A DNA stretch of 59,126 nucleotides, counting the filler, from Dugesia japonica (taxonomy: Eukaryota): assembly GCA_001938525.1 (NCBI GenBank). It is 5 parts of 5 records of this genome, joined end to end, with 100 filler letters (N's around TTAATTAATTAA, not from the genome) between each part and the next. Parts side by side here need not be neighbours in the genome. Positions count along the whole stretch, not along the records: positions 1 to 8,329 come from MQRL01296767.1; 4 more parts are not named here. The stretch is one strand, 5' to 3'. Below, piece by piece: positions 1-59,126 of this stretch. The position numbers and the translations under genes are program-made. How positions within the stretch are numbered: position 1 is the first letter of the stretch; every line of letters begins with the position of its first letter. The notes under the pieces are model-generated. The model worked only from the letters and a program-made list of their open reading frames with translations, was not told where the DNA came from and did no database searches.

Positions 1-354
1 AGGAAACTGATCAGCAAAATCCAATGAGCATGCATCGTAAGAATAAATCCATCTTTCATTTAAAAATCTTCCAGGACGAAAATAGCTTTCGACTACAAAG
101 CTGCGTTGTGCTGTGGTAAGAACCATTCTTCAACGGGAAAATCAGTTAATTGTCTAAAATTTACTAATATTGACTATTTATTCGACTATATTTTAATAAA
201 TATCATTAAATGTAATCCATTAAACATAAATAAGTATGCACTTATTAAACTTGCTTAGTATTAAACATGATTTGTATTCACAAACTTAGAACTAGCAATT
301 GAAACATACAATGACATTAAAAATTTCGAGTCAACTTTTATACTGAACACCCTG
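1..354 (-). mobile_element. 5' end of a Tc1/mariner-superfamily transposon (rosa/DD41D-like), truncated by the window edge
   Basis: TIR CAGGGTGTTCAGTATAAAAG ends at 354 and is followed by TA. Minus-strand ATG at 126 reads MVLTTAQRSFVVESYFRPGRFLNERWIYSYDACSLDFADQFP, resembling the DUF4817-type HTH N-terminus of DD41D transposases. Confidence 0.7.
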
Positions 355-689
355 TACTATTTGTAAAAATTGATTATTTGATTTTAAATAAAAAAATAAA
401 TAAATCAAGTAGTGTTTAGAATTTATTACAAAGCAAAATATAAGCAAATATTTAAATAACGTAAAAAATTTAATGGAATTCAAGCAATCTGAGATTCGAC
501 ATATAAGTCATATGATAAATGTTTACTAAATCAGACTTTGATGTACACAAGACTTGACGCGTAAATTATTAATTCTATAATCAACAATAAAATAATAAAT
601 TAAAAGTTTTAGTGAAAGCCTGAACTGAAGATGATAATATCGATCTAATGTATCAAACAAGCACGATTTATTTTCATTGTACATACTCC

Positions 690-1060
690 GATTGCAATAC
701 TATTTCTACAACTGAGCACACCGTTGCATTAATATTGTCTTAATTAACAACCATAAATGAAGCAACCGGATATTCTCCATTTACCTTATGTATTTAAGAG
801 AAAACCATAATCCGATCGATGTCACTTTTAAACCCATCGTATCGCAGTATATGGATAATCCAGATTATTTAACAAAGATGCAAGAAAAATTACAAGAGTA
901 AAATTCAAACAAGAGCAATACAAAGATTACTATGATAGAAACGCTAAGGAACATAACTTTAAAGTTGGGGATGAAATTAGAATAAAAACGCCAGTTACAC
1001 AAAGAGAATTAACAAATAAAATGATGATCCCATGATTATAGCAGTGAACCTATGTAAAAT
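690..1060 (+). pseudogene. Gypsy integrase C-terminal remnant
   Basis: Broken frames read ..INEATGYSPFTL.. and ..KQEQYKDYYDRNAKEHNFKVGDEIRIK.., the TGYSPF and YYDR..FKVGD motifs of Ty3/Gypsy integrase. Confidence 0.7.
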
Positions 1061-1109
1061 AGGAGAATTAGAAATCGAGCCCTAAAAAGCAGCATAAATA
1101 CAATTAAAG

Positions 1110-1905
1110 ATCAGGTTCACAAAATAAATTATCCCTGTTGACAATAACATTAGTGATGCTAATCACATGGAGTTCCGGTCAAAAGAGAGAGAAAGAATTA
1201 TTCCTCTTGAATTATCCTTGACTTGAATAATTTATTCAGACAGAATTGTTCTCATCGCACCTGAGGATATAAAGAATATAACACAAATATATGCTAGTAT
1301 AACGGATAGACCAACTGCATTAATTAATCGGATATGTGTTTTCAACCATACCACATAAATATAGTCAAGGGATGGGCTAAGTGCAAACAAGAGGTTTAGA
1401 GGCCGATACAATATATCGCATCAGGATTCAATATATAATAATGAAATATAACGAAATTGATTCAACGGAACAGTATACCTTTACTACATTACCAAACAAG
1501 CAACCTCTAACACAACTACAAACATTCACTAAGGTCTATAATATTCCAACAAGACAGCAGACTTCGCAAACAGACAAACCTATCGAAAAAACAAATACAA
1601 TTAAACCAATAATATCTTATAGGATAAAAAACATAAACTCAGATTTAAATTAAAATAGCAAAAATTACGAATATTATAAAAATAAAATTTTGCAACTTTG
1701 GGGTACCACTAAAAATCCTGGATCTGAAAGTAAAATCATACGAAATATCCCTTTAATAATTTTAGGAACAAGCGTAATACTCTTCCTCGTAGCGTTTATA
1801 ATATCGGTATACTAAATTCAAAAACACTATAAGTGGAAGAGGCAGTGTAATCGGCGTCACCATACCCCACATATTCCAAATTACGTCCAATGGACAGAAC
1901 TCTGA
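1110..1905 (+). pseudogene. Degenerate type I membrane protein (signal peptide, FN3-like domain, Thr-rich stalk, TM helix) in the env position
   Basis: Signal-like LSLLTITLVMLITWSSG; FN3-like C-terminal strands GLEADTIYRIRIQY..QYTFTTLP (ORF 1381-1653); TM IPLIILGTSVILFLVAFIISVY followed by a basic tail; several stops and frameshifts. Confidence 0.55.
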
Positions 1906-2036
1906 ATACTTAATACAAAACTTATTTAAATTTTATAAAAAGAAAACAATGAAACTATAACACTAAAATCCACGTGTATATATGTGTATTTACATATAAA
2001 GATATCTATCTGTTTAATATTGTATTCATTGTAGAT

Positions 2037-3290
2037 ATGGACACAGTATCAGATAACCAGAAACTCTTCTTACATAACAATTGCAAAATTATTCTATATG
2101 AAAAAATATCGAATCCTAAAATACCCCTTAACAACATATGGGTGGGATAATGTAGCCAAAATCATTTATTATATCAACGAAGAACCATCTAGTCCAATAT
2201 GTCTTGAAAACCCCACACTTCCTAGAATTATCGCTTGCGGACACTATTTTTGTCTTTATTGCATTAACAAAACTCTACACCTGTCAAAACAATTTATCAC
2301 GCCTTGCCCCATCTGCCGTTCTTGCAAATTCTATCTATCCAGCACCAAGCGTGTGTGTTTCATCACACAAGAAGACCAGAAATCAGTCAAATATTTACAT
2401 TTCTACTTAACGTTAAAGTCCCATATTTCTAATTTACCCAAATTGCCCTCCATCTCCACCCTTTTCCATCAATACGATATCCCAGAATTTAGCGATATTA
2501 TCAGAAAATATAATGTCACTAGTCACCATATCATTCCAAAATATACATACCAACATCCGTAAAGTCAAAACCCTTAGTTACTCCAAGAAGGCCAGAGATG
2601 ATTTACTTATTCAGCTCAATTCAGAACTCGGAAAATTTAATAACCGCATCAAAATACAGGGCAGAGTCGAATTTATTACGGAATTCCATAGAAAGCAAAG
2701 TCAGAATTAAGAACAATTCAACATCATTCACCACCGGAATATTTTGCAATTGTTTTAACAAACAAGGAGACACCATAACTTATTCCTTAACGCCCAACAA
2801 CAGTTAGATTTACTTAATTTACTCATTATGGAATTAACCTACTTAATTACAGGCCGCATCACTTCACTTAGAACTAAAATCATGGAATATAGACATGGTA
2901 TCTTGTATCGTCAAAAGATCTTCAAAGCTGAAATAAATATTACTAATAGACTAATAATAAGCCAAATTTCTAAACAAGCCCCACGTTACAAATTTAAAAA
3001 GGTCATTAGGAAAGAGAAATCAGACCAACAATTCCTGCAGCAGATAGCAACTCACAGTAAATTGACTAAAGGACGACCCACCAGAATACTTATGCAGAAT
3101 CGGTCACCCTTACAAGTCTTCTCTTCACCAACTTCCCCATAAACTAATCTCCCTAACATAAAAGAAGAATTTAACCTATGCGTCTTCAAGGAACCATGCA
3201 ATAAAACTATGCCTTCTGGTCTACATGACATGAGTTGCCACTATTTCACTTTATTTTTGACACAAGATGCAGGACCATCTCTTTCTGAAT
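2037..3290 (+). pseudogene. RNF10-like: Intronless, frameshifted RNF10/Mag2-like C3HC4 RING E3 ligase gene
   Basis: KLFLHNNCK..WDNVAKI..PS(S)PICLENPTLPRIIACGHYFCLYCI..CPIC..KRV parallels the RNF10 FLQANCQF..W..VEQV..CPICL..CGH.FC..CI..CPIC..LKSV pattern. The first RING Cys is mutated to Ser. Downstream frames 2513-3142 continue weakly. Confidence 0.72.
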
Positions 3291-4130
3291 GAGAGACATT
3301 TGTTAAGGGAAGCCCGAAAATACTCACACAAAGGCATACATACAACATAAAACAATCACAAATCGTTAGAACAAACTTTTATTATTTCAAATGTACAAAT
3401 CGTATACCGAAGTTTTATAATTCAAGATTTTTATTTTATCGTTAAATCGAATTTTCATAATCTCTATTAATTATTGCGAATTTTATTATAAACAATCAAA
3501 TCCTTATTACTGAATCTTTATTGTAAACATCGGAATTATTGATTTATTTGCAAGGTAAATTTTAATAAAGATATATATCAATTTTATAAAATTTAATAAA
3601 TATTTATTTTTACGAACAGTAATTTTATAATTTGCATGATAAATCTTTATATAATTTTGTAAATATCCATGTACGATCTATGTATTCTATGTGTATGTCA
3701 TTAGTATAAATAGTGGTCTTAAAGTCANTATTTTTGCCCCTTTTTAAATTACTTGATAAGAGTTAAAATCTACTTGGGTTACAACTCAGAGTAATAAATT
3801 TTAAAAAACACCTATTAAGCTTGTATTTAATTTCGTTCAAATATAATTTAGAAAAGTAATAATCATTTTTTCAATAGCTGACTATAAAGTTTACTTAAAC
3901 TAATATTAATTATATATATTAACGATGGTAAGATATAAGGTCTACATATACAATAATATACAGAAAACCGTTGGGTTGAAATATAATTAAAAATCATTTC
4001 AAACTCACGCAATTGCTGATTTGCTTTGGCAACAATACCCAAAGCATCTCAACACAAATTGGGTCATAGAGAACCTTCTATATCTATTATAATATGGTAC
4101 TCTGATTTATTTTTCAAAAAATTAATTAAT

Positions 4131-4300
4131 TAATATAGTAGCGCACTGGGCCACTTAATCTCTCTCCCCCAGGATAAGTGATGTAACGAAACTTAATCCC
4201 TGGGTATTCTTTAGTTGGAAATTTACAAAGTTATGTCATATTAGGTAATATTACGAAATAGAAATTAAGTGGCACTATTACAACACACACTCACAATTCC
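4131..4300 (+). mobile_element. Partial Polinton-type terminus
   Basis: ATAGTAGCGCACTGG matches the reverse complement of the Polinton end at 37601-37624 and is followed by a C-rich tract. Confidence 0.45.
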
Positions 4301-4309
4301 TTCGTTCTC

Positions 4310-5000
4310 GTTAATGTCAATAAGTTATCTTGCAGCGATTTCGCATCAATTCGATGAGTATTGTGAGACCTATAATGCGTTCACTGTCCTTATCATTAAT
4401 TATTATTGTTATTATTATTGTTACTACTATTGATTTTATTATTGGGGAAACCACTATCATTATAAACATTATTATTATTAAAATCCTCATTTGCAACATT
4501 ATTAATGTTATGATTATTATTATCAACCTTGTCATTAATTATAGTGTTAATTTGAGAAGTGAGTTTTTTGACTAAAATTATTAAATAGGGCAATTAAGAT
4601 AGCCTCGAGAGTAGTAAAATTTACTACCCACATTACTACTTGGCAACTCTATTCAACTGCGGCAATATTGCGAAACTGGGTAGAAGAGTGGATAATTAAG
4701 AAGATAATTTGGAACAGCTCCTTCGTATGATGAGATAAAACATCCAAACGATACCGATTATGTGTTTCGCGGAGATGTTCCCTCTAGATACGCCAGCTGG
4801 CACGGAATAACATGAATTCATTTCATCTGACCATTTATTCATTAAATTTACTTAATTGAATCTTTTTGATTTATTATTTTTTAATATAACCTAACCCCTA
4901 GGAATATCGATGCTGTTCCTCCTGAGGAATTGCAGAGTAATTTTCAATGGGCGGGAAACCCTTTACACTCTGATAATGGCATCCTGGTAGATAGACAAGA
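4310..5000 (+). pseudogene. Diverged copy of the LTR-borne ORF cassette array (ATT-rich segment, cassette b, start of cassette c)
   Basis: EIKHPNDTDY/CFAEMFPLDTPAGTE* (about 4732-4810) vs EVEHPDETDLQCFVEMFPLEPRVDSDEE* (ORF 10324-10509). FQWAGNPLHSDNGILVD (about 4942-4992) vs FKRYYNPHDCNAGIMVD (ORF 10669-11121). Confidence 0.6.
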
Positions 5001-5002
5001 TA

Positions 5003-5600
5003 TAATTTGTCTGAAGATGACAGATATACTGTCAAAACTTGTTTTGCTAAATAAATATTTAATTAAATGGCATGTTAAATTATTTATAAATAGATTGCCA
5101 TTATTCTTTAACTTTTTGAATAATAAATATCCTGATGTTTTGCTGATTTTCAAGAAATACATGAAAGCTTTTCATACTTTAAGAAAGAAACGGATATTTT
5201 TTTAATCGAAACATGTATCGATGAAAATATAGTACCTAAGTTCATTTTTACGAAATCGATACACGATTGTTTAACCAAAGAAGATACAAGAAAGATCCAT
5301 GTGAAAATTTTAAGAAGGATGCTGGAGTGCGAAAAAATTATCTAGTAGAAATTAAACCTACGAGAAAACACAAAAAAAACGTATTTTCATCGCTCTATTC
5401 ACGAAATTTCCCATTCACAATTTTCTCTCATGACAACAATCATAGAAAAATTCCCCTGTATAAATCTTCTAAAGACAATTATGATAAGTAATAGAAATAT
5501 TAGCGATAATATCCCCATGCATGCAACCTTAGTAACACTAGTTAATTGCCTCTCGTATCAATGATTCATGGGCATTAGCTTAAATAAAAATCGGTAGTAA
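5003..5600 (+). mobile_element. Penelope-like element 5' fragment (pLTR plus ORF N-terminus)
   Basis: 5005-5095 matches the pLTR at 49330-49420 (reverse strand). It is followed by ..IETCIDENIVPKFIF, resembling the FL..C....vPKF N-terminal motif of PLE ORFs. Confidence 0.6.
5008..5047 (+). ncRNA. Minimal type I hammerhead ribozyme, mutated copy
   Basis: TGT CTGAAGA T GACAG-ATATA-CTGTC AAAA CTTG TT: perfect stem II, but GAAA is mutated to AAAA. Confidence 0.5.
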
Positions 5601-5959
5601 ATATCGACAATTTAAAACATGTTGTTACCTTTTATTCTAAGCAAATAAAATTTTCTTTCGTTGTTTTAATTATAATTTTTCCCAAATTATATTCGCCCAA
5701 TTCTTAACTCCATTCAGTTGATCAAGGTAATATCATTGTAGTCACTAGGATTTATTATTAATGTCATTGCATTTTTTCTTTATCCCGTTAATTGTTTACA
5801 TATTTGCTTGATTCTCTACTATATCAATGAAAGCCTCAATTGATCTTAAATTAATATTCACCAGAAGAAATTTAGTATTATTGTTATTATTATCTATTCC
5901 TTTAGTGTGATTATATTATTAATATTTTTGCCATAAATCATGATTATTAATATTTTTAT

Positions 5960-6716
5960 TGTTGGACTGAAACAGATCAAGGAAGAAAATAAAGATTAGT
6001 GAGTTAAAACGAAAAATAGATTGAATTGAATGAAACGATTAAAGGAGTAATATAAAACAAAGAATTAAACAACGTAATAATAAAGAATAATTGAGTAAAA
6101 TAAATGATAAAGCCCGAAATGATAAATAAAAAAAGAACTAAATAAATGACCAATAATTTAGAAAATAAATACAACGGTGGAATTAAGGAATGAGAGGTGC
6201 AATAATAAAAGAAACGAGAAGGAAAGTGCGAAGAAATCAGAAATAATACAGTGATTAAAACAAAGGGAACGAATTTAATAAAGTCAAGAAAAAAAATCAA
6301 AACGAAAATTCAGGAGTACCTTAAATAATGATTTAAAAATAAAGAAACGGAGATAAAAATAAGAAAATAATAACACTTATTTATATATTATCAATGTCAT
6401 AAAGTATGTTAGAGAGTTATACAATTATAAAATAATATATATCAAAGGATTATAGAATAGTATGAACGTTATTTAAAAATCAAAGTCAGGAAATATTATA
6501 ATAATTATGTTGGTAAAAGTATATCGCTTGTGTAGAATAATTATATAACAATTTAAGTTAAAGTTAAACCATGATTAAAACAAAAATTTATTGTATTAAG
6601 TAAATATAATGCTAAAAATGAACTTTTATAATTATTATATTCGAGTAATCCAAAAACTAGTATTATCGAATAAAAAAATCAGAAAACCAGATAAGATATT
6701 ATAAAAATTAGACAAG
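5960..6716 (+). mobile_element. 5' part of a Gypsy-type LTR
   Basis: Starts TGTTGGACTGAAACAG, similar to the family start TGTTGGGGTGAAACACC, followed by A-rich U3-like sequence. Confidence 0.45.
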
Positions 6717-7830
6717 TGTTGGGGTGAAACACCCGGTTTTAGAAGAAAAACAAAGCCAGGGGCCCAAATCGAAAAATAATGAAGGGAGTTGGAAAAGAAA
6801 ATTGATTAAGATTAATTAGATATGGTGGAAAAATTGCAATAATTACATCAATACGAAAACAGGCGAAAAGATAAAATGCAAAAAGAAAGCATCAAATGGA
6901 TAAAATACTGACCGAAATCAAGTTAATAATTAAAGAAAATTATAATTATTAATAAAAATTTAAAGAAACGATCGGTAAAATAATAACTAATCAACGAAGG
7001 AAAAATTAATTAATTTACCACAAAAAAGAAGTTAAATTGGGCGAAAATCGGTTTTTGGGGGATAATTTCGCTCTAGGAAATCCTAGAGAATACTAATAAG
7101 AAAAACTGAAAGGAGAAGGTAACTGGTCAATGGAATTTCTAAAGAAGAAAATTCTATCATCACCAGGAAGACCTCTAAAACGGTATGAAAAACGAGCCAA
7201 TAAGGGGCCAGAAAAGAAAAATAAAACAAAGAATAAAAAACCACATGGTGCTCTAAAAATAGCACCAATAGAGAATCGAAATTCTCAGAAAACCACGAAA
7301 ATTGGCACCAGCACCAATGAGAAAAAATAATCAAAAAAAGAAAACAGAAGGCCAATAACAATTGTTCCAAGTTGTAAAGGAAATGGTATAAAAACCCCCC
7401 CTGATTTTAGTCGAAAAACAATCAATTTTCTTGATATTTTAACGGCTGAAAAGCTACACGACTTAATCAATCTTATAAACTCGGAAAAAGTTTCATTACT
7501 AGTTGGTAAATCACTGTCAAAGTAATAACATTCTAAACCAATTTGAATTTACTAATCGAAATAGAAAAGAAATTATTCTACGTAGAATCTTAAAACGAAT
7601 TTGGACTATCAATTTGGAATAAAACAAGAAACGATAGGACTATGAAAAACTCGTTGCAGAAATTTCTCATTATTCTAAAATTAAATTTTTATTTGAACTA
7701 TGTTATTATGAATGTTTCGTATGATAAATATATAATAAATTAAACTTGATATTATTAAATCATTTTATTTAATCACATTATTAACTATAAAAGAGAAATT
7801 GATTAAATTTTTATTAAAGCACCAACTTAC
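6717..7830 (+). mobile_element. Gypsy-type LTR (right boundary uncertain)
   Basis: Starts TGTTGGGGTGAAACACC, identical to 41746. CCAAT cluster and TATAAAA at about 7387. Similar to 8430-9090. Confidence 0.6.
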
Positions 7831-8329
7831 AACGTCCGAGTTCAGCCATTCCAATTTTTACTTGATTAAATTCGTTTGCTTCGAGAAATACTCATGAATA
7901 GTGCATTATCATAGCTAGAGATTATCGATTGATATTTGTAAAGGAGTAAATTCCAATATTACAGAAAATCATTGAGGACGTAATTGATGAATAAATAAGG
8001 CAACCATAAAGTAACGTAAATTCCAGACTATGTCCTGGTAGACGAATCCGATACATACACAATGAATATTGTGTCACTTTTCTTTACCTGCATAGGTGTG
8101 TTATAGATAAATCCAGCAACTCAGTAAACTAATGACTATTTGTTTCATCATGCCAGTGAATTGACGAGCAAACTAGGTCTGAATTTCTACATAATGTTGT
8201 TGGTTGTGTAACCCAGTTCAGATTATCATGTGTGTAGAAATTGTGACTAAGTCAATTTCCGTAAGTTGAGTGATGACGACATTATTATCCGTTATATTTC
8301 AACGATCTATTCATGGTATCATTGGCATT

Positions 8330-8429
8330 NNNNNNNNNNNNNNNNNNNNNNNNNNNNNNNNNNNNNNNNNNNNTTAATTAATTAANNNNNNNNNNNNNNN
8401 NNNNNNNNNNNNNNNNNNNNNNNNNNNNN
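8330..8429. other. Artificial contig linker
   Basis: N44-TTAATTAATTAA-N44, with stops in all six frames; exactly the same linker at 20454, 35154 and 45732. Confidence 0.95.
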
Positions 8430-10073
8430 AATTTGCAGAAAATCGGTGCCAGCACCAATAAAATTAGAAAAGAACTGGTCCAAAAATACCAGCAAATCCG
8501 AACGTAGTAGGGGTGTCCAGAAAATCCTATAAAAGGACCTCCAATTTTCAAGTAAAAATATATTCAATAATTCATTTTACTAAGTAGTTAGAACTACGGA
8601 AAAAATTTGTTATCACTAAGTTGAAAACAATCAATCAATCGTTATTTTCATTTAAGTCACGACAATATACTCCAGTATCGTAATTAAAGTAGTGCGAATT
8701 AAACCAGGCTATCAGCTATATCAATTATCGCTAAATACTAATTGCTGTCGATTCACGAGAAACAAGTTATAGAAACTCTCGGTGCAAAAGGTAAAATACC
8801 AACCGAAATTTCAAATAATTATTATAGTTTAGAAGTCTATCAACCCAATCTCCAAATCAGTCTCAGGATCAGAATTGTCAATTTACCCGAACAACCCGTT
8901 GCAGAAATCTGACCAAATCTTAATAAGTAAACTATTAATTTCTAATTGTTGATCGTTGTAATCTATATATGTTATTAATATTTAATAAATTATTGTTGGA
9001 TAAAATCAATATGAATTTGCTAAATGTATTCCTCTATTTAATTAATTATATGATTATAAGGTTAACTAATTTACAATCGGGATATAAAATCCAACACTGG
9101 GGAAAATAATCGTAATTGTTTCTACTCTTAAGTCCCACTCTAAATAAATTTATCAGTATCAAATTGTCAATCCACTAGGATTAATCATTAAATAGTCACC
9201 CGTTTTATTACTAAAATTCAAAGTTTAAATTTTATAAAAATAACAACACCAAAGAAANNNNNNNNNNNNNNNNNNNNNNNNATATAGAACCAATATTCTC
9301 TTACTGTAGTAGGGGAAAGTTACTATTTTCATAACAAGCTTAACCCAAAAAAGATAATCCATAATTACTATGTCGATAAGAAATTCCAACTTCCTCGCGA
9401 GAATTACCAAGTATCCCAGAATCAATGCGTTTCTAGCAATTAATTATGTATTCCATTTATTAGTGGTCGTTGATAAATTAGAAATTCCTAAATAGCAGAA
9501 TATGTGAATCAAGCAGGATTATAGTTGATCTACCAGAAAACTCTATCCACACACCAACACAATAGAAAAATGCAAGTATAACACACCAGGTTAGTCAGTA
9601 TAACCAATACAGCTATATACATGTTGCTAAGTAACCCCGCGTCACAACGAATTTAAACCTAAANTTGGTGTTAATATATTAATTTTATCAATAAAATTAT
9701 TATTTATTATAAACAGTGAAAAGAGCGATAATCTCAAAGTTATGATTATTAAGGTGACAACGTCACTGTTATTTTGAAAATTATTCTTATGATTATTATT
9801 TTTTTTGGGTGCCCTGACTAATACGTTTAATTTCATCATTACTCGTACGATGATGTTTACCTTCAATAATCTTAGTATCGACGATATTAGCATAGCTACT
9901 GCTTCGTCCTGTTATCATTCATTTCATTATTATTAGCCGGGGTACCATTGTTACAATTGTTCGTAGTCGCATTAGTAGCCTTGTTTACTATTAACGATGA
10001 TCCTAAATTATTACTATCAATACCGTATTAATGTCCTTAGTATTATTAATGCCGGTATGATGACCCAGGCCCC

Positions 10074-10292
10074 ATGGATATTCCCGAAATAGCATTACTA
10101 TTCGTAATCGAACAAGGTCACATGATTAACTTTGGTTTACGAGTAATTCCGTTACCACTCGTAGATCGTCCTTTTACACATTCTGACCTTTCCAATCTTT
10201 GTTTATCCCCAGCTATTAAGTTAATCAATGTTATTCACCGCGTCCTCACCCAGGTCCCGGATGGGCTAAGAGAACTTAAAATCAAAATATAG
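10074..10292 (+). CDS. LTR cassette a, unknown small protein (possibly exon 1 of cassette b)
   Basis: ATG-initiated 72-aa ORF with raised GC. It is followed by a CACTAAC branch point, a T-tract and TAG at 10321-10323. Confidence 0.4.
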   Translation: MDIPEIALLFVIEQGHMINFGLRVIPLPLVDRPFTHSDLSNLCLSPAIKLINVIHRVLTQVPDGLRELKIKI

Positions 10293-10323
10293 ATTTCACT
10301 AACTCCCCATTTTTTGTTTTTAG

Positions 10324-10509
10324 TTGAGGATGGCAAAACTGCGACGCACTCTGAAATGGATCAAACAACAACGACAAGCAGCTATACTTAAACAATTAAT
10401 TGCCTATTACCTGACTAAGGGAGAGGTGGAGCATCCCGACGAGACGGACCTCCAATGTTTCGTCGAGATGTTTCCCCTTGAGCCTAGGGTGGACTCAGAT
10501 GAAGAATAA
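10324..10509 (+). CDS. LTR cassette b (QAAILKQL..HPDETD..CFVEMFPL), unknown function
   Basis: Canonical acceptor immediately upstream, AATAAA at about 10605-10616, homolog at about 4660-4810. Confidence 0.55.
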   Translation: MRMAKLRRTLKWIKQQRQAAILKQLIAYYLTKGEVEHPDETDLQCFVEMFPLEPRVDSDEE

Positions 10510-10685
10510 CTCCCCTCACTCGAATCAAGTTCCCAGACGCGCAAATTTAATCAAACCAATCATGATAATTATCCAGCGTTCGATTAATTGTGCTTACTGA
10601 TCATAAATAAAATAAATTGAATGTCCTTTAAGTGATTCGTTACTATTTACATAATATTTTCTTTTTGGTTGTTTTATTTTGTCAG

Positions 10686-11121
10686 GTTTAATCGACTGTT
10701 CATTATAAAATTTAAGATGGATTTTAAATGGGAAGCACTGTGGGATCAATATAACCAGCGAACTATTTTCAAGCGTTATTATAATCCCCATGACTGCAAT
10801 GCTGGTATCATGGTGGATTATTCGAACTTATCACTGGAGGAAGCAGAAAATGAAAGAGATTGGGCGACCGCAGAACGCCGGGCTTATTATGAATGGAATG
10901 GCCCCTATCGTAGTCGTGAAGTTCTACATCGAGTCACGACTGTCGATCCGGTAACAAGTCAGTCTACCACTCGTTGGCAAGAGGGACCCTCCTTACTTCC
11001 AGTTCCACTTGGCCATATGTCCCGAAGTACTACCTTCGTAGTCGACCTAGGGAACCAATTGTGGGAACTCCGGAACCAGGCGATTGGCGGCTCGGTCGAA
11101 AATACTGAACCCCCAACTTGA
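10686..11121 (+). CDS. LTR cassette c (MDFKWEALWDQY..NP..GIMVD), unknown function
   Basis: Acceptor TTTTATTTTGTCAG ends at 10685; ATG at 10717; long open GC-rich frame; partial homolog at about 4900-5000. Confidence 0.55.
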
Positions 11122-11329
11122 TTACTCACCCGATATTTATCGATTTAAATGTCTGTGTGTTCTAATAATACAATTTAGTTGTCCTTCATTAGTTGTTATT
11201 AACCCCATCGGTTATTTTTCGACAATCTCTCTAATGTAATCAAATAAGAAAATAATTATTTTTACGCTTAGTGTATAGAACTCTTTATCTTAATCTATAT
11301 CCTTTAGTGCATTCCTCCTTAAACCGTAG

Positions 11330-11646
11330 TTTGGCCCCTACAAAAAAGATACGGGCAGATAGCGAAGAGCGTGAAATGTCGTGGGACTTGTATTGGCTTG
11401 CCAAGCGTAATTGGGAGGCGGATACTGCCAACGCCAACAGCAAGGTAAGTCGATACAGAAAGAAATGTGTTGCCTTTCGGAAGGANNNNNNNNNNNNNNN
11501 NNNNNNNNNNNNNNNNNNNNNNNNNNNNNNNNNNNTATCAAGACCGAGAAAATAAACTGTTAGGCGATGTGCTCAAATTGAAAGCTGCGATGCCTTTAGA
11601 GCCCCTGATGGTGGACAAAGGTACCCAAACTCTCCAGAATCACTGA
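11330..11646 (+). CDS. LTR cassette d, helical protein ending in DKGTQT (spans a sequence gap)
   Basis: Acceptor-like CCGTAG ends at 11329. Open frame before the gap; after it YQDRENKLLGDVLKLKAAMPLEPLMVDKGTQTLQNH*. AATAAA at 11661. Confidence 0.45.
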
Positions 11647-11764
11647 TAAAAATCTTTATTAATAAAAGTTTTATGTCTCCACCGGACTCTTGAATTTCTT
11701 TGTGATATTATCAATAAATCTTTCCACTACAGAATTTTACTAAATTGACAATAATTTAACTTNA

Positions 11765-12148
11765 GTGCCGCGAATACAGTTTCCAAACAGTTTGCGCCGT
11801 TGCCATCGCATTATGCGTCGCCTCCTTCTAGAACGTCACTTGAAACGTAAGGTTGACCAGGCTATACTGAAACAATTGGCACAGCGGGATCTGTTAATAA
11901 AAAAATTGGATAACATTATCAAAAAACAAAGTGATTTGGCCGCCCAGAACAAGGCGTTAGAAACTGAAACGAAGCAGTTACTGAAACGGAAGATCGACTT
12001 CCTGAAGCAGTATATAGCCGATCTATCGTGTCAGCTGGGTAATCCAAACACAACCCAGTGGAACAACGACGACGATATTGCAACTTTTAACTTTATCGTC
12101 ACCTCCCCTGATCAATGGTTAGATCCAGGCGCACTAGATCTGATTTAA
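11765..12148 (+). CDS. LTR cassette e, coiled-coil protein (QAILKQL motif)
   Basis: Acceptor-like AACTTNAG at 11758-11765; 127 open codons with a heptad pattern; AATAAA at about 12162. Confidence 0.55.
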   Translation: MPRIQFPNSLRRCHRIMRRLLLERHLKRKVDQAILKQLAQRDLLIKKLDNIIKKQSDLAAQNKALETETKQLLKRKIDFLKQYIADLSCQLGNPNTTQWNNDDDIATFNFIVTSPDQWLDPGALDLI

Positions 12149-12394
12149 ATATGTTATTGATAATAAATGTTTAATTGTAAGAAATTGTTTTAACTCTCTT
12201 AAATAATAATAGGAAAAACATAGAACCCGAACAAAAGGTTTATTGGCGTGCACCTTCCATCAAGGGTAAGGTCAACCACAATAAACTGAAAACCTACCAC
12301 AGGGACGGTAGGATTAAATTCTTGAAAGGGTTCCCCCGAGGACTGCTTTTCCCCAGTCACTTTCCTCAACTCAGGTAGAACCCCAACAATATAA

Positions 12395-13650
12395 CAAAAC
12401 GTACTTCATAACATGTTTCGATTATACACTATGTTATTTACACTAATAGTGTTCTGTTGGCATTGATTTGAATTTCATTTTTGAATACTCCATAAATCTC
12501 ACATATGTTGATGCAGTCAAAGCCTTTGCAAACTTTATATGTAATCTCAAATTTACTTGATGGAGTAATTGACTCTGATTTATATCGAAATCTGGAGCAA
12601 GCACAAATGTAATATATGGGTATTTGGTTTTGAATTCCTCAAGAGTTATTCCAAAATTCATTTCTCATCTAAATATTCCATATCTCGTACAATAGATTGC
12701 ATATAAAGTTGTGCTATGATTATCTTTTTCAAAATCTTGAGTATATGTCTTTCGATAATCACTTTTTTTCGCTAAGAACAAAGAAGTAACATTTAAATAT
12801 TGAAATGTTGAACTAGAGTTTTTATAATCACCATTATATTGACTATTATATTGAAATGTTATCAACATAAAGTTAGGCAAACTACGATTTTCAAAGATTT
12901 CTTCCTTATAAAACGATGCACTATTTTTAATAATTGCAAATCCAACAAGCTCCTTCATTTGTAATGGATAAATAACATTTTGTTAACTTAATCCTATTTG
13001 ATGACCAGCTAATACTCAAGGTTCAACACACACATGTCTAGAAATTAATTTTGCATCCAGTAACTAATATTTGAGTTCATATATTGCTAATTCCAGTCAC
13101 TTTCTAGGGTTTGCTCTCTTCACTCTAATGTGTACATTAACACCAGGAATAAAATATTTTGGTTGATCCATACAATCCAATTACAAGGAACCAAATAGAG
13201 CCAATGGTTTCCATAATCTAATCGACCCTTTCCTATCTGGTTCTGTTCCATATCCAATTGCTTTTAGACAAATATTCTTACTGTCGCCATTATATTTTAA
13301 TATAGTTTTAATCAATGCTTTCTGAATATAAGTTCCATTTCCACATTTTATTTCAAAATTGTTAAATTACAGAATAACAGAATGAAACGTATAGTTGCTA
13401 GGTATTACATCAAAAGCTTCAACTAAATCCTTTCCAACTTTATCAACTACTTTCACTTGTATATAAAACAAAGTATCATTCAAATTTAGATATTCAGTTT
13501 ACAAGCCGTTTATAAAATACTCTACATAATTTCGTGGTTCAGATATTGAATTCATTGGAAATACCGCTTCAAATGCCCCATATTCAATAACAGGTTGAGG
13601 AGATGGTCGATCAAAAATACGCAATTCTGTTTTACAACAAATCATATACA
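12395..13650 (-). pseudogene. Polinton/adintovirus major capsid protein (double jelly-roll), frameshifted
   Basis: CKTELRIFDRPSPQPVIEYG..VEYFING..YLNLNDTLFYIQVKVV..NYTFHS; RSLPNFMLITF..FQYLNVTSL; ITLEEFKTKY..FVLAPD..LRLHIKFAKAL. These motifs are typical of Polinton MCP. Confidence 0.85.
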
Positions 13651-13734
13651 GATAATGGTCTACGTCCTCTCATTTGTTTGTTTATACGCAATGAGCTTGA
13701 TTTCTTATGTTTTTTTATTAGAACTGCTTTGTCA

Positions 13735-13826
13735 TTTTTATGTTCATCTATCCATACTGATTTCAACAAAAGAACACTTACATCTCCTGCAATTATTGGT
13801 TCAACAATACTACTATAAATAAACAT
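13735..13826 (-). pseudogene. Polinton minor capsid (penton) fragment
   Basis: MFIYSSIVEPIIAGDVSVLLLKSV matches the YvYsdIVEp..vGD...pLLr.v penton motif and lies next to the MCP. Confidence 0.6.
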
Positions 13827-14318
13827 TTGATTGTAACACTTTAATAGTTTAGGTTTTCTTATACCCGTGATTGGTAAAGGTCATCAATAGGTTTTTGAAC
13901 ATAATAATAATTTTCTAATTCAAGTGCTTTCATCGAATGAAACACTTTTAGTCCTATTTACCAATGAAAATCAAAATAGTTCACCTTTCTTTAGTATTAA
14001 AGTTTGAAATAGTCTTAAATGTTTTCAGAAAAATATTCATTTAGTTGCATTAAATAATTTATGTACAATTCATCTTTAAATTGTAAAAAATGTTTAGCCG
14101 TTTTAAAATACATATATTAAAGCGATATGCTTTCAATTGAATCATCTTTCTTAAATGAATTAAAGTTAAGATAAAATTTTCTGTCAAACATACAGTTATA
14201 ATTAGCTAGATTAACTAATTTAAATCTTTGAGCATTTTTAATAGTATCAAACGAAAAACTACTTCATAAACTAACATCAATAACATTATTAAATGTTATA
14301 GTATTATCCTTTACATAA

Positions 14319-15873
14319 CAGTGTGGTTAAAAAAATTAGCAACCCCTCGATTTCCTTATATTTTATATATGCCTACAAGAAAAACCTAAAACAGAATGTT
14401 TAACGTAATAAATGATTTATTAAAACAACAAAGTTAAAAAAACATCAAGTCTTTATTTCATATATGTCATCCAATCATAAATATATGTTTATAGAGTGGT
14501 CGAAAAAATTAGCAACCTTTATATTTATTAATATGATTACTATAATTTGCATAGATATGACGAAATTGCCTTTTTTAGTATTAAATTATATTTCCCTTAT
14601 TTAAAATAAGATCAAATATTATATTTCTCATTGATTGCACAAGGGTTTGAAGAATTCTTTCTGGCAGTTCATTCCAAGCCTTCGTATTAACATTTTTCAA
14701 ATCTGATATATTATCATACTGCCTACCAATATCATAAATACTTCTCACCATTATACCCAAAGGGTTTAGATCGGATTCAGGTCTGAATACATGCTGGCCA
14801 ATTTATAACTCTGATATTATTTATTTGAAACCACTCCAAGGTAGATTTTGCCTTATCTATAGGAGCATTATCTTGTTGAAATAGCCAGGATTTGCATGTA
14901 AGTCTTTCACAATATGGTTATAAATTATTTGTTAACATTTTTTGATATTGCATTACATTAATTCTCTCAATTATGACCGCCAGTGGCGCTGAACGATTAA
15001 AATAAAATCCACCCCAAACCATCACATATCCGCCACATCGAACACTGCCAGAAGTATTGCGATTCATCTGGATCATCTAAATTAAATTTCTTCTCATTGG
15101 AAATTATAACATTTTGCCATTATACATCCCAAGTTTTGTGAGTTCTAGCGAAATGAAGACGAGATTCTATTTTTGTAATTTTGGAGCAGCCATTCCTTTT
15201 GTATACTTCAAGTTGCCACTGTCATTTGTGCAATTGATTTTCGTATTCTTACAAACTCCAATATTGAAATGTGTTTTTATCTTTCTTCCAGACAAATTAT
15301 TTGTTCAAGCAAGTTAAATAATGCGCCTTTTATCACTCAATGATAATTTGCATTTTCTTCCAGAATTCTTTTTTACTTTCAGACTTCGTTGATTATTAAT
15401 ATATTTCGAAATACTTGATTTGTTTCTATCAATGTTTTGCAATGGCATTCAAGAATAAGCATTAAAACTTCAATTTTCTCCTTTTTAAATTCAGACAAGT
15501 CGCATTTTCTTCCAATTACATGAAATGTCTAAATATAACTTTATTTGTGAATTTTAAAACAATTAATTAAACATACTTAATTTATTTAAATTTTAGACTT
15601 TATTTAAACTTTTTTGTAAGAAGTTAAATGATTTAATAAAACAAAAATAAAATGTTCATGAAAGGTTGCTAATTTTTTTGGACGGTTAACAACTCAAATA
15701 TATTACAATGGATCACATTTTATATTCAATTATTTAAATTTTAAGAGCAAACGTAACTTGTAATATTTATTGTAGCTGTGTATTATAGTTTTGATATTTA
15801 TTTCACTTTAATATATCCTGATATTGAATTTTTTCAAAATTTTATTGGGTTGCTAATTTTTTTGACTACACTG
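14319..15873 (-). mobile_element. Tc1-family transposon, IR/DR type, full length with a disrupted transposase
   Basis: TIRs CAGTGTGGTTAAAAAAATTAGCAACCC / GGGTTGCTAATTTTTTTGACTACACTG-TA, with inner repeats at about 14493-14518 and 15663-15687. Motifs GGYVMVWGGF, YFQQDNAP, SDLNPI. Confidence 0.92.
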
Positions 15874-16049
15874 TATGTTCATATTTTTTATCATGCTCTT
15901 TCTATGTAATAATTAAACGAGATATTTTTATCAGTAAGAAAAAACAAGTCCTTAATAACTGGATGAAATATTTCATAATAAATTTTAGATTTACTATAAA
16001 TCGAATAGGAGAATATATAAAGGTGAAAGCCATCGTAGCTACTTCCCAA

Positions 16050-17110
16050 TTATCTTCCAAGCACATTGGATTTTAAAGCTCAACAATGTAATTACTATAC
16101 AGTCAATTATTAGAAATGAATGCATATTCAATTTTTTAAAGACAGTGGAGGAAATCGCTAATAATATAGTGTACCCGTATCATCAATCAAACGGAAAAAA
16201 GAAACTTATAATGACACAACAAGAAGTATCAATCGCTACCTCTACAAATTGTCATTGGTNTCGAAAATCATTAGTAAAACCAGTTTGTGACCATGATCAT
16301 TTCACTGGAAAATACATTGGTGCAGATTGTAATAAATGTAACTTAAGTAGAAGAATAAATGAGCAGTTGCTTGTAGTATTCCATAATCCAAGAGGATATG
16401 ATTTACATCATATTTTGAAATATGAATTGAACAAATTTTAAAATTGGAGCATCTCATGCATACCAACAACATCAGAAAAATTTAAGCCTTAAAGAAGAAA
16501 CAACCACAATGCCATCAAGGTGGGAAAAAGTAAATGAGCCAGACTATCGAATAACCGGCTGTAATAATCCTTTTGGTATATGATGATATAACTGAAGCTG
16601 CATGTTTATCTATTGGCGGAATTATTTTAATAGTTTTGGTCAAAGTCATTGGCACACAATAAATTGGAATCAGGCATCAGCATTGATGTCATTAAATGAC
16701 CCAATTGAACTGTTGACTGATAATGACATATATTACTTTTTTGAAGAAGGTATAAGAGGAGGGCTGAAATTCGTCAACAAACGCTATGTCAATTGTAATG
16801 AAAATACCGATTTACTATACATCAACAATCTATATGGTTGGGGTTTGAGCAAAAAGTTGCAATATAAAGATTTCGAGTGGGTCCATTCAGGGTTAAAAAA
16901 TATTTTTAACCCTGAATGTAGAACATCAGACCTTGACTCGTTATCATATGATTACTCATTAGTAATGATTATACCAATAGAGATACAAGATGGACTGAAT
17001 GATTTCTCACTAGCAGCAGAACATCAATCTGCTAAAGGAAGTAATGTTACAAAATTGATGTTAACACATTATCCAAAGAACAATTACATCATACATTAGA
17101 GGTTGCTACA
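16050..17110 (+). pseudogene. Protein-primed family B DNA polymerase (Polinton type), internally deleted
   Basis: VCDHDHFTGKYIGADCNKCNL..VVFHNPRGYDLH; IELLTD..FFEEGIRGG..INNLYGWGLSKKL. Confidence 0.88.
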
Positions 17111-17709
17111 AATGATGATCTTTTAAAATATGATCTCATATGTGTAAATGTATTTTCATCACAGAAAATAGTAAAACTCGGTATAAAAATTTATAATATC
17201 AAGGATATGTGGATAATATAAATTTCACATTTGCATAATTTAATCGATTAATTTTGCAGCATGTCTGTAATTTGAATAAGTATAACAAAGTATTTCCTTG
17301 TTTTGTAATTAGCATTTTTTCAAAGGTTGAATTTAATTGGTTCAATTGTGTTAAATATAAATTTGTATATAATACATTAAATTTCTTATTTTAATAGGTT
17401 TAATATTTTAAATGATGATTGAAATAAAAAAATGAAGATTAAAATGAAGAAAGAAGATATACAAACAGATCTAAATTATTATAATAAACAGCTATATCTA
17501 CATTTTGCTTGCGAATGCAACAAGTTTAGATATATGATCCTTAAGAATTTATTCATTAAATTTTATAATTAAAATTGTCTTTTTATTTTATTATTTGTTT
17601 AACATTAAGGTTTTTCTTAATATTAAGATTTTATTTAGTTAATATTTTAGTTAATTTTTATTTGCTATATAATTTTTGAAAAAAAAGAAAACTAATAAAT
17701 TAACAAATA

Positions 17710-18158
17710 ATATTTGTCGAAATAAGTAAACTGTAAACAAACTCCCTAACTTTTCAAATAGGAGAGGCAAATTTTCTGTTAGTTAAAGTACCAATTTTGT
17801 CACCATGTTTCTTGAACCCTGGTATTTCCACTTAGATCAGATCATATATTTATCTGATTTGTCGAATATGATTTCATTACAATCATTGTAATTGATGAAA
17901 ACGTATTTCTTATGAAAATTTATGAATACATTCTTTTCATTTGAACTGATAACGAATATCAGCATATGATATGTAGAACTTTGTATCTTAAAAGGTTCCT
18001 AAATGAAAATAAGAAATACAAAATACTATTACTTGAAAATAATATATTATGTGACTCTTGAGAAATTTCATCTGCATTCCCTGAAATTCCGTAAGCTTTC
18101 CATTTTCCAAAGTGATTGACAAAAAATTTTCTTTGATAAAAGTTATTATTTGTTGCAT
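17710..18158 (-). pseudogene. Spliced Polinton accessory gene, copy 1
   Basis: Exon 1 18158-18033 (42 codons, ends FQ); 34-nt GT-AG intron 18032-17999; exon 2 EPFKIQSSTY..; homolog at 36180-36656. Confidence 0.65.
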
Positions 18159-18755
18159 TTTAAAAAAATTGAAAATTTTTAAAAGCTTTTGCTTATTTAC
18201 TCGATGTTGATAAGCAATTAATGTATAGTTTGTATGCAACTATTTTATTGGTTGAAATTGGTATGAATTTGTGTTACTTTTGTTCTACATCCTAGTTTGG
18301 TTGGTTATTCTTAAGTTAAATTTTCTAATTGCAAAAGGAGTGCAATACAAGTTCAATACAATTGCAAAGCATTTCCACGTTTTTGATTTGTTGAATTTAA
18401 CTGGGTAGATTGTGTTACATAAAATCGGTTGTGTAATTTGCATTTTATAATTTCTGAGCAATCAACCGTTTCAATAAGTTTAAAATTTTTTATTACAGAT
18501 AAATAATAATATTTGTTTGTGTGTTTAATAAAGTGAGATAAAATTTTTGTGAGATTGTGAAAGATTTAAAGTATTGATGAAAAATTTAAATAAATAAATA
18601 AAAATATTTTGAAATAAAGTAAATTAAATTAATTTTAAATAAATTAAGTTTCAGTGTTAAAAATTCAAAAATGATGGTTGGATAATAAAGTAAAATTTTT
18701 AACGTGAAAGAAAATTTGTCTTAAATTTTAAATAAAATGTTTGAAATAAATAAAA

Positions 18756-20014
18756 TTATGTTGTTCAGAAAGTTTTGCACATCATAAGTGAGCCGAAACA
18801 AAAGGTTTATTAATTAAAATAGAAACCATTAGCGTTTACACACTTTTGCCAACAAATTGGTAGATTTTCCATTCCTNNNNNNNNNNNNNNNNNNNNNNNN
18901 NNNNNNNNNNNNNNNNNNNNNNNNNNNNNNNNNNNNNNNNNNNNNNNNNNNNNNNNNNNNNNNNNNNNNNNNNNNNNNNNNNNNNNNNNNNNNNNNNNNN
19001 NNNNNNNNNNNNNNNNNNNNNNGTGGGTGTCTCAGAATTTCATAATTTAGGCTCTTCAGTTTATCCATGGTTTGCTTTGCTAGGTGTGGATGGGCGTTGT
19101 TATGTAAAAGAATTGGGTCTTTTTTATTGATCAATGCTGGGTAAATTTTTTTCAACTTTTCTTGCATAATATCAATCTTTAGGCAGTATTTATCTGCTGT
19201 TATCATTTCTCCCTTTATCAGGAAATCGTAATGAATCACTCCTTTTGAACAGCATCATACCGTAACCATTACCTTTTTACGTGTTGACTCGGTTTTGGGA
19301 AGGACTTTGGAGATTCATGGATGTCTAACCACTGTGCTGAACGTTTATTATTGTTGTATAGCAAACATTTTTCATCACAAATAATCAGTCGATGAAGAAA
19401 TGGCTCGTTTTTCCTCCTGAAAATGAGTTCTGAGCAAATGTCAGCGCTGCATTTTGTCTTTATCGTTATCTCATGTAACACCAACGTATCGAGCTTCTTT
19501 ATCTTACCTATTTGCTTCATATGACTGGAAACGGTTCCAATACTGACATCTAGATTTTTGACAAGTTTTCTAATTGTTGTTCGCGTATCCTTTTCCACTA
19601 GAGCCTTTAACTAATTGTCATCAAGTATGGAAGAACGGCCAATTCGTTCCGCATATTCAAGGGTTAAATCTTCATTGCGGAACTTTTGATACTAACGTCT
19701 TACTGTTGACTGATTTACAGTACCATGATCTCAAACTTCATTAACTTTTCGAGCAGTTTCAGCTGCTTTTGTACCGAGACGGAACTCATAAAAATAAATT
19801 TGACGTATATCACGANACGACATCCTACATTAAAAAGGAAAATATATAGTCAAATTTTAATTTAAAAGCAAAACCAATTAATACTTTGAAAAGAGCAATA
19901 AATAAGCTTTTAAATGATATATAATATTCAATAATATTTAAATAAGTTATTTGAAATATTAATTATTTTAATATATATTAACAAAAAACATGCAAAACTT
20001 TCTGAACAACCTAA
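18756..20014 (-). mobile_element. mariner transposon (DD34D, cecropia/Hsmar1-like), full length, inactive
   Basis: TIR TTA(G/T)GTTGTTCAGAAAGTTTTGCA at both ends, TA at 20015-20016. Motifs ICDEKCLLYNN, LLHNNAHPH. Confidence 0.93.
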
Positions 20015-20553
20015 TAATTTTAAATAAATTAGTTTTCGATTTTGTAAAATGATCACCAACGAAAACACAGGATTTTAATTGGTTTGAATAAACAAATAGT
20101 GTTAAGCATAGTTTTTATTTTAATAAATTTATGGAGTTGAATTTTGATGTTCTCAAAACTCATCTAACAGTAAGTAATAATTTTAATTTTTTCTTTCTTT
20201 GCCGGAATTCTTAAATCTCTGGCTGTTTCAGACAAACTCTATTAAACAATCAAAGGATTAATAAACGAATTTTTAAAATTCAACTAATTGTCACCCGGAT
20301 AACGCGACGAAAATTTTGCGATTAGAACTCATACAGCGCGAAAGTCCCATATTACAAGTAAGATAAATTTATGCGAAACATATACCTCGCGTTGTACTGC
20401 AGTCTACTTAATAATAATAGATTAATAATACAAACAAATAATGGAACAATCATNNNNNNNNNNNNNNNNNNNNNNNNNNNNNNNNNNNNNNNNNNNNTTA
20501 ATTAATTAANNNNNNNNNNNNNNNNNNNNNNNNNNNNNNNNNNNNNNNNNNNN

Positions 20554-22273
20554 TACAGAGTGCGCTGGTATTAGGTTATCCAATTTAGTAGCCAATTCTC
20601 TTCGTTGAATATCTGTTAACTCTGGTTAGAGAACAAATGATTCCTTCAACTTTTCGCTCCGTATGCTATTAGTTATAAACAATGTAGCTGTTTCATATAA
20701 TGACTTTTTACTTGAAAATATTTCATTGACAAGCTTTCTAACTCTAATTTTAAAATTTCTATATTTGTCATTTGGTTTCTGCATTACTTTTGACAAGATT
20801 GAAACTTTATCGACCAATTTTTCTTGAATAATTAATGATTCTTCACAAATGTCATTAGATAATTTCTGAACTTCTTTTGTTTTTTCCAACCACAATTCCT
20901 TAGCATCGTATCGCATTAGAATATCAAAGGCAAACGATAATTCCATCTGATTGAAAGGTACAAATTCCTTTGTTGTTTGAAGCTACTTTTTAGCTGTATC
21001 TGATGATCCATCAAAGAATCTCGGCTTTGCAATTTGTAACCCCTGAGTTGAAGACGGTAATTTTGAAATAAAATTTGTCTTTCATCTTTTTTTGCCATTG
21101 TGTTCACTGTTACGTGATCGCCAGTTAGAACACAAGATTCTTCCATAATTTTTATTTATTAAAATACGAATAATAATTACAAAACTGATAATATTTACAC
21201 AATGTTTATATATCAATTTATAACTGATATATAACTATATTTATGCTTCATATACGCGGCTACCTTTTTTGCTCCAGCATGACACAAAAGATGGTGTATC
21301 TTCATTATACCTTCTTCTACTTTATCATCAAGTATTCATGTTCCTTCATCATTTTCATCAAAATTGCTTTGTTTCATTTGAATATCTANNNNNNNNNNNN
21401 NNNNNNNNNNNNNNNNNNNNNNNNNNNNNNNNNNNNNNTACAGAGTGCGCTGGTATTAGGTTATCCAATTTAGTAGCCAATTCTCTTCGTTGAATATCTG
21501 TTAACTCTGGTTAGAGAACAAATGATTCCTTCAACTTTTCGCTCCGTATGCTATTAGTTATAAACAATGTAGCTGTTTCATATAATGACTTTTTACTTGA
21601 AAATATTTCATTGACAAGCTTTCTAACTCTAATTTTAAAATTTCTATATTTGTCATTTGGTTTCTGCATTACTTTTGACAAGATTGAAACTTTATCGACC
21701 AATTTTTCTTGAATAATTAATGATTCTTCACAAATGTCATTAGATAATTTCTGAACTTCTTTTGTTTTTTCCAACCACAATTCCTTAGCATCGTATCGCA
21801 TTAGAATATCAAAGGCAAACGATAATTCCATCTGATTGAAAGGTACAAATTCCTTTGTTGTTTGAAGCTACTTTTTAGCTGTATCTGATGATCCATCAAA
21901 GAATCTCGGCTTTGCAATTTGTAACCCCTGAGTCTAAGACGGTAATTTCGAAATAAAATTTGTCTTGCATCTTTTTTTGCCATTGTGTTCACTGCTACGT
22001 GATCGCCAGTTAGAACACAAGATTCTTCCATAATTTTTATTTATTAAAATACGATTAATAATTACAAAACTGATAATATTTACACAATGTTTATGTATCA
22101 ATTTATAACTGATATATAACTATATTTATGCTTCATATACGCGGTTATCTTTTTTGCTCCAGCATGACACAAAAGATGGTGTATCTTCATTATACCTTAT
22201 TCTACTTTATCATCAAGTATTCATGTTCCTTCATCATTTTCATCAAAATTGCTTTGTTTCATTTGAATATCTA
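20554..22273. repeat. Near-identical 835-bp direct duplication (20554-21388 and 21439-22273)
   Basis: Offset 885, separated by a 50-N gap, about 1% substitutions. Probably haplotype or assembly redundancy. Confidence 0.85.
21440..22031 (-). pseudogene. Frameshifted ORF, possibly gag-like from a second retroelement (duplicated at 20554-21146)
   Basis: Overlapping frames 22031-21801 and 21831-21511, helical composition, adjacent to Gypsy pol. No diagnostic motif. Confidence 0.35.
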
Positions 22274-25200
22274 CTGTATTTAACATCCTTGTTTTTAATT
22301 TTCCACTTTTTGGATCTTCATGTGACATTAGACATTGTGCACATGTATCGCATTTACTCCTTGACAACATATCCGCCTTTGTATGAAGCGATCCTTTTCT
22401 ATATTCTAATTTTATATCTAAACTGATCAAATAATTATACCAATGTTTGAAACTTTGACGTGATTGGTTTCTTGGTATTTACCATAAAAGTGATAGATTT
22501 ATGATCTATTCTGAAAATAAATCTCTTACCATATGTTTGAAATGAATACAAAAGTAGTAAATTGCGAGTATTTCTTTCAGCGTAGTACAATATCTTTTTT
22601 CATGATTCGTCATTGCGTGTGACCCATATCCAATTACTCTTTCTTTCTTATTGTTGTCCCTTTGAGATAGCATTTCCACAATCGTATTACTGATTAAAGC
22701 AAAAGAAAGACTGTGCAAACTTTAAAATAGGAACTACACTATCTATACATTGTAAGCTGATTAAGTGAATGACTACTCTAGAACGCTGTACTGTAAGTTG
22801 TCTTAAATTGCTGTAAGTATGTATTACCTGCATTATTAGTCATATAACTTTGCAAGTGCTTGTGCATATATACATATTTATACATATATAAATAGTATGT
22901 AAAATATACTATTTACAGCTGAGTACATAAACTATGACAACGCAGCTAAGCTGATAGGTAGTTGGATTTGCTGAATGGTGTTTTATTTATGTGAGTGAGT
23001 GTGTGTATGCAAGTACATATGCTAGTTACTAGTTATAGGTGGATATAGGCTGCAGATAAATTGTCAAAACGCTAATGCTCACATATACATAGAGCGCCTA
23101 CACACTGCCCACTTTATTTCTAGCACCCACTTAATATTTTCAAACGCCAACTAGTGGGCGATATCACNNNNNNNNNNNNNNNNNNNNNNNNNNNNNNNNN
23201 NNNNNNNNNNNNNNNNNNNNNNNNNNNNNNNNNNNNNNNNTGGAACGTACATGTTGCTGCTTCAATTCCAAAAGGCATTCCATTAAAACAAAATTGAACT
23301 TGTTTGGTTGAAAATAACGTCTTCTCTTGAGAATCTTCACTGAATTCCACTGATAGTATGCATTTCCCAAGTCTATTGAGCTAAAATACTGTGTAACTTC
23401 CAAAGCATCCAGCATTTTTTTCACATTTGGCATAGAAAAAGCTTGTCTTTCTGTTATTGCATTGAGCTGTTTAAAATTTAAGCATAATCGTATATCATTT
23501 TTTTCTTTTTACCAAACGTAGATTAATAACGTATTCAATTGAGAATTACACTTCCGAATGATACCGTTATCATACAAATTCTTGATGGCCTCTTCAATCT
23601 TCTCTTCTAGATTCATTATTTGACGATACGGTTTTTTGTTTATTGGACCTCCTTTAATGATTATTTGATGCTTCGTTAAGTGTGTGCACCAAATGTCACG
23701 TTTATCTGCCATAAATACATGCTCATTATTCTGAATAATCGCAGTCAATCTATGATATTTGTTAACTTCTAGAATATCCATTGCATGTTTCAATCCTTCA
23801 CCCATCTGTATCTGCCTTCCAAATTTTGCCTCGATGTTGCAAACAAATTTTTCTCGATGATAATTGATGTCTGCTCTGCACTTTTTTGAATGTGATACCA
23901 AAAACTATTTTGAAATTCCACTTCACCAATTAGATCTGGTATTATTTTCTTTATTATTATAAATGTTACTTCTTTGCAAATCTCTGAAACTACAACTTCC
24001 ATACGTATCTTTCCATTTGTCTCCAATGAGCTGTTATTCGTACAATGCAATCGTTCCTCGCTTTTCTCTAACATTGTTTCTCCGAGTCTACTAAATCATT
24101 TCATACATATTACATTTATTCTTGCTTCTAACTGAATTCTGTATCTAACAAACAGCCAAACTGTTCACCCTTGATCATTACTCAAATACTAGGTCTTCCT
24201 GGCATTTTATCATACGAAATGTTTACGTTCTGTTTCTCTTCAATTGTTCCTATCACTTCTGCTTTTTTAACATAAGTATCATTGAAACTTTCTCTTTTTA
24301 AGAATCTGTAAACCCTTTCTGAAACTTTGCTCATCTCATTCCATTTCTCAGCTTCCTAAGGATAATCAAACGATATCTTGTTTAATGAATGGATCCGACC
24401 AACTCCACTACTAATGGAGCCCTGGATATTGGGTATTCTCTTCTTGGATCTTCATTTTCCATTATACTCTCAGAAAATATCTCTTCATTCTCATCATCAT
24501 CTTCTTCTCNNNNNNNNNNNNNNNNNNNNNNNNNNNNNNNNNNNNNNNNNNNNNNNNNNNNNNNNGAATTGTATCTTCTCTCTTCTAGCCTTGATTTATT
24601 AATGTTCGAATAACATTCTTCTGCTCTGTGACCAGGTCTTTTACATCTACCACATACAATTTCTGTGCACATCCTTTTGATATGATCAATATTACCACAC
24701 TCAAAGATTTTTAACGGTTTCTTGTCTGGACAATTTATATCTAAATGCCTTTTTTGTTACAAGTCCTACATTCCACATGAGAATTTTTTGGACACTCTTT
24801 TTGTATGCCCATAACTCTGGCATGTCCAAGACTGCGGTTCTGTTCTTTTTGTAACTCTTTCGATATTTGTCTCCTCTCTCCGGAAAGTTCTCCACGTGTT
24901 ACACCAACGTAACCTTTTTTTACCTTAATAGGTTCTCTTCTTTTTATTTTTTCATTTAATGATAAAGTTTTTTTATAACTTCTACTTTCTCCAATTTTCG
25001 AATGATAATCTGTTCTTCTGCTTTACTATTTGCACAAATTATTATTAACATTTTTGATAACAGTTATTCTTTCGTCAACTCTCCATTTGCTAAAGATTTA
25101 TTGACCAAGTCTTCCACATTTTTAAAGAACACACCACGACGATAGCTTACAAGATTCTGTAAACTTTTATTACGTCTCTCTTGCTTTCAAAAGCCAATCG

Positions 25201-25440
25201 CTATTTCTCTCGATATCCATAAACTCTCTTCAATGTCTTTACATATGCTTCTATTAAGTCTTCATGAAGCATACATGTTATCNAACGTTCCTGATCTTCC
25301 TTAACAACGATGTTCTTTGCCTCAAAGTATATTTCACACCGTTTGATAAACTTATCTAGATCATCGCTTTGCAAAATATTTTTGGCAACAATCTTTCTGT
25401 GATTGCATCAGTGTTTACTGCTGCCAGGATATTAGAAGAG
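22120..25440 (-). mobile_element. Ty3/Gypsy gag-pol remnant
   Basis: Gag AAVNTDAITERLLPKIFC; zinc knuckles CGNIDHIKRMC and CGRCKRPGHRAEEC; RT YFSSIDLGNAYYQ and MPFG; RNase H VIGYGS..EKRYCTTLKEILAI..ADMLSR; integrase start HHLLCHAG. Confidence 0.9.
22712..23167. mobile_element. Probable solo LTR inserted between the Gypsy RT and RNase H regions
   Basis: Non-coding insert of about 450 bp starting TGTG and ending ..ATCAC at a gap. It contains TATATAAA and interrupts the pol frame. Confidence 0.45.
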
Positions 25441-27549
25441 TTTAGAAAACTCATCGAATCATTAACACTAGAATTCAACTCAACAGAATTTATTTTCAAA
25501 AATACAAACTATAACCAACACTATTTGTTAATCAAACAAATTAAAATACCCTGGTTTAATTGGTGATCTTTTTTCTAAAATTAAAAATCGAAACTTTTAT
25601 AAAAACATTTTATATATTTACTTAATTTTAATTTAAAATTTACGACAAAATATTTGCTCACTTTTAAAATTTTATTTATTACAATTAATTTAATTCATTT
25701 AAAAACATTTAATTTATTTACTTAATTTTCATTTAAAATTTACGACAAAATTTTTGCTCACTTTTAAAGTTTTATTCATTGAAAAGTTTAGCTTTATTAT
25801 TCAATCATTTTAATTTATCCTTAAACAAAATATTTGTTTGTTTAAATTTTACCTCAATAATTTAAATCTCTCTTTTAAAAAAAGGTTTTAAAAATAAGAT
25901 CACCAATTAAAAAAAATTTCAACTTGCTTTTCAAAACACACTCACAATAGCAGTATTTGTTTTGGTTTGATTTTATTATGTTTTGTATTCATAGGTATTT
26001 TGATTTAATATAAAAGAAATTTTTAGAGGTGCAATTACCTAAGTAGTTAAGTAATACTGCGATTTGATTAGCTGAAAATTATATCTGTGTTCATAACGTA
26101 ATAATTATAACATGTTTATTTAACCATTTTATCATTACTACTTCTTGTTTAAATGTGGTGGAATTTTTTATTTTTTGTTTAAATTTAATGAAATTAATGA
26201 CTTTTGTATAAATTAAGCGAAATTAATGATTTTTAAGTTAAGTTCCCCGAGAAATATTAATATTAGTTGTGCTGACTAATATTAACATGAATGTTAGATG
26301 TTCATGGGCAAAATTAACATCAATATTAGTTCGTTCCAGCAATATTAAAATTAAGATTAGATACTCCCCGCTGGCATTAATATTAATATATTTATATGAG
26401 ATTTTTGTTTAAATTAAGCAAAAATAATGATATTTTATAGAGTTCTTTGTGGAAAATAAGTGAAAAAGCCTTTTCTGTATAAATTAACCAAATCTTTCAA
26501 ATTTTTAGGTTTTTAAGCTAGGTATCTTCGAGGGGCCTAAATATTAGATGTTTCAAGATTCATACTATGTGATGTTTGTATTGAAACATAATTTTTCCAA
26601 GTTTTAAACTATGAGGTGTCTATGGGTTTGCTCTATGGACTGCACTCGACATTAGATACTCCATAGTCAGTTATTATCAGCTGTTCACTGGAAAAAACGG
26701 TTGCTCTGCTGACGAAAATCATTGTTAATATTTTTGTGTTTAAGTAAAATTATTCTTTGTCATAGTATAATTAATAAAATCACTATATAATTTCTATTCT
26801 AAGTAAAATTATAATCAATTATAGAATTAAAAATTATTTTCATGCATTGCTTCATTAAAAATTTTGTTTTTATTTCATACCATTATATTACCTCCTTCGA
26901 CATGTACAGTCAAACAGAGCAAATTTATTAAGGTATATTAGCATCCAATCGAGTCCATTCATAATTCAACCTATCAATCAGTTTTTGTAGTTTCAACTAG
27001 ACTAAGCTCGATAACAATATGTGCCAATCTGGTAGCAATGCATGCGACTATTCACATCCGGTCTCATATATACATTGCTACAACTATCTAATCTTTATAA
27101 GATAAAAACAGTTAATCGTCTACTCCAATATATGGCTAGTAACAGATTCGCAAAATGATCAAGAATTCGAAGTTAACTGTTATCAATCCATTTCGTGATA
27201 TTAAATAAATCTTTAAATTAAATTATTACAGAAAGTCATTACTTATTATTAGTGTCACAAGAAAATTAACGTTAATAACGTAAAAGTTGACTTTAAACAT
27301 TTAAAAAATTGACTTTATTGACTTATATATTTTCCGCGTCGTACATTTATTATAAATTTTATTTCGTTAACGTTTTCATTTAAACTAAACATTATAGTTC
27401 AAAAAATTAAAAATCCGTTAATTTCCTCATAATTATGAAATAGAAAAAGAAAACAACAATTTCATATTCAGTTTCATTTTAGTTACAAATTTACAATATC
27501 GCTGAATAGTAATGTAAAGTTAAATAAAAGTTAATGTTTTAAGGTAAAA

Positions 27550-28090
27550 ACGTCTGTCTTTTGCCAGTATTTTTCAGCATTAAGAAACGTTTTTTTTACA
27601 GAAACAGAAGGGCACGGACACTTTTGTAATAATGTAAAGATTTCCCGTAAAATTTCCTCTAGATTGCAGTTCTTAATTGACTGGATCATATAGGCATCCA
27701 ATTGCTATTTTAAATAAGGAGCAATAGCAGAGGGATCCATTTCAAATTGAAGGTTTTTTTAGTATTCAACACCTTGTTTAATGTTGTACCCAGCAATCTC
27801 CAGGGAAATTATTAATTCGGCTAATTGATGGTAGTTTTGTTGAATAATAAAATGATATTTTAAAAGTTGATCATTTTCCAATATGTCTTTTCCTTGTCAT
27901 ACCAAGAAACCTTTATTATCCCAACTGCGCATAACATGTTTCACTTTTTGGAGATGTTTCAAATAATATAAAGCCATCTCACATCACATCACATGTACAT
28001 TCTTCTCTTCCTTAAGCGGCCTACCACAATTTAATTGTACTACATGGCAGCGCAATTGTGAGATACTCGCGATAACATGTTCTTATGTAT
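27550..28090 (-). pseudogene. hAT-like transposase C-terminal remnant
   Basis: Frames give EMALYYLKHLQKVKHVMRSW.., LLQKCPCPSVSVKKTF.. and KILAKDR, resembling the P.tSvsvERsFS..k.il..R dimerization motif. Confidence 0.5.
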
Positions 28091-28959
28091 TTCACTGACC
28101 CAAAATTTGTATATTTTAATTGTAAAAGCTTAAATTTTATCAAGTAGTACCAATATTAAACTTAAATTTTAACTTCATATTTAAAAAAGTCTAAAATTAT
28201 TGTATTTTACACTTAACATTAAAATTGTATATAATTTTACTGATAGTCATTTGGAAATTATTAAATCCATCATACTTATTTTATTCAATCAATATTATTT
28301 GCAATATTTTCAAAGAATAGTTATAAATTATTTCAAAATTATCAATACTTAATAAATTTGCTATTATAATTATAATTAATCCATAAAAATTTTAAATTTA
28401 TTTTCAAAATTACCTTTAAAAATTTATTCAAAACATAAATCAATTTACCCACTAGTGAATAGTCACAATATATCCAAATCCATCTAAATAGTCAACCCAA
28501 AAATTGACCTTACTGAATAAATTATCATCATATTTTTATATTCCTCTGGAATCCAAAATTAAATACTTGATTTTTCAAAATAACTTCTTATCTATAAGGT
28601 TTGGCGATTAAAGGTTAACATATTTCGAATCAGTTTAAACTTCTTTGTCGAATATACTAATTCATAATTAACTTTGAGAACAAAATATTTTCCAAATACA
28701 TTATTCTTACCTAGAAATGATCACAAGGTCATTCTAAATCGATTAATGAAAAAATCTCGATAAAAAACTTTTCAAAAAATTTCAAAATTTTGGTTGTTCC
28801 AGATTCCCATAAAAAATTCATGTAAAAAAATTTTAAATTTTCATATTATTTAAACAACACAAGTTGTTCACCCGGATTTTTACAATAAAATTTCAATTAT
28901 ATTTTTAAAACTTGAAAATTCTAAATAAATTCAATTTTTTCCATGAATTTTTTTAAAAT

Positions 28960-29990
28960 TCAACTGAAACTGACTAGCTCGAAGAAATTATCACCCAAAT
29001 TCACCTAAAACTAATCCTTGTGAGTAAAATATTGACTAAGATTGTCCCAAAAGTTACCCAGACTGTCCAGCCCGAGGAAATTATCAACCAAATTGATTTG
29101 ATTCAAACTCACTGAGCCAATTATTAACAAAATTTTGTCCGAATCGACCTTACCGAGAAAATTATCACTTATATTCACCTCAAACCAACCCTTGTGAGTA
29201 AATAATTGATTAAAAATGGTTAAATATAATCCTAAATTGACCATACCGAGAAAAGTGTTCATGAAAACAAACCAAAAGTACCTAAAATCAATCAAAACAA
29301 GTCAAAAATCACCGAAAAGTGACCATTCCGAAGAAATCATTGATCAAATAACCCAAAAAGTCAACCTTTCAGAAGAACTAATTGACCATGATCACCTAAA
29401 ACTGACAAACACGAGGCAAAAATTGATTGAATCATTTAAAAATTATNNAAAACTGTCCATAATAGACCTGATTTAACTGAAAATTATCCAAACTGACCAG
29501 CCCAATAAAATTATCAATCAAATTTGTCTAAATATCACCTAAAAGTATACCGAATCGCCTAAAAATTACCCTGATTTGACAACAACGGTCAACCAAATTC
29601 ACCTAAAAATTACCAAAATTGACTATATCGAGGAAATAATTTGACCAAATCACCACAAAATTACCCAAACTGCTCAATCCTGAGGAAATAATTGACCAAA
29701 ATTTTATATTACCGATAAAATATTCGAACAAATTCACCTNNNNNNNNNNNNNNNNNNNNNNNNNNNNNNNNNNNNNNNNNNNNNNNNNNNNNNNNNNNNN
29801 NNNNNNNNNNNNNNNNNNNNNNNNNNNAACCACCAACAACCATACAAAAGTCGACCTCATTTGACCTCACTGAATAAATTCTCAACCAAAAAGCTTAAAA
29901 AAATTTTTACTTTCTAAAAATCTAAAAACTTTTTCAACTAAATGGCCTAAAATTTAAAAATAATTCGCCAAACCTTTCAAAATACGATTA
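28960..29990 (+). repeat. Degenerate tandem array (units about 40-45 bp, core AAATTCACCTAAAA..GAC..CCGAG) within a dispersed AT-rich repeat family
   Basis: Recurring CCGAG(G/A)AAATTATCA..CAAATTCACCTAAAA. The same module and flank occur at 38300-38600. Confidence 0.7.
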
Positions 29991-30499
29991 AAAGTTATGT
30001 AATTGCATATAAATTTTGCTCACCAGCTAAAAAAGCTTNAAAAATTTAAAAACAGTTAATTCCTAAAAAATCAAATTTCACCGATTAAATTAATCTATTG
30101 ACATAAAATAACTAGAGTTGCAGAAAATAATACATAAAAAAGAAATCCGGCATTTAACGCTGTGTTGACATTCCTTGGAATAAATGCAGATTATAAACGT
30201 TGAGATTATAAAGCAAGCAATTAAATTAAATATTGTTAATTCATATTTCCTATTATTTCAATAAATTTTCTTTTATATTAACCCGTGTTTTGTTCTTTTC
30301 TATTGATATTACTTTGGTAAGAAACTAATGTTCACTTTTGACTTTCAACTTTAAACTGAAATAACTCTAAGATAACTAGAATTAATAATTGAATATAGCA
30401 ACCATTACGATTAACACATGCTTGTTAACAGGAAACAAGCTTTCATATATTATAATTATATAAATTCTTTGCTCTGAATTCAATGAAGTCACAAAAGTA

Positions 30500-30670
30500 T
30501 TTTTCGGTATGTGCGACATATGACCGAGCATTGTCGTGGAGAACAATTGGATGTCTTCTGTTGACCAAAGTTTAATAAAGAAGTGACAACATTCTATGCA
30601 TCTCGTCGATTCCCTTACAGTATATATCATACACAGACAAAGTGAGGCTCGGCAATTTTTTTGTGGCTCA
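30500..30670 (-). pseudogene. mariner transposase fragment
   Basis: YCKGIDEMHRML..LVNRRHPIVLHDNARSYVAHT. Confidence 0.75.
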
Positions 30671-30999
30671 ATTATAAATTTTTAAAGTTACAACTAAAAT
30701 TTTTAAATTTTACTCCTATTTGGTTGATTTTTGAAATAGACAAAAAATAAAGTTTTTTCTTTTTCCCATTCAGGAAATAAAATGCATGAATTGTTTCTTT
30801 TTATTTAATAATAATATTCAATTTTGCTTTTCTTATTTATTAAATTTATTAATAAATCCTAATTAAAATTAAAAACTTAAAAAAGATAAAATTTAGTTTT
30901 TTAATATTAGCTATAATATTTAAAACTAAATTCAGATTAATGTTATATCAACAGCATTTTTAAAATTTCGAAAATAGCATCCATACATCAAACTCTGAG

Positions 31000-31300
31000 A
31001 ACCCCTGGTATATGTCTAATGTAATAGTTTCATTGGGATACAGAAAGTTGTTTTAGATAATACCTCCAAAATATCACCATACGCTTCCCATAACCTTCTT
31101 TGAATGAAGTTTGGGTTTTCACAATTGTTNTGAATCTTAGTTATGGTTCAACCATTGTGCGGAAAATTAGCGGTTATCATGTAATACTTATTGTTTATTT
31201 CACATCACTATCCGATCTATGAAATTGTCGTAAATATTCCGGAGAAGAAGTTACAAGCAGATTTTGAAATGCTGACATTTTTTATTTTTCATTTTAACAA
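31000..31300 (-). pseudogene. mariner transposase fragment
   Basis: SAQWL..PKLHSKKVMGSVW*..GGII..FLYPNETIT. Confidence 0.7.
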
Positions 31301-31533
31301 AATTCTTCTCTTGCCTATTTGTTTAAGATGATTCAGAGTTGCTACATGACTGATTTGNNNNNNNNNNNNNNNNNNNNNNNNNNNNNNNNNNNNNNNNNNN
31401 NNNNNNNTATAAGCTTTATAAAAATAAATATAAATAAAAACCTATACGGATATTTTATTTTTCTTTTTAATATCGAAATAATTCATTAGAAATGAACTCA
31501 ATTCATTTAGTCATGACAAATTATAATTGTTTG

Positions 31534-33015
31534 TTAATCATCTTTTGGTAATATTTCTGATGTCAAAACCAATGCATCAGTTGTTTGGTTCAAATCTGAA
31601 GTCGGAGTAGATTCATTTGTTATTTGTATGATATATTTTTTTGAATTGTTAGACTGTTTTTCTTTAAATGAAGATTGTAATTCAGAAATCATTTTGATAT
31701 TTGTAAATTCTAACAAATTCGTTTCACTTTTACTGTGAGTTTTTCGCATTTTTGATAGAAGACTAATTGCTTTATTTCTCCATTCATTAATCTTATTTGA
31801 AGAGAATTGATTTGATTTTGTCTTTATTGATAAGGAACTTTTATTGGCGTTTGATACGTTAAATGTATTATTTAGATTGTCTTTTGAAGTGAACATATCT
31901 GTGACTGCTGTTTCACTAGCTTGTGGGCCGACTTTCACTTTACTTTTTCTCGAATTGAGATTTCGAATTTGACTAATATCGGATTGCCGACGAGACAATC
32001 GAAGATTGTCAGATGGATTTGCTGTTATTGTCTGACTAGAGCTTTGCGCATTTTTATGTTCGGCATAAAGGGCAAACGCTTCACGATCAACGAATAATGG
32101 ATCAACTTTAATTAAAGTGCCTACCAAACGATCATTTTCTTCTTCAATTAAATCCATAACAAGACGAGTGTTATGAATTTCTTCTAATAAATCATCTTTC
32201 ATTTGATTCATTTGACGAATTTTATCATAAAATTTAACTTCAAGTAGTCTTTGTAAATCTATTTGATCCTGAAGAAACGTAACTGAATCTAATAATCTTC
32301 CTAGAATTCTTTGTAATCGTGTATAAATATCTCTAAGTCTGTCACATATTTGACCGGATTTTTTTATTAATTCAAATTCTGGTCTTTCTGTCCAAAAGAA
32401 AAGTCGATCAACAAGACTGATACTATCTGTCATTAATGGCATACAATAGCAAGATATCTGTGTTAGTGCTAAAGTAAAATGGAGTTGTAAATAAAATAGA
32501 TCTTTGTAAAATTCCAATAATGGTCGAAGATTTTCTTTTAATTCAGCTTGAGCAGAATCAATTCTATGAGCAATATTTTCTAATACTGAAATAAAAGTTG
32601 AATCTTTTGCATTGTGAGTAATATCATTTAAATTTTTAAAGCATGACTTAAACAAATTACTTCGACAACTTTTAACTCGCCGATTCGAAGTTTCTGCAAT
32701 AAACTTTTCTCCGTGATTTCTTAATTCATTAATTAAAGCATCATTATGTCGTTCTCTGATATGCATCATTTCTTTTTGGGAATTTAAATCATTTTCCAAT
32801 TGTTCAATTTCCAATTCTCCGCTTTTGATCTGTTCAATAATAAACTCTTTAGTGATTATTCTATTTTGTTGATCCCATAAATTCCTTAAAGTTTCTAAAT
32901 GCTTAAAACAAAGTAGAAATTCGTCTTTGACTTGTAAAATTATTCGCAGTTCTCCTTGTATTGATGAAGGATAGATTGGTAACAAGTCTTTGCTACTCTC
33001 TATGGTACTAAACAT
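31534..33015 (-). CDS. Hypothetical 493-aa coiled-coil protein, single exon, probable host gene
   Basis: The only long uninterrupted ATG-to-stop ORF. Helical/heptad N-terminal 320 aa and a Ser/Asn/Lys-rich tail; no TE motifs recognised. Confidence 0.75.
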   Translation of the reverse strand: MFSTIESSKDLLPIYPSSIQGELRIILQVKDEFLLCFKHLETLRNLWDQQNRIITKEFIIEQIKSGELEIEQLENDLNSQKEMMHIRERHNDALINELRNHGEKFIAETSNRRVKSCRSNLFKSCFKNLNDITHNAKDSTFISVLENIAHRIDSAQAELKENLRPLLEFYKDLFYLQLHFTLALTQISCYCMPLMTDSISLVDRLFFWTERPEFELIKKSGQICDRLRDIYTRLQRILGRLLDSVTFLQDQIDLQRLLEVKFYDKIRQMNQMKDDLLEEIHNTRLVMDLIEEENDRLVGTLIKVDPLFVDREAFALYAEHKNAQSSSQTITANPSDNLRLSRRQSDISQIRNLNSRKSKVKVGPQASETAVTDMFTSKDNLNNTFNVSNANKSSLSIKTKSNQFSSNKINEWRNKAISLLSKMRKTHSKSETNLLEFTNIKMISELQSSFKEKQSNNSKKYIIQITNESTPTSDLNQTTDALVLTSEILPKDD

Positions 33016-33686
33016 AGTTCAGTTTTATTATTAAATGAAATTTAGTAGTAATTTGATAAAATCAGATTTATTATTAAAATTTTATTGATTTACTTGGAAA
33101 TAAGCTTTATCAGATTATTTATTCAGAAAAGAATATTAAAAATAAATTTACAATTATTGTTTGAAACAAAAGAATTGAAAAAATATATTAAAAGGAAAGA
33201 CGTTATTATATTATATTATTACTATATTCTCCGTCCATTTCCAACAGATCACTTTATGGAGATTCATGTACAGGGCGCGTTCTTTGCGACAATCTTGCTA
33301 ACAGCCGTCTACGTGCAGAAGATGTGATTTTCACTAAAATCCCTATTTTTCATTATGGTCTAACCTAGGCAGTCAGCTCTGTGCGCCACAATGAGATGCT
33401 TTAGCTTTCGACCAGTTTTGTCAAATTAAATATTAGATTCAGTCATTGTCGATCATATCTGCAAATAATTGAAAAGGACTTATTGTGTTAATAATTTGAA
33501 AATTTGAGTAAGAAAATTGGCAATGTTAACCAATCAGAAATCAGGAAAAATGTGTATGTGTGTTAGGTTACGGTGTATTTATGTTGGTTTTTAATAGAGT
33601 AATGAGTCATTTTTTGACTCTCGTTCCAAGTGTGGTACACTTGACGTGTTAATTAGCTACTTACAAAATATTTTTATTGTAAGTAG

Positions 33687-35052
33687 TGTTGTGGCGAAAC
33701 ACCTTGAATGGAAAGTAAAAATAGCGGTAGGTAAAGCCGAAAATGAAAAGATAAGTCACGAAATGGGGAAACAAAGAACCCAGACAAAGGAAAGTCACAA
33801 TTCAGTGAAGGAAAGGAATAATTAAAAGAAAAACCCAGGTTGGTAGTTAAAACCAACATAATAACCAGCAAAATCTAANGTTACAGCAAGAAATAACCCA
33901 GAAATAATTAAGCCAAAAGGAAGAAAAGAAGAAATAGAAGCTATCAGCCAGATAAAGAGAATCATGAATAACAATTAGTTCATTGGGCAAAACTGAGAAA
34001 ATCATATTGAACTAATAATTGGTGAAAGTAAATAAATTTAAAATAATTAATTAAATTAATTAACGAAAGAAGAAATGATGAACTTAAATTAATTTCAGAA
34101 AAACAAAGAAATGAACATATAATTAAATTTTATGAAGAAAATAAAATAATTTATTTATTTAAATAAAATAAATCATATGAATTAAAATGATTTATTTCGA
34201 AGCAGAAAATAAATATTTTTTCAAAAATAAGAAAAATGAAGGTTTCCGCTTGAGTTAAAATTGACAGATAAGAAAATTCTGGTCAAGAAAAAATCGGAGA
34301 TTTCGAAAATCTAAGGTAAAAAGTCGTAGCAAGACTATGAAAGAAGATATAAGGGTTTGAGGATTGACCAATGTTTTTGTAATCTAAAAATATCAACTAA
34401 TAAAAAGAAATCATGTGACGATCAAGTCAAAAGGAACATTAGAAAATTCGTATGATGTCAAATAACCAATGAAAGAAACGAGGGTGTGAAGAGAACCGGT
34501 ATAAATACNNNNNNNNNNNNNNNNNNNNNNNNNNNNNNNNNNNNNNAAAATCCTGAAGTTAGACGAAATATTTTTCAATTATCACAGAAGGTGATTATTT
34601 TTTACTATTTTATTACCGTTGCAACGATTTCCCACTTAATGAGTTACAGAAGTTATGGAACCCAAAATAATTGAAGTCATTATGCAGATGTGGATCCGAA
34701 GTTAATGGTTTAGTGGTATACAATTGGTGGTCACGATAAGTCCAATAATAATTAACAAAATAATATAACTTTCCATAACCGGATTTTCTTTTATTTAATA
34801 TGGTTATATTTTATTTATATTCTTTTGTCAAACCGACACCATTAACCAATAAAGATTGAGTAGTTCTAAAAATTTAGCGAGTATTACGAAATTGAACAAA
34901 AACCGAAGGTATGCGAGTCTGTACTCGGATTCCGAGTCAACGGCTCCATTGCAAAGAACTGAATTTTTTGGGCCGCCAGATTAAATTCTTCGAGGGGTTT
35001 TATTAGGCCGACTACCCTAGACTTGTCAACTCACCAAGATAAAACCCCAACA
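33687..35052 (+). mobile_element. Gypsy-type solo LTR with GTAG target-site duplication
   Basis: gtag|TGTTGTGGCGAAACACC...TAAAACCCCAACA|gtag; CCAAT boxes and TATAAA at about 34500; homologous to 41746-43326. Confidence 0.88.
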
Positions 35053-35253
35053 GTAGAACTAGTAGATAGAAAAATTAGCCAATCAGATTACTAGAAAAAA
35101 TAGTACCGCACTGAGATACATATTTAATAATCGCGCATGCAGTATTGAAAATCNNNNNNNNNNNNNNNNNNNNNNNNNNNNNNNNNNNNNNNNNNNNTTA
35201 ATTAATTAANNNNNNNNNNNNNNNNNNNNNNNNNNNNNNNNNNNNNNNNNNNN

Positions 35254-35586
35254 TCACAGTCACATTACAATGTCTGGATATTTTTGTAAATAAATTATTA
35301 AAGTCTTTTTCTTTGTTTGCATCCTGAGACAGATCATCTACTACAATAACATCGCCCGGTTTCAATCTCTTGCTCCAATTTTTATCAAATCCAATAATAA
35401 TTTTCATTTTAATGTTGCAAAAGTCTGATTGTGTTAACCCATGCTCTTTATCTGCACCTCTGTGCCAATGTATTTTGTTAAAGTTTGATTTAAATAAATT
35501 TCATTTTAGTAACTTGCATACAAACAAGGTTTTCCGACTACCGCTTGGACCAAAATTTGATAAACAGCATCATTTCTCACCTCCAT
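35254..35586 (-). pseudogene. A32/FtsK-like DNA packaging ATPase fragment
   Basis: Walker A GPSGSRKT; Walker B region VIVVDDL..FNNLFTKISRHCNVTV. Confidence 0.85.
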
Positions 35587-35741
35587 TTTATACAGATTTA
35601 ATTTAATGCATTGTTTATAATACTGTTTGTCTTTGTTTAAATGAATCAATTAATNNNNNNNNNNNNNNNNNNNNNNNNNNNNNNNNNNNNNNNNNNNNNN
35701 NNNNNNNNNNNTACACTCTTATATCTTAATTATCATTTATA

Positions 35742-36185
35742 ATGTTGGTTAATATTAATTACAAAGGTAAAGTATGGCAAGATGTAACAAGCAAAATGAA
35801 GTTTTCTATTGGTAAACCTTTTCAATTTGTTGACAAAAGTGGGAAATATATGTTAATATTCTTTAAATCAGGAAATTGTTGAATAATGAGATGTAAAAAA
35901 CCATTTTAAATGGAGAAATTACAATATAATATTAAGGATATTCGTTTGCAATCATTAACAATTGTAATCAATTTGGGAAAAGTTTTCAATTTTTATAAAT
36001 TAACACACGTGACAAAATGTTGGTTTGAACCAGAATTGTTCCCTGCAATGCGTCTTACAAAGTATGATCCTATATGTGTTCACGTATTTTCATCTGAAAA
36101 AATTGTAATACTTGGTATAAAAAATTTACACTATCAGAAATATGTGGATAATATAATTTCTGATTTGTATAATTTAATTGAATAA
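35742..36185 (+). pseudogene. Minimal TATA-binding-protein-like gene (about 147 codons, two in-frame stops)
   Basis: Repeat 1 NINYKG..LIFFKSGNC*IM; repeat 2 QSLTIVINLG..WFEPELFPAMRL..VHVFSSEKIVILG (TBP: YEPELFPGL..IF.SGK.V.TG). Confidence 0.8.
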
Positions 36186-36656
36186 TTTCACAACATGAAT
36201 CGTGCAATATGAATCGAAGTATAACAAGGCACTTTTGTTTGATAATTACTTGTTTTTCATATTGCTTCCATTTTTCTTAACCTCTTCTATTTTCACTTGG
36301 ATATAATATTCTTCAGATTTTTCGAATATGGTTCCTTTCGAATCGTTATAATTGATTAAAACCATATCCTTTATTGTAATTGATGACTAAATTCTTTGAA
36401 ATAGTAAATTCAAAATATTTGTGTCACTGGAATTTATATAAGTTAACAACAAACTATAGGTAGATCGTTGTATCTTTACAGGTTCTTAAATGAAAGTATT
36501 AAATAATAAAATAAATAAAAAAAATATTACTTGAAACGAATAAATTATTGGTCTCTTAAAGAATTTCATTTATATTCCATAAAATTCAGTAGGTTTTCCA
36601 TAATCTACTATAATAGACATAACATTATCTTTTGTTAAAGTAACAACCGATTGCAT
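36180..36656 (-). pseudogene. Spliced Polinton accessory gene, copy 2
   Basis: Exon 1 36656-36531 (42 codons, ends FQ); GTAATA donor; 45-nt intron with the acceptor mutated; exon 2 EPVKIQRSTY. Confidence 0.65.
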
Positions 36657-36971
36657 ATTAAAATAATGAAAATTTATTAAATGTTTTAGCTTTTATACTG
36701 CGTTGTTAATTAAAGTTTTTATATATTTATTTTATTGATTGAAAATGTGTTACTTTGATTATTAATATATTTTGATTGGTAATTCCTTGTTAAATTAATT
36801 TAAGTGCAACATAAATGCAAAACCACAGCAAGTTAAACAAAGCATTTGTTTTAAAAAGGTAACAACTAAAAGAAACTAAAAAATAACGTGTATGTATGTA
36901 TCTTAGCAAGTATAAAAAGCGGTAGTTTTCGTAAAATAAATCTTATTTTATAATTCAAATTTATTCTCAGC

Positions 36972-37172
36972 ATGAATTATTTGGAAAAAGAAATTAAGAA
37001 ATTTTCAGATTCAATTAACAGCGGATTCATTGATGAAATTCAAATCCTAACCGAGCTTGATAATGGTCCAATGAGTAAACATGACTATGTTGAACTTATT
37101 GTCCGATCAGTATTCATGAAGAAAATTAAGTATAAATTGGAGATACGAAAAAGAATTAAATATACTGCCTAG
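36972..37172 (+). CDS. Small Polinton accessory ORF, unknown function
   Basis: ATG-initiated 66-aa ORF with TATAAAA at 36911, located inside the Polinton remnant. Confidence 0.4.
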   Translation: MNYLEKEIKKFSDSINSGFIDEIQILTELDNGPMSKHDYVELIVRSVFMKKIKYKLEIRKRIKYTA

Positions 37173-37339
37173 ACGCCATTGACATCAGTTGTGTTGTTTT
37201 ATGTGTTTAAAATAAATTAATGTAATTATCTTATTGGTAAATGTTAATTTAAACAGACTTTTTTGTTTCTCTTTATTTGTTTTAATAAATAAAAAATATG
37301 TTTAAAAAAATAAATTTAAAAAAATTTTTTAAAAGAAAA

Positions 37340-37560
37340 TCGATGAGTAATAATCTAGAAAAATGATGAGTCATGAACTAAAAATTTTTTTCTACCCCCG
37401 GGGGGAGAGGGGATGGGTGTGATCTAGAAATTCAATTAATCATGATCTAGAATATGATGAGTCATACTGATCTAGAAAAATCGATGAGTCATGATCTAGA
37501 AAATTGATGGCTCATTGTCTTTGTTCTATTCATTGATAATTCATCATTATGACTCATTGC
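37340..37560. repeat. Subterminal GATGAGTCATGATCTAGA repeats containing AP-1-type TGA(G/C)TCA sites
   Basis: TGAGTCA at 37367, 37458 and 37485; TGACTCA at 37550; several GATCTAGA. Confidence 0.7.
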
Positions 37561-37624
37561 CTTTGTTATAAAAGTTCTTTGTTTAGGGGGAGGGGATGAT
37601 CCAGTGCGCTACTATCTACCTACT

Positions 37625-37780
37625 AAAGACAATTTGAGGTCGGTGATGAGATCTTAGTGAAAGTTTTAACAAAAACCAAGATCGTTATAGAGGACTCTAT
37701 AAGATCAAGAGGAAAGTTCACAACAGACATAACAAACGGAAAATGTCTGAAAGCAAATAAAGAGAAGATTTAAAAATAAT
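37625..37780 (+). pseudogene. Gypsy integrase C-terminal fragment (apparent Polinton insertion site)
   Basis: RQFEVGDEILVKV..DRYRGLYK, resembling a GPY/F module. Confidence 0.5.
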
Positions 37781-51363: not shown

Positions 51364-52710
51364 TTGAAAGGCTACAGAACTGCTATGGCAATAATGCTTT
51401 ATCAAAGTCAACAACTAATGCATGTCATGCGCGATGTTTAGATGGTCGCAAGATTGTCACAGATGATCCTAGATCTGGATGACCTTCAACCTCAAAGAAC
51501 GACGAAAATATCAAAGAAATAAAGTCATTATTAATGGAAAATAGGAAATTGACTATCAGAGAGATTGTTGAAGATACATGAATATCATTTGGAACAGTTC
51601 AAACTATTTTGCATTAGGATTTGGGATTAAAACGTGTTGCTGCAAGACTTAATCCATGTGAAGTGAAAATTTTTCAAAAATTTTGACGTGTGGAAATTCC
51701 AAAGGATATACTCTTTACCGTTGATTTTGATGAAACATTTATAAAACGTATAATTTCTGGTGAAACGTGGGTGTTTGAGTATTAAACTCAAACAAACATC
51801 AATCAAGTCAATGGTAGTCCCAGGAAGAGCCAAAACCGAATAGATTATGTCGTTTTCAGTCAAAATAGAAGATCATGCTGACCGTTTTCATTAAATACGA
51901 TGGAGTTGTACACCATGAATTTATTCCAGAAGGTCAAACAGTTAACAAGGAGTATTATCTAGGTGTTATGAGACGATTGCGTGAAGCTGTTTGTTAGAAA
52001 AGAAAAGATTTGTGGAAAAACGAAACACCAAAATTCAACTCCATAAAATTTATTTCAAAATAAAAACTATAACATAAATTTGTTTTTTTCCAAACAAATT
52101 TAATAATTATATTTAAAAACGGAAAATATTAAATTCTTAAATTTTATTAATATCTAATTTTAAAACACTAAAATAAACATATTTCATTAATTTAATTTAT
52201 ATTTTATTATATTAAAAAATCTTTATATTTTAGTATTTATTTTATAAATTATTTTCCTGATACAAATTTAAATAAACTTTTGATTTTAATAAATTCCATT
52301 TTAAAAAATACAAAATATTTAAATCTGTTTTTAAAAGAACTTTCTTATGTACCAGCTAACAATGCAATAGTTATTCGAGATTTTTTGCAAAAGTTCAATA
52401 CAATTACAATCCAACAAGCTTCAAATTTACCAGATAGGGCTGTTTGCAATTTCTTCCTACTTAATAGGCTGAAAAAACCACTTCGAAGAAAACGTTTTGA
52501 TACCACTGAAGCGATCAAACCAAAAGCGAAGAATGCATTGTTGAGTATACCAAAGAAAGAGTTCCAGAAGGAATTTGAAAATTGTATTACACGCTGGTAT
52601 AAGTGCATTGAGGTTAATGGAGACTACTTCGAAGGTGACAATTAAAATTGTGTTGAATAAATAGTTGGTTTCGTTTTAAATTGAGTTGAACGGTTATTTT
52701 TTTGATCAGT
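51364..52710 (+). mobile_element. mariner transposon (DD34D), 5'-truncated, with an internal insertion
   Basis: DDPRSG*PSTS..; ISGETWVFEY; GVVHHEFIPEGQTVNKEYY; ..LPDRAVCNFFL..GDYFEGDN. Confidence 0.9.
52024..52348 (+). repeat. About 325-bp near-identical copy of 53567-53893 inserted in the mariner ORF
   Basis: Base-by-base match with only a few substitutions and indels. Confidence 0.9.
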
Positions 52711-55044
52711 GTCCAAACCATCAAACACACTTCAGATTCTAAGGAATATTTTATCATGTTTTTTAAAAATAATTAAGAAAACAAAATTATACAAAATAAA
52801 TAAATGCGTATATTTATTTAAATCAAAATATAAATTGTAAATGAATATAAATAATATTACTTAAAAATAACTGTTAGATGAATTTGAAGTAATCATTGGA
52901 TCACCAATATCGAAAACTCAATTCCATAGAAAGTTTATTCACAAAGCGAAACTATAACCAACATTATTTGTTTATTCAAACCAATTAAAATCCAGTGTTT
53001 TAATTGGTGATCATTTATCAAATTATTTAAACTTTATTTTAAGTTATTTAAAAATTTTAATTTCTTATTAAATTTTCATTCAAAATTTAAAACCAAATAT
53101 TCGTTATTTAAATTTTTCATCTATAATTTAAATCTTTTTAAGTATAAGATTTTAAGAAAAATGATAGACAATCACACTAAAATTTCAAATCGCTTTTCAA
53201 ACACTTGAAAATTTTTAATATTCTTAAAGGATAAAATTTTCATTCTTTATAAATACAAAATATAATACAAAAATATTGGATGTCACAATTCAAATTTTTT
53301 AAGTTATTTTAAAAATAAATTAGAATATTAAAAAAATAACTGTTTTTCTTCAAATTCATCATTTTCTTTGGCTTTTCCCATCGAGTTGTAGTAAATGACT
53401 TTGGAAAGTTTGTTGAAAATAATAAATTCAATAATAAATTTCTAGAATATTTGAATTATTTTTACTTATTCTAATTTTATAAAATTATAATTTGGAAAGA
53501 TTTCTCGAACATTTTTATTCAATAAATATTAATATTAGATGAGTTTTGAGAACTCATCTGATTATCAACACCAAAATTCAACTCCATAAAATTTATTTCA
53601 AAATAAAAACTATAACATAAATTGGTTTTTTTTCCAAACAAATTTAATAATTATATTTAAAAACGGAAAATATTAAATTCTTAAATTTTATTATTATCTA
53701 ATTTTAAAACACTAAAATAAACATATTTCATTAATTTAATTTATATTTTATTATATTAAAAAATTTTTATATTTTAGTAATTTATTTTATAAATTATTTT
53801 CCTGATACAAACTTAAATAAACTTTTGATTTTAATAAATTCCATTTTAAAAAATACAAAAAATTTAAATCTGTTTTTAAAAGAACTTTCTTATAATTAAT
53901 ATTAATTATTTTAATGAATTCTGAAAAACGATCAATAGTTTCGTCCAAGAATTATTCTCGCAAAAATTGCAATTGTAAAATAATTAATTATTTAGTACAG
54001 TAGTTCCAAATTTTTTTTTGACTTGACCACCACATTTCATTACTTTACTAGCCGTCGTATCACTGTAACCTAAAAAATAAGAAACAATCAAGAAAAAATT
54101 GAATACTTTATTAAATTTCAACGGGACAGTAGAATGTTTAGAATAATTTTTAAAATCTAATAAGAAAATAAATTAATAAGTTTCTCTTGTTCAAGGTCTA
54201 TCAAATTGTTCAATTGTTTATTTAGCGTAAAAGGATTTGAAGTTAATTCAATGTTTAACTCATTTCGATTCCAATCGCGTACTTCATTATAACGTAGGAA
54301 GTACCATCGGTTGGGCATCGCTAATTTAATACAAATCTACATTCTCTTCAGTTCATTGATCTGAATATATGTAAACATGAATAATAAATACAATTAATTA
54401 ATCAGAATAATTTAATTAAACAAAACTATTGAAATTACATGTTCAAACTGATAAAGATTAACTATTTTCATTTATTATCACGCTAGTGTGAGAAAAGTTA
54501 GTTGGTTAAATGATATTATTTATTCATATGACCTTAAGATTATAATAATTATAATTTAAAAATTAATCGTATTAACTGATTAACAATACTCTACAGATTG
54601 ACAGGTTTCGTTTATATCGAATCATTCAACAATGAATATTTGATTTGGAATTTCAATTGATGAAACTAATCAGTTTGCTCTTGACATTGAGCAGGATAAA
54701 TTCTCATTATCAATGGAAACATTCATTGAAACAAATATTTTCTACAATGAGTAATAATCTAATGGATTGGAAATATATTTTACAATTTCATAAGAATTTT
54801 ATTCGCTTAAATTGAAACAATTATTTTTTTGTATTTCAATATAAATAATTGTTTTAATTCGAAGTTTTGGCAAAAATTATATCAATAAATTGTAATTATA
54901 AATACAATTTTTTTAACTTGAACTCAGCCTGTATAATATTAATACTACTAATAATAATAATAACAATTATAATTTTACAATTATAATTATTGTGAGAATA
55001 ATTTTTCGCTTTTCAGATCACATTAAAATAAAAGCTTCGATCAA

Positions 55045-55077
55045 ATTCGAATTTTCGACTTAGTCTTCGACAGGAAT
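55045..55077 (-). ncRNA. Minimal hammerhead ribozyme, core mutated (CTGA to CTGT)
   Basis: ATTC CTGTCGA A GAC-TAA-GTC GAAA AT TC GAAT: perfect stems I and II. Confidence 0.6.
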
Positions 55078-56309
55078 TGACAGTTTTTGATTTATTCCAG
55101 ATTAATGTTTATAATAGAATTATTTTTTAATTAATTTAATTTTCTGAATTTTAATTGGTTAATTTTCATTTGTTTTAATTTTAATTATTTAATAATAGTA
55201 AATTACATGGATTTTAAGATTATCTTCTTTAATTAGTAATTTTCTTTTTTTCCCTATGAAATGTGAACTAAAGCATGTTCCTAGTGTTAATAATTTATCT
55301 CCAATTCTAGCGATAATTTTCATTTACTTCATTGAAAATCAATAATTCTTAAATCAAACAAGAAAATTCATCTATGCTTTGAGATAAATAGATGATATTT
55401 TTTTGTTACTAATTCTCCTTTAGAGAACATTTTAGAATTAGCCAATAGTCTAAATGATACATTAAATTGACTTTAGAGAAGTCAATTGACTTTCAGATTC
55501 CTTTTCTGGACACTTTAATCCAAAAGAAACCTGATGAAATATTTACTACTCAATTATTTATGAAACCATTTCACAGTGGACATATATTACCTTGGAGTAG
55601 TAATACTACCATCAGCCAGAAAATTGGTATAATTAAAGGTGAAAGAATTCGAGCTGAAAGATTATCTGCAAATGAAGAAATGAAATTGATCTCTCTCAAG
55701 TTGATATAAATTAAAATCTTAAATAACTACCAAAATAAAATTATATCAACATATTTATCTTCGAATACAAAATTAAATTACCTTTTATTAATGAGAAATG
55801 TAGCCAAATCATGCAGAATATAATACAAAATGCTACATTCAAACACAATCCTAGAATTATATTCAAAACGCAAGCACCTTTGGGCATGCAATTAAAGAAA
55901 TCACAAAATACCTTTGTGATACCAAATTCATTTGTGAAGATAGAAATATATGCAATAAGAAAACTTATAAAATAATATGCACAATTTGTAAAGAAACATC
56001 AATATAAGTGAAACATGCAGAACCATCCAAACAAGAATTAAGGAACATTTGAAACAAAAAGAAAGTGAATTCTTCAAACACTTTCAACACAAACATAAAA
56101 TTTCACCATAACAAAATCACATCAAATGGAAAACACTAGGAACAGGCTACATTTCTACACTTCATAGAAGAAAACATGAACAATTACTAATTAAAGAAGA
56201 TAATCCTAAAATTAACTAAATTTATAATAATTAAAAATCCAGTAAATTAAATTAATTAAAAATATATTTTCATTCTAAACACAAATCTTGAATAAATCAA
56301 AAAAAGTCA

Positions 56310-56342
56310 ATTCCTGACGAAGATTAAGTTGAAAATTTACTG
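56310..56342 (+). ncRNA. Minimal hammerhead ribozyme with a degenerate 3' arm
   Basis: ATTC CTGACGA A GAT-TAA-GTT GAAA ATTT in the 3' pLTR. Confidence 0.55.
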
Positions 56343-56529
56343 ATATAAAAATTTAAAAAATAAGATGATATAATATATAATTATACTACAGTCATGAATT
56401 TAAATAACCTGATAAAATAATGATGTAAAAAGTAAAGTGATACGAATTCAATCTACCTGATGTCCAAATTGTTTGAACGGATTTAGGAATAATATTGCTT
56501 ATGAGAAACATGAACTTCTTTTCATTAAC

Positions 56530-58220
56530 TTCAAATTGGTACTACATTATACGCAATGCCTAAAGAAAAAGATTTAATTTTTGATGATTGCTAAAAAACT
56601 GTTACATTACAATTTGTTCTTTATGTAGATTTGAATCTGTATTGTAAAGAAGATTCTGATTACCATAACAAGCAGGTAACTATTTCTGCTTGGTTATTAT
56701 TAGTGAAAAGTATACTTATGAAACTAAATATCAACAAGTAGAGAAATTAGGTTTCAGCTACTAGTAGCCTATCATAATAGGGGATAAGATCAACATCATA
56801 TTTTAAAGCATGTTCATATTAGATTTCAAAATGAAAAATTTCATGTATCCTTACAGCTAGTGAGAAATTTCCATCTCTCAAAAGTATCAGTAAAGTTCAT
56901 AGATATTATCTATTCGATAATTTGTCACTGGACTTTGCAGTGAAGACAATAAAATAAACTCCACTGACAACAAAGTAATTTAATGATAGTTGAGAATTGT
57001 TAAGTCTAATGGCATTTTCCCTTATGATCTTGCTACAAGTTTAAAAGTCCTTGAGAAAACACGGTCATTATCATAAATAGTACCAGGGAGCAAAGTTAAA
57101 AATTATAACTGACACATCATCTCTAAAGGTACTATGTAATATACTTGAAGTTACTACAAATGCGTACATATTTAAGTGTACAAGTAGCACAAAAACGTAG
57201 TGCTGGGAAATTCAATTCGAACAATACCTTTAAGAACTGTGTGAATGGAAACACAAAATTAAGATCAGAAAGAAAAAATGAGTTGGATAACAATTATTAT
57301 AACATTTTCAACAATAATTTTTACAGAAAAACGCTTGAAAATCTTAAGAAAAGAATAAATCTTTGATTCTGTAATTTTATCAAAACGTTTGTAACTTAAA
57401 CTTCCAAAGTTAGCCCTAGAAAAACGTCTTAAATTGATAATGACCTAATTGCAGTTCAATTCAATAAGAACGTTATTTGCTTGAATCGGATGAGTTACAT
57501 TGGACAATCAGTGTTGGACTTATCTAAGCAAAGAATATATCAACTACAATATGTTGAATTGAAGAAATATTGAAGAAATGATAACTGCACAAAAAATTTA
57601 GTAGGTGGAAATAGTTTCTTCTTAAAAGTTAAAACCGTTAGGTTAGAAAGATTATTACGTTTAATGGTTCGAGATAAAATTTTGTATCCATCTAATTATT
57701 GTTCAATAAACCGCTTTTTAATTAATAATTAAAATTATGTGAGATACAAACAGTTGCTGGAGACACCGACAGCTCTTTTTTGGAAGTTAGGAATATTAAT
57801 TTGAAAATGTTATTCTCATTAATGGTTAAAATTCTACTTTACTTCAATTTACTCAACAAACAACATTCTTTGCAGTATTTTACTAAATCTGGCGATAGGA
57901 AGGCTTACTGACAAAAATAATGGAAGAAATTCAAAGAATGTGTTTTCCTGAGATCAAAATGTTATATACTCCTTAGTAAATCAAACATCATGAAAGCTAG
58001 GGGCCTAACATTAAAAAATATCAAAATTAATCATTAATCATACCTTGATTGATACAATAACAGTGATATAGTTTCAATGAAACAATTTAAAACATGAACG
58101 AAAACCCACCAGTTGTAGAGTTTCTTAACAGAGAAAGTTGCATTACCCAACAATGACGACAAAAGATTATGGTCAGACAAAAACATATGCGTATCATATT
58201 GGCATTATTCGATGTCGTAG
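56530..58220 (+). pseudogene. Second Polinton protein-primed PolB remnant
   Basis: VLYVD; GIFPYD; YNIFNNNFYRKTLENLKKR; YIGQSVLDLSK; GDTDS; LRSKCY; NDDKRLW..YWHY. Confidence 0.85.
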
Positions 58221-59057
58221 TAAATAAGACTCGAATGAAAAAAGCACATTTATAGGTAATTTATTTTGATATTTAAAACTGATCATTTTTATATTAAAAT
58301 CAAATTACATGAAGATCCAGATTGAAATGACTGTATATAATGAAATCACTGCAATAATGTGATTATCTGTGTTTTTTCCACAATGAACTTTGTGTTTTGA
58401 TTTGTCTTTTGTATATTATTATTATTCTCATTGTTTTAATATTAATTTTGCCTGGGAAGCTTCTAATGTTAATTTTAATATTGCTTAGAGATAAATCCAC
58501 TCAACTACTTAAAAATTGGATTAACTCAAAGAAAAATAGGGCGTTCGACTGGATTTCCATAAAGAAGCTCATAAAAAAGATTCATTTCACTTCATTTAAA
58601 CAACAAATTCAACTAATTTTTGTGAATTAAAAGTCGGTCTGAAAACAATTTCCCATGTCGGGATGAAAGAAGGTGCTTATTTCTCTAATTATGGTTAATT
58701 TAAGTTTAATTTTCTCAAAAAAATTATTTTAAACAAAATTATTTTAATTAATTAAAATTTATTTTTAATTAAAATGTTTTAATTCAAAAATTGGATTTTT
58801 AATACTTGAAATGATCAAAAATATAATTAAAAATTATTTAAAATTAATGAAACATTTATAATGTATTTAATTATTTTTTGAAATTATAAAAGAAGAAATT
58901 TAATTAAAAATTTTTTATAAATTTTGGATTCAATATTTCAAGTTCAAATGAAAAGATATTAAATTAATATTTCTATTTTTATTTGAATTATATTTGCAGC
59001 ATAAAATTTAATTTTGGAAATTTTCCAATTATAATTTAAATTATTATTAACAGACAA

Positions 59058-59060
59058 CAA

Positions 59061-59126
<66 letters not shown>
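59058..59126 (+). repeat. (TTA)n microsatellite
   Basis: Run extends to the window end. Confidence 0.95.

Follow-up and report, generated by a model that had tools for sequence, protein, structure and literature searches.

Accessory genes that lie in or overlap the LTR and are expressed from spliced mRNAs are known from several retroviruses, such as MMTV (sag), HIV (nef) and foamy virus (bet). In these complex retroviruses the ORFs are located in U3, with one per LTR, whereas in the array described here several ORFs are placed downstream of a TATA box; no homology between the two was found. Small accessory ORFs are likewise an established feature of Gypsy-type elements (PMC11952523; PMC6431247). 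According to the account given of the MDG1 group (412, Mdg1, Blood and Stalker), two such frames, sORF1 and sORF2, lie near the LTR promoter and show low dN/dS, their short transcript ends at an internal poly(A) site, and their expression has been demonstrated (PMC11952523). The same account describes sORF1 as nuclear, with a predicted helix-turn-helix, and sORF2 as mediating cell-to-cell transfer (PMC11952523). The likeness to the present array, which is drawn by description only, consists of short accessory ORFs of a Gypsy-type element, one of which (ORF b) is modelled as two helices. However, the MDG1 group is described with two ORFs upstream of gag, whereas here four are found inside one unit that has LTR-type ends, and the transmembrane helix and polybasic stretch ascribed to sORF2 contrast with b and c, which are devoid of a hydrophobic helix when inspected by eye and in models. 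The array does not fall within the sORF1/sORF2 group.

Among planarian elements, Burro/GYPSM1 exceeds 30 kb and encodes a giant polyprotein (MATH, BCL2, BIR, env-like). These giant Gypsy-like elements are described as rich in accessory domains and ORFs (PMC6431247), and they resemble the present array in being Gypsy-like, planarian and equipped with accessory ORFs; however, the passages describing them assign the extra domains to the internal region or the polyprotein and do not mention ORFs in the LTR, whereas here the ORFs lie within an LTR-like unit. No description of a row of four ORFs inside a planarian LTR was found in the literature, although Repbase or supplementary files may already annotate it.

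The DNA analysed here, hereafter the window, is a stretch of 59,126 nucleotides from Dugesia japonica that is composed of five contigs joined by linkers and filled throughout with transposon debris, with ~28% GC and ~72% AT (an A/T content of >70% is given for a planarian, PMC11410931). Positions 4310-5002 of contig 1 (1-8329), referred to as copy A, likely represent one broken copy of a pair of neighbouring small ORFs, b and c, both of which are intact in copy B, a unit at 8430-12388 of contig 2. In this explanation, of which the homology, the order, the silent-site bias, the breaks and the single-copy state are observed directly, the unit is likely an expanded Gypsy-type LTR and its ORFs are likely selected accessory proteins, each with its own mRNA. 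If this is true, hundreds to thousands of solo LTRs, usually deemed non-coding, could encode peptides, and these would represent new protein families, unmatched in Pfam, PDB and 1.8 billion representatives bar one. The stretch 4310-5002 itself matters only as a fossil and contains no working gene.

Copies A and B and their carrier units

The features of the two copies and of the related units are as follows.

4330..4342, plus strand: 13-nt short motif of copy A, present again in the two short LTR-like units (34619, 42822), ~120 nt 3' of the TATA box
4380..4600, plus strand: ATT-rich low-complexity segment of copy A, 21% GC, positional counterpart of ~9665-10050
4667..4810, plus strand: remnant of ORF b in copy A, with the conserved core at 4732-4789
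4811..4901, plus strand: b-c spacer of copy A, with ATTAAA at 4841, a T-rich tract and AG at 4900-4901 (CCCTAG)
4902..5002, plus strand: remnant of ORF c in copy A, N-terminal part only, cut at ~5002
5003..5097, plus strand: terminal part of a Penelope-like repeat, starting at ~5003-5007 and containing a hammerhead-like core (CTGAAGA, stem)
6717..8329, plus strand: 5' part of a second long unit, which starts TGTTGGGGT, has its TATA box at 7387 and is cut by the contig end
8430..12388, plus strand: long LTR-like unit of copy B, at least 3.96 kb, ends ACCCCAACA, with its TATA box at 8528, truncated on the 5' side where the contig begins
10330-10509, plus strand: intact ORF b, 59 aa, with a basic N-terminal helix, an EHPDETD..C...MFPL core and an acidic tail
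10717-11121, plus strand: intact ORF c, 134 aa, the first 67 aa being 51% identical to the protein P0001
11376..11646, plus strand: ORF d, containing an assembly gap (11486-11535) and followed after ~15 nt by AATAAA at 11661
11813..12148, plus strand: ORF e, 111 aa, coiled-coil-like, followed after 14 nt by AATAAA at 12162
33687..35052, plus strand: short LTR-like unit without ORF array, with the 4-bp target duplication GTAG
41746..43326, plus strand: short LTR-like unit without ORF array, with the 4-bp target duplication ATAT and 9-bp inverted ends

As the original prediction had it, the cassette order recurs on a different contig: ATT-rich segment, b, AT-rich spacer and c follow each other identically in copies A and B. 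In the unit of copy B the ORFs b, c, d and e all start with ATG, and in both copies the cassettes have a GC content of 42-48%, as opposed to 22-33% in the spacers. The match between the two ATT-rich segments is not above that of triplet shuffles (60 of 500 score as high), and scores as high are reached in only 0.2% of 1,664 real segments; the b-c spacers are also alignable, with 3 of 500 shuffles and 0.5% of 2,704 real segments being as good. Copy A shows that the order and b, and probably c, are older than a deep division within the family. The 13-nt motif at 4330..4342, which may recur by chance, gives a weak hint that copy A was derived from a transcribed LTR segment of this kind.

When the carrier is considered, TG..CA termini with short inverted repeats, as in Ty3/Gypsy elements, are present in both short units, at the 3' end of copy B and at the start of the 6717 unit, and target-site duplications within the 4-6 bp range of these elements surround the two short units. 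The 3' end of copy B can be aligned with the short unit 33687-35052 (as good in 0 of 300 shuffles) and its 5' part with 7297-7426 (2 of 300). A TATA box is found 670-953 nt from the unit start (812-953 nt in the short units) and AATAAA or ATTAAA 204-280 nt from the end, the latter range being that of the poly(A)-like signal of the short units, and both motifs are common in the window. The short units, in which no plus-strand ORF of 35 aa was found, fit solo LTRs of a Gypsy-type family. Since no unit in the window (contigs of 8-15 kb) adjoins gag-pol, and neither a PBS nor a paired LTR was seen beside any of them, the LTR identity is one that we infer, and the array is, judging from these sequence features, probably located in an LTR.

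It is unlikely, by comparison, that real peptides are borne by a non-LTR carrier, be it host or virus cargo or a non-autonomous DNA transposon, such as a Ginger/TDD-like element, whose ends read TGT..ACA and which leaves 4-bp duplications. Such a carrier would account for the lack of gag-pol, PBS or paired repeat beside any unit and for ends that are inverted for 9 bp, and the 4-bp duplications suit both classes. However, the inverted ends stop at 9 bp, whereas Ginger-type TIRs are generally longer than that; the layout with internal TATA and poly(A) signals and the strong 5'-3' asymmetry suit an LTR, and no host or viral homologue was found in the searches.

With the LTR as the preferred carrier, the contribution of copy A remains an indirect one. 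It had been put forward as independent support for the LTR gene array, and its homology with copy B does provide support; however, copy A is devoid of LTR ends of its own and thus supports the array only through this homology. A candidate LTR 3' end at 4900-4930 of copy A was rejected, with 248 of 300 shuffles scoring as well.

Further traces of similar units are found elsewhere in the window. Positions 5960-6716 (plus strand) start TGTTGGACTGAAAC and resemble the 5' part of the LTR-like units in being A-rich; they probably represent another, older LTR start that was interrupted by the 6717 unit. At 44464-45476, on the minus strand, the short LTR-like unit is represented a third time, by a partial copy. 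Positions 12238-12373, near the 3' end of unit B, are the best conserved stretch of this LTR family: in two DNA runs the depth there is ~30,000 times the single-copy value, and no other segment of the unit has as many RNA reads, which lie on both strands.

Putative processing signals of the ORF array

In the mechanism proposed here, the unit would comprise an A-rich U3, a TATA box, a long transcribed part and a last poly(A) signal ~200 nt from the conserved 3' end. We would regard the array as an expanded R region, because the TATA box and the last poly(A) signal are ~3.6 kb apart in copy B (8528 to 12162) where the short units have ~350 nt. A short leader would be transcribed from the LTR promoter and joined by cis-splicing to any one of several acceptors; the ORFs would thereby serve as alternative last exons, with a separate poly(A) signal at the end of each, and would encode accessory proteins that selection keeps in active elements. 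To the separate processing of the cassettes, each yielding its own mRNA, we would give about even weight on the basis of the signals.

Acceptor-like sites, in the form of a T-tract followed by AG, precede b, c, d and e at ranks 1, 3, 5 and 10 of the 184 AG sites (combined P ~0.005) in a generic score of our own that was set after the sites had been seen by eye; the AG before b is located at 10323 (rank 1/184) and that before c at 10685 (rank 3/184). AATAAA, which has a density of 3.4 per kb in the window, follows three of the four ORFs (b, d and e) and is absent soon after c; behind b it occurs at 10606 and 10611, 97 nt downstream. In copy A, the spacer does end in CCCTAG (at 4896), as had been predicted, but this hexamer is not found in the b-c spacer of copy B; its other plus-strand occurrences are at 35015, 43238, 44477 and 57414. 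The AG at 4900-4901 ranks second of the 31 AG sites in copy A and in the top 9% of the window. Since ATTAAA at 4841 and AG at 4901 occupy the places of the poly(A) signal and acceptor-like AG of copy B, and since the phase from the AG to c is that of the copy B AG at 10685, CCCTAG in copy A is probably a splice acceptor rather than a mere spacer end.

The family-wide depth on copy B goes up over b, c, d and e and down in the spacers. With the depth of copy A taken as 1, the summed contig depth is ~3,000-3,800 at the TATA region, ~6-126 in the lineage-specific 5' part and ~1,500-2,300 at the b core; c reaches 95-190, and d and e reach 130-250, as against 19-31 for two of the spacers, and the value near the 3' end is ~30,000; these figures are orders of magnitude, since summed depth is no copy number and since many reads and contigs at the b core continue into other sequence, so that the depth there may include other contexts. 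Only one of 12 listed indels falls inside an ORF (P=0.08, not significant). Among RNA reads on copy B, 1 of 175 and 0 of 36 were at least 95% alike (a quarter of each run read), and there was no RNA joint among those listed. Planarian LTR elements are described as piRNA-silenced (PMC8532177), and this could be the reason for the missing RNA, although it does not count as evidence of expression.

Two further candidates in this region were rejected: ORF a (10050-10292), which is unsupported and over which depth is not raised; and an antisense Asn-rich ORF over the ATT segment, with many stops in its frames, where a phase excess among the 20 variants listed for 9752-10235 (40 of 574 rows) matches no open frame.

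The distance of ~60-105 nt from a poly(A) signal to the next acceptor (4841 to 4901; 10611 to 10685; 11661 to 11732/11765) could also point to an operon-like transcript that is resolved by spliced-leader trans-splicing instead of cis-splicing to an LTR leader, and both spliced-leader trans-splicing and operons are reported for flatworms, a planarian included (PMC12582326). This is nevertheless hard to favour: donor-like sites are present 3' of the TATA box (8789, 9752), an upstream exon ending in A would be needed for the in-frame AG|TG of d and e, no spliced-leader read was seen, and in a tapeworm a transcript that starts in an LTR is reported to be cis-spliced to a trans-splice acceptor (PMC4558846). 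Beyond cis-splicing from the LTR leader, a wider and rather doubtful proposal is that the very abundant LTR family carries, from its promoter to the last poly(A) signal, an operon-like row of four micro-genes without known relatives, each with its own acceptor and poly(A) signal. Solo LTRs would then be self-contained units giving regulatory peptides in trans, possibly via the spliced-leader machinery, and the row would be old, with lineages near silent-site saturation.

The acceptor-like AG sites followed by an in-frame TG for d and e are those at 11271, 11307 and 11765 (plus strand), of which 11765 is poor as an acceptor (rank 42/184). The end of ORF d (11536-11646, plus strand) reads ..DKGTQT.. 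after a coiled-coil-like stretch and resembles KxTQT, the binding motif of the dynein light chain LC8. For ORF e, Pfam gave weak coiled-coil matches only.

Homology and probable past selection on ORFs b and c

In a frame-blind DNA alignment, 4732-4788 of copy A and 10423-10481 of copy B reach a score of 39, which was attained by 0 of 300 shuffles, and the two-block protein score of b is 84, as compared with a maximum of 47 among 7,121 other window segments. The DNA around the matching residues had been called barely alignable; actually, it is alignable, since the b core is 68% identical over 59 nt, and so is the spacer. Of the 18 codons aligned between the copies, 12 encode identical residues, six of these through a silent change. 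The 15 differences fall on codon positions 1, 2 and 3 in the ratio 3/1/11 (P=0.002), and pS, which is near saturation, is 0.88 vs a pN of 0.15 (pN/pS 0.17), so that silent changes exceed replacement changes as in a protein-coding gene, in a comparison of two copies only. This bias is somewhat inflated, because it was the alignment itself that set the limits of the codon blocks; in the frame-blind alignment, third positions account for 11 of 17 mismatches (P=0.008). ORF b was very probably a selected peptide in the past. The original prediction of purifying selection on real peptides is thus borne out for b and moderately for c, but as a historical process in the ancestral lineage, not in copy A. 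The peptide itself was in part misread: HPxxTDxxCFxEMFPL is not continuous in copy A, since HPNDTD (4741) and CFAEMFPL (4763) lie in different frames with a 2-nt gap relative to copy B, and FPL is not directly followed by a stop, there being 7 (A) or 9 (B) further codons.

No Pfam family matches a-e, the copy A pieces or P0001 at the curated cut-off, and a sequence search of PDB gave a best E of 0.51. For b, the word-based protein search gave no match, the best hit in the ESM Atlas (0.75) was at chance level, Foldseek with the b model reached E=8.5 at best, and the DNA pattern of the core had 0 occurrences in viral and metagenome contigs; L001 was rejected as a relative of b, being a short match in a stop-containing frame. 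In the model of b (single sequence, pLDDT 71), a long basic helix is followed by a loop that contains the conserved core, and then by a short helix and the acidic tail. By analogy with MDG1 sORF1, b might tentatively be regarded as a nuclear regulator of the element, a role that is possible more than it is probable.

Two resemblances within b may be mentioned. A basic N-terminal helix ending AILKQL is common to b and e (10330-10400 and 11813-11880, plus strand; P ~0.04 vs shuffles), and an internal duplication is possible. At 10447-10509 (plus strand), DLxC followed by the acidic tail resembles Rb-binding motifs of the LxCxE type, but with the Glu one residue too far.

The conserved b core could alternatively act in cis, as an RNA or DNA hairpin serving as a packaging, dimerisation or processing signal, with the peptide motif as a by-product. 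Positions 10410-10490 of copy B do fold at z=-4.0 (0 of 200 shuffles), and nowhere in the array is depth greater than at the b core; however, in copy A 8 of the 22 pairs are broken, one is compensated and 12 are unchanged, folding is reduced to z=-0.2 to -0.8 on the plus strand and -2.1 on the minus strand, the changes in b follow codon phase, and 1-13000 contains no Rfam match at E<=1, all of which makes such a hairpin improbable. An RNA structure that overlaps a real ORF in the copy B lineage would be a variant of this alternative.

Returning to the peptide reading, cassette c of copy A is ~17 codons shorter than that of copy B between the FxW and NP motifs and has no in-frame ATG. The predicted recurrence of c is supported when the profile is built with P0001, but is weak by itself, with a local P of 0.03-0.05. 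Differences in c are distributed over codon positions 1/2/3 as 5/3/6 (P=0.31, unskewed), and over 12 codons pN/pS is 0.38 (Fisher 0.03). P0001, which originates from one 512-base ENA contig, is the sole match to c of copy B among 1.84 billion proteins (E=1.3e-13, 51% over residues 1-67) and starts at the same Met; in the c stretch it keeps six of the seven residues common to A and B (hypergeometric 0.08). With a profile of copy B c and P0001, the copy A peptide comes first among 2,578 non-self window peptides (E=0.57), and with P0001 alone it comes only 7th. The copy A peptide lies ~150 nt behind copy A b on the same strand, with a summed local P of 0.002. Homology of c is likely, given profile rank one, the right strand and the position just behind b, and on this sequence evidence we consider c to be, with good probability, a true homologue and coding. 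As for other relatives of c, no match was found in the word-based protein search, no usable match in the ESM Atlas, none in an alignment against 30-50 aa proteins only, and no related locus among 273 and 386 candidates (0/273 and 0/386). The model of c is of low confidence (pLDDT 51).

Finally, common ancestry of A and B without any protein selection, with c especially being a chance match picked by eye, is improbable: tblastn across the window gives b only E=0.035 and c nothing at E<=10, nhmmer gives E=0.02-0.07, the spacers are alignable too and the local P of c is modest, but the third-position bias of the frame-blind b alignment, the ORF-shaped depth profile and an outside homologue of c that begins at the same Met argue against it.

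Decay of copy A and the insertion at 5003

The b region of copy A changes frame near 4758-4762 and has a second frame change upstream of the core, somewhere from about 4690 to 4732, as well as stops at 4697 and 4705; the start codon is missing where copy B has one, and there is no in-frame start codon for either b or c. DNA reads were checked on 4640-5024 in two DNA runs, X1 and X7. In X1, one contig covers 4640-4805 at a depth of 19.8, and in X7 one contig covers the whole of 4640-5024 at a depth of 11.5, both with 0 differences and 0 gaps, so that neither the frameshift nor the junction with the insertion is an artefact. The other matched contigs in the two runs (7/8 and 6/7) are short matches within the AT-rich spacer, which is also the only part of copy A matched by contigs of organism B (X13; 5/5). 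Copy A is single-copy, with no close relative at 80% identity in those two DNA runs. No RNA was found on b or c of copy A (one run, a quarter read), all four RNA reads falling in the AT-rich spacer, and the sequencing-run search gave no RNA run among the matches listed. Of an open frame, a start codon and transcription, as expected of a functional gene, none was found; copy A is dead, a pseudogene, with hardly any doubt.

The claim that c is cut at ~5003 by a repeat, which had been called a Penelope insertion, was confirmed, the junction being present in one contig, and the repeat has a hammerhead-like core; no continuation of c beyond the insertion was detected in contig 1. Two other copies of the 5003..5097 repeat are present in the window, with identities of 87% (49330-49424) and 77% (41442-41503). 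Minimal hammerheads are reported to occur in the ends of Penelope-like elements (PMC4209133), and such a motif is present in the terminal repeat here: the repeat has the CTGA-n-GA, stem and GAAA core, which is intact in the sister copies at 41474 and 49389, whereas GAAA is altered in the copy at 5003. The hammerhead pattern alone gave 5 matches in a search vs 2.3 by chance. Six-frame reading of 5003-6000 revealed a stop-ridden frame, in which no RT or GIY-YIG domain was identified.

Several other features were observed in the window. Just 5' of copy A, positions 4136-4284 contain a short MITE-like element with imperfect inverted ends (GCCACTTAAT core). Positions 700-3300 (plus strand), which are decayed accessory cargo of another LTR element, include an integrase-like remnant recognised by eye, followed by a frame at 1381-1830 and a C3HC4 RING ORF at 2035-2562; the latter is above the Pfam cut-off, and the former appears by eye as fibronectin type III-like and has a linker rich in Thr as well as a hydrophobic stretch, Pfam giving only an Ig-like match at E=0.05. 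A direct duplicate of 835 nt (20554-21388 and 21439-22273, 98.8% identical) flanks a 50-N gap and is probably an assembly overlap. A 91-aa ORF at 35910-36185 (plus strand) has a TBP-domain match above the cut-off, in a repeat-rich stretch that is partly duplicated at 17119-18348. The sole clear host-type gene scanned is a 494-codon open frame at 31534-33018 on the minus strand, which matches DUF5743 at E=5e-64.

Follow-up and report, generated by a model that had tools for sequence, protein, structure and literature searches.

Among the described giant Gypsy elements of planarians are the Burro (GYPSM1) elements, in which the internal region reaches up to 25 kb and the total length exceeds 30 kb, implying long LTRs (PMC6431247). 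In the review's passages on Burro, the extra coding sequences are assigned to a polyprotein or to an accessory ORF located upstream, with the known domains BIR, MATH, BCL2 and ankyrin (PMC6431247). A further planarian family, GLT2 of Schmidtea mediterranea, appears in one study as a PIWI-silenced transposon, and the same source describes LTR families as highly expressed in planarians without PIWI silencing (PMC8532177).

We analyzed positions 8430 to 12388 of a 59,126-nucleotide stretch of Dugesia japonica DNA (the window). Like Burro, as far as the review describes it, this segment combines Gypsy accessory ORFs with an AT-rich animal genome (PMC6431247). In the reading that we prefer, to which we give a probability of roughly 45%, it forms the right 4 kb of a Gypsy-type LTR of unusual length, with an array of small genes lying between promoter and terminal block and expressed by alternative cis-splicing.

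Promoter, body and 3' end of the probable LTR

The segment begins at a scaffold edge, a scaffold join (N44-linker-N44, 8330-8429) lying directly before 8430, which leaves it without a 5' end and without a target-site duplication. It contains two N gaps, 9258-9281 and 11486-11535. Contigs of sequencing run X1 were compared with the segment, and the letters of one of them continued across the first gap into a match, judged by eye, with the right side, indicating that this join is likely real. No tandem arrays were found in the segment besides two 2-copy units, and a comparison of positions 1-13000 with Rfam gave 0 matches. The LTR features and the LTRs used for comparison are as follows.

8430..8560, + strand: LTR promoter, with CCAAT at 8455, a G-rich block at 8510-8516 and TATAAAA at 8528; upstream part missing (scaffold start)
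8457..9295, + strand: non-coding LTR body, collinear with 7225-8053 of the LTR starting at 6717
8791, + strand: putative donor-like site in the LTR body
9091-9096, + strand: inner CCAACA, not the LTR end
9258..9281, no strand: assembly gap 1, entered by one X1 contig from the left side
12180..12388, + strand: LTR terminal block, ending CCCCAACA, from alignment with LTR ends
6717..8329, + strand: nearest LTR relative in the window, 1613 bp, running to the scaffold end
33687..35052, + strand: comparison solo LTR, 4-bp target-site duplication GTAG, TATA-to-end distance 552 bp, AATAAA lying 205 bp before the end
41746..43326, + strand: comparison solo LTR, 4-bp target-site duplication ATAT, TATA-to-end distance 627 bp

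The first-pass annotation had placed an LTR-type CCAAT/TATA promoter at about 8455-8534, and both elements were indeed recovered, the block around them matching, in alignment, that of the LTR promoters in the window. The homology was significant for two of the four LTRs compared (z 4.2 and 4.9, versus 1.2 and 1.6 for the other two). The alignment of the LTR body with the 6717 LTR had a score that 0 of 300 shuffles reached; the part past 9096, taken alone, was not significant, as 98 of 300 shuffles reached its score.

We then ranked the CCAACA/TGTTGG sites by their likeness to three LTR ends. Position 12388 came first of 36 with a score of 118.5, the runner-up scored 100, and 9096 was fifth with 84. 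The segment had been said to share its 3' terminus with the solo LTRs of the window; the terminal block and the first rank bear this out, but the relationship is distant, with scores of 151 to 233 when the three LTR ends are compared among themselves. Target-site duplications flank two of the three comparison LTRs, and none was found for the third (44464-45504). The distance from TATA to end, previously given as about 3.85 kb against about 0.55 to 0.63 kb, measured 3860 bp, compared to 552, 627 and 645 bp in the three comparison LTRs, an excess of about 3.3 kb between promoter and end. Of the three comparison LTRs, one alone has an AATAAA some 200 bp before its end.

The proposal that the array lies inside the LTR had been set against an alternative LTR end at 9095 (9096 in our count). 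With 12388 in first place, and 9096 in fifth place and devoid of a terminal block, an LTR end at the inner site was not found, and the proposal passed this comparison. In the 6717 LTR, CCAACA is absent where that LTR aligns across the 9096 point, and no CCAACA end occurs in the approximately 940 bp from its TATA to the scaffold end. No primer-binding-site-like TGG follows 12388, where the flank is unrelated DNA, and neither an LTR start motif (up to 4 mismatches) nor a purine tract plus TG was detected within 8430-12400. Between ORF e, the last frame of the array, and the terminal block that directly follows it, there is no purine tract, no LTR start and no second promoter. The lack of a purine tract and start motif led us to reject a short, separate 3' LTR following e, and a Ginger-type DNA transposon was rejected because there are only 8-bp inverted ends and the LTR relatives have a central promoter. 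Taken together, these data indicate that the segment is probably a Gypsy-type LTR whose promoter is followed by an array of accessory genes.

Reading frames of the array and their candidate processing signals

The array comprises five frames, designated a to e, with the following features.

9669..10292, + strand: cassette a region, low-complexity hydrophobic frames, in the same frame and interrupted by stops
9891-10031 and 10050-10292, + strand: cassette a frames, the latter with its first ATG at 10074 (72 aa)
10297..10611, + strand: cassette b, branch-like CACTAAC at 10297-10303, AG at 10323, AATAAA at 10606
10330-10509, + strand: ORF b, 59 aa, basic at the start and acidic at the end
10665..11121, + strand: cassette c, AG at 10685, ORF at 10717-11121 (134 aa), conserved domain at residues 1-66
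11307..11666, + strand: cassette d, AG at 11329, stronger AG at 11307, ATG at 11376, AATAAA at 11661
11445, + strand: putative donor-like site in cassette d
11745..12167, + strand: cassette e, weak AG at 11765, AATAAA at 12162
11813-12148, + strand: ORF e, 111 aa, coiled-coil character

As the first-pass annotation had described, all five frames are on the same strand and GC elevated, with a GC content of 0.42 to 0.49 versus 0.21 to 0.31 in the AT-rich spacers. ORF d is interrupted by the 50-N gap at 11486-11535, and its second part (d2) ends at 11646. The ORF content amounted to 363 aa, against 63 to 66 aa expected, a value reached by 0 to 1 of 2000 local shuffles, and base use was of the coding type (GC1 higher than GC2) in a, b, c, d2 and e. 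Frames b and e have a six-residue motif in common, the DNA score of which was reached by 7 of 300 shuffles; this gives a hint, at the sequence level, of a duplication.

The processing signals were present where they had been proposed. AATAAA follows b, d and e at 10606, 11661 and 12162 (first placed at about 10605, 11661 and 12162), and the acceptor-like AGs opening b to e were all found, at 10323, 10685, 11329 and 11765, together with CTAAC at 10299. The AGs of b and c ranked near the top of the acceptors, but those of d and e fell outside the top 14. Strong AG acceptors showed no strand bias (9 of 180 on the + strand and 8 of 185 on the - strand). With thresholds set post hoc, three of four ORFs had a strong acceptor within 62 nt (P 0.039) and two of four had an AATAAA no more than 22 nt from the stop (P 0.016); acceptors and AATAAA signals thus exceed chance only modestly. 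No AATAAA or ATTAAA, the two hexamers searched, occurs after a or c before the next acceptor, so the separate polyadenylation of every cassette suggested earlier did not hold. That a and c lack a signal of their own speaks for alternative cis-splicing, with three 3' ends shared among the cassettes, rather than for an operon resolved by spliced-leader (SL) trans-splicing.

According to the model that we favor, the single LTR promoter would drive all five frames, and a short leader would be cis-spliced onto alternative acceptors. The messages would form three groups by common 3' end, namely, a and b ending at 10606, c and d at 11661, and e at 12162. The AATAAA at 12162, 227 bp from the end, is likely the LTR's own poly(A) signal; in that case, the array would lie within an R region of about 3.6 kb, be copied into both LTRs and be kept in solo LTRs. 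The predicted products are small accessory proteins, c forming a compact domain and d and e coiled coils, which might act on the RNA processing of the element or on host cells.

Copies of the array and alternative explanations

We considered whether the segment might be a composite, in which the left part with the promoter, from 8430 to about 9300, derives from another element than the array with its terminal block, or both from a rearranged element, through nested insertion, internal deletion or the scaffolding of two copies. The cassettes would then be real accessory genes, carried as internal cargo of a larger element and not in its LTR. On the segment, 784 X1 contigs were found, covering 28 of 30 bins at 88 to 99% identity. 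Their depth was 1334 in bin 8430-8570, 0.3 to 12 at 8571-9134, 0 at 9840-10121, continuous over 10122-12388, including b to e, where it is high, and 7711 in bin 12237-12377; by the search method's own caveat, a dip in contig depth is by itself no finding. Given the low or zero depth at 8571-9134 and 9840-10121, most copies may not carry the promoter part and the array together. No X1 contig spans the whole unit (the longest piece among those listed has 363 letters) and none of those listed crosses 9096 with 31 letters per side. One contig links 12163 with 9671, and different orders are thus possible.

A diverged copy of part of the array was found on another scaffold of the window:

4095..4951, + strand: strongly diverged a-b-c array fragment, order and strand kept

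It is about 60 to 70% identical to a-b-c. The cassette a region matches 4095-4522 with a score that 0 of 300 shuffles reached, and the acceptor at 4901 has the same phase as that of c. Nothing in this copy matches 9096-9720 significantly, and it is not clearly surrounded by an LTR of the segment's family, in line with a mixed origin of the segment. The two N gaps of the segment also fit such an origin, as do the passages in two sources that place Gypsy extra ORFs usually downstream of pol (PMC6431247, PMC5408684). However, e abuts the terminal block with nothing in between that would mark an internal region, and two deletions would be required to account for an internal position; the X1 depth is unbroken over 10122-12388, the first gap is bridged, and the 6717 LTR likewise lacks an end at short distance. 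We regard a mixed origin as less likely than the array inside the LTR; were it true, the accessory-gene set would still be new and its layout ordinary.

The array could also lie inside the LTR and yield one precursor, cut into single-gene messages by SL trans-splicing at each acceptor. The short AT-rich spacers, with an AG 6 to 47 nt before each ATG, are compatible with this, and trans-splicing in flatworms is reported in part of the literature. Each upstream gene would, however, require a 3' signal of its own, which a and c lack in the form of AATAAA or ATTAAA. An AUG supplied by the leader, a feature of flatworm SLs, would match the reading frame of b alone, as the acceptor phases differ (0, 1, 1 and 2). 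We give this route a small chance of being right.

We finally asked whether the LTR might hold no working genes, having taken up old coding fragments that are passively copied, with acceptors and poly(A) signals arising by chance in AT-rich spacers. Three RNA runs gave 3, 79 and 13 reads on the segment, 94 of the 95 partial, without junctions, SL-type loose ends or piles of starts or ends and with almost no coverage, and among these no RNA was seen from this copy or its subfamily. Relatives contributed a small number of partial RNA reads on b, d and the terminal block, those on the last being poly(A) reads of related families. Small shares of the window were present in 8 of the 24 sequencing runs listed, none of them an RNA run. 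The substitutions listed in b to e between this copy and relatives (3 synonymous and 8 non-synonymous) are near neutral, pointing to decay of this copy rather than to a lack of constraint in the family.

Similarity searches with the frames were largely empty. Pfam gave no match at cut-off for a to e or for P0001, the single outside homolog of c among 1.84 billion proteins; the best PDB sequence matches had E values of 0.37 (c), 0.57 (e) and 2.3 (two-sequence alignment of c and P0001), and an Atlas search gave no usable match for c. A word-based homolog search returned nothing for c (6 candidates), e (22 candidates) or a RING ORF that also occurs in the window, at 2098 (2 candidates), and exact matching of 6 proteins of the window against the protein collection gave no hit. 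No related loci were found in viral, JGI metagenome or prokaryote contigs using c alone, the two-sequence alignment or the terminal-block pattern. The AlphaFold model of c alone had a pLDDT of 38.7, and that of residues 1-66 with two sequences reached 59.4, showing three strands and a helix. As fold searches with the model gave nothing at E 0.001 (best Z 3.9), we claim no fold for c; a WW-like or AP2-like fold was a resemblance by look that these searches did not support.

Against a lack of working genes, c is open beyond chance and conserved in a diverged relative. It aligns with P0001 from the same start Met without gaps, at 34 of 66 identical residues (52%; E 1.3e-13), and 14 of 32 differing codons need at least two changes, versus about 6 expected without constraint (P 0.0014). 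The replacements themselves were no more conservative than neutral (z 0.2 to 0.4) and unclustered (P 0.2). Coding support for a, b, d and e consisted of ORF statistics and contig copies. X1 contig 3 spans cassette b at about 96% identity and contigs 4 and 5 span the acceptor of c, the deep contig 4 being shorter by 9 letters net, in frame; order and acceptor phase are, moreover, kept in the diverged copy. The frames thus look like real genes of the family, judged by sequence, and this copy is likely a decayed, silent insertion; that the family holds no working genes is improbable.

Returning to the array inside a long LTR, we tentatively extend this reading to a Gypsy lineage whose R region grew into a 3.6-kb multi-gene unit, a single promoter and a common leader serving five cassettes with three poly(A) sites. 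Solo LTRs would then be self-contained clusters of unknown accessory genes, and cassettes would duplicate and reshuffle between subfamilies, a possible but doubtful scenario. An R region of 3.6 kb is, to our knowledge, far outside the range of retroelements and would exceed the known size more than tenfold. If this holds, the array genes would outlast the loss of the remaining element, and LTRs, usually seen as pure control DNA, would be gene clusters that remain in many copies after recombination of full elements, so that the host would receive sets of novel small proteins that are scattered over its genome and come with a promoter. The balance of full-length RNA and many spliced messages, which complex retroviruses handle by regulators such as Rev or Rex, would become testable in an invertebrate retrotransposon. 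The array would also supply candidate products of the LTR families described as highly expressed upon PIWI loss (PMC8532177).

Comparison with known systems

None of the literature searched reported an array of ORFs within the LTR of an invertebrate element; its coverage stopped short of Grohme 2018, the Repbase reports and one PMC11410931 supplement, which may describe one. As proposed, the unit would resemble complex retroviruses and adenovirus in having one promoter, many acceptors, small accessory proteins and shared poly(A) sites. Complex retroviruses have genes overlapping the LTR (MMTV sag, HIV nef and foamy bel), and adenovirus has 3'-coterminal units. Accessory ORFs of complex retroviruses are situated either between env and U3 or within U3; the genes that overlap the LTR are found in U3, preceding the promoter, with a single gene in each LTR. 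The segment, in contrast, has five frames after the TATA at 8528 and no further promoter block beyond it, and there is no sequence likeness.

Unlike Burro, frames a to e, the part of the element searched, have no BIR, MATH, BCL2, ankyrin or env-like Pfam match, and the review's description of Burro, on which this comparison rests, mentions no ORFs inside its LTR (PMC6431247). The Ogre elements of plants, as outlined in the same review, share with the segment long LTRs (1.9 to 6.5 kb) and extra ORFs without known function, but these number one or two and belong to the internal region (PMC6431247). Vesta and Juno of bdelloid rotifers are, in the relevant passages, also Gypsy-like invertebrate elements with extra ORFs typically from spliced messages; they differ in carrying one captured enzyme gene with known homologs, internally at the ORF3 position (PMC5408684). 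The paper on GLT2 gives, in its relevant part, no element structure (PMC8532177). Its GLT2 probe, compared by eye over 400 of 485 letters on the forward-primer strand and thus for resemblance only, shows an AT-rich spacer, an acceptor-like AG and a GC-richer coiled-coil frame, as in cassettes d and e (PMC8532177). The family of the segment may already be present in a repeat library under a GLT2-like name.

The unit and its LTR ends

Small scaffolds linked through N44-TTAATTAATTAA-N44 make up the window, which is about 28% GC and contains mariner and LTR remains. We defined the local LTR family by two solo LTRs with 4-bp target-site duplications (TSDs); its members start with TGTTG, end with CCCCAACA and have a TATA box 552 to 645 bp from the end. 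Because the unit starts at its scaffold's first base (8430), its left end and TSD lie outside the sequence. The features compared are the following.

8430..12388 (+): unit with the small-gene array
9669..10292 (+): cassette a
10297..10611 (+): cassette b, acceptor 10323
10665..11121 (+): cassette c, acceptor 10685
11307..11666 (+): cassette d, acceptor 11329
11745..12167 (+): cassette e, acceptor 11765
4095-4951: second array fragment, matching a, then the b-c spacer and the start of c, in order (0/300 shuffles each)
33687-35052: comparison solo LTR, 4-bp TSD
41746-43326: comparison solo LTR, 4-bp TSD
44464 (minus): third LTR end, without TSD

The promoter block at 8455-8534 is the same as that of the local LTRs (z of 4.2 and 4.9 with two of the four LTRs compared; likeness to the remaining two did not reach significance), which bears out the LTR-type promoter proposed in the first-pass annotation. 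When 36 candidate sites were scored for likeness to three LTR ends, 12388 ranked first and the conserved terminal block aligned there, so that the proposed common 3' terminus with the window LTRs also held, as did the excess distance from TATA to end (3,860 bp, against the local 552 to 645 bp). The score of 12388 (118.5, summed over three ends) was well below the 151 to 233 found among true ends, indicating that the unit is a distant subfamily. Its right flank contains a separate high-copy repeat (12567-12612; contig depth 1159, partial RNA reads).

An LTR end at about 9095 had been named as the case that speaks against an array inside the LTR. The inner CCAACA at 9096 ranked only fifth of 36 and lacked the terminal block, and the nearest relative of the unit, the LTR starting at 6717, aligned across it without a CCAACA (8457-9295 with 7225-8053, 0/300 shuffles); we thus rejected 9096 as an end. 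The stretch beyond 9096, taken alone, was not significant (98/300 shuffles), and the 6717 LTR continues without an end to the edge of its scaffold, about 940 bp past its TATA. LTR starts at 5960 and 6717, 757 bp apart and with both ends outside the scaffold, likely represent one LTR nested in another. Neither an LTR start motif nor a purine tract was found inside the unit, nor a TGG after 12388, indicating that ORF e runs directly into the LTR end and that the sole promoter is at 8528. Judged from these sequence features, the array likely sits within the LTR; that it belongs to a composite unit or is internal cargo appears unlikely, if still the best of the alternatives.

The cassettes and their copies

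On the plus strand of 10250-12200, four ATG frames of at least 55 aa total 363 aa (for ORF d, only the part up to the first stop past its N gap is included), while local dinucleotide shuffles predicted 63 to 66 aa and reached 363 aa in 0 to 1 of 2,000. In a, b, c, d2 and e, GC1 was higher than GC2. Of 180 AGs, acceptors b and c rank among the strongest and d and e fall outside the top 14; strong AGs showed no strand bias (9/180 on plus, 8/185 on minus). With thresholds set after looking, an acceptor lay at most 62 nt away in three of four ORFs (P = 0.039) and an AATAAA at most 22 nt from the stop in two of four (P = 0.016). Since no AATAAA or ATTAAA occurs between frame a or c and the next acceptor, the idea that each small gene is polyadenylated separately gives way to a layout in three groups with common ends, a+b, c+d and e. 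The last AATAAA lies 227 bp from the unit's end. Among the three comparison LTRs, an AATAAA was found in one (205 bp from the end) and an ATTAAA in a second (281 bp). ORFs b and e have in common a six-residue motif (10373-10397 and 11855-11877, 16/17 bases, score reached in 7/300 shuffles), a hint that the cassettes may have arisen by duplication. Array proteins gave no Pfam, PDB, Atlas or fold matches; e gave weak coiled-coil matches, and the model of c(1-66), three strands and a helix, is too weak to name a fold (pLDDT 59).

By its sequence copies, the array is a repeated family. Contigs from X1, a run labelled 'RNA?', are likely DNA because they cover spacers and unspliced acceptors; 784 fell on the unit, covering 28 of 30 bins (81 at ≥99% identity, 207 at 95-99, 381 at 90-95 and 115 below 90). 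Depth was highest over the promoter (1334) and the terminal block (7711); most of b-e had 50-290, and large stretches of cassette a and the non-coding part had 0-16, dips that are no proof of absence. None of the contigs listed spans the entire unit; one (depth 63.6) crosses acceptor c with a net nine letters missing inside c, a second runs across the first N gap (match judged by eye), and in a third 12163 is joined to 9671, which may reflect a reordered copy or an AT-rich artefact. The fragment at 4095-4951 also has a short b-like match between its a and b-c spacer matches, and a c-like acceptor in the same phase as in c; it is cut off at about 5002 by a short dispersed repeat (5002-5097, 41422-41503 and 49330-49424, 73-87% identity).

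When 1.84 billion proteins were searched in full with HMMER, c had a single homolog, P0001, encoded on a 512-bp ENA contig. The two are identical at 34 of 66 residues, gap-free, with the first Met in common; 14 of 32 differing codons need at least two changes, where the absence of constraint would predict about 6 (P = 0.0014), and the replacements were no more conservative than neutral. Sites where all covering contigs disagree with the window copy totaled 191; of the 40 listed, the 29 from 10211 onward were classed, and among these b-e had 11 (3 synonymous, 8 non-synonymous) and a had 5 (2 and 3), a pattern reflecting decay of the window copy rather than the family at large. The array is real, repeated and coding-like, in an LTR-bounded unit.

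RNA reads and the proposed expression route

Parts of three raw RNA runs (1,592, 1,888 and 1,749 million letters) contained 3, 79 and 13 reads matching the unit, 94 of the 95 only partially. Most, from related families, lay on the terminal block or a repeat beyond the element, a few lay on b and d, and no splice junctions or start or end piles were listed among them. The subfamily is without detectable expression in these three samples. PMC8532177 and PMC6884822 describe LTR elements of planarians as silenced by PIWI and as counted too low in poly(A) libraries.

The route that we infer, at somewhat under even odds (about 0.45), is that the single LTR promoter would produce one precursor RNA, whose short leader would be cis-spliced onto alternative acceptors, and each message would end at one of three poly(A) sites, of which the last would be the LTR's own signal. 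On this route the array would form part of an R region of great length; both ends would receive a copy of it, and solo LTRs would retain it. Early strand transfer within R, as in retroviruses, would make so long a region workable. An SL operon, with leaders added at the same acceptors, is improbable, and dead captured DNA is the least credible.

Other elements and known systems

Other elements were found in the window. The decayed 3' end of a second Gypsy-like element (700-3790) contains what we take to be integrase-like motifs, without Pfam or PDB match. One frame ends in a hydrophobic stretch at 1815; a purine tract and then TGTAA at 1846 follow. Further along are CCAAT, a site resembling TATA, an AG of acceptor type near 2034, a C3HC4 RING ORF (2035-2562, Pfam E 1.7e-05), presumably RNF10-like, and more broken frames that extend to 3445. 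This stretch may be another kind of LTR that contains genes, one candidate end being TTACA at 3779. A TBP-like ORF (Pfam TBP, E 1.7e-05) lies in a repeat present twice (35910-36185 and 17119-17322, 78%), the second copy adjoining a frame (16602-17099) that presumably has a family-B polymerase look, without Pfam match; this is possibly a Polinton-like element with a TBP domain. A 493-aa single-frame ORF at 31534-33015 (minus; DUF5743, E 5e-64) is likely a host gene, the term DUF5743 not being found in the literature searched. An 835-bp direct duplicate (20554-21388 and 21439-22273, 98.8%), its copies separated by 50 Ns where a scaffold begins, is likely an assembly artefact.

No description of a gene array inside an invertebrate LTR was found in the literature searched (including PMC11410931, PMC10954484, PMC5730564 and PMC13309565). 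In the sections of PMC6431247 and PMC5408684 consulted, long LTRs are known from Ogre and Burro (PMC6431247), and extra ORFs from Burro, Ogre and bdelloid elements, where they are placed internally or within the polyprotein, in contrast to the unit's array, which likely lies inside the LTR. The accessory domains of Burro are absent from a-e. The GLT2 probe printed in the PMC8532177 supplement shows a spacer, acceptor and coiled-coil that, judged by eye, look like the unit's, suggesting that this family may already be named in a repeat library.
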